A stretch of 59,826 bases of DNA, taken from IMG/VR virus record IMGVR_UViG_3300042362_000235, positions 1 to 59,826 of that record. One strand, 5' to 3'. Below the pieces are notes generated by a model. That model was not told the origin of the DNA. It ran no database searches and saw nothing but the letters and a program-made list of their open reading frames with translations. Positions 1 through 59,826 of the stretch are shown here, one piece after another; positions within the stretch are counted from its first letter, which is position 1, and every line of letters starts with the position of its first letter. The DNA comes from a virus (taxonomy: Duplodnaviria > Caudoviricetes). The position numbers and the translations under genes were made by a program.

Positions 1-550
1 CAACCTGCTTCGCGAGGGCCTGGACCTGCCCGAGGTGAGCCTGGTGGCCATCCTGGACGCCGACAAGGAAGGCTTCCTGCGCGCCGAGCGCAGCCTGATC
101 CAGACCATCGGCCGTGCGGCGCGCAACCTCAACGGGCGCGCCATCCTCTACGCCGACCGCATCACCGACTCGATGCGCCGGGCGATCGACGAGACCGAGC
201 GCCGCCGCGCGCGCCAGATCGCCTGGAACGAGGCCCACGGCATCGTGCCGCGGGCCTTGAACAAGAAGGTGCGTGACCTGATCGACGGCGTCGTCTCCGA
301 CAAGGCGGCGCGCGAGGACCAGCGCGCTGCCGAGGCCGCGGCCGCCGTCGAGACGATGTCGGAGAAGGACCTGGGCAAGCGCATCAAGGCGCTGGAGAAG
401 CAGATGCTCGAGCACGCGCGCAACCTCGAGTTCGAGAAGGCGGCACGCATCCGCGACCAGCTCGCGCTGCTGCGCGAGCAGGCTTTCGGTGCCGATGGTC
501 ACGACACCAACGTGGTGCCGCTGGCGGCTGCCGGCGGCAAGGGGCGTTGA
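1..550 (+). CDS. uvrB: Excinuclease ABC subunit B, C-terminal part (5' end outside the window)
   Basis: [27 protein letters not shown]...[12 protein letters not shown] helicase motifs; C-terminal UVR coiled coil ([12 protein letters not shown]). Confidence 0.97.
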
Positions 551-583
551 GCGATGGCGGCGCGCTTTCGCGTGCTGATGGTG

Positions 584-601
584 TGCATGGGCAATATCTG
601 C
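584..601 (+). repeat. attL core, 18 bp TGCATGGGCAATATCTGC
   Basis: Exact direct repeat of 58189-58206; adjacent to the integrase. Confidence 0.95.
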
Positions 602-613
602 TTTCCCTATGAG

Positions 614-642
614 CGTGCGGTTCGCGTGCGGAATTCGTGCGG
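614..642 (+). promoter_or_regulatory. Putative integrase arm-type sites (3x CGTGCGG, 11-bp period)
   Basis: CGTGCGG at 614, 625 and 636; the same heptamer occurs near attR at 57944 and 58061. Confidence 0.6.
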
Positions 643-688
643 CATGCGCTGAGCTTTCCGGCCCTCCGGCGGCCTGATTCCGGGCATG

Positions 689-710
689 AAAAAGCCCGCC
701 GGAGCGGGCT
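689..710 (-). terminator. Rho-independent terminator downstream of int
   Basis: Minus strand GCCCGC-TCCG-GCGGGC-TTTTT. Confidence 0.75.
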
Positions 711-732
711 GTGACGAGGTCGCGCTGGGCCG

Positions 733-1794
733 TCATCCGACCTTGACCCGGATGGGCTCGACGCCCCGCGGGTTGGCGTACAGGTCGCTCATCCGCTCGG
801 TCTTGTGGCCGAGCAGCGCCTTGGTGTCGACGCCGCCCTGCTCGCGGTACAGGCGCTTGGCCAGGCTGCGGAGTTCGTGGAAGGTCGGCGCTGCTTCGTC
901 CGGGATGCCGGCCATCTCGCGCGCCCGCGTGAACGCCTTGCTCACCGTGTCAGCGAACACCGGCGAGCCGGCAGGCGCGTTGCCGTAGGGCGTGACGTGG
1001 TGAATCAGCCAGGGCGACACGACGCCAGTGCGCTGGGCCAGCACCTCGGCCAGCGACATGCCGACGACCTCCAGGCGGATCGAGGTCGGGATGGCCACGC
1101 GCGCGCCAGTCTTCGGCCTGGTGATGGTCAGCCAGCCATCGGCCACGTCGGCGCGCCGCAGGCCCACCAGCGTCGAGCGGTCGGCGCCGGTCAGCAGGCC
1201 GAGCAGCATCGCCCGGGGCAGCCAGCCCGCGGCCTTCGTGGCGTGCTCGAGGATCGCGCGGAATTGCTCCAGGGTCAGCCGGCCGCGCTTCACGGCGACC
1301 TTCGGCCGGTCGGTGATCTCGGCCGGGTTCGACTCCATCCATCCCAGCGCCTGGCCCTTGCGGCACACAGCCAGCAGGCGTGATCGCAGCGCCTCGGCGG
1401 TGCGTGCCTTGCCGGCCTCCTTGACCTCCTCGAGCAGCTCGGCAACGTCCCGCACGCGCAGCGCAGCGCAGTGGATGTCGCCGAGCTTCGCGCGGATCTT
1501 GGAGTCGAGGGTCTTGGTGCTCTTGCGGGTGTTGCGGTTCGCCGGCTCCGGCATCTTGTCGAGCAGGTCGGCCACGGTCTGCGATGCGCCGGCCAAGCGG
1601 TCGACCAGCGTCGTGCGGTGCTCGGCGATGTACAGGTTGGCCGCAGTCGCTTCTGACTTGGCCACCGCCAGCGGCACGCGACCGATCGGCAGGATGCGGC
1701 CGTCCGGGTGCTCCCAGGCGAAGTAGCCCGGGCGGGGCTCGCGCAGGCCGCGAGGCCAGTCGCGGCGCTTGATCGAGCGGCGTGCAGCGTTCAT
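733..1794 (-). CDS. int: Lambda-type tyrosine integrase
   Basis: N-terminal arm-binding domain ([11 protein letters not shown]), PTFHELRSL (HxxR), LLGH, C-terminal catalytic Tyr (DLYANPRG); ATG overlaps the xis stop. Confidence 0.93.
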
Positions 1795-1991
1795 GCGGCC
1801 CTCAGTCGGTCGACGAGCGACTCGGGCGCACCGGTGATGCGGCGGGCGTCCTCGCGCACGTAGTAGGTGCGCCCGACCTTCTCGGGCAGCGGGTGGATCT
1901 CGCCATCGCGCGCCCAGCGGCGCAGCACCCACAGCGACGGCGGCGGGTCATAGTGCCGTGCGGCCCAATTTTCTAGGGGCACTTTCTTCAT
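1791..1991 (-). CDS. xis: Excisionase
   Basis: LENWAARHYDPPPSLWVLRRWARDGEIHPLPEKVGRTYYV resembles lambda Xis; lies immediately upstream of int. Confidence 0.88.
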   Translation of the reverse strand: MKKVPLENWAARHYDPPPSLWVLRRWARDGEIHPLPEKVGRTYYVREDARRITGAPESLVDRLRAA

Positions 1992-2052
1992 TGCTTCCGC
2001 TCCAACGGGAGCGCCATCAGGATCATGGCGGATGCCCCCAGTTTCGACTCTC

Positions 2053-2151
2053 TCATCGCTTGTCGGTCGTCAACCAGTCGACCAGCGAGGCAATGAGGCC
2101 GATCACGGCCAGCACTGCCACGCAGACGCCAAGCAGTGCCAGCAGATTCAC
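2053..2151 (-). CDS. Small single-TM phage protein
   Basis: GTG start coupled to the upstream stop; hydrophobic 32-aa peptide. Confidence 0.45.
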   Translation of the reverse strand: MNLLALLGVCVAVLAVIGLIASLVDWLTTDKR

Positions 2152-2471
2152 GACGCAGCCCCGCGCTGTCCGCGAGCCTCGGCGATGGCTGCCTCGGTGT
2201 CTGCGTCGACTGCCCGCATCAAGGCCTCGGCATCGCCGGGATCGACGCCGCAGACCTTCAGGGTCCGCACCAGCGTCGCTTCGAGCACCTGCGCCATCAG
2301 GCACAGGGTCTCTTTGCTGGCGTCCTGGTGCAGCGCCGAGTGAAGCAGGGCGGCTTGGCGCGCCGAGCTGACCAAGGCCGCGGCGGTGCGCGCCCGCTCG
2401 TCGCCGATGCGCGCCGCCATCGCCGCGAAGACCTCGCCGACGCGCTCGCCCTTGGCGACGTGGACGTTCAC
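2148..2471 (-). CDS. Hypothetical early phage protein
   Basis: Coupled GTGA overlaps on both sides within the leftward operon. Confidence 0.6.
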   Translation of the reverse strand: MNVHVAKGERVGEVFAAMAARIGDERARTAAALVSSARQAALLHSALHQDASKETLCLMAQVLEATLVRTLKVCGVDPGDAEALMRAVDADTEAAIAEARGQRGAAS

Positions 2472-2713
2472 GGCGCCTCGCCGGCCGTTGCTGGGCCTTG
2501 GGGGTCGTCCTCGCGCGCGCCTGTGGCGTCCTCGATCTCCACGCGGTTGTCGCCGGTCAGCAGCGCGACCAGCTGGTCCTGGCTGGCGACCTCGGCCGTG
2601 TAGGACGTGCGCACGATGTGCGCCAGGGCGCGCGGCGCGTTGGTGGCGCGCACCAGACGCTCCTCGGCGGTGTCGATGTTGCGGACGAGGTAGATGCGGG
2701 TAGGGGTGCTCAC
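2468..2713 (-). CDS. Hypothetical early phage protein
   Basis: RIYLVRNIDTAEERLVRATNAPRALAH; coupled to the recT stop. Confidence 0.65.
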   Translation of the reverse strand: MSTPTRIYLVRNIDTAEERLVRATNAPRALAHIVRTSYTAEVASQDQLVALLTGDNRVEIEDATGAREDDPQGPATAGEAP

Positions 2714-3585
2714 TTGCCACCCCCGGCGCGCTCGGTAGCTTCCATGTCGGCCACGAAGTCGTCCTGCGACGGATCGGGCGGTGGCGGTGCGCCGCCGGTG
2801 ATCTCGCCGGTGTCGGCGTCCACGGTGACCGGCTGCAGGGGGTTGTCCTGCGGCATGTCCAGATCGACGCGCTCGTCCTGCTCGACGGCGCTGGCCAGTT
2901 CGATGCTCACCGGCAGGTACTTGAACAGCCGGCGGATGACCGTCTTCTTGGCCATCTCCTCGTAGTGATCGACCCACGGCCCCGACTGGCCCGCCTTGCT
3001 CTTGGCGCGCACGCGCTCGATCTCGGCGCGGCTCATGACCTCGAACTGGGTGCCGCCGTCCTTGAGCTTGGCCACGGCGTAGACGAACCGCAGCGGGCCG
3101 CGGTCATCTGCCTCCCAGTCGGGCTCGTGCGTCAAGTCGGGGTTGAGGCCGAGGGCGACGTGGAAGCGATCGGCCGCGTAGACGGCGCGGGCCTCCAGCG
3201 ACAGGATCTGGCCGGAGCGCCGGGCGAGGTCGATCATGCCGCGGTAGCCGACGATGAACTGCACTTCGGTGATGCCCTTCTTGCGGTTCTCGAAGGGCAG
3301 CAGGTAGGCGTGGCCCAGTGCGCCGCCGGGCTCAAGCCCCAGCTGCGCGCACTGCATGATCGCGCCGAGGAAGCTGGCCTGGTCGCAACGACCCAGCGCC
3401 GGCACCTTGCGGACCTCGGTGAGGGCGATGCGGGCCAAGCGGTCGGCCGTCATGTGCTTGGGCAGGGCCAGCGCAAGCTGGGCCTTGATCTTGGGGTCGG
3501 TCAGCAGGCCGGCGATGGTCGTCGGCTGCTGCTGGGCGTTGGCCACCTTGCCGGTGACGTGCGCCTTGAGGGCGGTCGTACTCAT
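2710..3585 (-). CDS. recT: RecT single-strand annealing protein
   Basis: ALPKHMTADRLARIALTE, AQLGLEPGGALGHAYLLPF, MAKKTVIRRLFKYLPVSIE. Confidence 0.95.
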   Translation of the reverse strand: MSTTALKAHVTGKVANAQQQPTTIAGLLTDPKIKAQLALALPKHMTADRLARIALTEVRKVPALGRCDQASFLGAIMQCAQLGLEPGGALGHAYLLPFENRKKGITEVQFIVGYRGMIDLARRSGQILSLEARAVYAADRFHVALGLNPDLTHEPDWEADDRGPLRFVYAVAKLKDGGTQFEVMSRAEIERVRAKSKAGQSGPWVDHYEEMAKKTVIRRLFKYLPVSIELASAVEQDERVDLDMPQDNPLQPVTVDADTGEITGGAPPPPDPSQDDFVADMEATERAGGGK

Positions 3586-3588
3586 GGA

Positions 3589-4563
3589 TCAGATGCCTTT
3601 CGTGTCGAAGGACTTGACGGTGAAGACCCGCTTCTCCCACTTCCGGGCGAACTCACGGGCCAGCTTGGGGTGCGCCTCTTTCAGCGCCGTCTCGTCGAGG
3701 TACGACCCGCTGCGCTGCTTCCACTCCACGGCCGTCTTTCCGTTGGGCATGACCAAGGTGGTGCAGTCGCGCATCGCGCGCTTCAACGAGACCTCGATCG
3801 CCTCGGCCTCGGCCTCGCGGGCCTTGACCTCGGCGTTGATCGCGCGCAGCTGCATGACCTGTTCGGTCAGCGCGTCGTCGGCCAGCAGCGGCGCGGCGTC
3901 GGGGTTGTCCTTGTCGAACAACTTCGACAGGTCTTCCAGGGTGGTCGGCTCGGGCGCCACGCCCGCCAGGACGTGATCGAGCCAGAACGCGCTGGCGCGC
4001 TCGCGCAGGGCCGCGATGGTTTCGCCGTCGGCCGGCACGGGGTAGACGCGCAACTCGTCAGCGCCGAACAGCGCGGCCAGCATGCCGTCGCGCCGGCGGG
4101 TGACGCCCAGGCCGTGCATCACCTGCGCGGTGTAGTGAACGGGCAGGCTGTCGCTGCCGCTCTCGCCCCACTCGCGCAGGCGGAACGGGTGAACCGTCTT
4201 CAACTCGCAGTTCGTGATCTCCTCGGCGCCGTCGAGGCGGATCTCGAAGTCGATCTCGGCAGCCAGGAACGGCAACTCCGGGTCGCGGTAGCGGCGGTTG
4301 CTGGCCACGATCTCGACCGTGTGGCCCTGCTCCTGCAGCCGCTCGACCAGCATTTCGGCCACGGCGCCCTCCCAGCGGATGCCGCGCTTGAGAACGGCGC
4401 GCGTCGGGCCGTCGCCGCGCGGCTGGGTCTTGTCGCGCCACAGATCCAGCGGCGTCTTCCAGGGACTGATGCCCAGTACGGCAGCGATGTCACTGCCGCC
4501 CAGGAGCTTGCTGCGGTCGTGCGCGTCGGGCGCGATGACCGCCAACTCGGCGGGGGCGTTCAT
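3589..4563 (-). CDS. YqaJ-like viral recombinase exonuclease (partner of RecT)
   Basis: GGSDIAAVLGISPWKTPLDLW, FLAAEID, ELKT and YTAQVMH motifs. Confidence 0.9.
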   Translation of the reverse strand: MNAPAELAVIAPDAHDRSKLLGGSDIAAVLGISPWKTPLDLWRDKTQPRGDGPTRAVLKRGIRWEGAVAEMLVERLQEQGHTVEIVASNRRYRDPELPFLAAEIDFEIRLDGAEEITNCELKTVHPFRLREWGESGSDSLPVHYTAQVMHGLGVTRRRDGMLAALFGADELRVYPVPADGETIAALRERASAFWLDHVLAGVAPEPTTLEDLSKLFDKDNPDAAPLLADDALTEQVMQLRAINAEVKAREAEAEAIEVSLKRAMRDCTTLVMPNGKTAVEWKQRSGSYLDETALKEAHPKLAREFARKWEKRVFTVKSFDTKGI

Positions 4564-4586
4564 GTGGGGTTGAACTCCTCGTGGGG

Positions 4587-4817
4587 TCAGGGGTGAACGT
4601 CGCCCAGGTACTGGGCGATCTCGCGGACTTCGCTGGCCACGTCGTCGCGGCTCTTGCGGCCGACGAACATCAGGTGGCGCAGGCTCTGCAACTCGTCGAT
4701 GGCCGCGTCCATCGCTTCGAGCAAATCGTCTTCGCCGTCGGGCGGCTCGGCGTTGTCCCAGGCCGCTTGGCCCGCAGCCATCGCGCGGCGCGCGGCGTGG
4801 AATCTGGTGTCGCTCAC
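4587..4817 (-). CDS. Hypothetical early phage protein
   Basis: GTG start coupled to the upstream stop. Confidence 0.55.
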   Translation of the reverse strand: MSDTRFHAARRAMAAGQAAWDNAEPPDGEDDLLEAMDAAIDELQSLRHLMFVGRKSRDDVASEVREIAQYLGDVHP

Positions 4818-5131
4818 GGCTGCCCCCCGGTCGCCTTGGCGACGGCGGCACGGGCCACCTTGTGCAAAGGGGACGCGACCCCATCGCCGTGCGCGCTGGC
4901 GTGGTGGTCCCACAAAGCCACGATGCGGCGCAGGGCGTCCAGCAGCTCGGGGGCGCTGGCGATCAGGCGCGCGTTGGCCTCCACCTCAAGCGACCCCATG
5001 CAGCCCGTCGCGTTGGACAGGTGATGCACGGAGGCGCCGGCCGAGCAGTAGCCCGGCATGAAGATGTTGAAGGCCGAGCGGTCCTCGATCTTGTCGGCGA
5101 ACCACGGGCCGGGGGTGTGCGACTTGCTCAC
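4814..5131 (-). CDS. Conserved phage protein (HTPGPW...ANARLIASAPELL type)
   Basis: Motif pair common in early proteobacterial phage proteins. Confidence 0.7.
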   Translation of the reverse strand: MSKSHTPGPWFADKIEDRSAFNIFMPGYCSAGASVHHLSNATGCMGSLEVEANARLIASAPELLDALRRIVALWDHHASAHGDGVASPLHKVARAAVAKATGGQP

Positions 5132-5328
5132 AGCGGCCACACCACGGCAGCGATGGCGCCGAGCAGCGCCAAGAGCATCACCACGCACCAGCAGCGCCTC
5201 GATCCACTGCGCGGGGAAGTCCGGCTCAGGCTCCTCCTGGGGAACCTGGCAGGCTGCTGGAGAAGGGCAGGGACGACGCCCCTGCTCGCAGGCGTCGGCC
5301 TGACAGCGCATCGGGATGACGCGGCCGG

Positions 5329-5532
5329 TCACAGCAGCGCCCCCATCTCGTTGAGGGCCAGCGCCACCAGCGCCAGGGCGATCGCGACGGCCAGCGCGTC
5401 GCCAGCCAAGCGCTCACGGCGCGAGACGCGCCGGGCAAAACCTTCCAGCGCGCAGGCGTCGCGCACCGGGTCGGTGCTGCGCCGCTGTGCGCGGGTCCAT
5501 GCCTCGGGCGTGTCGAGGAACTGAGGCCGCAT
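5329..5532 (-). CDS. First gene downstream of PL; small protein with C-terminal TM segment
   Basis: Position after the PL promoter; hydrophobic C-terminus; start codon uncertain (5532 or 5553). Confidence 0.5.
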   Translation of the reverse strand: MRPQFLDTPEAWTRAQRRSTDPVRDACALEGFARRVSRRERLAGDALAVAIALALVALALNEMGALL

Positions 5533-5577
5533 CAGCCGCTCCGCCCCCGGCATCAGCCGTTGTCTTGGGGTGCGACT

Positions 5578-5619
5578 ATGTTAGGTGCGCCTTAGTATCT
5601 AGTCAATAGGGGCACCTAA
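5578..5619 (-). promoter_or_regulatory. PL promoter with OL operators
   Basis: TTGACT-17 nt-TAACAT on the minus strand; operator palindromes TTAGGTGCGCCTTA (5581-5594) and ATAGGGGCACCTAA (5606-5619). Confidence 0.8.
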
Positions 5620-5737
5620 GCACCTGGGTTTGAGTGCGTGCCACGCACCGCCGCGCTTCTTCCGCAACCCCCTTATGAGGCGGGCGCCTGGAACAGGGCT
5701 TTGCTACAACATGAGGCCGAGTGCTGCGGGAGAACGC

Positions 5738-6034
5738 ATGAACGCGCTGTATGTCGAGCTGGAAGAGGGGGGGTCTGGCGATGCAAACGGGCTGGTTGGC
5801 ATCGTGCTCTGGCTTGCGGTCTTCTCGGGCCTGCTGTGGGTTTCCGAAAAGCTGAGTCTGAGCGTTCGCGTCACCAGGGCGTTATGGGGCGCGTGCAACT
5901 TCGGCCCGCTTGCTGCATGGCTTGTGGCGGTGCCGACACTCGAAGTCCTGCCCGTGATCGGCGTTGGCGCGGTCGTGGCGTTCAGCTACTGGATGGGAGC
6001 CGAGGCCATCAATGACAAGGACCGAGAGCTGTGA
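5738..6034 (+). CDS. Small multi-pass membrane protein in the immunity region
   Basis: GGAGA RBS; three hydrophobic segments; lower GC than the flanks. Confidence 0.65.
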   Translation: MNALYVELEEGGSGDANGLVGIVLWLAVFSGLLWVSEKLSLSVRVTRALWGACNFGPLAAWLVAVPTLEVLPVIGVGAVVAFSYWMGAEAINDKDREL

Positions 6035-6055
6035 GCGCGACAAGTCGCGTCGCGA

Positions 6056-6670
6056 CTAGAGTCGCAGCAGCAAATCGCTGTGCTCAAGCATGGTAGGGCG
6101 TACATGCTGGCCGAGCGGGCAGAGGAAGACCTGCGCTCCTTCTCGCCTGGCGAACTTCATCGCGGGAACGAAGTCGCTGTCGCCGGACACGAGCACGATG
6201 ACCTGCACTTGGCGCTTGAGCGTCAATGCGGCGATGTCCATGCCGATGCGCATGTCCACGCCCTTCTGGGTGATCTCGGGGCGCAAGTCGTCGGCGCCGA
6301 TGGTGATGGTAGGCCCGGTGGCCTTCGCCAGTTTGCGCGCCGACACCGTCCAGCCGTCGAACGCAAGTTCGCCAAGGCGAAGCGCAAGGAAAGGCTCCTG
6401 GCGGAGTTCTTCGAACAGCTTGAGCACGCGGGCAGCGGTCGGTTGGCGCCCAAAGTCCACACGCTCACCGCTCAGAGGCTTTTGCTCCGCACCCTCGAGC
6501 GGCGCCGAGTCGTAGTAGTAGGCACGATGCAAGCGCATGCCTGCTAGCGCGCCGTGCTGCGTGATGCTGGCCACAAGGGCGCGCACATCAGTGCTGGTCG
6601 CCGGGCGGCTGCTGGATCCAAGCTTGCGGCGGATGAAACCACCGTCTAGCAGCAACGCGAAATGCAGCAT
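6056..6670 (-). CDS. NYN-domain (LabA/DUF88, PIN-like) ribonuclease
   Basis: LLDGGF, YYYD, QKGVDMRIGMD and LVSGDSDFVPAMKFARREG acidic catalytic motifs. Confidence 0.9.
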   Translation of the reverse strand: MLHFALLLDGGFIRRKLGSSSRPATSTDVRALVASITQHGALAGMRLHRAYYYDSAPLEGAEQKPLSGERVDFGRQPTAARVLKLFEELRQEPFLALRLGELAFDGWTVSARKLAKATGPTITIGADDLRPEITQKGVDMRIGMDIAALTLKRQVQVIVLVSGDSDFVPAMKFARREGAQVFLCPLGQHVRPTMLEHSDLLLRL

Positions 6671-6974
6671 ACGTGAGTGGCGACCAAGGGGGTCGGGAGT
6701 CGAAGCCCCCTGTTATATGTCACCCCCGAGGCGGCCGGGTCTGCTATCGGCAGGGCCGAAGTGTGCCACATTGCTGCACCGCAGCGTGGCCAGGGTAAAC
6801 ACCGCTGTCGATCCCCCTCGTTCCCTCTCACGCTGCGTTCGGCTCACCGCCGCAGAGCCACGAAACGCACCACGACGCCACCCCCTTTCGAGTGAACTCC
6901 GTTAGAGGGGTCTTCACGGGTATTGCTGGGTCGCCGAGTGACGGGCTGTGCAAAGCTGTAAATGCGCGCCGAAG

Positions 6975-7490
6975 TCAAGCCGCAAACCGACCCGGCGTTT
7001 CCTGAACCGGCGGCGGAGCGTCGTCCTGGCGCCGCTCGGCGCCGTGGCGCCGGTTGACGCCGTTCCACGGCTGCTCGCCGAGCGCCTGACCCAACCAGCG
7101 CGCCAGCTCGGCGCTGTCGGGGGCCAGCAACAGCGCAGCCCACTTCGCCGTCATGGCCGTGCGTTGCGCCTCGGGCAGTGCGCGCAGGGCGCTGAGCACG
7201 ACGGGCAGGGCTTGCTCGAGGGTAGGCGGGGTCGCCTGTAGCGCCGAGGCGGTTGGCGTCGCCGAGTCGAGCCAGTTCGGAGCCCCGATTCCCTCTCCAA
7301 GCCAAATCGGGTCGCACCTCCACAGCCGGGCGGCGCCCGTCGCGGTTTTCAGCTTGAGCCGCAGGGTCTTGCCGTTGAACCAATCCGTTACCGATGGTGC
7401 CTTGACCCCGGCTGCGCGAGCAATGTCCGCCCTGGAAACGGCTGGATGGCGGCGCTCGCATTCAGTGACTCGATCGCGCAGCGTACTCAT
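6975..7490 (-). CDS. CI-like repressor (XRE-type HTH)
   Basis: SRADIARAAGVKAPSVTDWFNG HTH; divergent from cro across three operators. Confidence 0.85.
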   Translation of the reverse strand: MSTLRDRVTECERRHPAVSRADIARAAGVKAPSVTDWFNGKTLRLKLKTATGAARLWRCDPIWLGEGIGAPNWLDSATPTASALQATPPTLEQALPVVLSALRALPEAQRTAMTAKWAALLLAPDSAELARWLGQALGEQPWNGVNRRHGAERRQDDAPPPVQETPGRFAA

Positions 7491-7555
7491 TAGGGGAGCC
7501 TAGCGGATTGCATCGAAGGTACTCCTTGCTCAAATAGTTAGGTGCGCCTTATCAT
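7490..7555. promoter_or_regulatory. OR operators and PR/PRM promoters
   Basis: TTAGGGGAGCCTAG (7490), GAAGGTACTCCTTG (7515), TTAGGTGCGCCTTA (7538, identical to the OL copy); PR TTGCTC-18 nt-TATCAT. Confidence 0.8.
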
Positions 7556-7561
7556 TCGAGG

Positions 7562-7840
7562 ATGGACATCATCACGACGCTTGGGGGACCCAGCGCGGTG
7601 GCCCGCTTGCTTGGCATCAAGCCGCCGTCTGTGATCGGCTGGCGCGGACGGGTTCCGGCTGACCGTTGCCCCGCCATCGAGCGCGCTACCAACGGCGCCG
7701 CCACCTGCGAGGAACTGCGGCCTGACGTGCGGTGGCATCGCATCCCCGATCCGGACTGGCCGCATGCGGACGGGCGCCCGCTGATCGACGTCGCACCCAC
7801 AGCCGCACCTGCCGCAGGGCAACTTGAGCGAGCGGCGTAG
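7562..7840 (+). CDS. Cro-like (YdaS-type) regulator
   Basis: GGPSAVARLLGIKPPSVIGW...RCPAIERATNGAATCEELRPDVRW. Confidence 0.88.
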   Translation: MDIITTLGGPSAVARLLGIKPPSVIGWRGRVPADRCPAIERATNGAATCEELRPDVRWHRIPDPDWPHADGRPLIDVAPTAAPAAGQLERAA

Positions 7841-7847
7841 GGGCGAC

Positions 7848-8147
7848 ATGCAGCCAGTGTCATCACCCGCCGCGGAGAAAGCACGCAACCTTGAGGCGTA
7901 CCTGCTGCGCCTTGTTGCGCAGCGTTCGCAGACGCGAATCGCCGACGAGATCGGCGTCGATGACTCGACGCTGAACCGCTGGTTGTCCAGCGACGCTGGC
8001 CTCAAGAGGGCGTGCGAGGTGCTGGCCGCGCTGCGCCTGCGGCTCAAGCCCGACGACGAGCCCGACTTTTCGGACTCCTATGTTGGGGCGTTGGAAACGC
8101 TCGCGAGCGTGCAGCTCGACGAGCGGCGCAAGAGGCGGGGCGCATGA
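7848..8147 (+). CDS. CII-like regulator
   Basis: QTRIADEIGVDDSTLNRW HTH; follows cro. Confidence 0.75.
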   Translation: MQPVSSPAAEKARNLEAYLLRLVAQRSQTRIADEIGVDDSTLNRWLSSDAGLKRACEVLAALRLRLKPDDEPDFSDSYVGALETLASVQLDERRKRRGA

Positions 8148-9253
8148 CCGGCCCGGCTTACTACAACGAGATCGACCCGTTCGCGGCCGAGTGGCTGCGC
8201 CGGCTGATTGCGCGCGGCCTCATTGCGCCGGGCGACGTGGACCAGCGGAGCATCGTCGATGTCCGACCCAGCGACTTGCGCGGATACGCGCAGTGCCACT
8301 TCTTCGCCGGGATCGGCGGATGGAGCCACGCCTTGCGACTTGCAGGCTGGCCCGACGACCGACCTGTTTGGACAGGCTCTTGCCCCTGCCAGCCGTTCAG
8401 CACCGCGGGCCAGCAGCGTGGCAGCAACGATGAGCGCCACCTATGGCCTTCGTTCTTTGGCCTCATCCCCGAGTGCCGCCCTGCAGCGGTCTTTGGCGAG
8501 CAGGTTGCCGGCGCTGCTGGACTCGCGTGGCTCGACCATGTTTGCGCTGATCTGGAGGGAGCAGGTTACGCCGCTGCGGCGGCGGATCTGTGCGCTGCGG
8601 GCGTCGGCGCCCCGCACATCCGCCAGCGGCTCTACTGGGTGGCCTACGACGACGCGGCAGGACGCCGCGGGCAGCGCGCGTCACGGCTACATGGTGACCG
8701 GGCACCCCGGCACGACGTTGCTGGATGCGGCGCGGATGGCGGCATGGCCGACCCCGAACGCCGGGCCGCAGAACGACACGGACTCGAACTGGCAGCGCAG
8801 GCGGGAGCAGCAGCGAGCTCTTGGCCGCAACGGCAACGGCTTCGGACTGAACCTGTCGATGGCCGCTTCGCTGACGGGCTGGGCGACACCCCAGTCGCGC
8901 GACTACAAGGGGGCGCCCAACCCGGGCAACGAGCTGACGCACAACGCGAGGCCGCTGAACGAGCAGGTGCGGCTGGTAGCGGCATGGGCGACCCCGCTGG
9001 TGAGGGACTCGCGCAACAGCGCGGGCGACGGGACGAACCCGCGAGACTTGCCGCGGCAGACCCGCTTGCTGCATGGCATGACGTCGAATGGCTCACCTGC
9101 AGCGACGGCAAGGCTCGGCCAACTGAACCCGGCCTTCAGCCGCTGGCTCATGGGGTTCCCGGCCGCGTGGGACGACTGCGCGCCTACGGCAACGCCATCG
9201 TCCCGCAGATCGCCGCTGCGTTCGTGATGGCGTGCATGGAGGGTGACGCATGA
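8144..9253 (+). CDS. C5 cytosine DNA methyltransferase, alpha polypeptide
   Basis: Motif I FFAGIGGW, motif [35 protein letters not shown]; motif IX is absent from this frame. Confidence 0.9.
8259..9227 (+). CDS. Overlapping +1-frame ORF: putative methyltransferase beta polypeptide (M.EcoHK31I-beta-like)
   Basis: GGAG RBS 8 nt before the ATG; 322-aa ORF with WxTP..RD repeats and motif IX-like [16 protein letters not shown]. Confidence 0.7.
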
Positions 9254-9486
9254 CGCGCACCCTCCATGTGGTGAGCATCAGCGGCGGCAAGGACTCGGCC
9301 GCGGCCAGCAAGAGGCAGGAGGCCTCCTTCTTCCCTGACCCGCACCGCGATGCGCACCTGAACAAGCGCGGCATACGCAACGTCGTGGAGTGGAGCAAGA
9401 CGCAGCGCGGGGGCCGTCTGCTGGATTGGATTCGAGTCACGGAGGAGCCCCGGGCGTGCGCGAGCGCGTACGGGCTGTGCGAGTGA
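9250..9486 (+). pseudogene. Internally deleted PAPS-reductase-family phage gene
   Basis: N-terminal VVSISGGKDS joined directly to the C-terminal ...CASAYGLCE; only 78 aa. Confidence 0.65.
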
Positions 9487-9821
9487 GCACTGAATGGACC
9501 GCACGCCAGCTTCTGGCTGCCACGAGGCAGCACGGCCTGGGGCTCGAGTCCCCCCGCTACAACCCGCGCCCGCCCGGCGTGATTCGCCTCGGATCGGCCA
9601 CCGAGGCCACGTTGCTGTTCCTGCGGGACGCTGCGCCGCGCTGGCTGGCGTTCCATCAGATCCAGGCCGGCACCGGGCGCAGCCGTGTGGCGGTGTCCTG
9701 GGCGCTGCTTTACCTGCGGTCGCAGCAACTTGTCGAGTGCGTGGGCGACGCCGCGCGCAACCCGCGCTACCTGCGCTACCGAGCCATTGCCGAGGCGCCC
9801 CCGAGCGCCAGGAGGAAGTGA
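9483..9821 (+). CDS. Putative winged-helix protein
   Basis: QIQAGTGRSRVAVSWALLYLRSQQLVE; translationally coupled. Confidence 0.6.
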   Translation: MSTEWTARQLLAATRQHGLGLESPRYNPRPPGVIRLGSATEATLLFLRDAAPRWLAFHQIQAGTGRSRVAVSWALLYLRSQQLVECVGDAARNPRYLRYRAIAEAPPSARRK

Positions 9822-10123
9822 TGCAACTGTCGATCGACTTCGCCGCGCCCAGCCGCGCCCGTCGCCGCGATCCGGCGACCAGCCACGCGGCTGCCGAGTC
9901 CATGCAGACCGCCGCGGCGCAGCAGGCCGAGCGCGTGCTGCAGGCGTTGCGCGCCCTCGGTGAGGCCGGCGCCGAGCAGATCGGCCTGGCGTGCGGCCTG
10001 GACGCCTACACGACCCGCAAGCGCCTGCCGGAACTGCAGCGCCTGGGGCTGGTCGAGCCCACCGGCGCCGTGCGCACGACGACGAGCGGCCGCGCCGAGC
10101 GCGTGTGGAGGGCAGCAGCATGA
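9821..10123 (+). CDS. Winged-helix phage protein
   Basis: RARRRDPATSHAAA...RKRLPELQRLGLVE...SGRAERVW. Confidence 0.7.
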   Translation: MQLSIDFAAPSRARRRDPATSHAAAESMQTAAAQQAERVLQALRALGEAGAEQIGLACGLDAYTTRKRLPELQRLGLVEPTGAVRTTTSGRAERVWRAAA

Positions 10124-10431
10124 CCAAGCCCCGCGCTGCGCATCTGGTGCGCCCGCCGCAGAAGCCTCAAGGCCGGCGTCCGCGACCGCAGTTGTTGCGC
10201 GAGTTCGCGCCGGGCTACTTCACGCAGCCGGTGCTGCGCTGGTGGCCCGGCTGGCAGCCCTACGTGCTGCCCGGTGACGTGCCCCGCAAGGGCCGCCCCG
10301 AGGGTGACATCGGGCAGTCGCAGCGCGCGGCACAGAGCCGCCGCCGTGCGCAGGAGGCCGGCGTGGGCTGGGGCAAGGGGACGATCCTGATGCACAACAC
10401 ACCCAAGAACGACGCGCCGGGGTGGCTGTGA
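10120..10431 (+). CDS. Hypothetical protein
   Basis: Coupled ORF within the rightward operon. Confidence 0.5.
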   Translation: MTKPRAAHLVRPPQKPQGRRPRPQLLREFAPGYFTQPVLRWWPGWQPYVLPGDVPRKGRPEGDIGQSQRAAQSRRRAQEAGVGWGKGTILMHNTPKNDAPGWL

Positions 10432-10751
10432 TGACCCCGCGCATCTACGTGTCCGGGCCGATGTCGGGGCACCCCGACCTCAACTTCCCGGCGTTCCACG
10501 CTGCGGCGGACCAGCTGCGCGCCGCCGGCTACGACGTGGTGAACCCGGCCGAGTTTGGGGAGACGCCGGGCCGCGCCTGGGAGGACTACCTCCGCGAGGA
10601 CATCAAGGCGCTGATGGACTGCGCCGGCGTGGCTTTGCTGCCGGGCTACAAGCAGTCGCGCGGCGCGATGCTCGAACTGCACATCGCGGTGGCCCTCTCG
10701 ATGGACGTGCGGCCGCTGGAGCAGTGGCTGACGCAGGAGCAGGCGGCGTGA
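10431..10751 (+). CDS. DUF4406 (nucleoside deoxyribosyltransferase-like) protein
   Basis: RIYVSGPMSG..DLNFPAF..VVNPAE..SRGAMLE. Confidence 0.85.
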   Translation: MTPRIYVSGPMSGHPDLNFPAFHAAADQLRAAGYDVVNPAEFGETPGRAWEDYLREDIKALMDCAGVALLPGYKQSRGAMLELHIAVALSMDVRPLEQWLTQEQAA

Positions 10752-11746
10752 CCATCCCCGCCCCGTACCCACCAGACACCCGTGCCCGCGGCTGGCGCTA
10801 CGAGCTCGACTACGAGCGCATCCGCCAGTCGGACACCTGGGCACTGGCTGGCCCCGAGGCGCGCCCCTGGCTGCTGATGCTGTGGCTGGTCGCGTGGGAG
10901 CAGACCCCGTGCGGGTCGCTGCCGGGCGACGAGGCGCTGATCGCGGCCCGCATCGAGATGCCGGCGAAGCTGTGGGCCAAGCACCGCGCCGTGCTGTTGC
11001 GCGGCTGGGAACTGGCCGACGACGGGCGCCGCTACCACCGGGTGCTGACCGAGCGCGTCATCGAGATGATGGAGGCGCGGCGCCGGGAGTCCGACCGGAA
11101 GGCGCTGGCCCGCGCCCGGAAGGCCGCGGGAGAGGCCAAGGAATCCGGAGGAAGTCCCGCGGATGTCCCACGGGACAACCAAGGGACACCCACGGGACTC
11201 CACCCGGAATCCGACACCGGAACCGGAACCGGAACCGGAACCTATATGGGTGGTGAATACAACACCACACACTGCGACTCTCCGCGCGCGCCCGCGAGCG
11301 ACCCGCCGACGCCCGACGATCCGCCGCCGAAGGATCCGCCCCCCGAGCAGCAGCCACCCCGCCCGAGCGCCGCAGCGCAGGTGTGCATCGCGTTGCGCGC
11401 CGCCGGTGTGGCCGACGTGAACCCGGGCCACCCTCGGCTGCAGACGCTGCTGGAGGCCGGTGCTACCGCCGCGGAGTTCGTGGGGTTCGTCGACAAGGCC
11501 CGAGAGGTCGCGCCAGGCCGCGAGTTCGCCTACGTGCTGGGTGCCGTGGAGGGCGCCCGCACCCGCGCCGCTGCCGCGGCGCCCGGGCTGCACCGCGGGC
11601 CGATGCCGGCTGGGCCGCCCCGCACAACGGAATCGGCGCGGGATCGCGCAGCACGGAAGCGCGTCGAGGCATTCGCCCCTGACGCGGCGGTGAAGGTGGG
11701 TACGTTCACGGAGGTCGTCGATGTCGTTGCCCGAAGCGTGGGTTAA
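10748..11746 (+). CDS. Replication initiator (YdaU/DUF1376-like N-terminus)
   Basis: WLVAWEQTPCGSLPGDEALIA motif; internal iterons. Confidence 0.75.
   Translation: MTIPAPYPPDTRARGWRYELDYERIRQSDTWALAGPEARPWLLMLWLVAWEQTPCGSLPGDEALIAARIEMPAKLWAKHRAVLLRGWELADDGRRYHRVLTERVIEMMEARRRESDRKALARARKAAGEAKESGGSPADVPRDNQGTPTGLHPESDTGTGTGTGTYMGGEYNTTHCDSPRAPASDPPTPDDPPPKDPPPEQQPPRPSAAAQVCIALRAAGVADVNPGHPRLQTLLEAGATAAEFVGFVDKAREVAPGREFAYVLGAVEGARTRAAAAAPGLHRGPMPAGPPRTTESARDRAARKRVEAFAPDAAVKVGTFTEVVDVVARSVG
11156..11199 (+). repeat. Putative origin iterons (four ~11-bp units) inside the initiator gene
   Basis: CCCGCGGATGT / CCCACGGGACA / ACCAAGGGACA / CCCACGGGACT in tandem. Confidence 0.6.
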
Positions 11747-12257
11747 GGCGCTGTTCATGCGGTTGACGGTGCGCTACGGCGAGGCGTTCTTTCGCCAGTA
11801 CGCAGGGATTGATCCCGCCCTCGTCCAGGCGGACTGGGCGCAGGTGCTCGACGGCACAAGCGGCCACTCGATCGAGTACGCGCTGCGCAACCTCCCGAGC
11901 GACTGGCCGCCCACGGCGCTGAAGTTCCGCGACCTGTGCCGCCAGGCGCCTGCCAAGCCGGTGCCTGCCGAGCAGCGGTTGGGGTACACGCCGGAGAAGC
12001 GCGACCCGCAGCGTGTGGCCGCGATGGTGGCCCAGGTGCAGATGAAGGCCCGGGAGGATCGCCGCAGCGAGCTCACGCCAGCCGAGCGGTGCTACGTCCA
12101 GATCATGAGCCTGACCAACGACGGGAAGAAGTTGAGCCCGCCGCAGAAGGCGCGGATCGAGGCGATGCGCAACGCCGGCCTGCTGCGCCGCTACTTCCCG
12201 GAGGAGGTCGTGCTGCGCGAGGAGGCTGCCGTGCCGATCAAGGCCATTTCGGCGTGA
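11721..12257 (+). CDS. Replication-associated protein (P-like position)
   Basis: WVKALFMRLTVRYG..W...PPTALKFRDLC; follows the initiator. Confidence 0.6.
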   Translation: MSLPEAWVKALFMRLTVRYGEAFFRQYAGIDPALVQADWAQVLDGTSGHSIEYALRNLPSDWPPTALKFRDLCRQAPAKPVPAEQRLGYTPEKRDPQRVAAMVAQVQMKAREDRRSELTPAERCYVQIMSLTNDGKKLSPPQKARIEAMRNAGLLRRYFPEEVVLREEAAVPIKAISA

Positions 12258-12520
12258 CCCCGGAGGAGCCCCAGCCATGTCCGTCCCCACCGGATCCAAC
12301 CTCGCCGCCATGTCCGGCCTGCTTGCACGCCGCCGCCACGCCCTTCGCCGGGGGCTTCCGCATGCAGTGCTTGGCCTGCTGCACGCGGCTGGTGCTGTCG
12401 GCGCACCCGCTGCGCCACGCGGCCCAGGCCATGCTGGCCGCGATCGCGCGGCACCCGGACGCCCCTGGCCGGGCGCAGGTGTTGGCATCCGTCCGCCTGG
12501 CCCTGGAGAGACGCCCCTGA
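12254..12520 (+). CDS. Hypothetical Cys-rich protein
   Basis: CxxC...CxxC; coupled GTG start. Confidence 0.45.
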   Translation: MTPEEPQPCPSPPDPTSPPCPACLHAAATPFAGGFRMQCLACCTRLVLSAHPLRHAAQAMLAAIARHPDAPGRAQVLASVRLALERRP

Positions 12521-12572
12521 CCCTCGACGAGATCGCCGTGGCTCTGCGCCACGGGGTGAGGCTCTGACCGCC

Positions 12573-13055
12573 ATGCGCAAGCGTTCCAAGTACCGCCCGC
12601 GCGCCGTGCTGAGCGACCCGCTGCTGCTGCTGCGCCCGGCCCCGAAGGCCGACGCCGATGCGGTGATGCTCCGGTTCCTCACGGCGCTGGAGACGGTCGC
12701 CGGCGGCAGCCACCCGGGCGAGGCCGAGTGGCGCGACCTGGCCGACGCGATCAACACCGTCGAGACGCTGGCCCTGACGATGCACCGGCTGGTGCCCCAG
12801 GAGGTCATGCCGACCGTCAACGCGGCCATCGCCGCGATGGTGGGCGCCGCCAACCGCTACCGGGCTGGGGGCGGCATGCGCGTAGACGGCCCCGGGCTGG
12901 TGGCGCTGCGCGAGGTCGTCGGCATCTACGGCCAGTGCCTCGACGAACTGACCGGCCGCGAGATGGCGATGGCCCGCGCCGAGACAATCCGCCGCATGCA
13001 GGCCGTGCTGCGCCGCCGCAGCGAGGACACCGACGCCAAGGTGGTGGCCCTGTGA
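12573..13055 (+). CDS. Conserved hypothetical phage protein
   Basis: MRKRSKYRPR N-terminus; typical high-GC3 codon use. Confidence 0.65.
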   Translation: MRKRSKYRPRAVLSDPLLLLRPAPKADADAVMLRFLTALETVAGGSHPGEAEWRDLADAINTVETLALTMHRLVPQEVMPTVNAAIAAMVGAANRYRAGGGMRVDGPGLVALREVVGIYGQCLDELTGREMAMARAETIRRMQAVLRRRSEDTDAKVVAL

Positions 13056-13420
13056 CGCTGCGCCTGGACACGTTCAAGCGGGCGCCGAAGTACGGCAACC
13101 GCCGGGTGCCGGCCAGCGACGGCGGCAAGCCCTTCGACAGCCAGGCCGAGGCCCGCCGCTACGCGGAACTGCTGCTGCTGCAGCGCGCCGGCGAGATCAG
13201 CGGCCTGCAGCGCCAGGTGCCCTACGAGCTGGTGCCTGCGCAGCGCGACAGCGCCGGCAAGGCCGTGCGTGCGGTCACCTACGTGGCCGACTTCCACTAC
13301 CGCACCAAGGACGGCACCGCCGTCGTCGAGGACGTGAAGGGCGTGCTGACGCCCGACTACCGCATCAAGGCGAAGCTGATGCTGTGGCGCCACGGCATCG
13401 AGGTCAGGGAGGTGCGCTGA
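13052..13420 (+). CDS. DUF1064 family nuclease-like protein
   Basis: KYGNRRV...FDSQAEARRY...YVADFHY...VVEDVKG. Confidence 0.85.
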   Translation: MTLRLDTFKRAPKYGNRRVPASDGGKPFDSQAEARRYAELLLLQRAGEISGLQRQVPYELVPAQRDSAGKAVRAVTYVADFHYRTKDGTAVVEDVKGVLTPDYRIKAKLMLWRHGIEVREVR

Positions 13421-13989
13421 TGGGGCGCCCGAGCAAGCTGGCGCCGCACCAGTGGGCCGAGGTCGAGCGCAGGCTGCTGGCCGGGGAGGGAGCGAGCGCG
13501 CTGGGACGCGAGTTCGGCGTGAGCGAGGCCGCGATCCGAAAGCGGTTCGGAGAAACGCGGAAGTACGAAAGTGCGAACGTCCAAAAGACGGCCCGGCTGG
13601 TGGCCGACGCCAACGACGCGCTCGAAGCCCTGCCGCCTGCGCAGCGCCAGGTGGCCGTCGCCCTGGCCGACGAACTGCGCGCGATCAGCCGCAACCTCGC
13701 CGCCGCGGCCCGGCTGGGCAGCGCCACGGCACAGATCCTGGCCCAGCAAGCGCACCAGCAGGCGCAGGACGTGAGCGACGAGGCCGGGCTGCGCGCGGTG
13801 GCCATGCTGACCCGCACCGCCAACGAGGCCGCGGCCACGGGCCTGCAGCTGCTGCGCAGCAACGAGAACGTGGTGGCCGACGAGGAGGCCGAGCGCGGGC
13901 GCCAGGCGCGCCGTGTGACGCGGATCGAGATCGTGCCGATGGAGCCCGAGAATGATCGGGTGATGGATGCACCTCGAGGCGAGCGATGA
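13420..13989 (+). CDS. Probable terminase small subunit
   Basis: MGRPSKL, N-terminal HTH, C-terminal VTRIEIV; last core gene before terL. Confidence 0.65.
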   Translation: MGRPSKLAPHQWAEVERRLLAGEGASALGREFGVSEAAIRKRFGETRKYESANVQKTARLVADANDALEALPPAQRQVAVALADELRAISRNLAAAARLGSATAQILAQQAHQQAQDVSDEAGLRAVAMLTRTANEAAATGLQLLRSNENVVADEEAERGRQARRVTRIEIVPMEPENDRVMDAPRGER

Positions 13990-14507
13990 GCGACTTTCTG
14001 TCAATGCAGGCGCAGGCGCGTAGCGATCTCACCGCGCGGTTCACATGCGAGCACGAGCATACCGAGGTTCGGCGGCGCGTCATCAAGGGCGGCGCCGTGC
14101 AGTACGTCCGACAGTGCCTGCGCTGTGGTGAGCCGCAGGGCAACCCCATTGCCAAGGCCAAGGTGTTGGCCGAAAGCGGCGGCGAGCCACCCGATTTCGA
14201 CGACGAACTGAACGAGCAGTGGAAGGCCGAGTACGCCGCCGGGTGGGAAGACATCCGCAAACGCTTCGACCGCGAAGCGTTCTTGAAGGAGTGGTATGCC
14301 GACTATCTGCGCTCTCCGGAGTGGGGCAGACGGCGAGCCGCGGTGATGAGGCGCGCCAACGGCGTGTGTGAGGGGTGTGGCGAGTGCCCCCCGACTGAGG
14401 TGCATCACCTGACCTACAAGCACGTCGGCCGCGAGTTCCTGTTCGAGCTGGTGGCGCTTTGCGAGGGTTGCCACACGCGCGCCCATCAAGACGAGGAGGG
14501 GGTGTAG
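13986..14507 (+). CDS. HNH-type endonuclease
   Basis: YLRSPEW...CEGC..EVHHLTY...LCEGCH. Confidence 0.8.
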   Translation: MSDFLSMQAQARSDLTARFTCEHEHTEVRRRVIKGGAVQYVRQCLRCGEPQGNPIAKAKVLAESGGEPPDFDDELNEQWKAEYAAGWEDIRKRFDREAFLKEWYADYLRSPEWGRRRAAVMRRANGVCEGCGECPPTEVHHLTYKHVGREFLFELVALCEGCHTRAHQDEEGV

Positions 14508-14566
14508 CCCATGCGGTTGGCCCTTGCGACGAGCACGCCGGCATGACTGGCATGCGTCTTGGAGAC

Positions 14567-15424
14567 ATGATGGAGCACCTGAATTACTGCCGCCAACTGA
14601 TGAAGCATTGCAAATCAATGCTGGAGGCGCCCAGCCTTGATCCCGTGGCACGCGCCCTACTCAGCCGCGTGGTGGACTTGCACGGCGCTTCAACCAAGTT
14701 TCATCTTCCCGTTGGCGGGAGGTTGTTCGATGATCCGCAGTACCGCGCGCTGGACGAGTCGCAGCCGCTGCACCTGCCCTACCCATGCATTGCGCTGGAA
14801 TACCAGAGCGGCGGCCGAGAGCGCAGACCAGATGAGCCGATGTGGGGGCGCAACGGACCGACATACGAAGACGATTCCTTCGTCATCGCACCCAAGCGGG
14901 TTGTATTTGCTAGAGAACAAGGCGACTGGATCGTCATCAACGTCGCATTCTGGACGACTGACGACGCGGTTTGGCGCGTGCTCCCAGAGTGCGCGATACC
15001 CAGGACGGGCTATCTTGACCGCGCGAAAGAAGATCGCGGCCGGGTACCGATCAGGTTTGGGCTGGCAGACGAGCGCGTGCCGCTGTCGGACTACATGGAT
15101 GAACTGGGCGCGCTGCTTTGTTTCCTGAACGCGCTGCAGTGTTCAAACGTCCATGTCGAGCGCAGCGAGCCCAAGAAGGCCGGCAAGAAGATTAAGGCCG
15201 CGCTGCCTTTCGACACATACCACTTCCTGACGATTGAGGCACCTGGCAAGGCTGGGTGCGGCACACCGACTGGCGGACACCGTTCGCCCCGCGAGCACCT
15301 GCGACGCGGGCACATCCGTCGCCTGGCAGACGGACGGCGCAGTTGGGTGAACGCCACAGTGGTCGCGGCAGGGCGTGGCGCTGGCGTGGTGACAAAGGAC
15401 TATGCGGTGCGGTGCGCTGCATAA
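14567..15424 (+). CDS. Hypothetical phage protein with C-terminal HxRRGH motif
   Basis: SPREHLRRGHIRR; lower GC; stop TAA lies in the attC1 core (GCATAAC). Confidence 0.7.
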   Translation: MMEHLNYCRQLMKHCKSMLEAPSLDPVARALLSRVVDLHGASTKFHLPVGGRLFDDPQYRALDESQPLHLPYPCIALEYQSGGRERRPDEPMWGRNGPTYEDDSFVIAPKRVVFAREQGDWIVINVAFWTTDDAVWRVLPECAIPRTGYLDRAKEDRGRVPIRFGLADERVPLSDYMDELGALLCFLNALQCSNVHVERSEPKKAGKKIKAALPFDTYHFLTIEAPGKAGCGTPTGGHRSPREHLRRGHIRRLADGRRSWVNATVVAAGRGAGVVTKDYAVRCAA

Positions 15425-15470
15425 CGCCCGAGTTCAGCCGCCGTAGGTCGGCTGGAACGAAGTGTTAGGC
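15419..15470 (-). mobile_element. Integron attC site 1 (52 bp)
   Basis: Minus strand GCCTAAC-acttc-GTTCCAGC-CGA-CC-TAC-GG-CG-GCTGAAC-tcgggc-GTTATGC: R'', L'' with extra C, unpaired A, L', R'. Confidence 0.88.
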
Positions 15471-15487
15471 AGCATGTTGGAGAAACG

Positions 15488-15805
15488 ATGAGACAGACGC
15501 ACGAATGGCCCGGCCACTGGACGCGAGTAGCGCCCAGCGTGGAAGACCACCCGCAGGGCGGCGAACTGGCCTGGATGGCGCGTGGCTACCCGTTCACCCG
15601 CCCGGTGCTGGCGCGCTCGAATGTGGGCGTGAAGCGTGCGCCGACGTGGGCAGCAATGGAGCCGGTGTACCAACAGTTTGTGCGCGTCGAGTTGATGGCC
15701 GACAACTTCCACGGCCAGGACGCCAGCAACTTCGGCTGGTTCCGCGACTTGGAGTGGCTGGGGCCGCTGGTGCTGCCTAACGCCCGAGGTAAGCCGCGCC
15801 GCTAG
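15488..15805 (+). CDS. Cassette ORF, hypothetical
   Basis: GGAGA RBS; between attC1 and attC2; stop codon falls in the attC2 loop. Confidence 0.65.
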   Translation: MRQTHEWPGHWTRVAPSVEDHPQGGELAWMARGYPFTRPVLARSNVGVKRAPTWAAMEPVYQQFVRVELMADNFHGQDASNFGWFRDLEWLGPLVLPNARGKPRR

Positions 15806-15831
15806 GCGTCGGCTTGAGCGAAGTGTTAGGC
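15775..15831 (-). mobile_element. Integron attC site 2 (57 bp)
   Basis: Minus strand GCCTAAC-acttc-GCTCAAGC-CGA-CGCC-TAGC-GGCG-CG-GCTTACC-tcgggc-GTTAGGC. Confidence 0.9.
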
Positions 15832-15855
15832 GTCTTGGTGAGCGGAGAGGAAACG

Positions 15856-16158
15856 ATGGAATACACAGCGACTTTGCCGACCGAGGTTGGCGCCTACCGG
15901 CACCGCTGGTCCGATGCGCGCGGCACACTGCGAGAGCAAGTGCTGTTCGTTGGCTACACCAACGCCAGCGCGCCTCGCTTGCAGGGCGACAGGCCAAACG
16001 CCTACATGCCGCGCAAGCTGAAGTGCTGCCGGCCTGACGAGCACCTACACGCCGACAGACTGACGCCGGCCGAGTGGGGCGGGTGGTGGGCGCGCATTGA
16101 GACGCCTAACGCAGAAGTAACCGGCCTTGGCCGCAACAGGAGCAACGATGAACGATGA
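15856..16158 (+). CDS. Cassette ORF, hypothetical
   Basis: GGAGAGG RBS; reads into attC3 and stops in its loop. Confidence 0.65.
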   Translation: MEYTATLPTEVGAYRHRWSDARGTLREQVLFVGYTNASAPRLQGDRPNAYMPRKLKCCRPDEHLHADRLTPAEWGGWWARIETPNAEVTGLGRNRSNDER

Positions 16159-16198
16159 ACTTTCGCCGGCCAAGGTCCGGTTGACTGACGGGTTAGGC
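16104..16198 (-). mobile_element. Integron attC site 3 (95 bp)
   Basis: Minus strand GCCTAAC-ccgtc-AGTCAACC-GGA-CCTTGGCCG...CGGCCAAGG-CC-GGTTACT-tctgc-GTTAGGC. Confidence 0.88.
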
Positions 16199-16456
16199 CC
16201 GCTGGTGGATGCCGAGATGGCGGCTTACTACGAGGGTGAATATGGTGACCACAGCACGGCCCGCGCCCGACTGCTGGACTTTGCGCGGGCGGTGATCGCA
16301 TCCGAGTGCGTGGATCTGAGACAGGCCGCCGAGTACGCGGCGCACAAACTTGAAGGGGCGCGCATCTGGAACGGGCAAGAGTGGCACTACAACCCGCTGC
16401 ACCCGCTGCACTACCGGAGCGCGCTGGAGCGCCTGCGCGATGCGCTGCGGGCCTAA
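16148..16456 (+). CDS. Cassette ORF, hypothetical
   Basis: AGGAG RBS and ATG inside the attC3 loop; stop TAA inside the terminal core GCCTAAC (16451-16457). Confidence 0.7.
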   Translation: MNDELSPAKVRLTDGLGPLVDAEMAAYYEGEYGDHSTARARLLDFARAVIASECVDLRQAAEYAAHKLEGARIWNGQEWHYNPLHPLHYRSALERLRDALRA

Positions 16457-16474
16457 CGCGAAATAGACAAACCC

Positions 16475-17809
16475 GTGGCCGAAACCCGCCGCATCGAGAT
16501 CCCACCCAAGCTCATCCCGGTCTTCTCCGGCGCCGCCGACGTGCGCGGCGCCTGGGGCGGACGCGGCTCCGGCAAGACGCGCAGCTTCGCCAAGATGACC
16601 GCGGTGCGCGCCTATGCGTTCGCCCAGGCCGGCATCAGCGGGCAGATCCTGTGCGGCCGGCAGTTTCAGAACAGCCTGGCCGACAGCTCGCTGGAGGAGA
16701 TCAAGCGGGCGATCGAGGACGAGCCCTGGCTGGCCGACGCCTTCGAGGTCGGGGAAACCTACGTGCGCACGCGCGACGGCCGGGTGAGCTACACCTTCGC
16801 GGGCCTTGAACGGAACATCGACAGCATCAAGTCCAAGGGCCGCATCCTGCTGTGCTGGGTGGACGAGGCCGAAGGCGTCAGCGACCACGCCTGGGACGTG
16901 CTGGCGCCGACGCTGCGGGAGGAGGGTGAGGGCTGGTCGGCCGAGCTATGGGTGACGTGGAACCCGAAGCGCCGCGGCTCGGCCACCGATCGCCGGTTCC
17001 GCCAGGCCAAGGATCCGCGCATCAAGGTCGTCGAGCTCAACTGGCGCGACAACCCGCGCTTCCCGGCGGTGCTGGAGCGCCAGCGCCAGCGCGACCTGGC
17101 CGAGCGGCCGGACACCTACGACTGGGTGTGGGAGGGCGCCTATGCCACGACGGTGGCCGGCGCCTACTACGCCAAGCACTTGACCGCGGCGCGCGCGGCT
17201 GGCCGCATCGGCCGGGTGGCGCCCGATCCGCTGATGACCCTGCGGGCGTTCACCGACATCGGCGGCACGGGCAAGCGCGCCGACTCCTTCGTCTGGTGGG
17301 TGGCCCAGTTCATCGGGCGCGAGGTCCGGGTGCTGGATCACTACGAGGCGGTGGGCCAGCCGCTGGAGGCCCACCTGACCTGGGCGCGCAACCGCGGCTA
17401 CACCCACGAGCGCATGCAGGTCTGGCTGCCGCACGACGGCGTGACCCACGATCGCATCTACGACGTGACCTACGAGTCGGCGCTGACGCGCGCGGGCTAC
17501 AACGTCACCATCGTGCCCAACCAGGGCGCCGGCGCGGCCATTGCCCGCATCGAGGCGCTGCGTCGGGTGTTCCCCTCGACGTGGTGGGACAGCGAGCGGT
17601 GCGCCGCCGGCCTCGAGGCGCTGGGTTGGTACCACGAGAAGCGCGACGAAGTGCGCGACGTGGGCCTGGGGCCGGAACACGACTGGTCGAGCCACAGCGC
17701 GGACGCGGCCGGGATGATGGCCATCGTCGCCGAGGATCACATGCGCAGCGGCACCCAGTCGGCCGCGGCGCAACTGTTCAAGCGGCGCCGCAGCGGCATG
17801 GCCGTCTGA
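16475..17809 (+). CDS. Terminase large subunit (PBSX-like)
   Basis: Walker A GGRGSGKT, Walker B CWVDEAE, TWNP, C-terminal HDWSSHSADA nuclease motif. Confidence 0.93.
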   Translation: MAETRRIEIPPKLIPVFSGAADVRGAWGGRGSGKTRSFAKMTAVRAYAFAQAGISGQILCGRQFQNSLADSSLEEIKRAIEDEPWLADAFEVGETYVRTRDGRVSYTFAGLERNIDSIKSKGRILLCWVDEAEGVSDHAWDVLAPTLREEGEGWSAELWVTWNPKRRGSATDRRFRQAKDPRIKVVELNWRDNPRFPAVLERQRQRDLAERPDTYDWVWEGAYATTVAGAYYAKHLTAARAAGRIGRVAPDPLMTLRAFTDIGGTGKRADSFVWWVAQFIGREVRVLDHYEAVGQPLEAHLTWARNRGYTHERMQVWLPHDGVTHDRIYDVTYESALTRAGYNVTIVPNQGAGAAIARIEALRRVFPSTWWDSERCAAGLEALGWYHEKRDEVRDVGLGPEHDWSSHSADAAGMMAIVAEDHMRSGTQSAAAQLFKRRRSGMAV

Positions 17810-17832
17810 CCCCCCGCCGGCCCTGGCCGGAA

Positions 17833-17853
17833 TCGTGACAAGCATGGCACCGT
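17833..17853 (+). promoter_or_regulatory. Putative late-promoter motif, copy 1 (TCGTGACAAGCATGGCACCGT)
   Basis: Recurs at 22356, 23813, 23835, 37519 and 40360, each time upstream of a virion gene. Confidence 0.65.
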
Positions 17854-17884
17854 CGCCCGCGGTTCAACGCTGCGGGGCTCGCCA

Positions 17885-18301
17885 ATGGGCGTCACTCTCG
17901 ATCTGCGCCGGGCGCATCTCAGCCGCTACCACGGCGACATCCTGGCGATCTACACCTGGGTCAACGACGAGCGCGCGCTGGTGCTGATGCCGGCGTTCCG
18001 CAAGGGCGCGCCCTGGTACATCGTGTGCGAGTCGGCCGCGTTCAAGTACGACGACCCGACCTACCTGGCCACGCAGTGCGTCAAGGCGTGCGAGGTGCTG
18101 GGCCTGGAGCCCAGCCGCGCCAACTGGGTGCGCGTGGCGTCGATCATCCACGATGGGCTGCCAGACCTCATCCGCATGCCGTCGGCGCCGCCGGCCGAGT
18201 ACCTGCGCGGCTCGATGGGCGCGATGGAACTCCGCGCCGACGGGCAGGTGATTGCCGGCGACGACATCCGCATCGAGCGCGAGGGCGCTACCTATGGCTG
18301 A
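17885..18301 (+). CDS. Conserved hypothetical protein upstream of the portal
   Basis: Strong GC3 bias; overlaps the portal start. Confidence 0.75.
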   Translation: MGVTLDLRRAHLSRYHGDILAIYTWVNDERALVLMPAFRKGAPWYIVCESAAFKYDDPTYLATQCVKACEVLGLEPSRANWVRVASIIHDGLPDLIRMPSAPPAEYLRGSMGAMELRADGQVIAGDDIRIEREGATYG

Positions 18302-20651
18302 CCCGTTCGACGTGTTCCCGCGTCGCGGCCGGGCGCCTGGCGACGACTACTTCCGCCGCCAGGGTGCCAGCAGCGGCGCCGATGTGGTCGAGCGCCGCGT
18401 GCATCGACTGGACACCGAGGAGGCGCGCGCCGAACTGCGCCAACTGCTGGAGTGGTACTTCTACGAGCGGGAGCGGCAGAGCCTCAATCGCCTGGACATG
18501 GCGATGGACTGCGACGTCTACGACAACCTGCAGTGGGATCCCGAGGATGCCGCGGCCCTGCGCGAGCGCGGCCAGATGCCGCTGGTCTACAACGAAGTGG
18601 CGCCGATGGTCGACTGGCTGATCGGCACCGAGCGCCGGTCGCGCGTGGACTGGCGCGTGCTTCCCCGCACCGAGGATGACGTCGAGCTGGCCGACGTGAA
18701 GACCAAGGTCTTGAAGTACGTCAGCGACATCAACCGGGTGCAGTTCCTGCGCAGCCGGGCGTTCGCGGACGCGATCAAGAGCGGCGTGGGCTGGATGGAC
18801 GACGGCGTGCGCGACGACCCGACGCAGGACATCCTCTACTCCAAGTACGAGGACTGGCGCCAGGTGCTGTGGGATTCGTCGGCCTACGAGCACGACCTGT
18901 CTGACGCGCGCTATCTGTTCCGCTGGCGCTGGGTGGACGAGGACATCGCGCTGCTGATGTTCCCCGACCGCGCCGCGGCCATCCGCGAGGCCGTCGAGGA
19001 GGGCACCCACCTGACCACCGACGGGTGGGAAGAGGAGACGTGGTACACGGCCCAGGATCTGCAGCAACTCAAGACGGGCACCATCTACGCGGCCGGCGTG
19101 GGTCAACTGGCCGACGCCCGGCGCCGCCGGGTCAAGCTCATCGAGTGCCAGTACCGCAAGCCGGCCCAGGTGCGCATCGTGATGGACGGCCCGCTGCAGG
19201 GCGCCGTGCTGAGCCCGCGCGATAACGCGCTGGCCGAGGCGGTGGGCAAGCTGGGCAGCGCCGTGGTGGACAAGCTGATGATGCGGGTTCACTTCGCCGT
19301 GTTCACCGACAGCCGGCTGCTGGCGCTGGCGCCGAGCCCGTACCGCCACAACCGCTTCAGCCTGACGCCGATCTGGTGCTACCGCCGCAGCCGTGACCGC
19401 CTGCCCTACGGGGTGATCCGCCGCGTGCGCGACATCCAGCAGGACCTGAACAAGCGCGCGAGCAAGGCGCTCTTCATGCTCAACTCGAACCAGATCCTGG
19501 CCGAGGAGGGCGCCACCGAGGACTGGGACACGCTGCGCGACGAGGCCGATCGGCCCGACGGCGTGCTGGTGTTCAAGCCTGGCCGCAAGGTGGAACTGCG
19601 CCGCGACACCGACGCGGCCACGGGCCAACTCAACATGATGGAGATGGCCACCCGCAGCATCCAACGCAGCGGTGGCGTGGCCGACGAGAACATGGGCCGG
19701 CAGACCAATGCCGTGTCCGGCGAGGCGATCAAGGCGCGGCAACTGCAGGGCTCGATCGTCACCACCGAGCCCTTCGACAACCTGCGCCTGGCCACGCAGG
19801 AGCAGGGCGCCAAGCAACTCAGCCTGGTCGAGCAGTGGTACACGCAGGAGAAGGTGGTGCGCCTGACCGGCGCCAAGGGCGCGCTGGAGTGGGTCAAGGT
19901 CAACGTGCCCGAGGTGCAGCCCGACGGCTCGGTGCGCTTCATCAACGACATCACCAGCAGCATGGCCGACTTCGTGGTCAGCGAGCAGGACTACGCCGGC
20001 ACGCTGCGCCAGGTGATGTTCGAGGCGCTGAACCAGCTGGCCACACGGCTGCCGCCGGAGGTCAGCCTGCGCATCATGACAATCGCCATGGAGTTCTCGG
20101 ACTTGCCCAACAAGGACGAGATCGCCGAGCAGTTCCGCAAGCTCACCGGCGAGCGCGACCCGAACAAGCCCATGTCGCCCGAGGAGCAAGCCCAGGCCGA
20201 GCAGCAGGCCATGGCCCAGGCCGAGGCGATGCAGATGCAGCGCGAGGCTGCGCGCGCGGCGCTGGGTGAACAGCAGGCCAAGGTGCGCGAGCTCAACGCC
20301 CGCGCCGCCAAGCTCGAAGCCGAGGCGCAGGCCGCGATGGCCGCTGCGGCCGGCGGTGCGGGTGACGGCGACATGCAGCAGGCCATCCTGCAAGTGCGCT
20401 CCGAGGCCGCGGCCGAGATCGACCGCGTGAGCGAGGAACTGCGGCGCGCCCAGGCTGCACTGGCCAACCGCACGATCCAGATCAACCGCGACGCCGACAC
20501 CAAGGTCGAGGTCGCCCGCATCGACGCCGACGCCAAGACAAGGGTGGCCGGGATCCAGGCCGCGAGCGACCGGGCCATTGCACAACTCGAACGCCGGCTC
20601 GAGGACATGGCGCGCACGATCAATCGCGACACCGAGACTTCAACATCATGA
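18294..20651 (+). CDS. Portal protein (P22/N4-like)
   Basis: QWDPED..RERGQMPLVYN, PYGVIRRVRDIQQDLNKR, SGEAIKARQ; C-terminal coiled coil. Confidence 0.88.
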   Translation: MADPFDVFPRRGRAPGDDYFRRQGASSGADVVERRVHRLDTEEARAELRQLLEWYFYERERQSLNRLDMAMDCDVYDNLQWDPEDAAALRERGQMPLVYNEVAPMVDWLIGTERRSRVDWRVLPRTEDDVELADVKTKVLKYVSDINRVQFLRSRAFADAIKSGVGWMDDGVRDDPTQDILYSKYEDWRQVLWDSSAYEHDLSDARYLFRWRWVDEDIALLMFPDRAAAIREAVEEGTHLTTDGWEEETWYTAQDLQQLKTGTIYAAGVGQLADARRRRVKLIECQYRKPAQVRIVMDGPLQGAVLSPRDNALAEAVGKLGSAVVDKLMMRVHFAVFTDSRLLALAPSPYRHNRFSLTPIWCYRRSRDRLPYGVIRRVRDIQQDLNKRASKALFMLNSNQILAEEGATEDWDTLRDEADRPDGVLVFKPGRKVELRRDTDAATGQLNMMEMATRSIQRSGGVADENMGRQTNAVSGEAIKARQLQGSIVTTEPFDNLRLATQEQGAKQLSLVEQWYTQEKVVRLTGAKGALEWVKVNVPEVQPDGSVRFINDITSSMADFVVSEQDYAGTLRQVMFEALNQLATRLPPEVSLRIMTIAMEFSDLPNKDEIAEQFRKLTGERDPNKPMSPEEQAQAEQQAMAQAEAMQMQREAARAALGEQQAKVRELNARAAKLEAEAQAAMAAAAGGAGDGDMQQAILQVRSEAAAEIDRVSEELRRAQAALANRTIQINRDADTKVEVARIDADAKTRVAGIQAASDRAIAQLERRLEDMARTINRDTETSTS

Positions 20652-20881
20652 ATCTACCCACCATCGCTCATGACAAGGCGCTGCATGTCGCGTACGGCGC
20701 GGCCATTGCATCACTTGGCACGCTGATCTTGTCCTGGCAAGTCGGCGCGATTTCCTGTGCGGCTGTCGCCGTCGGCTGGGAGGCGTTGCAGCGCCTGCGT
20801 AGCAGCGGCCATCCCTCTGTGCAAGACGCCATCGCCACAGTCTGCGGCGGCGCGATCGTCGTGCTCCCCTGGGTATTCTAA
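20648..20881 (+). CDS. Small membrane protein
   Basis: HDKALH followed by hydrophobic helices. Confidence 0.6.
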   Translation: MNLPTIAHDKALHVAYGAAIASLGTLILSWQVGAISCAAVAVGWEALQRLRSSGHPSVQDAIATVCGGAIVVLPWVF

Positions 20882-20891
20882 GGAGCTAGGC

Positions 20892-21098
20892 GTGACAACG
20901 ACCAAGCACGAGATTGCCAGCGAGGCCGTCAAGGCGGCGCCGCCCATTACGGTGGCAGGCGCCACGGTAGCCGGCGTGGCGGTGAACGATCTGATCCTTT
21001 GGGCGACGCTGCTCTACCTTGTGTTGCAGATCGGCTTCCTGATCTATCGCTGGTGGCGCTTGGGGACTGGCCGCGACCAAGGGAGTACAGGCGCGTGA
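20892..21098 (+). CDS. Putative holin
   Basis: AGGAG RBS; TM segment followed by a basic tail; directly upstream of the endolysin. Confidence 0.65.
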   Translation: MTTTKHEIASEAVKAAPPITVAGATVAGVAVNDLILWATLLYLVLQIGFLIYRWWRLGTGRDQGSTGA

Positions 21099-21601
21099 CA
21101 GCAAAGCTGCGTGTGGCTGTCGGCGCGCTGGGCCTGAGTGCCGCCGGTCTGGTCGGCATCGCCCTGTCCGAGGGCTACACCGACCGCGCCGTGCGTCCAC
21201 TGCCTGGCGACGTGCCGACGGTCGGGTTCGGCAGCACGACGCGGCCCGACGGCAGCCCGGTGCGCATGGGCGACACCACGACACCGACCGAGGCGCTGAC
21301 ACGCAAGCTGCGCGACGTGCAGCGCTTCGAGGGGGTGCTGCAGCAGTGCATCCGCATGCCGCTGTTCCAGCACGAGTACGATGCCATCGTGTCCTGGGCC
21401 TACAACGTCGGCCCGGGCGCCGCGTGCCGCTCGACGCTGGTGCGCAAGCTCAACGCGGGAGACTACGCCGGCGCCTGCGCCGAGTTCGACCGCTGGACCT
21501 ACTTCCAGGGCCGCGACTGCCGCGATCCGACCAACCGCTGCAGCGGGCTGGCCAAGCGGCGCGCCGAGGAGCGCGCGCTTTGCGAGGGCCGGGCACCGTG
21601 A
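21095..21601 (+). CDS. SAR endolysin (GH24 lysozyme)
   Basis: Gly/Ala-rich N-terminal SAR, EG...PTVGFG, YNVG, GLAKRRAEERALC. Confidence 0.9.
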   Translation: MTAKLRVAVGALGLSAAGLVGIALSEGYTDRAVRPLPGDVPTVGFGSTTRPDGSPVRMGDTTTPTEALTRKLRDVQRFEGVLQQCIRMPLFQHEYDAIVSWAYNVGPGAACRSTLVRKLNAGDYAGACAEFDRWTYFQGRDCRDPTNRCSGLAKRRAEERALCEGRAP

Positions 21602-21843
21602 GCGACCGCCTCTACAACACCCGGCTGCGCTGGGCCAACGGCCGCGGCGCCGCGATGCTGCACGGGCGCATCGTGCCGCTGACCGAGCCGCCTGCGCTGT
21701 GCGGCGCCACGGTAGCGCAGCTGGACTACACGCCCGAGGTCCGCTGCTTCGAGATCCGCCGCGCGCCGGCCGATCCGGTGAGCGAGATGACCGCGGCCGA
21801 GATTGCCGAGACTGACGCCCTGCTGCGGAGGCTGCTGCCGTGA
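21598..21843 (+). CDS. Hypothetical protein in the lysis cassette
   Basis: Coupled GTGA overlaps on both sides. Confidence 0.6.
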   Translation: MSDRLYNTRLRWANGRGAAMLHGRIVPLTEPPALCGATVAQLDYTPEVRCFEIRRAPADPVSEMTAAEIAETDALLRRLLP

Positions 21844-22340
21844 CGTGGTTCGGTGTGGGTTGGCGTCTGCTGGTGGTAGCCGGCCTAGCCGCGGCGGCGC
21901 TGTGGGCCGCCGGCTGGATGTACCGCACCGGGCACGCCAAGGCCACCGCGGAGTGCAACGCCCGCCAGGCCGCGGCCCAGGAGGCTGCGCGGCTGGCCGA
22001 TCGCGCGCGCTTGGCCGCACAGAGTGACGCCACCCGGAGGATCGACCATGACGCCCACCAGGCGCTTCGCGCCGCCCAGGCCCGTGCTGCTGCTGCTCGC
22101 GCTGATGCTGACGGCCTGCGCCGCGCCCTCGACGACCTTCGCGCCGATCGAGCCGACGCCACCACCACCGCCGCCGGCTGCGATCGCCTCCGGCACCAGC
22201 GTGACGGACTGGCAGACCTACTCGCAGAAGGTGCAGAGCTACTTGCAGAAGGCGCGCAGGCAGGCGATCGACTTGCTGCTGCCCACGCCGGGCTGCGACG
22301 TTACGTCACCGAAGTCTGCCGAGTGCCTGTAAGAGATTGA
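21840..22340 (+). CDS. i-spanin (Rz-like)
   Basis: N-terminal TM followed by an Ala-rich coiled coil and C-terminal Cys. Confidence 0.8.
   Translation: MTWFGVGWRLLVVAGLAAAALWAAGWMYRTGHAKATAECNARQAAAQEAARLADRARLAAQSDATRRIDHDAHQALRAAQARAAAARADADGLRRALDDLRADRADATTTAAGCDRLRHQRDGLADLLAEGAELLAEGAQAGDRLAAAHAGLRRYVTEVCRVPVRD
22048..22332 (+). CDS. Embedded o-spanin (Rz1-like lipoprotein)
   Basis: GGAGG RBS, lipobox LTAC, Pro-rich; nested in the Rz gene in +1 frame. Confidence 0.8.
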   Translation: MTPTRRFAPPRPVLLLLALMLTACAAPSTTFAPIEPTPPPPPPAAIASGTSVTDWQTYSQKVQSYLQKARRQAIDLLLPTPGCDVTSPKSAECL

Positions 22341-22404
22341 CGCCGATGCGTCGGCTCGATCCAAGCATGGCAGCCTGCGCCCGTTCGCAATCAGAGGATC
22401 GAGC

Positions 22405-22593
22405 ATGCCCAAGAAGTCTATGAACGTGGCCATGGTCAAGGAAGACGAGCGCTGGCGCGTCGAGAGCGACCTGTCCACGCTGATGGAGGCCGAGAAGATC
22501 AAGGCCGACCCGAAGCGCTTCGCCAGGGCTCAGGCGCTGGCCAAGGAAAAGATGATGGCCGTGGCCAAGGTCGCATCCGACGACGCGGACTGA
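22405..22593 (+). CDS. Small conserved phage protein
   Basis: WRVESDLSTLMEAEKIKADPKR; GAGG RBS; follows a late motif. Confidence 0.7.
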   Translation: MPKKSMNVAMVKEDERWRVESDLSTLMEAEKIKADPKRFARAQALAKEKMMAVAKVASDDAD

Positions 22594-22630
22594 TCCCTCC
22601 TCACCACCCCCACGCTGAAAGGAAGCGCGC

Positions 22631-23614
22631 ATGAGTACGCTGGACGCCGACACCCTGGCCACGCTGACCCCCGAGGAACGCGAGGCGATCGAATCGGCCG
22701 AGATGAGCCCCGAGGAACTGGCCGCGATGCAGCGCATCGCCGGCTCCGACAACGACGACGACACCGACGCCGGCAACGACGACGCCGGCAACGACGACGC
22801 CGGCAACGACGACGCCGGCAACGACGACGCCGGCAACGACGACGCCGGCAACGACGACGATGGCAACGACGTTGCAGCCGCTGCGGGCGCCGCCAGCAAC
22901 GCTGCTGCCGACGGCGGTGCTGCTGCTGCTGCTGCCGCACGCCCCGCAGCCCAGGCGCCCGACGCCGCGGCGCCGCGCTACGAGGCCAAGCTGCCGGACA
23001 ACTTCGACCAACAGGTCAAGACGCTGGCCGATCGTGAGGCGGAGCTCAAGCGCCAGTTCCGCACGGGCGAGATCGAATTCGACGAGTACGAGGAGCAGCG
23101 GTCGCAACTGCTGACCAAGCGCGAAGCGCTGACCATCGCGCGCACCAAGGCCGAGATCAGCCAGGAGATGACGGTGCAGACGGCCGAGCGGCAGTGGAAG
23201 ACCACGGTCAACCGCTTCCTTGATGCCGCAGCCAAGGACGGCCTGGACTACCGCGGCGACGCGGCGAAGATGGGCGACCTGGACCTGTTCGTCAAGACGC
23301 TGGCGCAGCGCACCGAGTACGCCGACAAGCCGCCCGAGTGGTTCCTGCAAGAGGCCGACCGCCGCGTGCGCGCGCTGTACGGCATGAGCACCCCGCAGGC
23401 CCGCCGCAGCGACCCGGTGGCCGACGCGACCGCGCGCCGCCGCGTGGATCCGGCCGACGCGCCGCGCTCGCTGGCCCAGGTGCCCGGCTCGGACGGCCCG
23501 GGTGACGTGGCCGGCGAGTTCGCAGACGTGGATGCCCTCGGAGGCGACGATCTCGAGATGGCGCTGGCCCGCATGACGCCCGCCCAGCGCGAGAAGTACG
23601 CCCTCGGGCGCTGA
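22631..23614 (+). CDS. Probable capsid scaffolding protein
   Basis: Acidic low-complexity N-terminus, helical core; upstream of the capsid gene. Confidence 0.75.
   Translation: MSTLDADTLATLTPEEREAIESAEMSPEELAAMQRIAGSDNDDDTDAGNDDAGNDDAGNDDAGNDDAGNDDAGNDDDGNDVAAAAGAASNAAADGGAAAAAAARPAAQAPDAAAPRYEAKLPDNFDQQVKTLADREAELKRQFRTGEIEFDEYEEQRSQLLTKREALTIARTKAEISQEMTVQTAERQWKTTVNRFLDAAAKDGLDYRGDAAKMGDLDLFVKTLAQRTEYADKPPEWFLQEADRRVRALYGMSTPQARRSDPVADATARRRVDPADAPRSLAQVPGSDGPGDVAGEFADVDALGGDDLEMALARMTPAQREKYALGR
22766..22870 (+). repeat. 15-bp tandem repeat GACGCCGGCAACGAC, six perfect copies plus one degenerate (DAGND)
   Basis: Read directly from the sequence. Confidence 0.95.
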
Positions 23615-23631
23615 TCCGGAGCCCGCGCGGC

Positions 23632-23832
23632 ATGAGCACCACCGTGGACACATCCAGCCTGGTGATCGACGTTCGCCCCGGTGAGCGCCTGGTCGTGGCC
23701 GGTGGCGTCACGGTGGAGCTCGTGCAGAAGTCCGGCCAACTGGCGCGGCTGCGGGTCACCGCGCCGCGCGACGTGAAGATCGAGCGCAAGCAGGCCGTGC
23801 GCGATGCGCATGTCGTGCCAAGCATGGCCTGA
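23632..23832 (+). CDS. CsrA/RsmA-like small protein
   Basis: LVIDVRPGERLVVAGGVTVELVQKSGQLARLRVTAPRDVKIER aligns by eye with the CsrA beta fold. Confidence 0.65.
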   Translation: MSTTVDTSSLVIDVRPGERLVVAGGVTVELVQKSGQLARLRVTAPRDVKIERKQAVRDAHVVPSMA

Positions 23833-23925
23833 TGTCGTGACAAGCATGGCAGTCTGAAGGCTTCCAATCGTGAGTGAGCGCAGGAGTGCTCTTTGAGGTT
23901 CAACACCTGAAGGAGAGCGTTTCCT

Positions 23926-25044
23926 ATGGCTCGCACCATCGTCGGGGTCAACGATCCCAAGGCCGTCAAGCGCTGGAGTGGCCTCATGGCCCTGGAAACC
24001 AGCCAGAAGTCCTACTTCAACCAGCGCTTCATGGCCCGGGGCGCGAACGCCGAAGTGCCCATCCAGATCCTGACCGATCTGGAGTCGGACGCCGGCGAGC
24101 AGATCAGCTACGACCTCCTGGCCGAGCTGAAGATGGCGCCCGTCGAGGGCGAGGACATCCTCGAAGGCAAGGAAGAAGCGCAGAAGTTCTACACCGACCA
24201 GATCTACATCGACCAGGCGCGGTGCGGTGTGAACACGGGCGGCAAGATGACGCGCAAGCGCACGCTGCACGATCTGCGCGAGAAGGCCAAGCGCCAGCAG
24301 TCCAGCTGGTGGGCGCGCCTGATGGACGAACTGCTGTTCATCTACCTGTCCGGCGCCCGCGGGGTCAACCCCAACTTCCTGCTGCCGGCGGACTACACCG
24401 GCCGCGCCAACAATGGCCTGGTGACGCCGGACAGCAACCACCGCCTGTTCGGTGGCGACGCCACGGCGTTCAACAACATCGACTCCGCCGACAAGTTCAG
24501 CCTGCGGATGATCGACCGCGCCAAGACCAAGGCCGACAGCCAGGGCGGCGGCGCGACCAACATTCCGGTCCTGCAGCCGTGCAAGATCGACGGCAACGAG
24601 ACGTTCGTGTGCGTGATGCACACGTTCCAGGAAGACGACCTGCGCGCCGACACCAGCACCGGCCAGTGGCTCGACATCCAGAAGGCGGCCGCCGGCGCCG
24701 AGGGCCGCAACAACCCGCTGTTCAAGGGCAGCCTGGGCATGTACCGCGGCGTGATCCTGCACTCGCACCGCAACGTGATCCGCTTCGCCAACGCGGGCGC
24801 CGGTGCCAACGTCGAGGCCGCGCGCGCCCTGTTCCTGGGCTCGCAGGCTGCCGTGATGGCGTTCGGCTCGCCGGGCACCAACATGCGCTTCGACTGGCAC
24901 GAGGAGACGCGCGACAACGGCGACAAGGTGGTCATCACCACCAGCTCGATCTTCGGCATCAAGAAGGTCACGTTCACGCACGACGGCACCGGCGCGCAGG
25001 ACTTCGGGGTGTTCAGCCTCGACACCGCCGCGGCCAGCCGCTGA
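23926..25044 (+). CDS. Major capsid protein (N4-gp56/DUF4043-like)
   Basis: DLESDAGEQISYDL, LEGKEE, MTRKRTLHDLR, NPLFKGSLGMYRGVILH. Confidence 0.88.
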   Translation: MARTIVGVNDPKAVKRWSGLMALETSQKSYFNQRFMARGANAEVPIQILTDLESDAGEQISYDLLAELKMAPVEGEDILEGKEEAQKFYTDQIYIDQARCGVNTGGKMTRKRTLHDLREKAKRQQSSWWARLMDELLFIYLSGARGVNPNFLLPADYTGRANNGLVTPDSNHRLFGGDATAFNNIDSADKFSLRMIDRAKTKADSQGGGATNIPVLQPCKIDGNETFVCVMHTFQEDDLRADTSTGQWLDIQKAAAGAEGRNNPLFKGSLGMYRGVILHSHRNVIRFANAGAGANVEAARALFLGSQAAVMAFGSPGTNMRFDWHEETRDNGDKVVITTSSIFGIKKVTFTHDGTGAQDFGVFSLDTAAASR

Positions 25045-25080
25045 TCGCCCGCCAAGCACTCACGACAAGGAGCACAACCC

Positions 25081-25530
25081 ATGCCCTTCAGCAACTCCAA
25101 CGACTACCTGACCGGCCGCAAGCCGGCGCCGTTCCCGGCTGGCGGCGAAGTGGTCGCCTGCCGCTTCCCGATCGCCCTGGTGGCGGCGGACCTCGACGCC
25201 AACGACACCGGTGCCGTGGCCATCCTGCCGGCCGGCTGCGTGCCCGTCGGCCTGGTGTACGACTCGGACGACCTCGACACCAACGCGAGCCCGACCATCG
25301 CGGCCAGCGTGGGGCCGGTCAATGCCGCGCGCGACGACCTGACCGCCACCTGGGCCAGCGGCATCACCGCCAGCCAGGGCGGCACGTCGGCCAACGTGGT
25401 GCTCTCGCCGGCCGCCATGAAGCTGGCGCCGTCGACCTCCGACTTGGTGATCGGGATCCGCTTCACCGCCGCGGCTGCCACCAAGGCCGCCGGCGAAGTG
25501 GGCCTGACGCTGCTTTACCGCGCGGCCTGA
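25081..25530 (+). CDS. Virion protein (possible decoration protein)
   Basis: AAGGAG RBS; small beta-rich protein after the capsid gene. Confidence 0.7.
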   Translation: MPFSNSNDYLTGRKPAPFPAGGEVVACRFPIALVAADLDANDTGAVAILPAGCVPVGLVYDSDDLDTNASPTIAASVGPVNAARDDLTATWASGITASQGGTSANVVLSPAAMKLAPSTSDLVIGIRFTAAAATKAAGEVGLTLLYRAA

Positions 25531-25574
25531 CGGCGCACTGACGATCCTCCTCGGAGAAGGCGCGTGGGGCGCCT

Positions 25575-25609
25575 TGGGGAGGGGGAGGTAACTTCCCCTC
25601 CCCATTTTT
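25575..25609 (+). terminator. Rho-independent terminator after the capsid operon
   Basis: TGGGGAGGGGGAG-GTAA-CTTCCCCTCCCCA-TTTTT. Confidence 0.8.
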
Positions 25610-25625
25610 CATGGAGCACCTGACG

Positions 25626-25982
25626 ATGAAGCTGCTGACCTCGATCCCGCTGCGCCGCGACGGCACGGTGCGTGCCACCGGCCCGGATGGCCGCGAGTGG
25701 GTGTTCCGCGCGGTCGAAGGCTCCGACGAAGCCGGCTGCGACGTGGATGACCCCGCTGCGGTGGCCGCGCTGCTGGCGACCGGCAACTTCTACCCGGCCG
25801 ATGCCGCCGATCTGGAGGCGGCGCTGGCGCTGGTCGGCAGCGTGGCGGGCGACCGCGACGACGAGGGCGACGACGAGGGTGACGAGGACGACGAAGCCGC
25901 CGTCGCAGGCAGCGCGTTGCCCGTCGAGGCCAACACCCCGCCGGTGCCGGCTCGCGGCCGCAAGGGCCGCGCTGCGCGCTGA
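25626..25982 (+). CDS. Hypothetical virion-module protein
   Basis: GGAG RBS; acidic tract. Confidence 0.65.
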   Translation: MKLLTSIPLRRDGTVRATGPDGREWVFRAVEGSDEAGCDVDDPAAVAALLATGNFYPADAADLEAALALVGSVAGDRDDEGDDEGDEDDEAAVAGSALPVEANTPPVPARGRKGRAAR

Positions 25983-25996
25983 TGCAGGACTGACCG

Positions 25997-26611
25997 ATGG
26001 CCGTCTGGTCGGACTTCCACCCGCACGCACTGGTGTTCGTGCCGGGCTGCCCCGACCCGCTCCTCGAGCAGGAACTGCGCGGCGCGGCCATCGAGTTCTT
26101 CCGGCGCACCCGTGCCTGGAGGCAGTGGCTGGACGAGATCACGACGACGGCGGGCGTCCGCCAGTACCCGATCGTGCTGCCATCCGGCTCGGAGATCGTG
26201 CGCATCGAGCAGGCCACCGCCGACGACCGGCCCATTGAGGTGCAGATCCATCACGCACAGCGCGCGGATCCGGCGGCCGTACAAAGCAGCGACTACGCGC
26301 TGGCCAGCGATGACCGCCGCACCTTGACCATCCTGCGCGACGTGGCGGCCGGCACGCGCCTGCGGCTGCAGGCCGCGCTGATGCCCAGCCTGACGGCCGC
26401 CGGAATCCCTGACGACCTGTTCGCGCAGCACGTGGACGCCATCGTGGCTGGCGCGCGTTACCGCTTGAAGCGCATGCCCGGGCCGCTTGCCGACGGCGCT
26501 GGCGCCAAGGTCGCGCTGGGCGAGTTCGAGAGCGCCATCGCCACCGGCGCGCTGGATGCCTGGCGTGGCGACACCAACAACGTGCCGCGGGCGCGGCCGA
26601 AGTGGTGCTGA
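25997..26611 (+). CDS. Probable head-tail adaptor
   Basis: VPGCPDPLLEQELRGAAIEFFRRT; position after the capsid genes. Confidence 0.65.
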   Translation: MAVWSDFHPHALVFVPGCPDPLLEQELRGAAIEFFRRTRAWRQWLDEITTTAGVRQYPIVLPSGSEIVRIEQATADDRPIEVQIHHAQRADPAAVQSSDYALASDDRRTLTILRDVAAGTRLRLQAALMPSLTAAGIPDDLFAQHVDAIVAGARYRLKRMPGPLADGAGAKVALGEFESAIATGALDAWRGDTNNVPRARPKWC

Positions 26612-26647
26612 TGACCTGCTGACCCTACCCGACGAAGGAACTGCCAC

Positions 26648-27367
26648 ATGCCTCTGACCGCGCAATCCATCGTCCGCCGCGTCGTCGAAACGCTGCAGGA
26701 CACGACCTCGATCCGCTGGCCGGTGGCCGAGCTGGTGCGCTACCTCAACGACGGGCAGCGCGAGATCATCATCCACCGGCCCGACAGCATGGTGACCAAC
26801 GCGGCGCACACGCTGTCGGCCGGCAGCCGGCAGACGCTGCCTGCCAACGGCGCCAAGCTCATGGACGTGGTGCGCAACAGCGGCGGCAATCGCCGGTCGG
26901 TGCGCCTGTGCGCGCGTGAAATCCTCGACTCGCAGTCGCCGGGCTGGCACAACCTGGCGGGCGTGACCGAGATCCTGCACTTCATGTTCGACCCGCGCGA
27001 CCCGCGCACGTTCTACGTGTACCCGCCGGCCGCCGCCTCGGGCGCCTCGGTGGACATCGTCTACACCGCGCTGCCCAGCGACGTGGCCGAGCCCGCGGCC
27101 GGCAGCGACTACACCACGGTGACAGGCAACATCAGCGTGCCCGACATCTACGGCAACTCGCTGCAGGACTACATCCTGTACCGCGCATACACCAAGGACA
27201 GCCAGTTTGCGGGCAACGCTGCGCGCGCTCAGGCGCACTACGCCGCCTTCGCCAACGCGCTGGGCATCGAGATCAAGGCCACGGTGGCCGTGGCGCCGAC
27301 CTCGCCCGGCAACCCCAACCACCCCATGGCCTCGGCTGCGGTGGCCGGCGCTGCTGCGGCGGGCTGA
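26648..27367 (+). CDS. Probable adaptor/tail protein (DUF6682-like)
   Basis: RWPVAELVRYLNDGQREI...FYVYPP...YILYRAYTKD. Confidence 0.7.
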   Translation: MPLTAQSIVRRVVETLQDTTSIRWPVAELVRYLNDGQREIIIHRPDSMVTNAAHTLSAGSRQTLPANGAKLMDVVRNSGGNRRSVRLCAREILDSQSPGWHNLAGVTEILHFMFDPRDPRTFYVYPPAAASGASVDIVYTALPSDVAEPAAGSDYTTVTGNISVPDIYGNSLQDYILYRAYTKDSQFAGNAARAQAHYAAFANALGIEIKATVAVAPTSPGNPNHPMASAAVAGAAAAG

Positions 27368-27389
27368 CGCAACGCATTGAGGGAACGCG

Positions 27390-29747
27390 GTGGCCATCAT
27401 CCGCTTGGGCGGGTTTGCTGGGGAGAACCGCGCGCTGCATCCATCGCTCTTGCCGGAGTCGGTGGGGGTGGCCAGCCGCAACCAACGGCCAGGCCGCGGC
27501 GATCTGCGTCCGTGGCGGCAACCGTCTACGGTGGCCACGGTGCCAGCGGGGCGGCAAACCATCTACCGAATGGGCCGCGACACGGCGACCGACGCCACGT
27601 ACTGGCTGAGCTGGGCCGGCACGGTGCATGCGGTGCGCGGCTTCGATCCCAACGACACCACCGAGCGCACCTACTACACCGGCGACGGCATCCCCAAGGT
27701 CACCGACAACACCGCGCTCGACGGCGTGGGGACGCAGGACAACCCGGGCGCCAACTGGCGCCCGCTCGGCGTACCTGCGCCCGCTACTGCGCCCACGGTG
27801 GCTGCTGTGGCCGCACCCGCAGTCGCCGACGCTGGCAAGTTCGAGTTCGTCATCGACGATGCGACGATCGCCGGCCTGACCGTGGGCGCAGTGCTGCGGT
27901 TCACGCGGATCATCGACGGGACCGACCAGACTGCGCAGCAGATCACGCTGACGGCGGGGCAGGGTGGCGGTGTCACGCGGGCGTCGCTGGCCGGGCAGAT
28001 TGACGCGCTGCAAGGCTTTGACGCCACCGCGCAGGACGGCGCCAGCGGGGCCGTGGCCGGCGTGCGTGTCATCACAAGCGTTGTCGGCGTGGGGTTTCGA
28101 GTCGACAAGAAGACGAGCACTACGCAGAGCTACGACCCGGCGGTCGTCACCTACGCCAACCTGTTCGGCGGGCAGGCTGCAGGCACCGCGGCAGCGGGGC
28201 AAGTCCCTGCTGGTCCTGCCGTCATCACGATCGCCAGCACGTCGATCAATGCCACCGACACGCCTGTCGGCGATGTGTGGGCCTTGACGATCAACGGCGC
28301 CCAGCCGGTCAGGGTCACGTTGCCGGCAGGTGCCGGCACATTCCCGCCAGCGGTGACGGCAGCCAGTCTCGCAAGCGCGCTGAGCGTGGCCGGCGTCGCG
28401 GCATCGGTGGTTGTTGCAGCCAACGGCGTCACGCAGGACGTGCGCGTGCAAACACAGGCTGCTGGCACGGCCGCCACACTGCTGATCCGGCGGGTCAGCC
28501 CAGCCGCATCCGATGTGTTTTCAGCCATCGGTGTTGGCAACGAAATTGGTCAGACCGAGGCTACCAAGGTGACGACGTTCTACGTCTACACCTACGTGAC
28601 CGACTGGGGCTGGGAAAGCGCTCCAAGCCCTCCCAGCGCCGAGCTCACCCGCGCGGGCGACGCGACGGCGACCATCAGCGCGTTCGCCACGCCGCCCGCG
28701 GGCAACTACGGCATCAACAAGCTGCGGATCTACCGCACGCAGACCGGCGCCAGCGGCGCGACGGACTTCTTCTTCCTGCGCGAGATTGCCCTCGGCACGG
28801 CCAGCACCACGGACGACAACCGCGACTTGGGCGAGCCGCTCCCGACCACGACCTGGGTGATGCCGCCTGCCGACATGACCCACCTGACGGCGCTGTGGGC
28901 TGGCATGCTGGCTGGCATCAGCGGCAACCGCGTGCGGTTCTCCGAGCCGTTCACCGCCTACGCCTGGCCGGAGGAGTACGACGTGATCCCGCCGGACTCC
29001 AAGCCGGTGGCGCTGGGTGTCTTCGGCCAGCAACTGCTGGTGCTGACCACCGGGCGCCCGCTGCTGGTGACCGGCTCCAGCCCCGACTCGCTCGACCAGC
29101 AGCCGCTCGAGCTGCCGCAGGGCTGCGTCTCGGCGCGATCGGTCGTCAGCATGGGTTCGGGCGTAGCGTGGGCCAGCGAGGACGGCCTGTGCTGGTACGG
29201 CGTGGGCGGCGCTCGCGTGCTCACTGCCAGCGTCATGCGGCGCGAAGACTGGCAGGCGCTGGCCCCCAGCACCATCGTCGGCCGGCTTTACGAGGGCATG
29301 TACTTTGGAAGCTACGACGACGGCAGCGGCCGCAAGGGCTTCATGATCGACCCGGCCAACCCGCTGGGCATCTATTTCCTTGATGCCGGCTACGAGGGCA
29401 TGCACTTCGACGAGTTGCGCGACCAGCTCTACGTTCTGTCGGGCACGTCCGTGCAGAAGTGGGATGCGGGCACGAGCCTGATGACTTGCCGGTTCCGCAG
29501 CAAGGTCTTCAGGGCACCACAGCCCCTCAACTTCGCGTGCGCAGAAGTGAAAGCAGACGCCTTTCCAGTCACCCTACGCATTTGGGCCGACGGTGTGTTT
29601 CGCCACACACAGACGGTCTCGAACATCGCTGCGTTCCGGCTGCCTGGCGGGTTCCTGGCCGACGAGTGGCAGTTCGAGGTGGAAAGCTCTGCCGCGGTGC
29701 AAAGCGTGGCGGTCGCGACCAGCGTCGAAGAACTTGCGCAGGCTTGA
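27390..29747 (+). CDS. Probable tail nozzle/stabilisation protein
   Basis: FAGEN..GDLRPW, YVYTYVTDWGWESAPSPPS, FSEPFTAYAWP, GCVSARS, FRLPGG. Confidence 0.7.
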   Translation: MAIIRLGGFAGENRALHPSLLPESVGVASRNQRPGRGDLRPWRQPSTVATVPAGRQTIYRMGRDTATDATYWLSWAGTVHAVRGFDPNDTTERTYYTGDGIPKVTDNTALDGVGTQDNPGANWRPLGVPAPATAPTVAAVAAPAVADAGKFEFVIDDATIAGLTVGAVLRFTRIIDGTDQTAQQITLTAGQGGGVTRASLAGQIDALQGFDATAQDGASGAVAGVRVITSVVGVGFRVDKKTSTTQSYDPAVVTYANLFGGQAAGTAAAGQVPAGPAVITIASTSINATDTPVGDVWALTINGAQPVRVTLPAGAGTFPPAVTAASLASALSVAGVAASVVVAANGVTQDVRVQTQAAGTAATLLIRRVSPAASDVFSAIGVGNEIGQTEATKVTTFYVYTYVTDWGWESAPSPPSAELTRAGDATATISAFATPPAGNYGINKLRIYRTQTGASGATDFFFLREIALGTASTTDDNRDLGEPLPTTTWVMPPADMTHLTALWAGMLAGISGNRVRFSEPFTAYAWPEEYDVIPPDSKPVALGVFGQQLLVLTTGRPLLVTGSSPDSLDQQPLELPQGCVSARSVVSMGSGVAWASEDGLCWYGVGGARVLTASVMRREDWQALAPSTIVGRLYEGMYFGSYDDGSGRKGFMIDPANPLGIYFLDAGYEGMHFDELRDQLYVLSGTSVQKWDAGTSLMTCRFRSKVFRAPQPLNFACAEVKADAFPVTLRIWADGVFRHTQTVSNIAAFRLPGGFLADEWQFEVESSAAVQSVAVATSVEELAQA

Positions 29748-29748
29748 C

Positions 29749-32700
29749 GTGACCCAGCGAAACGATCTACCCCCAGCAACGTCCGTCAACTTCGAGCAGC
29801 GCGTTCGCGAAACGCTGATGACGTACCTGGGGCGTCAAGGCGATCCACTGGACCGCGGCGTCACGCTGCGCGATCTCGTCGATGCCGGCATCGCCAAGGT
29901 GTCGGACCGATACCTGTCGCGGCGCGGCGGGCCGCAAGGCGGCGGGCCTGTGCTCATCCCGGGAAGCGCAGAGTCTGCGGAACGGGACTTGACCCCGCCG
30001 CCAACGCCCACCGGGTTCAAGGTGACGGCCGGCATCTCTCACGTCTTCATCGAGCACGATGTGCCGCGCTATACGCAGGGCCGCGGGCACTTGAGGACGC
30101 ACGTCTACGCTGCAGCCGTCAACGAAGGCCAGGGGCTCCCCACGTTCGATGCGGCAGCCCCGGTGGGCCAGTTCGAGGGGACGTTCTACGCGCTGCCGAC
30201 AAACCCTTCGACGACGCTGTGCCTGTGGATCAAGTGGGAAACGCGCGATCAGGTCTTGAGTGTCGGCCCTGCCGGGGGCATCAACGGCCTGCAAGTCACT
30301 ACCGGCCAGGACGTATCTCTGCTGCTGGACGCACTCACGGGGGCGATCACCGAAGGCCAGCTCTACCAGACGCTGCGTGACCGCATCGACCTCATCGACG
30401 GCGTGCAGCCGGGGTCGGTCAACGACCGCATCCAGACTGAAGTCGGCAACCGTGCCGCCGCGCTCCTGGCGGAGGCTGACGCCCGGGCTGCAGCCGACGC
30501 AATCCTGTCGGCGGTCCAAGGAGCTTTTGGGGGAAGCGCCGGGCAGCTTGCGGCAGCAGTCCAGATCGAACAGCAGACGAGAATTGACCAAGACGCCGCA
30601 CTAGCTTCCCGGTCTGAGTTCGTGGCCGCGCAGTCGGCCAGCTCTGCCGCGGCCGTCGTTGTCGAGCAGCAAGCCCGATCCGACGCCGACTCAGCCATGG
30701 CGTCGCAGACCACCGCCCTGGCGGCGCGCCTGGGCGACAACGCCGCCGCGCTCCAGCTTGAGCAGCAGGCCAGGGCGGATGCCGATTCATCGCTGTCCTC
30801 GCAGGTGCTCACGCTGTCGTCTGCCGTCGGCGATGCCGACGCCGCCATCGAGGTCGAGCAGCAGGTCCGCGCCAGCGCGGATTCCGCCGTCGCCTCGCAG
30901 GCCACCACGCTGGCCACGGCGCTGGGCGCCAACTCTGCCGGCCTGTTCGAGGAAGCCCAGGCCCGCACCACGGCCGACGCGGCGGCCTCCAGCGTCGTCG
31001 CAGGGCTCAACGCCGCAGCCGGCGCCAACTCGGCCGGGCTGCTGACCGAGCAGCAAGCGCGGGCGGATGCCGACAGCGCCGCCGCGTCGAGCGTGGCGTC
31101 GCTGTCCGCGGCCGCCGGCAGCAACGCCGCGGCCATCGTGGCCGAGCAGACGACCCGGGCCAACGAAGACTCGACGCTGTCCAGCCAGATCACGACGCTG
31201 TCGAGCGACTACAGCACCAACAAGGCGCTGGTGCAGTCGCAGATCACGACGCTGACCAATGCCGACAGCGCCTTCGCCCAGCAGATCAACACCGTCCAGG
31301 CCGTGGCCAATGGGGTTGCGTTCGAGCCCGCAATCTCTTGGAACTTCGATGCCACCGTCGAGGGGTGGAACGTCGGCGGCGCGACGGGCTCCATCGTCAG
31401 GGGCGCGCTGCGGGTTGTCTCGACCGGCACCGACCCGATCATCAGCTCGCCGACGGCCTTAAGCGTCAACGGCGCCGTCAACACGCTGATCCGGGCTCGC
31501 GTGCGCCGGCTCGCCGGCACCGGCTGGCAGGGGCAGGTCTACTACTCCACCGCCGGCCACGGCTGGACGGAGGGGTTCCGCAAGATCATCCCGGACACCA
31601 CCGTCCTCAACGAGTGGCGCGTGCTCGAGTGGGACATGGCGGCGCTGACGACCGGCGGCAACGACTGGATCACCAGCACCATCGACACCATTCGCATCGA
31701 CCTGGGGACGACCGCGTCCGACCAGTTCGATGTCGACTGGATCGCCATCGGCCGCACGGGACAGGTCGCCTACACCGCGGCCATCCAGCAGGAATCGAGC
31801 GCCCGAGCCACCGCGGTTGGCACCATCGAGTCCAGGTTCACCGTCAAGGTGAACGCGGCGAACCACGTTGCCGGCTTCGGCCTCATCGCCACGGCCAACA
31901 ACGGCACGACGGTCAGCGACTTTGGCGTTGCCGCAGACCGCTTCTTCATCGCCCCGGCCGCCGTGGCCCAGGCCACCGCGCCCAGCGCAAACCTGTACAG
32001 CGGCTTCGTGTGGCTCGACACCAGCGTGACGCCCAACGTCACCCGGTACTGGAACGGCTCGACCTGGACGACGACCCCGCCCCGGCTGCCGTTCATCGTG
32101 CAGGCCACGCCGACCACGATCAACGGCGTGAGCGTGCCGGCCGGCGTCTACATCGACACGGCCTTCATCCGCGACGGCACGATCACCAGCGCGAAGATCG
32201 GCAACGCGACCATCGACAACGCCAAGATCGCAGACGTATCGGCCGGCAAGATCACTGGCGGCGCGATGCAGGTGGGCTCGTTCATCCAGTCGACGAACTA
32301 CACCAGCGGGACCAGCGGAGCCGGGTGGCGCATCAACGCTGACGGCACCGCAGAGCTTCAGGCCGCCTACATCCGGGGCAACATCTCCGCAGCGAACATT
32401 GGCGCCAACACGATCACGGCCGACAAGATCGACACCCGCGGCCTCGACATCAAGGATGCCAGTGGCAACGTCATCTTCTCGTCCGGGGTCAACCTTGCTT
32501 CCAGCCGCGTCAACCCGGCCGCCGGCTGGCTGAACTCCAACATCACGGTCAGCGCAGGCCAGCTCGCCGGCATCGGCACGCCGGGCGTCGTGGTGGACAA
32601 CTCGTACCAGACCATCGGCCAGAACCTGCTTCCGGCCTCGGACCAGACGCAGGGCTCAACGTGGATGCGGGCCTACAGCCCCAACGGGGCGACGTTCAAC

Positions 32701-35700
32701 AACGGTTCGGGCGGCGTTTTCCCGCAGCTTTCGCGCCTGATCTGGTCGACGGCACCAAACAGCAACCTATTCGTCCTTCGCGGCGGCACGCTGAATTCCG
32801 TGGCAGTTCAGCAGACCAACCGCCACACCGGCACCGTAGACGGCGACAACGACGGTTCCAGCAATACGACTGCAGCCGACTTTGTCTTTGGCATCGCCAG
32901 CGGCATCTACATCGACACCGAGCAGCACGCATGGGTGCCGGTCACCCCGGGCGAGCGCATCTGCGCCTCGGCCTACGTTGCCACGCACCGCTGCCGGACG
33001 CTGCTGTTCATTGCCTTTCAGTCGTTCGATGACAACGGGAACGTCACGGAGTCTTACGCAGGCTTTGTGGAGCCGACCTCCAGAACGACGTGGTCCGCAG
33101 ACGGGCAGACCCGTCGACTTGACCAGTTCCAGCGCCCCTACGTCGTTGCCACGGTGCCTGCCGGGGCAACTCGCGCGGGCCTTCGCATCCGCAAGTACAA
33201 CACGGTTGCCGGTCAATCAGATTCGTGGGTCTGGATCGCCGGCCCGCAGATCGAGAAGGTCGCCGCCAACACTACCGGCCCGAGCCCGTACATGCCCGGC
33301 CCGCCGTCCGACACCCGGCAGCTTGGCTTTGCAGGCGACATCGACGCTCAGCGCAACAGCCGCATCACGGTCGACGGCAGCGGCGTGCTTCAGGGCGTTG
33401 GTACGACCGGCGTCACCGTCGCCAACAACCAGATCGGCATCAACGCCAGCGGTCAGGTCTATGGGCTCGGTGCTGGCAACGGGATCGCGGTCAGCAACAA
33501 CCAGATCACCGTCAATTCAGACGGCCAGCTTGCCGGCATTGGATCGTCGGGGGTCGTTGTCGACGTTGACTACGCCCCGAGCGACTCCAACGCCATCACC
33601 GACCCCAACTTCACGAAGTACGCCACCGGCCGGCTGGGTCACTTCAACCTATGGAATGGCTGGTCGATCACATCCACCGCGGGAGAAAACAACTCCCCGG
33701 GCGCGATTCTCAATGTCACGGGGGGCGGGGTATTTCGGGACATCTACCATCGCCGCCGCATCGTGGCCGAGCCTGGAGAGCGCTGGTACATCCGTGCCCG
33801 TATTCGCGTCAGCGCATCGTTTACCGACGGCGGCGGCCTGATGCTTGGCTGCAGCTCGCTCAACTCCAGCGGCACCGACTTGGCGAACTGGCCTGCCATC
33901 AGCGTCAACACTAGCGTCAGCGGGGGCATTGCCCGAAACACCTGGGTGTGGGTCGAGGGCGAGATCACAACTTCGCCGTCGCTTGCCATTGCATACGTCC
34001 AGCCTTGGATCAGCGTTCGTGAAACTGCCGCGGACGGCACTGTGCGAGTGTCGTACTGGTACTTCGGCAAAGTGGCCCAGGGCGCGACTGTCGGCGCAAC
34101 GTGGGGCACGAACGTCTCAGGCCGACCGTCGAACCTTGCCGGCCTGTCGGGCAGCGAGGCGATCCAGAACACACAGATCACGGTCAGCAACGGCGCCATC
34201 CAGGGCATCGGCACAGGCGCCGGCACGCTGATCGACGCCACGAAGGTCGCGGGCGACAACCTGATCCCTGACCCGACCTTCCTGAACCCGGCCTACTGGA
34301 CGGGCGGGTGGGAAGCCACCCCAGGCAGCACCTTCGCGTCGATGTCCGCGTTCCGGTGGGTCAGCAGCGGCGCTGCCAACGAGCCGCCAGCAGCGCTGCA
34401 GTTAAACAACTCCGCCGGCAGCGGCGACTTCACCGGAGGACGCATCGTTGTCGAGCAAGGCGGCACATACCGGTTGCGGATGCGCGTTTACAAGGCTGGC
34501 GCGTGTTCGGGCGTGGTGTGGGCGGGTTTGCACGTTCCCAATCAGGCGTGGTGGACGGCGCTGCCGCAGAACACTCCCGGCGACCCGACGGCCGGTATCA
34601 ACTGGTCAGCCATTCCGCAAGACGCCTGGGCGACCTATGAGTCGTTCTTGACCGTCACTGGGGCCGGTACGGCGCAGATGCAGCCCCGCATCCGCAACGT
34701 CATCACGGCTGGCAACTTCTACTTCACGATGGAGTTGCAGCGGGCGACGACCGCTGAACTGTTCCGCGTGCAGTACGGGACCGGCAACCTGATGCGGAAC
34801 TCCAGCTTCGAGCTTTACACGGGCACAAGCGGGATCCCGGATACGTTCCAGCTCATCGGCGCGAACGGTGCGACGGTGACGCCTTCGGTCGTGACGTCCC
34901 CCGCCCTGCACGGAAGCCGCGCGTTCCAGATCGCCGTGACCAGCACGACTGGCGCGTCCGGCGTCGGCGTGATCTACGGCCAGACCGCGGCCGATGCGGT
35001 CACTGTGGTCGAGGGGCTGCGGTACTGTCTGTCGGGCTACTTCCGCAGCACAACGACGGCGTACAGGGCGCGCCTGGACATCCTGTGGTACTCCGACGCA
35101 GCCGCGACCGTGCAGGTTGGCTCGACCGTTGCATACGACCAAGCTCTGACGACGGCCAACGCTTGGGAGCGCGTCACGGCGCCTGCCGTTGTCGCGCCGT
35201 CAGGAGCCGTGCGGGCGCGCGTGCGCGTTGGGCTGCAGCGGCCCAGTACCGGAGACACGACCCTGGGAACGGTCCAGATTGACGCCGTGCAATTCCAGGC
35301 GTCTGACGCCTCCACTGCGTACAACGTCAGCCAGTTTGACAAGGTCGGAACCGACAACCCGATCAACACGGCCAACATCTCGACGTACATCGCGGCTGGC
35401 GCCATTGGCAACGCCTACATCGGCAACTTCATCCAGTCGACGAACTTCAACGGGGTCATCGACGAGAGCGGCAACATCACCAGCAACGGCACTGTTGGCT
35501 GGGCTATTGGCAAGGGCGGCCAGCTCGTAGCGCACTCCGGCACGTTCCGGGGGACGGTGTCGGCAGGAAGCAGCCCTGCGGTCAGTGGCAACACGATGAG
35601 CGGCTCGGGTGCCGTATTCAACCCGAGCGGCACGTTCGCCATCGGCAACTCGTCCGGCAACCTGTCCTTCAACGGCACGACGCTGACGGTCAACGGCAAC

Positions 35701-36102
35701 CTCATCGCTACCGGCAACCTGCAGGCCAACGCAATCACCAAGAGCTACGGCGTGACGTCCACGAGCGCCACTGGTACTGGCGCAGGCTCTCAGACGGCGG
35801 CCATCATCACGGTGACAAACAGCAACACCGAGATTTCGATCTTCTCTGGCGGAATTGTCAACGGCGCGGGTGGTAGTGGAAACGCGACCCTCCAGCTCCA
35901 GCGGTACGAAGGCAACAACCCCGGCAACAAGGTCAACCTGACCACCCTGTTCGGCCCCATCGACGTTCCGTTCGGCGCCGTCTTCTCGTTCCCGCCATTC
36001 GTCGATGTCCGCAACGCGGGTACGTTCACCTACGAAATCTGGAAGACGACCGGCCCAGGCATCGGCGCCAGGACGATCCTGCTTCAGGAGTTCAAGCGAT
36101 GA
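29749..36102 (+). CDS. Large tail fibre/host-specificity protein (~2117 aa; coiled coil, DUF1983-like region, several CBM-like modules)
   Basis: EQQARADAD repeats, FTVKV..HVAGFGL..ADRFFI, AFIRDGTITSAKIG, repeated NL(I/L)..F module starts. Confidence 0.8.
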   Translation: MTQRNDLPPATSVNFEQRVRETLMTYLGRQGDPLDRGVTLRDLVDAGIAKVSDRYLSRRGGPQGGGPVLIPGSAESAERDLTPPPTPTGFKVTAGISHVFIEHDVPRYTQGRGHLRTHVYAAAVNEGQGLPTFDAAAPVGQFEGTFYALPTNPSTTLCLWIKWETRDQVLSVGPAGGINGLQVTTGQDVSLLLDALTGAITEGQLYQTLRDRIDLIDGVQPGSVNDRIQTEVGNRAAALLAEADARAAADAILSAVQGAFGGSAGQLAAAVQIEQQTRIDQDAALASRSEFVAAQSASSAAAVVVEQQARSDADSAMASQTTALAARLGDNAAALQLEQQARADADSSLSSQVLTLSSAVGDADAAIEVEQQVRASADSAVASQATTLATALGANSAGLFEEAQARTTADAAASSVVAGLNAAAGANSAGLLTEQQARADADSAAASSVASLSAAAGSNAAAIVAEQTTRANEDSTLSSQITTLSSDYSTNKALVQSQITTLTNADSAFAQQINTVQAVANGVAFEPAISWNFDATVEGWNVGGATGSIVRGALRVVSTGTDPIISSPTALSVNGAVNTLIRARVRRLAGTGWQGQVYYSTAGHGWTEGFRKIIPDTTVLNEWRVLEWDMAALTTGGNDWITSTIDTIRIDLGTTASDQFDVDWIAIGRTGQVAYTAAIQQESSARATAVGTIESRFTVKVNAANHVAGFGLIATANNGTTVSDFGVAADRFFIAPAAVAQATAPSANLYSGFVWLDTSVTPNVTRYWNGSTWTTTPPRLPFIVQATPTTINGVSVPAGVYIDTAFIRDGTITSAKIGNATIDNAKIADVSAGKITGGAMQVGSFIQSTNYTSGTSGAGWRINADGTAELQAAYIRGNISAANIGANTITADKIDTRGLDIKDASGNVIFSSGVNLASSRVNPAAGWLNSNITVSAGQLAGIGTPGVVVDNSYQTIGQNLLPASDQTQGSTWMRAYSPNGATFNNGSGGVFPQLSRLIWSTAPNSNLFVLRGGTLNSVAVQQTNRHTGTVDGDNDGSSNTTAADFVFGIASGIYIDTEQHAWVPVTPGERICASAYVATHRCRTLLFIAFQSFDDNGNVTESYAGFVEPTSRTTWSADGQTRRLDQFQRPYVVATVPAGATRAGLRIRKYNTVAGQSDSWVWIAGPQIEKVAANTTGPSPYMPGPPSDTRQLGFAGDIDAQRNSRITVDGSGVLQGVGTTGVTVANNQIGINASGQVYGLGAGNGIAVSNNQITVNSDGQLAGIGSSGVVVDVDYAPSDSNAITDPNFTKYATGRLGHFNLWNGWSITSTAGENNSPGAILNVTGGGVFRDIYHRRRIVAEPGERWYIRARIRVSASFTDGGGLMLGCSSLNSSGTDLANWPAISVNTSVSGGIARNTWVWVEGEITTSPSLAIAYVQPWISVRETAADGTVRVSYWYFGKVAQGATVGATWGTNVSGRPSNLAGLSGSEAIQNTQITVSNGAIQGIGTGAGTLIDATKVAGDNLIPDPTFLNPAYWTGGWEATPGSTFASMSAFRWVSSGAANEPPAALQLNNSAGSGDFTGGRIVVEQGGTYRLRMRVYKAGACSGVVWAGLHVPNQAWWTALPQNTPGDPTAGINWSAIPQDAWATYESFLTVTGAGTAQMQPRIRNVITAGNFYFTMELQRATTAELFRVQYGTGNLMRNSSFELYTGTSGIPDTFQLIGANGATVTPSVVTSPALHGSRAFQIAVTSTTGASGVGVIYGQTAADAVTVVEGLRYCLSGYFRSTTTAYRARLDILWYSDAAATVQVGSTVAYDQALTTANAWERVTAPAVVAPSGAVRARVRVGLQRPSTGDTTLGTVQIDAVQFQASDASTAYNVSQFDKVGTDNPINTANISTYIAAGAIGNAYIGNFIQSTNFNGVIDESGNITSNGTVGWAIGKGGQLVAHSGTFRGTVSAGSSPAVSGNTMSGSGAVFNPSGTFAIGNSSGNLSFNGTTLTVNGNLIATGNLQANAITKSYGVTSTSATGTGAGSQTAAIITVTNSNTEISIFSGGIVNGAGGSGNATLQLQRYEGNNPGNKVNLTTLFGPIDVPFGAVFSFPPFVDVRNAGTFTYEIWKTTGPGIGARTILLQEFKR

Positions 36103-36683
36103 GTCTGTTTGCCATCATCAAGCAGGGCAGCGGCATCATTGACCGTGTCTTCTCCGGGCGCGCAGAAGATGCGCAGCTTCAGGTCATGGCTGGTGAGGAG
36201 CTGGCGCCGCTGGACGCCCCGCTGATCGACCCTCCATCGCCGGTTTACACCCCTGTGCTCGACGAGGGTGTTGTGGTGTGGCGCGACTTGCGATCCATGG
36301 ATAGCCTGCGCCACGACAAATGGGAAGCGATCAAGGCTGATCGCAAACACCGCATCGACGCGGGCTTTGCCTGGGGCGAGTGTGTCTTCGACTCAAGTGA
36401 GGCGTCCCGTGCAAACATCAGCGGCGCGGCAACCGGCGCAGTCGCTGCCATGTCGGCCGGTCTGCCGTTCTCAGTGATCTGGACGCTCAAGGACAACACG
36501 ACTGTCCGGCTTGATGCCCGTCAGATGATCGAGGTCGGGCTGGCGCTCATGGCGCATGTCGACGCCCAGCACGAGGTGGCTCGGAATCTGCGCCTGCAGA
36601 TCGACGCTGCGCAGACCCCGGAGGAAATCGACGCCATCACCTGGGCAGAAGATGACCCTTCCAATGCCTCGACCGCAGCTTAA
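36099..36683 (+). CDS. DUF4376-like tail fibre assembly protein
   Basis: FDSSEASRANISGA, WTLKDNTTVRL, IDAITW. Confidence 0.75.
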   Translation: MSLFAIIKQGSGIIDRVFSGRAEDAQLQVMAGEELAPLDAPLIDPPSPVYTPVLDEGVVVWRDLRSMDSLRHDKWEAIKADRKHRIDAGFAWGECVFDSSEASRANISGAATGAVAAMSAGLPFSVIWTLKDNTTVRLDARQMIEVGLALMAHVDAQHEVARNLRLQIDAAQTPEEIDAITWAEDDPSNASTAA

Positions 36684-36701
36684 CCACGACAGGAGGGTTA
36701 C

Positions 36702-37511
36702 ATGCCCAAGTCCACCCGCCGCGTCACCTTCACCCGCTCGGTGACCTTCACCTTCACGGCCGAATTCGCCAACTACGTCGGGCAAACCGACGCCGACGCC
36801 CTGACGGCGGCCAACCTGCCCGGCGGCGTCAACTCCATCGGCGAGCTGCTGGCCGGCTCCCTGGCAGCCAACGGGCAGCGCTCCCCGGGCGCTTGGAGCG
36901 TGTCTGGCTCGGGCGTCTTGGTCGAGCCCATTGGCCTGTTCGTCCCCGGCTTCGTCTACACGATCGGCCAGCGCGTGGCGCCCTCGAGCAACCCAGCCGA
37001 CCGCATCTTCATCGTGTCTGCGCGCACCGGCAACTTCCAGTCCGGCGCCAGCGAGCCGACCTGGAACACCACCATCGGGCAGACCACGGCCAGCACCAAC
37101 GTCACCTTCATGGCGGTAGCCAAGTTCACCGCCCCGCTGACGCGAGCCAACTCGACGGCCTACACCGCCGGCCAGATCATCCGGCCGGCGGCCAACTCGC
37201 TCAAGGAGTTCCTCGTCACCACCGGCGGCACCTCCGCGGCATCGGCGCCCAGCTTCGTCGGCGCCAACGACGCCATTGGCGCCAGCTTTGCCGACGGCAC
37301 GGCGACGCTGCTGTGCATCGCGGGCGCAGCCGACTATGCCGCGCTGACCAGCTACTTCCTGGGCGACGTCGTGACACCCAACAGTTCCAGCTCGGAGGAG
37401 TACGTCTGCGTCACCGCCGGCCGCACCGACACGTCGGCCAGCACGGCGCTGACGGCCACGGTGGGCAACAACGTCACCGTTGGCACCGCGGCCTTCCGCC
37501 GCGTGGTTTGA
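36702..37511 (+). CDS. Virion protein with CBM5/12-like repeats
   Basis: YTIGQRV / YTAGQII / YFLGDVV repeats; AGGAGG RBS. Confidence 0.6.
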   Translation: MPKSTRRVTFTRSVTFTFTAEFANYVGQTDADALTAANLPGGVNSIGELLAGSLAANGQRSPGAWSVSGSGVLVEPIGLFVPGFVYTIGQRVAPSSNPADRIFIVSARTGNFQSGASEPTWNTTIGQTTASTNVTFMAVAKFTAPLTRANSTAYTAGQIIRPAANSLKEFLVTTGGTSAASAPSFVGANDAIGASFADGTATLLCIAGAADYAALTSYFLGDVVTPNSSSSEEYVCVTAGRTDTSASTALTATVGNNVTVGTAAFRRVV

Positions 37512-37547
37512 CACGTCGTCGTGGCAAGCATGGCACCGTAGCGCGCC

Positions 37548-37964
37548 ATGCTTGCGCTCGACTACGACCTCGCCCGGGTGGCCGCGTTCATGCGCGGCCT
37601 GCTGCCCGGCCTGGCGCTGTCGGAGCGGATGCAGGCGATCGGCCTGCGCCGCGGCAGCCGGCTGGTGGCCGGGGTGCTCTACGAGGGGCACAACGGCCGC
37701 AACGTCTGGATGCACGTCGCGGCCGAGCCCGGAGCGCACTGGCTCAACCGCGACTACCTGCGGGCCTGCTTCGCCTACCCGTTCGTCGTCTGCGGAGTGG
37801 ATCGAGTCAGCGGCTACGTGGATGCGAGCAATGCACGCTCGCGGCGGTTCTGCGAGCGCCTGGGGTTCCGCGAGGAGGCGCGCCTGATCGGCGCCGCCCC
37901 CGACGGCGGTGACGTGGTGATCTACGCGATGTGGCGGCTGGAATGCCGCTGGCTAGGAGGGTGA
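37548..37964 (+). CDS. GNAT acetyltransferase-like protein
   Basis: FAYPF..RVSGYVDASNARSRRFCERLGFREE. Confidence 0.8.
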   Translation: MLALDYDLARVAAFMRGLLPGLALSERMQAIGLRRGSRLVAGVLYEGHNGRNVWMHVAAEPGAHWLNRDYLRACFAYPFVVCGVDRVSGYVDASNARSRRFCERLGFREEARLIGAAPDGGDVVIYAMWRLECRWLGG

Positions 37965-37967
37965 ACG

Positions 37968-38996
37968 ATGGGTTCCAAGGGAGGCTCCAGCGCGCCGCCG
38001 CCGGATCCGCGCCTGGTCGAGGCGCAGATTCGCTCGATGGGCGTGCAGGATGATGTCATCCAGCGCATCATGGCCAACGCCGACACGCTGGCCCCGATCC
38101 AGCGCGAGCAGATGGAGTTCGGGCTCGACGCCGCGCGCGCGGGCTTTGCTCAGTCGCAGGCCGACCGCGAGTGGATGCTGACGCGCCGGGCGATGCTCTC
38201 CGGCGTGCAGGACCGCCTGGTGCAGGACGCCCGCGACTTTGACCGCGCGCAGCGCACCGACGAGCTGGCCACCGAGGCCGGCGCCGACGTGAACGCTGCG
38301 GCAGCCAACGCGCGCGACCAGTCGCAGCGTGCAATGACGCGCATGGGCGTGATGCCCGGTTCCGGGCGCGCCGCCGGGCAGGACGCCCGCATGGTGCTGG
38401 GACAGACCGCCATGCTGGCCGGCGCCAAGAACAACGCGCGCCGCGCCGCCAGGGCCGAGGGCTACGCGCTGACCGACCGCGCCACCAACGCGCTGGCCGG
38501 CTACCCGGCGATGGGCATGCAGGCCACCGGCGCCGGGGCTGGGCTGGCCGCCAGCGGCGTCAACATCGTCAACGCGGCCGGCGCCGGCATGAATGCCGGG
38601 TACGGCGCCGCGGCCGGTGTGGCCGGGCAGATGGGCTCGAACGCCACCGGCATGTACGGCGCGCAGGCCAGCTACAAGAACGCGCAGGACCAGCTGGCCG
38701 CGCAGAACGACCCCTGGAACACCATCCTGGGCGCTGCTGCTGGCGTGGGCACGTCGTGGGCACTGGGCAAGGCGTCCGATCGCCGCCTCAAGACCGACAT
38801 CGTGCAGGTGGACCGCGACGAGCGCACCGGGCTGAACCTCTACGAGTTCGCCTACCGCGACGGCGACGGCCGACGCTTCCGCGGCGTCATGGCCGACGAG
38901 GTGGAGCGCGTGGATCCGCAGGCGGTGAGCTACGACGACCTAGGCTTCGCGCGCGTGGACTACGCGCGCCTCGGGCTCGAGATGACGGAGGCGTGA
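37968..38996 (+). CDS. Ejection/internal virion protein with C-terminal peptidase S74-like domain
   Basis: MGSKGGSSAPPPDP start, Gly/Ala-rich body, SDRRLKTDI...GVMADEV...VDYARL. Confidence 0.75.
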   Translation: MGSKGGSSAPPPDPRLVEAQIRSMGVQDDVIQRIMANADTLAPIQREQMEFGLDAARAGFAQSQADREWMLTRRAMLSGVQDRLVQDARDFDRAQRTDELATEAGADVNAAAANARDQSQRAMTRMGVMPGSGRAAGQDARMVLGQTAMLAGAKNNARRAARAEGYALTDRATNALAGYPAMGMQATGAGAGLAASGVNIVNAAGAGMNAGYGAAAGVAGQMGSNATGMYGAQASYKNAQDQLAAQNDPWNTILGAAAGVGTSWALGKASDRRLKTDIVQVDRDERTGLNLYEFAYRDGDGRRFRGVMADEVERVDPQAVSYDDLGFARVDYARLGLEMTEA

Positions 38997-38997
38997 C

Positions 38998-40365
38998 GTG
39001 GCGGCATTCCAGAGTGGCTTCTCGATGGGCGCGGCCCTGTACCAGCAGGCGCAGGCCAACAAGGAGCGCGACGAGCAGCGCAAGGCCCAGGAGGAGGAGC
39101 GCAAGCTGCGCATGGAGCAGCTTCGGCTCGGCCTGGACACGCAGCGCGCTGCCGTCACACGCGAGCAGGAGCGCGCGGCGCTGCTGCGCGGCATGCGCGA
39201 CTTCGCCACCGGTGTGGACCCCGCGGCGACCAGCACGGCCCTCAACGCCGACTTCGACCAGGCGCTGGCCGCATCCGACGCTGCGGTGAAGGCCGAGAAC
39301 GCCGCCCGCGTGCAGGGCGTCGCGCCGGAAGCTGCGCCGGCGATGCCGGCGGTGCGCGGCGGCTCGAACGCGGCCAACGAGGCGGCGCTGACCGTGCGCA
39401 ATGCCGTGGACCCGACCGCGCCCGAGTACCGCCAGGGCATGAACCGGCGCATGCTGGATCTGGCGCTGTTCGACGGCAACACCCAGGCTGCGCAGACGCT
39501 GCAGACCGAGGGGCGCAAGATGGCCGACGACGACCTCGTGGCGGCCAAGGTCAAGGAGTACAAGGGCACCGACGAGCAGATCGGCGCCACCGCGATGTGG
39601 CTCAACGAGACGAGCAAGCGCATCACGATGGGCGACGCGGACAAGAACGGGCTGGTGCGGGTGTCCGTGGTCGGGCCGGATCGGCGCGCCGAATTCCTCA
39701 AGCTCTCGCGCGCCGACCAGGCGCGTCTCTACGCCGCCGGGCACCTGCTGGAGCGCAACCCCGAGCAGGCGCTGCAGATGATGGCCGGCATCAACAAGAC
39801 GCTGGCCGAGGCGGTTGCCGCCGAGAACAACCTGACCTCGCTGCTGGCGGGCAACACGAACGACGTGGCATCGAAGGGCCAGAGCATGACCCTGGCGCGC
39901 AACGCCGACTCGCGCGCGGGCGCCGCAGTGACCGATGCGCGCACCGAGCGCGATCGGGTGCAGAAGGAGGCCCAGGCCCGGGCCGATGCGGCGGTGGCGC
40001 TCTACAAGGAGCAGAACCCGAACGCGACGCCAGCCCAGCTGGAGGCGGTGCGCCGCGGCGTGATGCCGACGGCCGAGAAGGTGCAGTCCGACTTCAAGCC
40101 CGACGCCATTGGCGCCGGCGGGACGGTGGTGCAGCGCGAGCCGGACGGCTCGCTGACCGTCACCCGTGTCGACCAGCAGGGCAAGACGGCGCCGGCCGTG
40201 CGGGTGCCGCGGCCTGGCGCGCAGGCGGCGCAGCCGCGCCCGAATGCGTCCGCTGCGCTGCCGCCGGTGGACAAGCGCGTGGTCGGTCAGGTCTACGACA
40301 GCCCGCGCGGGCCGGTCATCTGGCGCGGCACTGGCTGGGAGTTGGTCAACAAGCCCGCTCCGTAA
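38998..40365 (+). CDS. Probable internal virion (ejection) protein
   Basis: Ala/Gln-rich helical protein between ejection genes. Confidence 0.65.
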   Translation: MAAFQSGFSMGAALYQQAQANKERDEQRKAQEEERKLRMEQLRLGLDTQRAAVTREQERAALLRGMRDFATGVDPAATSTALNADFDQALAASDAAVKAENAARVQGVAPEAAPAMPAVRGGSNAANEAALTVRNAVDPTAPEYRQGMNRRMLDLALFDGNTQAAQTLQTEGRKMADDDLVAAKVKEYKGTDEQIGATAMWLNETSKRITMGDADKNGLVRVSVVGPDRRAEFLKLSRADQARLYAAGHLLERNPEQALQMMAGINKTLAEAVAAENNLTSLLAGNTNDVASKGQSMTLARNADSRAGAAVTDARTERDRVQKEAQARADAAVALYKEQNPNATPAQLEAVRRGVMPTAEKVQSDFKPDAIGAGGTVVQREPDGSLTVTRVDQQGKTAPAVRVPRPGAQAAQPRPNASAALPPVDKRVVGQVYDSPRGPVIWRGTGWELVNKPAP

Positions 40366-40410
40366 CAAGCATGGCACCGTCCGTGGGTCTAGTTTCAGAC
40401 CCCGGCGGCA

Positions 40411-43400
40411 ATGACCAAGCTCCTCTCCGACGATCAACTGCTGGGTCAGCAGACCCTTCTGTCCGACGATGATCTGCTGACGCCTGCCGCCGAGGGGAAG
40501 CCCGCTGCGCCAGCGCGCGCGATCGTGCCCGACCTGACCGTTGGCAGCGCGCTGCTCGACGCCTTTGCTGGTGCGCTGCAGATCGGCCCCGTGGCGGTCA
40601 AGGGCGTGGCCGACGTGGCCCGCCTAGCCACGGGCGACCGCGTGGGTCGCGGCGTGTCGCAGGCGATGGACAAGGGCATGACCGCCATCCGCGACGAGGT
40701 GGGCTCCGAGCGTGCGCGCGTCCAGCGCGCCAACTTCGAGGCCGACATGGACGACGATTCGGTCGGCATCGGCGAGACGCTGGCCCGCAACAAGGGTGCG
40801 CTGGCCGACCAGATCCTGCCGACCATCGGCAGCATGTTCCTGCCGGTGGGTGTGGCCAACGCCGCCACGAAGCTCGCCACGGTCGGCCAGACCGCCCAGG
40901 CGCTCGACAAGGCGGCGCTGGCGGCCCGCGTGGCCCGCGTGCAGCAAGCGGCTGGTGTTGGCACCGTCGCCGCGCAGAACGCGGCCTCGACGTTCGCGGA
41001 ACTGGTCGACAAGGGCGAGTCGCTGGAGAACGCCTATCTGGCGGCGGGCATCACGGTGCCGTTCTCGGTGGTGGCCGGGGTGCTCACCCGCGGTGGCGCC
41101 GAGGGCGCCATCACGCGCACGCTGACGGGCACCCAGGCTGCGAGGGCCGGCGTCAAGCAGTTCCTGGGCGCCACGGCGCGCGAGGGTGCGCAGGAGTCCG
41201 GCGAGGAGCTTGGCCAGATCGTGGGCGAGGCCGTCGGCACCGGCGAGGTGCCCAGCCTGACCGGCGCCGGCAAGCAGCTTGCCGTGGCTGGCGTGCTGGG
41301 TGCGGCAATGGGCGGCGGTGTCGATGTGGCGACCCAGGCTGGCGCGCTCACCAAGCCGAAGCCGACTGTCGCCCCTCCGGCGCCCCCGGCGCCTCCCGCA
41401 CCGCAGCCGGCCGCCACAGTTGACCCGCTGGTGCGTCTGGCGGAACTGGACGTGCTGGCGCGCGCGCGCAACCTCACCGCGGACGAGCAGGCCGAGCGTG
41501 CGCGGCTGGCTGGCTCGCTGGACAACGAGGACACGGCTGCGCCGCCTGCCGTTGCGCCCGCAACCCCCGCAGCAGATGGCACAAGCCTGCTGCCGGCAGC
41601 GGGCTCGGATGCCCCAGGCGCAGCTCCGGGAGCCGAAAGCGCAACCGGGGACGCGGACACCGAACTCCAGAACCGTGACCGCGCCCGCGCTGCCTCGATC
41701 GCGCAGATGCAGAACATCGCGGCGCGCCCGGACTACCTGCGCCTCGGCCCCAGCCGCACGCCCGACTCCGGCGCGCCGATGGTGTTCGCCCCGGGCGATG
41801 ACACGACCGCCATCCCGCCGGCAGCGTTCGGCCGCGAGGACGTGGCCGTCATGTCGGACGGCCAGCGCGTGCCGTTCCGGTATGCCGTGGTCGACGCCGC
41901 GCTGCTGCAGCCCAGCAACTTCGCGGACGGCACGACCAACCCGGTGTTCAGCCGGCGCACCCCGGGCACGCTGATCGCGCTGAACAACGGCCGCAGCGCC
42001 GGCCTGCGCGAGGCCTGGAGACGCGGCACGACCGATGCCTACAAGGCCGAGATGGTGGCCGACGCGGCCAACCACGGCGTCGACCTGGCCGCCATCGCCA
42101 GCGTGCGCAACCCGGTGCTGGTGCGGGTCTACAGCGAGCAGTCCAACACCGCGAACATGGGTGCGCGCAGCCAGGGCCAGGGGTTGGGCATGTCGCCGGC
42201 GGAACTGGCGCGCCAGGATGCGCAGCTGATCGACGGCAGCGTGCTGGCGGTTTGGCAGGGCGGCGACGTGACGGCTGCCGCCAACCGCGACTTCGCGCGA
42301 GCGTTCGTCGGCAAGCTGGTGGGCGCCGGCCAGGACGTGGCCGGCATGGTCACCGACAACGGCGAACTGTCGCCGGCCGGGCGCACGCGCATTCAGGCGG
42401 CGATGGCGCAGGCCGCATATGGCGATGCGGACCTGATCGGGGAGATGTTCGACTCCACCGACACCGACATCAAGACCATCGGCGAAGCACTCAAGGTCGC
42501 GGCCGGCACCTGGGCCAACATGCGCGACTCCGCGCGCACGGGGGTCATCGTTCCGACGGCCGACATCACCCCGGCGCTGCTGGGTGCGGTCAACCTGATC
42601 CGCCGGGCACGGCAGGAGCGCAAGAGCCTGTTCGACCTGACGCGGCAGACCGACATCGCCACCGGGCAGACGCCCGACCCACAGGTGCTGCAGGCCCTGC
42701 GGCTGTTCTACGGCGGCGAGTTCTACAGCCGCCCGCTGGGCCGTGACCGCGTGGCCGGCCTGTTGGAGGAGTACGCCCGGCTGGCCGCCGGGGCGACCCA
42801 GGATGGCGGGCTGTTCGGCACCACGCCGACGCCGGCCGATGTGCTGGCGGCCGTCACCAACAAGGTCGAGCAGGATGGACAAGTCACTCAACCAGCCGCG
42901 CAACCTGCCGGCACCGGCACCAGCATCAGCCAACCCGATGGGAACGGCGATCCTCGGGGCGCTTCTGGTGCGCGAGGGGCAGCGGGACCGCGACCCGGCG
43001 ATGACCAGGGCGGGGCACAAGCTGCTGCGGGCGGCCGAGGACAACTGGATCAGCCCGGTGCCGCCGGACAAGCGGCTGCCCCGGTAGCGGCGCCGCCCGC
43101 ACAGCCGGGCTACGACGCCCGGCGCGCGGATCGACGCCAGCGCATCGCCCAGGCCAAGACCAAGGACGAGGCGCAGGCCGTTCTTCAGGAGGAGTACCGG
43201 GACACCGAGCGCCACTTCGAGGGCACCAGCGGGCTCGAGAGCGCAGTGCGCGCCCGCGGCCGGGAGCTTGACGGCGAGGCGGCTGCCAGACAGCGCGAGG
43301 CGGATGCCCGCAAGCGGCTGGATGCCGGCGAGTGGGTCGAAGACGACAACCTCAGCCGCCTCTACCGGCAGACCCTTCTGCGCGGCACGGTCCAGGCCGA

Positions 43401-46400
43401 CGAGGCCAATCGAAAGCGCTTCGAGGACGCAATGGCGGCGGCTCGCGCTGCCAACCCCGGCTTCGAGTACGAGGCCACGCGAGAGCAGGGCGCCTCGTGG
43501 GACATGGACCGCGACGTGGTGCGCTTCCGCAAGAAGGACGGGCCGGATGGCGCGGGTGCCGCGGCACCTTCCGCGCCGCTGTTGACCGCGCAGACTCCCG
43601 ACGAGCTGCAGGCCAAGGCCGAACGCGAGGCCGCGGCGCAGAAGGCGCAGGAAGACGAGCAGCGGCGCCTGGCCGACAAGGCCCGCGCTGACGCGCAGCG
43701 GGACGACTTCACGCTGACCGGCTCGGACCGGCCGGCCGACGCGGCCGGGCAGAACGACATCTTCGGGAACTCGCCCGCGCCGACCTCGGACAGCGACGGG
43801 CTCGACGCGATGTTCGCAGACGTGCTTGATGAGGAGCTCGGCAAGGGCAAGCCAGCCGACGCCGCACCCGCACCTGCGCCAGCGCCAGCGCCCACGCCAG
43901 CAGAAGGCGCCCGCACCGCAGGCCAAGCCGCGGCGTCCGCGGCGCAGAACGTCGGCCAGGGCCTGACCAATGCCATTGACGGCCTGGGCGCGCTGTTCGG
44001 AGGCAAGAGCCCGGGCCGGCTGGGCTCCGGCCCGACGTTCGACGAGGAGACCTACGCCAAGGCCAAGCCGCTGTTCCAGGCGGCCCTGGCCAACTTCCAG
44101 GATGCCGCCAGCGACATCAAGGAGGCCATGCGCGCGATCGTGCGCATGGTGCTGGACAAGTTCGGCGAAGACGCCGCACGCAACATGCAGCCCTACGTGG
44201 TGCGCTTCATCCGCGACGTGCGCGACGGGGTGGTGGCGCTCGCCGGGACGCGCAGCGCGGCGCAGGACACCCCCGCTGCGGCGGCTGACGCGGCGGCCGA
44301 GCCGCCGCAGGCGGCCCAGGACCACGCTCGCGACCTGGGCGGTCGTGTGGTCTGGTTTCGCGGTGACCTGGCGCTGATCCAGGGCTACTCGATGCTGTCG
44401 GGCGACCCGGTGTTCGCCGCTGCCAAGGGCAGCACCCGCACGCGGGTGGACATCAGCAGCTACACCGGCAATGCCTTCACGGCACAGGAGCGCGCCGAAC
44501 TGCTGGCGGCTCGCGCCGATGCACTGCGCGCCGACGCCGACGCCGAGGCCCGCAACCCCGACGGTCCGTTCACCGACGGCCAGCGCCTGGTGTTCGCTGA
44601 CGACATCAGCGAGCGCGTGGTCAACGTCATCCGCGGCTGGGTGCCGTTGCTCGGCCTGGAGGGCGTGCGCATCGTCGTGACGACGCCGCAGTCCGGCGCC
44701 ACGATGGCCCGCAACCTCGTCGGCCGCTTCTGGCGGATCGGCAAGGCCAGCCTGGGCGGCGGCAACATTAACGGCGTGATGCAGCCGCTGGGCAAGGGCG
44801 ACTATCACATCGCCATGCGCCCGGGCGTCTCCGTGCTGAAGCAACTAGAGGTCGCGGCCCACGAGCTCGGGCACATCGTCGAGCGCGAGGCGCTGGCGTC
44901 TGCCTTGCCGGAAGTGCAGACGGCGATCCGCGCCGAGCACGCGCGCTGGCTGGAGGCCAACCGGCGCGGCCCGGCGATCGACATGGCCCGCGCCATGCGC
45001 GCGTTCCGCTCGGGGCGCACGGCCGGCGATTTCGGCAGCCGCGCGGGCGATGAAGCCGACGCCTACTGGCGCTCGTTCGGTGAGTGGTTCGCGGATCAGG
45101 TCTCGCGCTGGGCGACCACCCAGGACAAGCCGCTGACCGTCGTCGAGCAGTTCTTCCAGCGGCTCGCCGCGCGGCTGCGCAACTTCTTCGTCGGTGAGCG
45201 TGCGCGCTTCCAGCCGACTGCATCCGTGTCCGCCTGGCTGGACTCGCTGGCCAAGACGGTGCCGCCTCCGGGCGACCTCGCCAACGACGTGAACCCGCCC
45301 GCGCAAGAGACCCCCGCTGCGGCGGCTGACGCGGCGGCCGGCTCGGCGCAAAATGCCAGCCCGAGCCCGCAGGAGCCCGTCAATGCAGACCCTCTACAGA
45401 CCCAGCAGCTACCCGCCGGAAGTGCGCCGCAAGATCAAGTCGATGCCGCCGCTGGCGACCGAGATCGCCAACCGGTGGATGCTGGGATGGCCCAAGCGGG
45501 TGAAGGCGCTGCTGGCGGCGGGCGAGTACCTGCCGGCGCTCAAGGCGCAGGAGGAGCAGGAACGTCGGGTGCTGGCGGACGAGACGGCCAGGCATCTGGC
45601 GCGCCACGAGATCGCGCAGGAGTGGGGCCTGAGCCTGGAGCCGCCGGAGACTTCGACCTCGACGGGCAGGACATCGGAACCGGAGGACTGACCCGCAAGT
45701 ACCGCGACAACATCGCGGCCATCAAGATCATCAAGGCCCTCGAAGCCGAGGGCCGGCCCTCGACGGCCGACGAACGGCGCGCGCTGGCGCGCTACGTCGG
45801 ATGGGGCGCCCTCAAGGGGGTGTTCGACCCGGCCAACAAGCAGTGGACCAAGCAGCACGCCGAGCTGCGTGCACTGCTGACAGATCGAGAGTGGGATGCC
45901 GCCAAGGCATCGACGCTCAACGCGCACTACACCAGCCCGGTGGTGGTCAAGGCCATGTATTCGGTGCTCGAGCGGCTGGGCGCAACCCGCGGCCGGGTGC
46001 TGGAACCCTCGGTGGGCTCGGGCAACTTCTTCGGCCTGATGCCCAAGTCGATGCGCGCGACGGCGCAGCTGTTCGGTGTGGAGCTCGACCCGATCACGAG
46101 CCGCATCGCGGCCGGGCTGTACCCCTCGGCCTAGGTGCGCAACCAGGGCTTCGAGGACTTCGATGTTCCGGGCGGCTTCTTCGACATCGCGATCGGCAAC
46201 CCGCCGTTCGGCAACGAGCCGCTGGCGGACATGCACAGCAGCCCGTACAGCGGCTGGTCGATCCACAACTACTTCTTCGCCAAGACCATCGACAAGCTGC
46301 GCCCGGGTGGCGTGATGGTGATGGTGGTGTCGCACAACTTCCTCGACGCCCAGGACAGCAAGGCGCGGCAGTGGATTGCCAAGCGCGCACGTCTCGTGGG

Positions 46401-49400
46401 TGCCGTCCGGCTGCCGCGCACCGCGTTCATGGAAAACGCCGGCACCGAGGTGGTGACGGACATCATCGTGTTCCAGAAGACCACGGCGGGCGAGAGCGCG
46501 CCGAACTGGCTGGACATAGGCGAGCAGCGCAACGCGAACCCGAAGACGGGCGACGTGGTGGCGCACCGCGTCAACCGCTACTTCCTGGACAACCCAGGCA
46601 GCGTGCTCGGCACGCCCGGCGCCGGCGGCACCATGTACCGGCCGAACGAATACACGGTGGAGCCCGTCGGCAATCTCGAGGATGGGCTGGCCCGCTGGGC
46701 GCAGACGCTGCCCGAGAACATCTTCGTGCCCATCGACCGCACTGAGCAGATGCAGGCCGACGAGGTGCCGGAGGGCGTGAAGGTCGGCAGCTTCTTCGTG
46801 GCCGGCGACGGCTCGGTCAAGATCCGCGCCCAGGACGAGGCCGGCGAGCGGCGGGCGACTTCCTGGGCGGCGCCCAACGAGAAGGCGGCGCTGCGAGTCA
46901 AGGGCATGATCCGGCTGCGCAACGCGCTTCGCGCGCAGATGCGCCTGGAGCGTTCGCCGCAGGCCAACGAGCAGCAGATCGAGGCGCACCGGCGCGACTT
47001 GAACCGCTTCTACGACGAGTTCCAGAAGGACTACGGCTACGTCAACGACCCGACGAACCGCCGGCTGTTCCTCGACGACACCGAGGCCAGCCTCCTGCTG
47101 GCGCTGGAGTTCGACTACGACCGCGGGATGAGCGAAGCGGCGGCGGCGCGCGAGGGCGTGGAGCCGCGCAAGCCGTCGGCGAAGAAGGCGGACATCTTCA
47201 AGCGTCGGGTGCTGTTTCCGCCGCAGGACGGCATGGTGGTGACCAGCGCCCGCGACGCGATGCTGGCGAGCCTGAATTTCCGCGGCACGCTGGACATGGC
47301 CTACATGAGCCGGCTGTACGGCAAGGATGAGGCGGCGATCGTGGCCGAGTTGGGCGATCTGGTGTTTGCCGAACCCGGCGGCCGGATCGTGACGGCCGAC
47401 GAGTACCTGTCCGGCGACGTGAAGACCAAGCTGGCGCAGGCCGAGGCGGCGGCGCGGGACGATGCGGGCCTGCGGCGCAACGTGGAGGCGCTGCGCAAGG
47501 TCATCCCCGAGGACAAGCGGCCCAGCGAGATCCACGCCGCCATCGGCGCCAAGTTCATTGCCGGCGGCGTGCTCGAGCAGTTCGCCAAGATCATCAGCGG
47601 CGCCGACGTCCGGGCGCACTACGTGTCCAGCCTGGGCCGCTGGCTGGTGTCGGTGACCGGCAACCCCGATGCGACCCTCAACCGCGGCAAGTGGGGCACG
47701 GCGCGCATGCCGGCGCTCGAGATACTGGATGCCACCATCGCCGGCAAGTCGGTGGTGGTGACGGACACGCATCGCAACGGCGACGGCTCGACGACGACGA
47801 CGGTCAACGAGAAGGAGACCGAGGCCGCGCGGGACAAGCAGCGCGCCATCCAACAGGAGTGGCAGACCTGGCTGTGGTCCGACCCGGATCGCGCATCGCG
47901 CATCGCGGCCGACTACAACGAGCAGATGAACCGCTGGGTGGACCGCCGCTACGACGGCTCGCACCTGACGCTGCCCGGCAAGGTGCCCGACGAGGTGATC
48001 GGGCTGCTGCCGCACCAGAAGAACGGCGTCTGGCGTGCGCTGCAGTCGCGGCAGATCCTCCTCGACCATGTGGTCGGTGCGGGCAAGACCTTCCAGATGG
48101 TCAGCATCGCCATGGAGTTGCGCCGCACGGGCGTGGCCCGCAAGCCCCTGTTTGCGGTGCCGAATCATCTGACGCTGCAGTGGTTCAGCGAGTTCGCGCG
48201 GCTGTACCCCGGTGCCAACGTGCTGGCGGCCACGCCGGACGACTTCGCCAAGGGCAACCGCGAGAAGTTCTTCTCCAAGATCATCACCGGCGACTGGGAT
48301 GCGGTCATCGTCGGGCACTCCTCGCTCAAGAAGATCGCGCTGCCGCCGGAGACTGAGCGCGCGGTGCTCGAGGAGCAGGTGCGCGAGATCAGCGACGCCA
48401 TCGAGCAGATGAAACGCGCCCGCGGCGACTCTCGCATCGTCGGCGACATGGAGCGCATCAAGCGCACCCTCGAGGCGAAGATGAAGACCAAGCTCGCGGC
48501 GCTCGGCTCCCGCGACAAGGTGGTCACGTTCGACGAACTGGGTGTCGACGCCTTCTTCGTCGATGAGCTGCACGAGTTCAAGAACCTGTTCTACACGTCG
48601 ACGATGGACCGCGTGCCCGGGATGGGCAACCCCAACGGCTCTGACAAGGCGTTCGACCTGTTCGTCAAGTTGCAGTGGATGTTCAACACCCTCGGCAAGC
48701 AGGCGCCGATCGTAGGCGCGACGGGCACGCCGGTGAGCAACTCCCTGGTGGAGATGTTCAACATGCAGCGCTTCATGCAGTACCCGCTGCTCAAGGAGGA
48801 GGGGCTGCACGTCTTTGATGCCTGGGCGCGCCAGTTCGGCAGCGTCGAGAACGTCTACGAGGTGTCGCCCTCGGGCACGGGATACCGCAGCAGCACCCGC
48901 TTCTCGAAGTTCAAGAACCTCGGCGCGCTGATGGCGCACTACAACGCCTTCGCGGACGTGGTGACGCTGGACGACCTGAAGTCGCAGGAGGAGGCAAGGG
49001 GCAGCAAGTTCCCGGTGCCGCGCATCCGTGGTGGCCGGCCTACGGTGGTGGTGGCCGACCGCTCGCCGCAGGTGGCGTCTTTCATGGGCGTGCCGCAGCT
49101 CGAGATCGACATCAACAACCGCCCCGTCTTCGGCTTCATGGTGGCCGACGGCGACAAGGTGAAGTTCGAGCAGAAGGACGGCAAGACCCGTGTTCTGGTG
49201 GAGTCGCAGGTTCAGGGCCAGGCCCCTGTGACGCGGCTGCTTGGCGCCTTCGAGACTGAAGGCGAGGCGCGCATGGCGGCCGTGGAGGCTGCGCTGTCGC
49301 CCCGCATCTTCGTCGACCCCAGGAGCATCCTCGGGCAGTTCCAGAACCTGCGCCAACTGACCAAGGACACCAAGGGCAAGATCAACGCGCTGTCGCTCAC

Positions 49401-52400
49401 GGGCGCGGCCAACAAGGCGGGCCTGGACTACCGGCTGGTCGACCCGGCGGCGGCGGACTTCGCGGGCTCGAAGATCAACCTCGCCATCGACAACATGATG
49501 GACGAGTACCGCCGCTGGGCCGACGACAAGGGCGCGCAGCTGATTTTCTGCGACCTTTCGGTCCCGCTGTCGGAGCGCGGCAGCCTGGCCAGCACGCCGC
49601 GGCGCCTGTACGTGCGCGAGGACGGCCAGGTGGTGCACAAGCGCGGCACGATGCACACGGTCGAGGGCTACGAGGCGCTGCCGTTCTTCGTCGTGCAGTC
49701 GGGCAGCGGCGACGCCAAGACGCAGGCGGTGTATGACGCCGCCAGCGGGACGCTGCTGCGTTCGGGCTTCAAGAGCAAGGGCGAGGCCCTGGTGTGGGCC
49801 GCCGACGCTGCCCGCAACGAGGACAAGCGCCAGAGGTGGATCGACGAGCGCGAGCGGGTCGGGGAGATCACGCAAGACCTCATCGACGACTACGACAACG
49901 CCAACGAGATCGACGCCAACGAGTCGCCCTACATCGCCCCGCAGGACATCGCTGGCGTCAGCGCCACCGCAAAGTTCAGCGTCTACGACGACATCCGCAC
50001 CAAGTTGATCGCCCGCGGCGTGCCCGAATCGGAGATCGCCTTCATCCACGACTACGCCACGCCCGCGGCCAAGGACAAGCTGTTCAAGGCCGTCAGGCGC
50101 GGCGACGTGCGGTTCCTGCTGGGGTCGACGCCCAAGATGGGTGCCGGCACGAACGTGCAGGACCGGCTGGTGGCGCTGCACCACATCGACGCGCCTTGGC
50201 GGCCGTCGGATCTGGAGCAGCGCGAGGGCCGCATCATCCGGCGCGGCAACTTGCTGTACCAGCGCGATCCAGAAGGCTTCGAGGTGGGCATCTACCGCTA
50301 CGCCACCAAGCAGACCTACGACACCCGACGCTGGCAGATCCTCGAGCACAAGGCCCGCGGCATCGAGCAGCTGCGCAACTACGACGGCACGGCCAACGAG
50401 ATCGAGGACATCGACGGCGAGGCCGCCAACGCCGCCGAGATGAAGGCCGCGGCGTCCGGCGACCCGCTGATCCTGCGCGAGACGCAACTGCGCAACGAGG
50501 TCAAGCGGCTCGAGAACCTTCAAGCGGCGCACGCCGACGCCGTGGCCGACGCGGCGCGGCGGGCACGGTGGGCGCGCGAGTACGTCGAGATCGCCGGGCC
50601 GGCCGAACTGGCGGGGTGGAAGCGCCTGATCGGCGCCGCGGCCAAGCATCCCGTGCCCGAGGAAGGACTTCCGTCGGGCGTGACCATCGGCGGCCAGGCG
50701 TTCACCGATCGCAAGGAGTTCACGCAGGCCATCGCCAGGGCGGTTGCAGAAACGGCCAGCGCGGGCAGCCCGAAGACGACAGACGTCACCTTCCGGGGGC
50801 TGCGGTTCCGCATGGACGGATCTTCCGCCGATGGCGTCAGGCTGGCCGATGTCAATGACTCGATCGACCGCACGATGGGCTACTGGCCCGCCAAGGAGCC
50901 GATCAGTGCGACGGGCATCATCCAGCGAATGGCCAACTTCGTCGAGCGGATGGATGCGCACCGCGCCGACACCGAGCAGGGGATCGAGCGGGAGCGGCAG
51001 AACGAACAGAAGTGGATCGCGCAGAGCCGCAAGGCTTTTGCCCAGGCGCAGGAGCTGGCCGACGTGCGGATGCAGCACACGCAGGTGCAGCGGCTGCTGC
51101 TGGCCCGCGGGCCGGAGATCCCGGAGGCGCAGAAGCCCTTGCTCGCGAAGGCGCAGGAGCGGCAGCGCCGCGCGCTGCGCGCTGCCGGCCTGGGCGACGC
51201 GCTCGACGAGATCATGGAGTTCGCCCAGGCGCCTGGCGACGCGGCGCCGCCGACGCTGGATGAAGGGCGAGGCACGCCGGCTGGCACCGGAAGCCTGGCG
51301 CAGACGGGGGCCGTGGAAGCCAACGAGGCCGACGTCCTGTTCGACATTCGCCGCAACAACCCCACTCGCGCCCAGGTGCGCGCCGCGCGGGCCGCTCTGG
51401 AGCGCATTCGCGCCGCGGATGCAATACGATCCTCGGATGATCTGGCAGCCCTCTTGCGAGTGTCCGGTTTCTCGCAGTGGTCTCGTTCCGCCGTCATGCG
51501 GGACGTGGACGCCGCCGCCCGCCTACGGCAGCGACTCACCGAGCGATTCCCCGGCGACCAGTTCGGAGACTGGCGTGCCCCCCGACTCAACGAGCAAGGG
51601 GTCATCACCACCAGCGCCTTCGGACTGCTGTCCGACAGGGACTTGAGCGACCTTGCGGCCCTGGCTGACGAGTTCGGCGCGCCGGTCGCGCTGCGCGGCG
51701 CCCTGGCTGGCGATGTGCGCGCCGCGAACGATCGGTTCACCACGCGGCTGAAGCCGCTGGGGTTCGCGGTCTACACCGGCGCGCAGGAGCTGGACAGCCG
51801 CCCTTCCGGCGTGCTGTTCAGCTACATCCGCCCGGGCGGAGGGATCGGGCGCAACACGCCGCTGTGGGACATCTCCGCCGGCGCACGCGGCCCGGCTTCC
51901 GCACAAGAGGCAGCCGCCGCCGTGGCCGGGCCGGCCTTTGCCGGCTACGAGCGCAAGAGCGTGCCGCGCGTTCAGGCAGGCCAGCGGCTGGGCCGGCTCG
52001 TCGACCGGCTGGATCGGGGCGCGCTGACGGAGGAGGGGTTCGTCACCGCTGCGCGTGTGCTGGCCGATGACCTCGAGCGCGCAGCGGGCGCCAAGCGCCG
52101 CAACCGCGACTTTGCCGAGCGTGAGCGCGGCGCCGACTGGGTGCGCGAGAAGCTGATCGCGGCGCGGCGGCGCGGCGATCTCGACGCCGACACCGCGGAG
52201 TTCGCCCTGTGGGCGCTCGGGCGCAACGAGGCGCTGGCCGCAGACCTGGGCATCAGTGTTCGCCAGCCCGGCGATCGCCCTGACGCCGGCCAATACAACC
52301 CGGCCGAGCGCGTGATGACCCTGTTCAAGGGCGCGACCAACCCGGGCACGGCGGTGCACGAGATCCTGCATCACGCCGAGCGCATGATGACGCCGCAGCA

Positions 52401-55400
52401 GCAGGCGCGCATCCGGTTCGAGTGGGCTCGCAGCCTGGCGCGTGCCGTCAAGCGCGCCACGCCCGCGCAGCGCGAGGCCCTGGCGCTGATCGGCCCCGCC
52501 ATGGCCGGCGACCAGCGCGCGCGGCAGACCCTGGTCAAGGCGTTCGCCGACGGCGTGCTCGACTACGACGCGCACTACCAGCTCGTGAACCCGAGCGAGT
52601 TCTGGGCCGTCAACGCCACCGACTTGCTGCAGCGCCGGTTCGACGCGCGCGGCAGTGTCTGGCAAGGCATCTGGACGTGGCTGCGCGAGATGGCACAGCG
52701 CGCCGCCGGCATCCTGGGAGTGAACGCCAGCGCCGAGATCCTGCGCGGCCTCGACGAGGTGCTGGGCTCCGCCAACGACGGCGCCTTCCGCTCACGAAGG
52801 ATGCTCACCGACATGGGCGCCCAGGCGGGCCTGGCGGACCCGGCGGGCGCCGGCCGCAGCCGAGGCGAAGAAGTGCGCCGCGGATCTGCGGAGCAGGCTA
52901 TCGCAGCCGGATACACCATGCGGGCGTGGCGCGGTGTCAGCGCGGCCGCACCGTTCAACGACTCGGGCTCGACGTGGCTGACCACGAGCCGCGAGGTGGC
53001 CGAAGCCTATGCCGAGGAGGTGATGGGCTACGACGACCCCGCGGTCATTGAGGTGATGGTCAAGCCTGACGATCTGCCGCGCCACGACGCCAGCCGACTG
53101 ACCGACGAGGAGCGCGCCGGGCTGCAGGCCGACGAGTTCGGCAACCCGCAGGCCATCGGCATCTACGACCGCAGCGACGACCATCCGCTGGGAGGCAGCC
53201 GCCGCAACGTGACGGTGATCCATGCGCCCAAGTCGGCGGTGTGGCTGGTGGACGAGCGCGCGGCACCCTCGGAGGCCGTTGCCGACCTTCGCCGGCCAGA
53301 GGAGGCCGAGCCGGAAGATGGCGACATCGACAGCGCGCTGCGCCGGGAGTTCCAGCAGACCGAGCGCGCCTACGGCGGGCGCGATGCCCACGGCCGCGCC
53401 AAGGCCGCCGGGAACACCAAGCTGACCTATGGCCAGTGGGTGCAGGTGCGCACCCCGCGCTTCAAGGCCTGGTTCGGGGATTGGGAGGCGTCAGCCATCA
53501 TCAATGGTGAGCCTGTTGCAAGCCTTGACAGCGGCATCGTGCCGCAAGACGGTCCGGCACACGTGCGCCAGTGGGCCGCAAAGATGTTCGCTTCGCAGGG
53601 CGGCCGGGCCACGCACCCAGTCATTGGCGAGATCGCGCTGGACATGCGATCAGTGCGGGACTCCATGGCCCACGGTAAGCCAAGCAGATTCAAGTACGCA
53701 GCGTTTGCGGCAGTCAAGGATGTGCTGGAGAGGGGCGCGCTGGTCCATAAGGCAACAGATGGCGGCGTCGATAGTCTGTACGTCTCAGCGCCCGTGAAGA
53801 TCGACGGGGTGGATGACGTCGTGACGGTGCTTGTTCACCGCGACACCAACAGCAGGCGCATGTACCTGCACAGCGTTGCCACAAAAGAAAGCCTCCTGAA
53901 CCGCCGAGTTTCCGGGGCCGACGCCGAGGCATCCGAGCGATCCGGCTCATCCAGTTCAGAAGGCGTTGCGATTGTACTGCGCGGCCTGCTGAAAGGGGAC
54001 ACCGTCTCCAAGGCCGTCGACCCCGACACGGGCGAGCCGCTGGTGGTGTATCACGGCACGCACCGCGACTTCAGCGCCTTTGACGCCAAGGCGCCCTCTA
54101 CCCACATTCCTCTGCCGGGCTTCTACTTCACCCCGGACGCAAAGATCGCCAGCGCGTTCGCCGAGAACGGCGCGCGGATGACCGAGAACCGCGCTGGCCG
54201 CGCCTTCCAGCCCGTGGGGGCGAGCGTGATGCCGGCGTATCTGTCGATGAAGAACCCGCTCGAAGTCGACGCCTCGGAGGGCGCGATGAAAGGGTTCGTC
54301 AGCGAGAAGGTCATCAAGGAGGTGATCCTCGATGCTCGGCGCAAAGGCCACGACGGCGTGATCCTGCGCGGCTGGAAGGACGGCAGTGGGCCGGTGCAGT
54401 ACATCGCCTTCGAGCCCGAGCAGATCAAGAGCGCCATCGGCAACCGCGGCACCTTCGATCCGGCCGACAACGGCATCCTGCGCGACGTGCGAAGGCCACC
54501 GCGCAACGGCATCGGCCCCAACCCGCCGCCGCAGCCAGCGCCGGCCCAGCGTAACCGCTGGCAGGCGCTGAAGCAGAGGGCGATGAACCTCACCAGCCCC
54601 GAGGCGCTGGACAAGCTGATCTACGAGCTGCAGGACCGCTTTGTCGACCTCAAGCGCGTCCAGGCCCACATTCAGGCCCTGGGCGGCACCGTCAATGACC
54701 TCAACGACGCCTACCTGGGCGAGGAGCTGTTCCACAAGCGGCTGGCCACGCGCACCGAGCGGTTCCTTGACGACGAGCTCACGCCGCTGCTGAAGGACAT
54801 GCGCGAGCGCGGGATCGGCATCGAGGACTTCGAGCGCTTCCTGCACGCCCGCCACGCGCCCGAGGCGAACGCGGCGATGGCCAAGCGCAACCCGAGCCGC
54901 ATGGAACTGGCCAACCTGCAGACGCAGGCCGAGCAGGAGCTGCGCGATCTGCAGGTGCAGCGACAGCGGGCAGCGGCGCAGGGCACGGCCACGGCTGCGC
55001 TGGACGACGCGGTGGCCCAGGCCCGCGAGCGGCTGGCAGAGGTCAACCGCATGCAAGCCTACCCGGGCACCGAGGAGGAGCGGCTGGCACTGTCGGGCAT
55101 GTCCGACGCCGATGCCGCGGCCGTCATGGCCGGCCTGACGCCGGCGCAGCGCGCCGACATGGACGCGCTGGCGGCGCGGGTGGACGCCATCAACGCCAAG
55201 ACGCTCGAGACGCTGGAGCAGTACGGGCTGGTGCCCCGCGCGACGCTGGACACCTGGCGCGCCGCGTACCGCCACTACGTGCCTCTGCACCGCGACGAGG
55301 CGCACCCGGACTCGCATGCGCACCCGATCGGCCAGGGCTTCAACGTGCGCGGCATGGGCATGCGCCAGCGTGTGGGCTCGACGCAGAAGGTCACGAACAT

Positions 55401-57378
55401 CCTGGGGCACATCGCCATGCAGCGCGAGGCGGCGCTGACCCGTGGCGAAAAGAACCTTGTGCTGCAGAAGTTGTACGTCCTGGTCGGCCAGAACCCCCTG
55501 CGCGACTTCTGGCGCCTGGACAGCCCGCCGATGACCAAGACGGTCGACCCGGTGACGGGCACGGTGCGCCGCCAGATCGACGGCGCGTATCGCAACCTTT
55601 CCAACGTGGTGACGCTGCGCATCGCCGGCAAGGACGCCTCGATCATCTTCGAGGAGGGCAACCCGCAAGCCATGCGGCTGGCCACGGCGATGAAGGGGGC
55701 CGACGTCGGCGACCTCGGTTTCGTCAGCAGCGTGGTGTCGAAGTACACCCGATGGTTCGCCGCCGTCAACACCCAGTACAACCCGATCTTCGGCGTCGTC
55801 AACATGCTGCGCGACGTGCAGGGCGCGGCACTGAACCTCAGCACCACGCCGATAGCCGGCCAGGAGCGCCGGGTGCTGGCCGGCGTTCTTCCGGCACTGC
55901 GAGCAGTGTGGCGCAAGGAACGTGGCTCGCGAGCCGCCAACCCGGTCAATGCGCAGTGGATCGCGCTGTGGAAAGACCTCGAGCAGGTCGGCGGCGCCAC
56001 CGGCTTCCGCGACCTGTTCGCGGACATCAACGATCGCGCCAAGGAGATGCAGAAGGAGCTGGCCGCGCTGGACCGCGGCCGGCTTGCGCGCGGCTTCGTC
56101 TGGTTCGGAAAGCTGCTGTCGGACTACAACGAGGCGCTGGAGAACGCCGTGCGGGTGTCGGCCTACAAGGCGGCGCTGGACAGCGGCATGACCAAGGAGC
56201 GTGCGGCGAGCTTGGCCAAGAACCTGACGGTGAACTTCAACCGCAAGGGCCGCGCGGGGCGTCACATCAGTGCTTGGTACGCATTCTTCAACTCGTCCGT
56301 TCAAGGCACGACGCGGATGGTCGAGACGCTGCGCGGGCCGAAGGGGCGCGCCATCATGGTCGGTGGTGTGCTGGTGGGCGTGCTCAACACCACTCTGGGT
56401 ATGCTGATGATGGGAGGCGGCGGCGACGACGGCGAGGAGGACAACTGGGACAAGATCCCGGAGTGGGTCAAGGAGCGGAACCTCATCATCCCGCTGTCGA
56501 ACAAGGACTACGTCACCATTCCGATGCCGCTGGGCTTCCACTTCCTGCCCAACCTGGGGCGGCTTGCAACCGAGTGGGCCGTGGGAGGCTCGGAGAAGTC
56601 AGCGGGCAAGCAAGTGGCTGGGATGTTGCAGATCCTGCTCGACGCCTTCAACCCGTTGGGCGGCGCCCAGCCGATCGGGCAGATGGCAATGCCCACGGTC
56701 GTCGATCCGTTCTGGGCGCTGGCCACCAACACCGACTGGAACGGGCGCCCGATCTACCGCGAGGACAGCAGCCCGCTGGATCCACAGCCGGGCATGGCAC
56801 TGGCGAAGGGTGCAGCCACGCCGTGGGGCAAGGTCATCGCCGAGAGCGTGAACGTCGCTACCGGCGGTACGAAGTACCAGCCCGGGGCCTTGAGCCCGAC
56901 CCCTGACCAGATCGACTACATCATCGGCCAGTTGACCGGCGGTGTCGGCCGCGAGATCGGCAAGCTGGCGACGACCGTCTCGGCCCCGATCGCCGGCGAC
57001 GAGCTGCCCATCTACAAGGTTCCGCTGCTCGGCCGCTTCGCCGGCTCGGTGCGGGGCAGCGCCGGCCAGGCCGACACGTTCTACGAGAACGTCAAGGAGA
57101 TCAACCAGATCGAGAACGAACTGCGCGGGCGCGCCAAGGCCGGCGAGGACGTGGCCGCGGTGCAGCGCGAGGAGCCGCTGGCGGCGCTGGCCGGTGCGGG
57201 CAACGCCTATACACGCAAGGTGTCGGAACTGCGCCGGCTGCGCCGCGAGGTTGCGGCGGCAGAGGCGCCGGGATACCGCGAGCAGTTGGCTCAGATCGAC
57301 GAGCAGATCACGGCCGTGATGACCGACCTGAACCGCCGGGTGAACGAGGTGCGCCGGACCGCAGACGCCGCGCAGTGA
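40411..57378 (+). pseudogene. Giant DarB-like polyvalent protein (~5655 codons) interrupted by one in-frame TAG at 46132-46134
   Basis: ORFs 40411-46134 and 46135-57378 are in the same frame; ParB/ddrB-like region, HExxH peptidases, N6-MTase (EPSVGSG / NPPF), SNF2 helicase (GAGKT, DELH, TGTP, QREGRIIR), YHGT ART-like domain, LPD38-like C-terminus. Confidence 0.85.
45383..45691 (+). CDS. Nested out-of-frame gene inside the giant gene
   Basis: AGGAG RBS 7 nt before the ATG; complex globular-looking 102-aa sequence where the host frame is Gly/Ala low complexity; CTGACG-17 nt-CAAAAT upstream. Confidence 0.65.
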   Translation: MQTLYRPSSYPPEVRRKIKSMPPLATEIANRWMLGWPKRVKALLAAGEYLPALKAQEEQERRVLADETARHLARHEIAQEWGLSLEPPETSTSTGRTSEPED

Positions 57379-57413
57379 TGCTGGGCGAGCGGCGCTGGGG
57401 GCGCGGTGAGCGC

Positions 57414-57599
57414 TCAGAAGCGGTGATCGAGCCCGGCCTGCTTCATGATGCCGTTGGCGGTGTGGCGCGAATCGCAGTTGGTCGAGACGACCTGGTTGCG
57501 CTTGCCATTTGTCCAGATCTGGTGCGAGCCAGTCTGGCGGATCAGCGTGTAGCCGGCCTTCTTGAGCTGTTCGATGACCAGCTTGTAGTAGCCGTTCAT
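57414..57599 (-). CDS. HicA-family toxin
   Basis: LKKAGYTLIRQTGSHQIW...TANGIMKQAGL. Confidence 0.85.
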   Translation of the reverse strand: MNGYYKLVIEQLKKAGYTLIRQTGSHQIWTNGKRNQVVSTNCDSRHTANGIMKQAGLDHRF

Positions 57600-57880
57600 G
57601 CCCCGTGAGGGACGGGGCTGCTCAGGTGGAACTCGGTGCTGGCCAGCGGGTGTCGCCCTTCGAGCTGCAGCTCGAGCAGCGCGTCTGCGCACCGCAGGGT
57701 CTCTTCCTTGAGCTCGTCGAGCGTCTTGGCTTCGCAGATCAGGCCATCTAGGTCTGGACTGCGCGCGATGTAGACGTCTGCGTCTTCGTCCCGGGTGATG
57801 CGGACGCGGAGACGCACCCGACCGCCAGCCTTGGCGACCGCTTTCCATCCCCAAATTCCAACCCGATAGGCCAGCGTCAC
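57596..57880 (-). CDS. HicB-like (DUF1902-type) antitoxin
   Basis: RDEDADVYIARSPDLDGLICEAKTLDEL; coupled to hicA. Confidence 0.8.
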   Translation of the reverse strand: MTLAYRVGIWGWKAVAKAGGRVRLRVRITRDEDADVYIARSPDLDGLICEAKTLDELKEETLRCADALLELQLEGRHPLASTEFHLSSPVPHGA

Positions 57881-58077
57881 TTCATCTCCTCGCCGACTTT
57901 GCGGCAGCCCCGTTCCCCTGCCGACGTTCGTCAATGCTTACGCCGTGCGGCCCGAACTGTACGCCTTCACGTTGGTGTATGCGCGTGAATCAGCGGGGCT
58001 ACGCGGTGCGCTGTGGGGAATTGTGTGCATCCGGTGGTGGCGGGTGGTGTCGCTACAACGCGTGCGGCATGCTGCGC

Positions 58078-58090
58078 TAAGCTGTTGATT
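58078..58090 (-). promoter_or_regulatory. IHF binding site in the attR arm
   Basis: Minus strand AATCAACAGCTTA matches the consensus WATCAANNNNTTR. Confidence 0.7.
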
Positions 58091-58161
58091 TCACACAACG
58101 CACCGCAATGTTTTTCGGGGTGGAAGACAACCCAAAAAACGGCCCTAAGTCCTTGTCGCAC

Positions 58162-58632
58162 ATGAGAAAAGCGGCTGTTTTGTTCGTCTGCATGGGCAAT
58201 ATCTGCCGCTCGCCCACCGCCGAGGGCGTGCTGCGGGCGCGATTGCGCTCTGCCGGACTGGAGCGCCATGTCGAGGTCGACTCGGCGGGCACCCACGGCC
58301 ATCACGCTGGCCAGCCGCCCGACCGCCGCGCACTGAGGCACGCGGCGTCGCGCGGCTACGACCTTTCCAGGATCCGCGCGCGGCGCGTCGTGCCGGCGGA
58401 CTTCGAGCGCTTCGACTGGGTGCTGGCGATGGACACCGGCAACCTGCAGCGACTGCGCGACCTCTGTCCGGCAGGCGCACCGGCACGCCTGGGCCTGCTG
58501 ATGGAGCACGCCTTGCGGCACCGGGACGTCGGCGAGGTGCCTGACCCCTACTACGGCCCGCCGGCAGGCTTCGAGCGGGTGCTCGACCTGGTCGAGGACG
58601 CATGCGAGGGTTTACTCTTACGTTTGGGTTAA
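58162..58632 (+). CDS. Low-molecular-weight protein tyrosine phosphatase, rebuilt with a phage-derived N-terminus
   Basis: VLFVCMGNICRSPTAE (CX5R), DSAGT and DPYY motifs. Confidence 0.92.
   Translation: MRKAAVLFVCMGNICRSPTAEGVLRARLRSAGLERHVEVDSAGTHGHHAGQPPDRRALRHAASRGYDLSRIRARRVVPADFERFDWVLAMDTGNLQRLRDLCPAGAPARLGLLMEHALRHRDVGEVPDPYYGPPAGFERVLDLVEDACEGLLLRLG
58189..58206 (+). repeat. attR core, 18 bp
   Basis: Identical to 584-601. Confidence 0.95.
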
Positions 58633-58677
58633 GACGGGCAGTTTTGACCAGGGAACTTCCTGAACAAAGGCTGGAAC

Positions 58678-58731
58678 AAAGCTCGACAAAATCGGTCGAC
58701 TTCGGATAAACTTGAGCAAACAAGTCGGGAT
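58678..58731 (+). promoter_or_regulatory. Tandem type-1 IscR-like binding sites
   Basis: AAAGCTCGACAAAATCGGTCGACTT and AAACTTGAGCAAACAAGTCGGGAT upstream of iscR. Confidence 0.6.
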
Positions 58732-58845
58732 CGACGGGGCCTGGACGGGCTCGACGACAGACCGGCCGGCGCAAGCCTCTCTCCGCAGTTCGCAGTCCGC
58801 CGCAGTTCCGCTTCGTTGCACAGTTCTTCCGACAGGAGATTCCCG

Positions 58846-59379
58846 ATGCGTCTCACCACCAAGGGCCGATTTGCCGTCACCGCGATGATCGACCTCGCAC
58901 TCAGGTCGAACAGCGGCCCGGTCGCGCTGGCGGCCATCAGCCAGCGCCAGCAGATCTCGTTGTCGTACCTCGAGCAGCTGTTCGGCAAGCTGCGCCGGCA
59001 CGAGCTCGTCGAGAGCACCCGTGGCCCCGGCGGCGGCTACTCGCTGGGCCGTGCGGCCTCCGAGATCACCGTCGCCGACATCATCGTGGCCGTCGACGAA
59101 CCGATCGACGCCACCGGCTGCGGCGGCAAGGAGAACTGCATGGGCGAGGACACCGGTCGCTGCATGACGCATGACCTGTGGACCAGCCTGAACACCCGCA
59201 TGATCGAGTACCTCGACTCGATCACCTTGCAGAAGCTCGTCGATGAGCAGCTCGCCAAGGGCGTCAGCATCGAGGAGGTGCCGGTCAAGCGCGCCATCTC
59301 GACGACCCCGGTGGTCAAGCCGATCAAGGTGACCGCGCCGAACTCGGTGTTCGCGCTCGGCTCTGCATTCACGAAGTGA
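58846..59379 (+). CDS. iscR: Fe-S cluster assembly regulator IscR
   Basis: [18 protein letters not shown], three Cys ligands, CMTHDLW. Confidence 0.96.
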
Positions 59380-59416
59380 GCGCCGTCGTCTCCACGAACC
59401 TGCCTCCCATCCTGCG

Positions 59417-59826
59417 ATGACCCCGCACTTTCCGATCTACATGGACTACGGCGCGACGACGCCGGTCGACCCCCGCGTCGTCGACGCGATGATCCCCTGG
59501 CTGCGCGAGCACTTCGGCAACCCGGCCTCGCGCAGTCACGCCTGGGGCTGGGAAGCCGAGGAGGCCGTCGAGAAGGCCCGGGCCCAGGTGGCCGAGCTGC
59601 TCGGCGCCGACCCGCGCGAGATCGTCTGGACCTCCGGCGCCACCGAGAGCAACAACCTCGCGATCAAGGGTGCCGCGCACTTCTACGCGTCGCGTGGCAA
59701 GCACCTCGTGACCGTGAAGACCGAGCACAAGGCCGTGCTCGACACCATGCGCGAGCTGGAGCGCCAGGGCTTCGAGGTCACCTACCTCGACGTGCAGGAG
59801 AACGGCCTGCTCGACCTCGACCGCTT
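59417..59826 (+). CDS. iscS: Cysteine desulfurase IscS (3' end outside the window)
   Basis: [46 protein letters not shown]. Confidence 0.95.

Follow-up and report, generated by a model that had tools for sequence, protein, structure and literature searches.

Integrons are seen as devices of bacteria. Phages too can hold clusters of attC sites, as a survey from 2023 reported without deciding between debris and functioning platforms (Qi et al. 2023, PMC9892861). It described 17 CALINs without intI in 10,705 phage genomes, in both temperate and virulent phages; their cargo included DNA methylases, and five of six phage attCs tested recombined with attI1 through IntI1 (PMC9892861). [quoted passage not shown] Two further reports describe bacterial integron cassettes that encode antiphage defense (10.1101/2024.07.02.601686, 10.1101/2024.07.02.601719).

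Here, we analyzed a 59,826-nt stretch of phage DNA (the window), an integrated P22-like prophage whose only integrase is lambda type, and found in it a three-cassette, integron-type array. We consider it likely that this is a genuine integron-type platform without an integrase, made up of an attI-like site and three cassettes and presumably served in trans by the integron integrase (IntI) of the host. Because CALINs and attI-bearing phage arrays were reported in 2023 (PMC9892861), the kind is known, and the novelty of the locus was overrated in the initial annotation. The window resembles the phage CALINs of that survey (PMC9892861) in its attC array, small cassettes, and lack of intI. It differs from them in that the cognate integron of the host is present in the same assembly, the array opens with a conserved attI-like site common to at least eight phage arrays, genes lie on the attC bottom strand, and near-identical phages show turnover at one junction. 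M16-3 likewise carries attI and cassettes within a prophage near structural and packaging genes, but it has its own intI and is itself thought to be cryptic, whereas the present prophage has no intI and its attI-like site is of another type (GTCTA, 6 nt, G|TTA).

The window shares its attC family, attI layout, and G|TT junctions with sedentary chromosomal integrons from bacteria of the same order, whereas the phage lacks intI and Pc, and Shine-Dalgarno sequences (SDs) precede only bottom-strand open reading frames (ORFs) in phage arrays. In class 1 integrons, which are mobile platforms for resistance, intI1 is adjacent and the genes lie on the top strand, driven by Pc. The integrons of the defense-cassette reports appear comparable as stores of small genes of phage-host conflict; there the carrier is bacterial and the genes defensive, whereas here the carrier is a phage and the cargo of sister arrays is counter-defense-like. 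What is new here is the attI-bearing, reverse-coded architecture, the counter-defense-flavored cargo, and the cognate host integron. Among the papers listed in our search of the literature on phage attC sites and integron cassettes, none was seen to describe an attI-bearing, reverse-coded phage array; the supplementary tables of PMC9892861 may list related phages.

Architecture of the cassette array

The array lies between terS-like, HNH, and 285-aa genes on one side and terL on the other and has a G+C content of 65.5%, versus 68.9% for the contig. The attC top strand is the minus strand of the window. Bit scores of attC sites are from a covariance model (R1) built from 12 attCs of this genome.

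13986 to 14507, plus strand: HNH endonuclease gene, absent from the closest relative (L008)
14567 to 15424, plus strand: 285-aa gene of a large family, adjoining the distal attC
15425 to 16456, minus strand (attC top-strand polarity): whole cassette array, 1,032 nt, with G|TT crossovers at 15425|15424 and 16457|16456
15425 to 15780, minus strand: cassette C, 356 nt, attC 1 and the body of ORF1, with its own end pair
15781 to 16109, minus strand: cassette B, 329 nt, attC 2 and the body of ORF2, with its own end pair
16110 to 16456, minus strand: cassette A, 347 nt, attI proximal, attC 3 and ORF3, with its own end pair
15419 to 15470, minus strand: attC 1, distal array end, R' = GTTATGC, R1 score 59 bits, folding z −3.1
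15775 to 15831, minus strand: attC 2, 57 nt, bulged C in L'' and bulged A, R1 score 67.9 bits
16104 to 16198, minus strand: attC 3, 95 nt, R1 score 70 bits
16475 to 17809, plus strand: terminase large subunit gene (terL), PF04466 70.5 bits, phrog_3717

All three attCs have the layout R''(RYYYAAC)-spacer-L''...L'-spacer-R'(GTTRRRY), an imperfect palindrome with a variable loop, and the expected asymmetry, with bulged C and A on the minus strand of the window (G and T on the plus strand). R1, trained on attCs of this same genome, scored them at 59 to 70 bits on the minus strand and 7 to 14 bits on the plus strand; its alignment has 94.1% of cells paired, with compensatory changes at 8 of 10 L-stem pairs. 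The three hairpins also folded more stably than shuffled sequences (z −2.8 to −4.6). Independently of R1, BLAST aligned attC 2 (minus strand) over its full length to the attC of the class 1 aadB cassette at 83% identity in 3,132 plasmid records (for example, NZ_CP018956, locus L235, with aadB and attI1). The match is co-oriented with the aadB coding strand, so that the polarity of attC 2 agrees with that of the aadB attC. Genome-wide, R1 gave 13 matches: 3 in the window, 3 beside the host intI, 6 in a second prophage on contig C295, and 1 solitary.

The phage-side half of R' in attC 1 provides the TAA stop of the upstream 285-aa gene, and the loop of attC 3 carries, on the opposite strand, the SD and ATG of ORF3; this loop motif recurs at 1200-1295 of the intI contig (C260) and at 34926-35028 of C295.

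All three units have G|TT crossovers as their boundaries and a 5' end that is complementary to the R'' of the same unit. The ends of cassette C (15464-15474/15771-15781) are complementary at 11 of 11 positions, those of cassette B (15825/16110) form a 20-nt arm of which the initial 11 nt have no mismatch, and those of cassette A (16189-16202/16447-16460) are 93% complementary over 14 nt. Read from the sequence, 4-nt extensions of the ends pair across each cassette and across none of the attCs. G|TT bounds and own-end pairing were found in IMG/VR arrays too. The motif GCCTAAC/GTTAGGC occurs six times in the window, each time within 15464-16457, versus 2.18 expected; six occurrences were attained by 1 of 100 shuffles. 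With three attCs in 780 nt, all on the minus strand, and no intI nearby, the locus classifies as a CALIN rather than a complete integron; intI is on the separate contig C260, with its own attI and cassettes. Thus, attC layout, covariance, and identity to a class 1 attC bear out the initial annotation of an integron-type cassette array in a prophage, and the three cassette-wise complementary end pairs and the start of the first attC at 15419 were correctly described.

An attI-like junction upstream of terL

The attI-proximal end of the array has a different structure:

16451 to 16473, minus strand: attI-like junction, a hairpin-less core (R box), 6 nt, and an L box of the conserved GTCTA type, the whole stopping 1 nt short of the terL start

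The terminal core (16451-16457) has no hairpin behind it (z +0.45, folding versus shuffles) and adjoins a conserved attI-like motif that lies 18 nt ahead of terL. The initial annotation had recognized the core at 16451 and overlooked that it forms part of an attI-like site. In an alignment (A3) of 10 phage junctions with 7 bacterial attI sites, the common layout is GTCTA, 6 nt, G|TTA, and attI1 as read from the plasmid is laid out in the same way, as a simple site with an L box, a short spacer, and G|TTAGGC. Bacterial attI sites were found ∼150 nt upstream of intI in 6 of 30 intI loci, and the phage junction is homologous to these intI-adjacent sites of the same bacterial order. Judged by sequence, an R box with the crossover and an L box at a fixed short distance would qualify it as an attI. 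We call it attI-like because the window has no intI.

At least eight distinct phage arrays share this junction motif, within a set selected partly by the motif itself. The genes on the attI side vary among phages (terL, xis and int, small ORFs followed by terS, or a helicase gene), so the motif is part of the array and not of the adjoining gene. The window, C295, locus L131, and contigs of runs X2 and X4 have different cassettes joined to the motif at exactly the same nucleotide.

Orientation of cassette genes

The cassettes encode three small proteins on the attC bottom strand:

15488 to 15805, plus strand: ORF1, 105 aa, SD GGAG, without its own stop and continuing 8 codons into attC 2
15856 to 16158, plus strand: ORF2, 100 aa, with an SD, extending into attC 3
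16148 to 16456, plus strand: ORF3, 102 aa, starting within the attC 3 loop and stopping at the TAA of the junction core

The plus strand of the window cassettes shows SDs and a G+C content ordered as GC3 > GC1 > GC2 (0.68/0.50/0.85 for positions 1 to 3 of ORF1). The cassettes had been identified in the initial annotation, which missed the placement of their genes on the bottom strand, where they run with phage transcription. Among 37 cassettes of nine phage arrays, an SD precedes the longest bottom-strand ORF in 17 and the longest top-strand ORF in none; the longest ORF itself is on the top strand in 9, on the bottom strand in 10, and unclear in 18, versus the top strand in 31 of 36 cassettes of eight bacterial arrays, a count that is crude in DNA of 65 to 70% G+C. 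Several cassettes of the phage arrays have their SD and ATG within the attC loop and use the TTA of the G|TTA junction as stop codon. Given genes on the bottom strand, we propose that they are expressed by rightward phage transcription through the array into terL and not from an integron Pc. Strand calling by codon-position G+C was tried as well and dropped, since it favored, for example, 45-aa ORFs over an SD-led 105-aa ORF.

Integron integrase of the host

The host is represented by a metagenome bin (88% complete, 2.3% contaminated) in which intI and the array are on different contigs. The IntI encoded on C260 (1625-2701) has no stops, scores 456.8 bits against TIGR02249 (cutoff, 265), and aligns over its full length, IntI-specific insertion included, to residues 5-320 of VchIntIA (2A3V; E 6.5e-90). 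Adjoining it are attCs of the same family as those of the window (R1). We take C260, which is only 6.3 kb long, to be chromosomal because purU-like and class IV aminotransferase genes stand beside intI. Its attI-proximal cassette has the phage-type layout, that is, a bottom-strand ORF with an SD and ATG in the attC loop. The host attI reads GCCCA, versus GTCTA in the phage site, so recognition of the phage site by the host IntI is not assured. IntI above the cutoff occurs in 165 of 401 sampled genomes of the same order, a tally that takes in the unpublished genomes G304 and G036.

The phage itself encodes a single tyrosine recombinase:

733 to 1932: phage integrase, the only tyrosine recombinase in the window, PF00589 45 bits

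No TIGR02249 match at an E value of ≤0.001 was found on the 59.8-kb window contig, this integrase included, in agreement with the initial annotation, which saw no integron integrase in the window and a lambda-type enzyme as its sole tyrosine recombinase. The suggested search of the host genome for intI was positive (C260, beside same-family attCs). The idea that the host IntI is SOS induced found no support: C260 1501-1800 contains no LexA box (CTGT-N8-ACAG, at most one mismatch).

Relatives and cassette turnover

Six attCs lie in the second prophage, C295, which has one cassette in common with the window, a copy of cassette C at 35403-35783 that is 86% identical. A ∼97 to 98% identical phage in another metagenome carries another cassette at the same junction. 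On a run X4 contig (2,225 nt, depth 41.6), an attC 2-like site is followed by 523 other letters and then by 16448-16795 of the window, and in run X2, cassette B is flanked differently and 16450 is adjoined by another cassette. The run data consist entirely of contigs rather than reads, and our interpretation is confined to the covered parts of the window in runs X2 to X4 and to joints with both sides of ≥30. The contigs of run X1 contained no circles and no intrasample polymorphism beyond the C295 copy, and no recombination event was seen directly in them.

Conservation in the ORF1 and ORF2 families reaches as far as the core-site codons, beyond which the sequences diverge. The cassettes of both have different neighbors in different places (L222, L224, L225, and L226 for ORF1); distant ORF1 homologues (55 to 61% identity, L227 to L234) are not in cassettes. 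An all-against-all BLASTP comparison of 269 ORFs from 13 arrays found a single cross-array family (window ORF1 and C295), indicating that common cassette content between arrays is rare. The cargo of sister arrays includes Acb2/Tad1-like, Lar, and DNA methylase genes, with an Acb2/Tad1-like cassette in C295.

Arrays were present in 5 of 80 TerL-related IMG/VR loci and in 7 of 16 motif matches; IntI above the cutoff was present in 0 of 10 array-bearing IMG/VR records, three of them CheckV complete. No attCs were found in 80 TerL-related genome loci. This patchiness among TerL relatives suggests that the platform could spread by phage-phage recombination. The closest TerL relatives (L008 and L088) have no arrays, and L008 lacks the HNH gene, the 285-aa gene, and the array all together; no relative missing the array alone was found. 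TerL matches occurred in 2 of 200 other genomes of the host family. With filters off, neither these genomes nor L008 or L088 yielded an attC; the best hit (16.3 bits, E 0.049) was taken as chance. Comparison of relatives, as the initial annotation had advised, thus shows that content at this locus is not identical in all of them: some lack an array, some have other arrays, and some have another cassette at the junction.

Proposed mechanism and alternative explanations

If the array is an integrase-less platform, its cassettes would have entered singly, through attI × attC recombination at the attI-like site of the phage, and attC × attC recombination could excise or exchange them. The chromosomal IntI of the host, acting in trans, is the proposed enzyme because the phage has none. 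From the cargo of sister arrays, our best guess is that the three window cassette proteins may have a counter-defense-like role. A wider reading, which we hold tentatively and as somewhat less probable than its negation, is that a set of temperate phages maintains its own attI and a private pool of "reverse" cassettes of counter-defense genes, loaded, dropped, and reshuffled by a borrowed host IntI, with flow in both directions. Such cassettes would be read by phage transcription rather than from Pc. Their cargo (Acb2/Tad1-like sponge, Lar, orphan methylases) would make them the phage mirror image of defense-carrying bacterial integrons, and some may flow back to the host integron, whose attI-proximal cassette has the phage-type layout. 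More speculatively, late transcription might expose the recombinogenic bottom strand as the nontemplate strand.

The main competing explanation, which we judge unlikely, is that illegitimate or homologous recombination with a chromosomal integron gave an ancestral phage its attI and some cassettes on a single occasion; present differences between phages would then reflect ordinary phage-phage recombination, with attCs and flanks acting as homology patches and IntI now idle. The low frequency of arrays among TerL relatives, in both the IMG/VR and the genome loci, agrees with this, as do the different genes beside the array module in different phages and the absence of the HNH gene, 285-aa gene, and array from the closest relative as a single block. 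Off-target homologous or illegitimate recombination has indeed been proposed as the entry route of integron parts into phages (PMC9892861). Homologous exchange within attCs would also preserve own-end pairing, which thus dates the origin of the cassettes and is silent on recent activity. What such a history explains poorly is the presence of different cassettes at the identical nucleotide of the attI-like motif, where homology extends over only ∼7 nt, together with the matching IntI in the host and the phage-type layout of the cassette adjacent to the host attI.

Three further explanations have far less to recommend them. Although the lambda-type integrase and the HNH endonuclease are both encoded in the window, it is very improbable that either makes and moves the units: the integrase has no TIGR02249 match at an E value of ≤0.001, phages with other integrases have such arrays too, none of the other array loci fetched contains homologues of the HNH and 285-aa genes, and the sites match class 1 integron attCs. 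A misjoin of a repeat-rich integron fragment into a phage contig might be suspected because attC repeats break assemblies, the intI contig is short, and 15422-15555, common to C295, has double depth. We nevertheless consider it extremely improbable, as Logan contigs of run X1, which may be the source sample, bridge both junctions, arrays joined to this terL junction also occur in runs X2 and X4, which come from other studies, and the junction motif is common to eight distinct phage arrays. Scarcely credible, too, is the idea that the hairpins are regulatory elements of phage RNA or DNA (terminators, packaging signals, or replication signals) that resemble attCs. They are intergenic in a late operon and beside packaging genes, as such elements might be, but 13300-16700 contains no plus-strand T-run terminator, sites of the identical family stand in canonical orientation beside the host intI and in seven other bacterial arrays, and cassette-specific ends have no regulatory rationale.

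The locus offers a tractable natural case, with a chromosomal integron encoding an intact IntI, two prophages with same-family arrays and one common cassette, and near-identical phages elsewhere that differ by a cassette at one precise junction, an entry site homologous to bacterial attI. If the host integrase serves these arrays, phages would have a means of fast modular swapping of small accessory genes, some of them counter-defense-looking, and cassettes would be exchanged between integrons and phages in both directions. This would bear on the spread of antidefense genes and on the generation of cassette pools, and it would account for some of the numerous cassettes of unknown function whose genes are in reverse orientation.

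Cassette proteins and neighboring genes

ORF1 has 23 homologues and ORF2 has 75 homologue clusters; ORF1 to ORF3 gave no Pfam or PHROG matches. The AF2 model of ORF1 (pLDDT 83.6) had no PDB or BFVD matches at an E value of ≤0.001. The 285-aa protein had no Pfam match even at an E value of ≤10 and no fold match, and 0 of 29 family members matched Pfam; the best PDB profile match had an E value of 0.32. An "AcrVA2-like" designation was considered for it and is not confirmed, serving as a lead only: the Atlas label occurs on 13 to 38% of the members of the nearest clusters, and the recognition value of 1597 is below the reliable range. A scan of 13300-16700 for promoters and terminators returned no promoter-like and four terminator-like sites, all on the minus strand; we treat this as weak evidence and do not use it as support. 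Near one distant ORF1 homologue (L228), 2 of 10 neighboring genes had weak PHROG matches.

A cassette array within an integrated prophage

The window is an integrated prophage that carries a genuine platform of attI plus gene cassettes, laid out as follows.

Features of the prophage and its cassette array (window coordinates)
Left end: uvrB 3' end
733-1932, minus: phage integrase
Between the phage integrase and the HTH/terS-like gene: RecT and YqaJ
13384-13989: HTH/terS-like gene
13986-14507: HNH endonuclease
14567-15424: 285-aa gene
15425-16456: whole array
15419-15470, minus: imperfect attC palindrome
15425-15780: distal cassette (cassette C, with ORF1)
15775-15831, minus: imperfect attC palindrome
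15781-16109: middle cassette (cassette B, with ORF2)
16104-16198, minus: imperfect attC palindrome, long attC
16110-16456: attI-proximal cassette (cassette A, with ORF3)
ORF1, ORF2, ORF3, plus (the attC bottom strand): with SDs; GC3 > GC1 > GC2
16451-16457: lone core, array end
16475-17809: terL, right of the array
Right of terL: P22-type portal, capsid and tail-tip protein
40411-46134 and 46135-57378: two giant polyvalent proteins
58108 onward: host genes

The array at 15419-16457 is as the initial annotation described it, with three palindromes, a lone core and unit-specific ends. In the whole 59.8-kb window, GCCTAAC/GTTAGGC occurs six times (2.18 expected by chance), every time within 15464-16457. 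Complementarity past the 7-nt cores spans each intervening unit, not each palindrome, and takes the form of 11/11 nt, 11 perfect nt inside a 20-nt arm, and 14 nt at 93%; this unit-wise pairing is the footprint of former circles closed at the G|TT crossover. In folding, the three hairpins were more stable than shuffles (z -2.8 to -4.6), and the sequence behind the lone core folded no better than shuffles (z +0.45).

The closest relative by TerL (84% identity) is syntenous on both sides, and its terS-like gene directly overlaps terL, so we regard the HNH gene, the 285-aa gene and the array as an insertion block. Their G+C content is 62 to 65.5%, and that of the backbone is 69 to 72%. Among the giant proteins, the 1,907-aa product of 40411-46134 has a ddrB-ParB domain, and the 3,747-aa product of 46135-57378 has Eco57I-type methylase, SNF2/ResIII helicase, LPD3, ART-PolyVal and LPD38 domains.

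Polarity and relatives of the attC sites

Read on the window minus strand, each attC runs from a 7-nt core through a 5-nt spacer, an 8-nt box with a bulged C, a second bulged base, a variable loop, a 7-nt box and a spacer to a GTT core. In 3,132 plasmid records, the aadB cassette's attC gives a full-length match (83% identity) to the minus strand of 15775-15831. In one class 1 integron, the matched attC lies directly past aadB on the aadB coding strand, with intI1 divergent. Because this match gives the orientation, the attC top strand is the window minus strand, and the comparison is independent of our covariance model.

That model, R1, was built from 12 attCs of this genome, aligned with the R and L helices fixed. 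In the alignment, 94.1% of cells were paired and 8 of 10 L-helix pairs had changed on both sides, with pairing and covariation values far above every shuffle and every slid register. R1 scored the three window sites at 59 to 70 bits on the minus strand versus 7 to 14 bits on the plus strand; with filters off, nothing else in 11000-18000 exceeded 10 bits, and a negative control of 968 kb of TerL-related bacterial loci gave no match at an E value of ≤0.1. A solitary attC-like hairpin outside any array was also observed in a further contig of assembly G000 (C270 3390-3518, plus; R1, 37.7 bits; fold, -61.8 kcal/mol), with a degenerate 3' core.

Siblings of the window's long attC occur in a second prophage, on host contig C295, and in the chromosomal integron, in the cassette nearest attI. 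In this subfamily (window 16104-16198; L007, from the integron contig, 1200-1295; L006, from C295, 7927-8029; and the IMG/VR contigs L131 2685-2786, L146 1173-1297 and L110 3623-3760), the bottom strand of the variable loop holds a Shine-Dalgarno sequence, the ATG and the first 15 to 18 codons of the cassette's gene.

An attI-like terminal site

In both the window and C295, the array ends in a core, 6 nt and TAGAC, and L131 ends in a variant of this arrangement. A pattern scan of IMG/VR for the junction motif returned 16 contigs; R1-detected attC arrays adjoin it in the right orientation in 7, two of which duplicate C295 and L131, and three further matches lie at a locus edge. This gave eight distinct phage arrays with the motif, a set partly defined by the search pattern, for which the window, C295, L131 and bacterial sites are the independent support. 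The attI-side genes vary among these phages (terL, xis plus int, small ORFs then terS, or a helicase), and thus the motif travels with the array.

In bacteria, TAAC, 6 nt and TAGAC occur ∼150 nt upstream of intI, the expected attI position, in 6 of 30 same-order intI loci, and in 4 of these (L201, L204, L198 and L210) attC arrays start just past the site. An alignment of 17 junctions and attI sites has an invariant G.C.A, 6 nt and GTTA. In the host's own attI, the motif takes a form richer in G+C, and a plasmid-borne attI1 is laid out in the same way. The terminal core of the window array is an attI-like site.

Cassette turnover

Of 80 IMG/VR phages whose TerL is related, 5 carry an array upstream of terL; these arrays share one orientation and show cassette-specific ends. 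Array content is variable on several lines of evidence, and cassettes turn over at the junction. We aligned public contigs to 13000-18500. In run X4, from another study, a phage has flanks ∼97 to 98% identical to those of the window. A 2,225-nt contig of this phage, matching the flanks in depth, holds other sequence, an attC2-like site and 523 other letters before rejoining 16448-16795, and thus the cassette at this junction differs from the window's. In run X2, cassette B is flanked on both sides by unlike sequence, and a second contig, reading out of terL past 16450, enters another cassette. The ORF1 cassette with its attC has different neighbors on both sides in four metagenome or viral contigs.

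Conservation among the homologs, 23 proteins for ORF1 and 75 clusters for ORF2, extends as far as the core-site codons (...LPN and ...TPN), past which they bear many different tails. Two phages of 47 to 49% G+C (L146 and L169) have attCs of 57 to 71% G+C, and their cassettes seem to have been brought in from a pool of higher G+C.

Cognate integrase encoded on the host chromosome

The initial annotation had proposed a host IntI, and one true integron integrase is present in the host assembly (304 contigs, 88% complete), at C260 1754-2698. It scores 456.8 bits (cutoff, 265), lacks stops, aligns over its full length with VchIntIA (2A3V; E = 6.5e-90) and adjoins housekeeping genes. Three attCs of the same family lie upstream in the canonical divergent orientation; this chromosomal enzyme is the cognate integrase. 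The C295 prophage has an array of six attCs beside an excisionase-like gene and a phage integrase, and one of its cassettes shares 86% DNA identity with cassette C.

None of 10 array-bearing phage records, three of them rated complete, encodes an IntI above the cutoff. A six-frame PF00589 search of the genome listed 12 places in the assembly and overlooked the window's own phage integrase (733-1932; 45.3 bits by direct Pfam scan); therefore, a blank in that mode is not proof of absence. The most economical reading is that the host IntI acts on the array in trans; the contig data captured no recombination event itself. The proposed SOS link found no backing, as C260 1501-1800 near intI has no LexA box (CTGT-N8-ACAG, ≤1 mismatch).

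Phage cassette arrays of this kind are already in print (Qi et al. 2023, PMC9892861). Our literature search did not find the present variant among searchable papers; it is distinguished from the published kind by an attI common to several phage arrays, reverse-coded cassettes, counter-defense-like cargo and exchange with the host integron.

Coding strand and cargo

The start of ORF3 lies in its own attC loop, and its stop is the TAA inside the junction core; the junction TAA likewise ends the attI-proximal bottom-strand ORF in 7 of 9 phage arrays. Within their own cassettes, ORF1 and ORF2 lack a stop codon. Their last 8 (15781-15805) and 16 (16110-16158) codons, respectively, are supplied by the neighboring attC, and a different neighbor thus means a different C-terminal tail. 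By the crude measure of longest ORF and SD, the top strand holds the longest ORF in 31 of 36 cassettes from 8 bacterial arrays, and in the 9 phage arrays it falls on the top strand in 9 cassettes and on the bottom strand in 10, with 18 unclear; among these 37 phage cassettes, an SD stands before the longest ORF of the bottom strand in 17 and before that of the top strand in none.

The window's three cassette proteins have no family or fold match. Among 56 bottom-strand ORFs from phage arrays, Pfam identified one each of Acb2/Tad1, Lar, N6_N4 DNA methylase, D12 DNA methylase, SpoU methylase and PAPS reductase, and 44 PHROG families were matched by phage-array bottom-strand ORFs. The Acb2/Tad1 hairpin-domain protein (PF24729, 52.1 bits; cutoff, 27) is encoded in a second-prophage cassette (C295 36715-36999, equivalent to L006 9716-10000). 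A partial copy, 60% identical, adjoins an ORF1 homolog in a viral contig (L222 1331-1489).

The 285-aa gene adjoining the array (14567-15424) has its TAA stop within the distal attC core. Its family has 2,647 representatives at an E value of ≤0.001. The predicted protein model is confident (pLDDT, 82.4) and has no Pfam, PDB or fold match, and the Atlas label "AcrVA2-like" on neighboring clusters is weak and unconfirmed. The last 11 nt of the gene resemble cassette C's own end at 9 of 11 positions.

Follow-up and report, generated by a model that had tools for sequence, protein, structure and literature searches.

The question raised by this locus is why three small genes that seem to be carried as integron cassettes in a phage genome should all lie on the strand opposite to that expected of cassette genes. 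In the standard integron model, strand selection at the attC site orients promoterless genes for expression from the Pc promoter. Within the window, the whole 59,826-nt stretch that was analysed, positions 15419-16457 hold three attC hairpins and a terminal half-site, which bound three cassettes; on one side of these is a phage accessory gene and on the other terL, the gene for the large terminase. The surroundings are those of a phage: terL (16475..17809, +; Pfam Terminase_3, 1.8e-19; phrog_3717, 1e-59) is the first backbone gene past the array, accompanied by a P22-like portal (2.7e-153) and an HNH endonuclease in a one-directional gene order.

Judged by its sequence, the array is a CALIN (cluster of attC sites lacking an integron integrase) of three cassettes lodged in a prophage between the accessory gene and terL, with three attC sites of a single polarity within 780 nt and intI not nearby. 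It is not a complete integron: the sole TIGR02249 match of the genome is on contig C260 and not on the array contig, C252, the neighbours of the array are a phage gene on one side and terL on the other, and a scan of 13900-16700 found neither promoter-like sites nor + strand terminator-like sites. Nor are the cassettes canonical, as all three ORFs are on the attC bottom strand and each attC is 5' of its gene.

The hairpins themselves are, by their sequence, genuine attC sites. Read on the + strand, attC1 (15419..15470) runs from GCATAAC to GTTAGGC, while attC2 (15775..15831) and attC3 (16104..16198) both run from GCCTAAC to GTTAGGC, so that each has inverse core sites of the form RYYYAAC ... 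GTTRRRY. attC3 is a long site with a loop of about 33 nt. As single-stranded DNA the + strand is predicted to fold at -12.8, -19.6 and -26.2 kcal/mol for attC1, attC2 and attC3 (z = -3.5, -3.9 and -5.0), and for each hairpin 0/200 shuffled controls folded equally well. In all three sites the 3' arm of the + strand shows a bulged T, six paired bases and a bulged G with identical spacing, the extrahelical bases occur on one arm only, and internal loops of 5-7 nt adjoin the core helix. The 5' core of attC1 is mismatched to its GTTAGGC partner, as is expected for a hybrid junction with a target site; a near-identical copy of attC1 occurs on contig C295 of the same genome. Over >90% of its length, attC2 shares 82-86% identity with the attC sites of the aadB, catB8 and arr cassettes, and it matches 4486 plasmid records; in 2796 of these the match spans at least 80% of the query. 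Hairpins were sought across the genome with a strict version of the scan, the relaxed version giving 400 mostly spurious matches.

We infer from hairpin structure and homology that the + strand of the window is the bottom, recombinogenic strand of these sites, because three tests agree: the 3'-arm bulges, the alignment with the aadB and catB8 sites, and the geometry of the host IntI locus. Against the bottom strand of the aadB attC, attC1 is identical at 44/60 positions (38/61 when reversed) and attC2 at 50/60 (42/61 when reversed). When the class 1 integrons L035 and L036 are oriented as the window's + strand, their resistance genes are all on the - strand and intI1 is on the + strand at the right. 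The same geometry is seen on C260, where intI (456 bits against a TIGR02249 cut-off of 265) is on the + strand, to the right of attC sites that share the polarity of those in the window.

The cassettes, with boundaries at RYYYAA/C, are Z (15425..15780, +; attC1, RBS and the ORF1 core, ending in CCTAA), Y (15781..16109, +; attC2, RBS and the ORF2 core) and X (16110..16456, +; attC3 with a start site in its loop, then ORF3, ending at the core TAA). Each unit, read on the + strand, thus consists of a C, an attC hairpin, an RBS either after or inside the loop, an ORF and RYYYAA. From this order it follows that the attC precedes its own gene as a 5' leader instead of trailing it at the 3' end. The distance from attC to ATG in the array cassettes is only 17-24 nt. 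The end of the unit provides a built-in TAA, and frames that miss it stop within 8-16 codons in the hairpin of the next unit. The core TAA serves as the stop codon of ORF3 (16454-16456) and also of the 292-aa upstream gene (14546..15424, +, from ATG 14546 in an ORF open from 14459), whose TAA at 15422-15424 lies within the left-most core, GCATAAC. This upstream gene, which matches no family in Pfam, PHROG or NCBIfam, was considered as a fourth cassette and rejected: the sequence upstream of it has neither an attC nor a clear core site, and it is therefore excluded from the array.

ORF1 (15488..15805, +; 105 aa, 23 homologues) continues for 8 codons into attC2, where the loop supplies its stop codon (TAG 15803-15805). 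ORF2 (15856..16158, +; 100 aa, 75 homologues) extends 16 codons into attC3; its TGA, at 16156-16158, lies in the loop of that site, so that its end overlaps the start of ORF3 by 11 nt. ORF3 (16148..16456, +; 102 aa, 31 homologues) starts at ATG 16148 within the same loop, preceded by AGGAG; a second ATG at 16155 is out of frame. Its first 17 codons are the 3' arm of attC3 (ending DGLGP, from GGGTTAGGC), and its last Ala codon and stop are the GCC TAA of the terminal core.

In alignments of the three families, conservation ends exactly at the core site. ORF1 relatives are conserved to LVLPN and diverge beyond, the ORF2 family core ends at ARIETPN and is followed by variable tails, and ORF3 relatives share a conserved C-terminal segment of about 50 aa that mostly ends in LRA; at least 8/22 of the latter also have the leader through GLG(P) at their start. 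None of the three ORFs belongs to a Pfam, PHROG or NCBIfam family or to a toxin-antitoxin family, and in a protein atlas ORF1 had no usable match and ORF3 only sub-threshold (0.86), virus-only clusters. A profile search of the genome contigs with the ORF1 alignment gave one match of 14 residues in an unrelated genome, which was taken as chance.

The preliminary description had placed all attC sites in one polarity with every ORF on the opposite (bottom, here +) strand, and the bulges, the aadB/catB8 alignments, the homologues and codon-position GC, which favours the + strand for ORF1, ORF2 and ORF3 alike, all bear this out (gene calls were made with a crude codon-position GC filter rather than a trained gene finder). 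It was also right about the two stops in attC loops, about the AGGAG and ATG in the loop of attC3 and the attC-encoded start of ORF3, and about the AACGATG shared by all three starts; this motif occurs nine times in the window where 5.1 copies are expected, four of them within 15484-16157 and three at the ORF starts. Loops related to that of attC3, with RBS and ATG, occur in C260, C295, G246 and L040. Among long attC sites, a loop RBS and ATG is found in only 4/16 from phage arrays and 7/66 from chromosomal arrays, and is thus a trait of a subclass and not a defining one.

Is the reversed layout a peculiarity of this locus? An 18-nt attC arm is common to chromosomal arrays and viral contigs, and both were scored by the same metric. 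Coding was on the bottom strand at 48/69 viral loci, mixed at 20/69 and on the top strand at 1/69, a tally that covers rows with GC of at least 0.58 and a single attC sequence type and whose rows are interdependent, the 73 rows of the survey coming from about 68 contigs, with some clearly representing one phage in different samples. The four IntI-linked chromosomal arrays of the host genus gave 16 top, 9 mixed, 3 bottom and 4 with no coding among 32 sites, in line with the earlier statement that integron cassettes usually have the opposite arrangement. Counted by ORF, these arrays have 36/54 on the top strand. In G246, which has at least 16 attC sites, 13/14 array ORFs are on the bottom strand, and in the C295 array all ORFs are on the + strand, one shadow ORF excepted. 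The reversed layout thus appears to be the rule in phage DNA and the exception in the chromosomal integrons of the hosts. The suggestion of a phage-adapted cassette class is partly supported by this recurrence in viral contigs. Against strict phage specificity, the host's own integron on C260 also begins with two bottom-strand cassettes.

These two C260 cassettes, the 18/54 ORFs on the bottom strand in chromosomal arrays and the minority status of loop start sites can also be taken to favour another account. Ordinary cassettes from the host pool may have entered phage DNA, the first insertion setting the polarity and only ORFs co-directional with phage transcription being kept, with no special phage class and no leader role for attC. 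Insertion at secondary sites with expression from a resident promoter is described in the available text of one study (10.1101/2022.09.11.507474). However, if the first polarity were random, about half of phage arrays should be top-strand, far from the 1 top versus 48 bottom observed. Phage-type families are also enriched in bottom-strand cargo, and members of the ORF1, ORF2 and ORF3 families keep the same polarity and junction across many contigs. We regard this account as unlikely, though as the likeliest of the alternatives.

The cargo can be compared directly. PHROG matches were found for 7/19 ORFs of phage arrays; in chromosomal arrays they were found for 2/17 top-strand ORFs (both at E of about 1e-4) and for 3/10 bottom-strand ORFs, the latter including a Lar-like anti-restriction protein (8e-14) and a DNA methyltransferase (1.4e-41). 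Bottom-strand cassettes thus often seem to encode phage-type proteins, as the preliminary description had supposed. Relatives of ORF1 and ORF3 are found in phage operons lacking attC, and a relative of cassette Z occurs in the C295 array with 85% DNA identity.

The cassettes also recur in other contexts, with similarity breaking at core sites, an indirect sign of their mobility. A contig from metagenome run X3 carries 15775-16124, that is cassette Y, with six differences and with unlike DNA on both flanks, and the first six letters of the 5' core of the 69-nt attC upstream of ORF1 homologues differ among L016/L024, L022 and L023. A source of integrase is at hand. The host genome (G000) encodes an intact integron integrase away from the array, its one IntI match over the cut-off; 60/71 genomes of the genus also have a match over the cut-off, and 0/10 viral records do.

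At the right-hand end, the terminal half-site GCCTAAC (16451-16457) has no partner arm and is followed by a conserved sequence, GCGAAATAGACAAACC, up to the start of terL (half-site and flank, 16451..16474, +). In contigs related through terL, similarity extends only from 16451-16455 rightwards, in 4/4 metagenome runs. At the other end, matches of relatives in other metagenomes to the region of the upstream gene stop at about 13942-14017, and both this gene and the array lie in a variable island of lower GC (13950-16456). Metagenome contigs searched for an empty site showed the junction breaks, and none bridged 13942 to 16455; a DNA search of 61 relatives with 14546-16700 gave short attC matches only and no related prophage. 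Among 222 genomes of the genus, CTAACGCGAAATAGAC is found in this genome only. A 15-mer of the flank matches 10 viral stretches, which is near chance for its length, although 5 of these share four further letters; no IntI was found in the viral records matching the 15-mer, and a literature search for the flank sequence string gave nothing relevant. If one were to guess, the terL-side flank might be an attI-like docking site. The terminal half-site of the C295 array is followed by the same flank, and an identical 17-nt flank in two prophages of one genome could mean that the array end was spread by homologous exchange and not by independent IntI insertion.

This shared flank after two arrays could also be read as a sign that part of the chromosomal integron became attached to phage DNA with no action of IntI on the phage; illegitimate recombination, inexact excision of a prophage or a wrongly assembled metagenome bin could each have this result. 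The source genome is a 304-contig draft, and L016, an IMG/VR locus with the ORF1 cassette, looks chimeric, with a palindromic start and a jump in GC. Against such a capture or artefact, the array is enclosed in a 59.8-kb contig, where phage genes precede and follow it, both its ends fall exactly on core sites, the same terL-proximal junction is present in independent metagenomes with other DNA to its left, and similar arrays occur on many long viral contigs. This makes the explanation highly improbable.

Still less credence can be given to the view that the true genes are canonical ones on the minus strand and that the + strand ORFs are shadows of GC-rich DNA. Long minus-strand ORFs do exist (15434..15997, 187 aa; 16002..16505, 167 aa), but this reading is already contradicted by their codon-position GC (0.73/0.60/0.63 and 0.67/0.73/0.55), which is not coding-like, by their running across attC2, attC3 and the terL start, and by the 23 to 75 homologues of the + strand ORFs, with invariant W, P and G columns. 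That the hairpins only look like attC sites and are in truth intergenic structures of the phage, such as terminators, REP-like repeats or regulatory stems, is just as hard to credit, for although they are intergenic, GC-rich and palindromic and an Rfam search gave no family at threshold and only two sub-threshold chance matches, their cores, bulges and spacing fit attC sites, their identity to resistance-cassette attC sites is high, the same site types flank the C260 intI and fill the IntI-linked arrays of the genus, and no T-run follows the stems.

The reading that we favour, and consider probable, is that the host IntI shuffles a phage-borne pool of cassettes in which the attC is the gene's own 5' leader. 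This array may have originated when IntI inserted a cassette at a secondary GTT ('attG') target that overlaps the upstream gene's stop codon. The host IntI would then excise units and re-insert them, moving them between the chromosomal integron and prophages of the same cell. These units would have no promoter and be expressed through read-through transcription from the phage. Each of them brings its own start and stop of translation, so the cassettes would remain translatable in whatever order they stand, and the message running towards terL would thus remain covered by ribosomes.

A fuller version can be offered only tentatively, as somewhat short of an even chance. Phages of this bacterial group may own a reversed cassette pool, with attC as 5' leader, sometimes a start codon in the loop, a core TAA at the end, and accessory or anti-defence genes as cargo. 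[quoted passage not shown] Some cassettes perhaps arose in phage operons, from genes caught between two insertions.

The sedentary chromosomal integrons of the host genus (C260, L069, L074, L075 and L076) have the same attC cores and polarity rules as the window array. However, the genus chromosomal arrays have intI and attI, homogeneous attC sites of 126-135 nt and mostly top-strand ORFs, whereas the window array has no intI, heterogeneous short and long attC sites and bottom-strand ORFs only. The array also resembles the morons and accessory hot spots that occur by the packaging module of phages, in having small, variable, lower-GC genes between conserved backbone genes and presumably co-transcribed with them. 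Unlike its units, which are bounded by attC cores and recur as units elsewhere, morons have no site-specific recombination boundaries. The Vibrio cholerae superintegron, with its reverse-oriented toxin-antitoxin cassettes, likewise has genes on the strand that Pc does not drive. Toxin-antitoxin cassettes carry their own promoters. The window cassettes differ from these in their short attC-to-ATG gap, in lacking a promoter-like site and in encoding no toxin-antitoxin family. In the available text of two reports, the orientation of toxin-antitoxin genes in an array is mentioned together with a strand rule (PMC13108822), and an 'own promoter' is mentioned for a phage-borne toxin-antitoxin cassette (PMC9892861).

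Clusters of attC sites in phages have already been published, and what may be new here is the orientation rule. Qi et al. (2023, Front Microbiol, PMC9892861) report, in the part of the article available, 3 integrons, 1 In0 and 17 CALINs in 10,705 phage genomes, recombination of phage attC sites with IntI1, and methyltransferase cargo. Their CALINs resemble the window array in being attC arrays without intI in phage or prophage DNA. That same part of the article gives cassettes 'oriented in the same direction' as the typical case, and contains neither the bottom-strand genes, nor the translation signals in attC loops, nor the contrast with host arrays, all of which are present here. Loot et al. 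(bioRxiv 10.1101/2022.09.11.507474), in their accessible text, describe IntI inserting cassettes at genomic GWT sites ('attG'), where they are expressed from a resident promoter only and can be excised again. The window array resembles such insertions in having a short GWT target outside attI and attC, its left junction being G/TTATGC on the minus strand. It differs in having a phage operon as its target, genes on the opposite strand and several cassettes in a row, whereas the cassettes in the attG study, as far as its text was available, have canonical polarity. The rate of translation of a cassette is reported to govern downstream expression (PMC11511950, from a partial text). Our literature searches found no phage orientation rule, and no statistics on cassette ORF orientation were found in the available portions of 10.1101/030866, 10.1101/2023.11.21.568050 and 10.1101/2024.07.02.601686.

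A prediction that follows is that surveys assuming canonical orientation mis-annotate or overlook such units. If the favoured reading is true, attC could be used as a portable translation leader. The reading also offers a testable route by which new cassettes could be made out of phage genes, and so has a bearing on the origin of cassettes. Integron integrases would then double as machinery for the exchange of genes between phages, and chromosomal integrons and prophages would trade a distinct class of cargo that includes anti-restriction genes.

The prophage makes up most of the window, which is one contig (C252) of a draft genome of 3.78 Mb (304 contigs, 71% GC). Genes for an HTH protein (13420..13989), an HNH endonuclease (13986..14507) and a 292-residue protein of no known family (14546..15424) are followed by the attC region (15419-16457), terL (16475..17809; Terminase_3) and a P22-like portal gene. 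The structural half contains three very long plus-strand ORFs (29593-36102, 40411-46134 and 46135-57378; 2169, 1907 and 3747 aa). Within the attC region lie three imperfect hairpins, attC1 (15419-15470), attC2 (15775-15831) and attC3 (16104-16198), each bounded at the left by GCATAAC or GCCTAAC and at the right by GTTAGGC, together with a fourth, lone GCCTAAC. Folding of the plus strand as single-stranded DNA gives z = -3.5, -3.9 and -5.0, respectively, equalled by none of 200 shuffles.

The hairpins head three plus-strand cassettes, Z (15425-15780), Y (15781-16109) and X (16110-16456), each reading attC hairpin, ribosome-binding site, ORF, RYYYAA. The ribosome-binding site lies 17-24 nt past the hairpin or, in cassette X, within the hairpin loop. 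The core TAA serves as the stop for two frames, those of the upstream gene and of ORF3 (cassette X, 16148..16456). In ORF1 (cassette Z, 15488..15805) and ORF2 (cassette Y, 15856..16158) the core is instead translated as Pro-Asn, and the stop comes 8 and 16 codons further on, respectively, in the neighbour's loop. The ORF2 stop and ORF3 start overlap by 11 nt within the attC3 loop. The coordinates of the preliminary description hold with one correction: the in-frame start codon of ORF3 is the ATG at 16148. The AACGATG that it noticed at the ORF starts does recur, occurring nine times in the window versus 5.1 expected, with four copies clustered in 15484-16157. No promoter-like site and no plus-strand terminator-like site was found in 13900-16700.

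At 82-86% identity, attC2 matches 4486 plasmid records, and in 2796 of these the match covers at least 80% of the site; the sequences hit are attCs belonging to cassettes such as aadB, catB8 and arr. In the orientation of the window's plus strand, two annotated class 1 integrons have all their resistance genes on the minus strand and intI1 on the plus strand, at the right. Against class 1 sites so oriented, attC1 is identical at 44/60 positions (38/61 reversed) and attC2 at 50/60 (42/61 reversed), and this better alignment makes the plus strand the counterpart of the bottom strand of known attCs. In all three sites the 3' arm of the plus strand has a bulged T, six pairs and a bulged G; by the published rule, such extrahelical bases identify the 3'-terminal arm of the attC bottom strand. 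Another contig of the same genome, C260, encodes an intact integron integrase (TIGR02249, 456 bits; cut-off 265), the 5' end of which faces attCs polarised as in the window, the standard geometry. These three lines agree that, by sequence, the plus strand corresponds to the attC bottom strand, in keeping with the earlier proposal that the cassette ORFs are inverted relative to their attCs. The bottom strand is described as recombining about a thousandfold better than the top, which fixes cassette orientation relative to Pc (PMC13108822).

That the genes are on the plus strand is borne out by codon-position GC and by homologue families. The values for ORF1 (0.68/0.50/0.85), ORF2 (0.62/0.55/0.76) and the post-attC part of ORF3 (0.75/0.45/0.81) are coding-like. 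Long minus-strand ORFs were rejected as genes; they span the attCs and their codon-position GC is not coding-like. Homologues number 23, 75 and 31 for ORF1, ORF2 and ORF3. ORF1 relatives are conserved through ...LEWLGPLVLPN, with unrelated tails beyond, and ORF2 relatives through ...WGGWWARIETPN, diverging beyond. ORF3 relatives have the C-terminal ~50 residues in common and mostly end exactly at ...LRA, the final Ala and stop being the GCC TAA of the core. At the other end, at least 8 of 22 proteins in the ORF3 alignment start with a leader of variable sequence that passes into GLG(P), encoded by the GGG TTA GGC of the other core. Conservation in all three families thus ends where integron crossover, taken as RYYYAA|C on the plus strand and quoted as G|TTRRRY (PMC9892861), would part the units. 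The N-terminal halves of the ORF3 family are mosaic: in two relatives the half shared with the window protein is joined to a C-terminal part that is unrelated, pointing to recombination within cassette genes.

The orientation of these genes differs from that of most ORFs in IntI-linked chromosomal arrays of the host genus. IntI above the cut-off is present in 60 of 71 genomes of the genus, and four IntI-linked arrays, each with 12-25 homogeneous attCs of 126-135 nt, formed the chromosomal comparison set. With a simple, crude codon-GC caller, the top strand has 36 of their 54 ORFs and the bottom strand 18, versus three of three on the bottom strand in the window. The array ORFs of C295, a second prophage of the same genome, are also on the bottom strand, apart from an overlapping shadow ORF on the opposite strand. 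So are 13 of 14 array ORFs in G246, a 36.9-kb viral contig that has terminase and tail genes besides its 16 or more attCs. A sample independent of ORF homology was drawn by scanning IMG/VR for an 18-nt attC arm also found in the chromosomal arrays; of 119 stretches, 80 loci were taken, giving 73 rows from about 68 contigs after duplicate removal. Coding within about 700 nt was scored by strand (at least 80% on one strand). The 69 viral rows with GC at least 0.58, which cover one attC type and are not independent, some evidently being the same phage, divide into 48 bottom, 20 mixed and 1 top, whereas the 32 chromosomal sites with this arm in the four arrays divide, by the identical metric, into 16 top, 9 mixed, 3 bottom and 4 with none. 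IntI exceeded the cut-off in none of ten viral records tested.

In C260 (829-1700) the two cassettes nearest attI carry bottom-strand ORFs, in the direction of intI. One of these has its ribosome-binding site and ATG in an attC loop (1245), stays open across the attI region to 1658, where it either overlaps the start region of intI or falls just short of it. In another genome of the genus, two full-length integron integrase genes face each other at a distance of about 11 kb (G021:C2:183400-196100).

On the bottom strand, 4 of 16 long phage-array attCs and 7 of 66 chromosomal attCs have a loop start, counted as a ribosome-binding site plus ATG inside the hairpin with an ORF of at least 30 codons past the site. 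None was found on the top strand of 14 phage-array or 66 chromosomal attCs. A closely similar loop (AGGAG-type ribosome-binding site, AACGATGA) is common to the window, C260, C295, G246 and L040, although the proteins encoded downstream of it are unrelated. The loop start is a trait of a subclass, not a general one.

The cargo appears to be of phage type, as had been proposed. Distant ORF1 relatives (52-61%) and one relative of the ORF3 domain lie in small-gene operons of ordinary phage type, where no attC is near; on this evidence ORF1 and ORF3 belong to families of phage genes, one branch of which moves in cassettes. In a PHROG search, 7 of 19 ORFs (seven from C295, eleven from G246 and one bottom-strand ORF of C260) gave matches, five with E below 1e-9, including a PAPS-reductase moron family. 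In two chromosomal arrays, matches were obtained for 2 of 17 top-strand ORFs, both near 1e-4, and for 3 of 10 bottom-strand ORFs, including a Lar-like restriction-alleviation protein (8e-14) and a DNA methyltransferase (1.4e-41). Lar-like anti-restriction proteins and orphan DNA methyltransferases are typical of phage counter-defence; at the far end of one IntI-linked chromosomal array (L069, 3137-4700) they are encoded by two bottom-strand cassettes with short attCs.

The units recur elsewhere. Besides C252, two contigs of the genome bear attCs: C260, a true integron, and C295, whose six attCs and terminal half-site all have the polarity of its coding strand and which includes a relative of cassette Z with 85% DNA identity. 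Among close ORF1 relatives (at least 74% identical, from metagenome and viral contigs), an attC ends 17-18 nt before the ATG in 5 of 16 loci examined. The first six letters of the left core of one 69-nt attC differ between contigs, as expected if crossover separates them from the attC. Contigs of four lake or freshwater metagenome runs (four studies) were compared with 13400-18300. Matches to terL relatives begin at 16451-16455 and extend rightwards only, the DNA to the left being unlike (for 1170 bases in one contig); one contig carries cassette Y (15775-16124) with 6 differences and unlike DNA on both sides. On the left, backbone similarity stops near 13942-14017. GC is 0.59-0.67 in 13950-16456 and 0.70-0.75 around it. 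These breaks and the lower GC together mark the HNH gene, the 292-aa gene and the cassettes as a variable island, one that is not common to the related phages of the four metagenomes. The viral contig L016 (1-1400) is probably an assembly chimera: it starts with part of its ORF1 homologue in inverted copy, and past the attC array its GC falls from about 65% to about 40%. Its PAPS-reductase-like gene stops 6 nt short of the first core GCATAAC.

The 17 nt past the terminal half-site (GCGAAATAGAC, A or C, AACC) are identical in the two prophages (window 16457-16474; C295 7917-7933), preceding terL in one and an excisionase-like gene in the other. The motif was found in none of 221 other genomes of the genus; a 15-mer of it occurs in 10 IMG/VR stretches, five of which share four more letters and a small inverted repeat. 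The flank may be a docking site of attI type or a regulatory site, or may be due in part to chance.

Integrons and CALINs (attC clusters without an integrase) in phage genomes have been reported (PMC9892861), as have CALINs in general (10.1101/030866). The literature search returned no systematic bottom-strand placement of genes in phage DNA (the supplementary tables of PMC9892861 could hold orientation data), no contrast between phage cassette polarity and that of the hosts' own arrays, and no attC used as the 5' leader of a gene whose start codon lies in the attC loop.

The first cassette may have been inserted into the phage at a secondary GTT site that overlaps the upstream gene's stop codon; on the minus strand the left junction reads G|TTATGC. 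IntI insertion at GWT 'attG' sites, with expression from a resident promoter and re-excision, has been described (10.1101/2022.09.11.507474). Host IntI would then have added or exchanged later cassettes, and the units would be transcribed solely by read-through of the phage operon. Since each unit carries its own leader, start and stop, any cassette order would be translatable. Cassette translation is reported to govern the fate of the downstream message (PMC11511950), and thus expression of terL would be protected.
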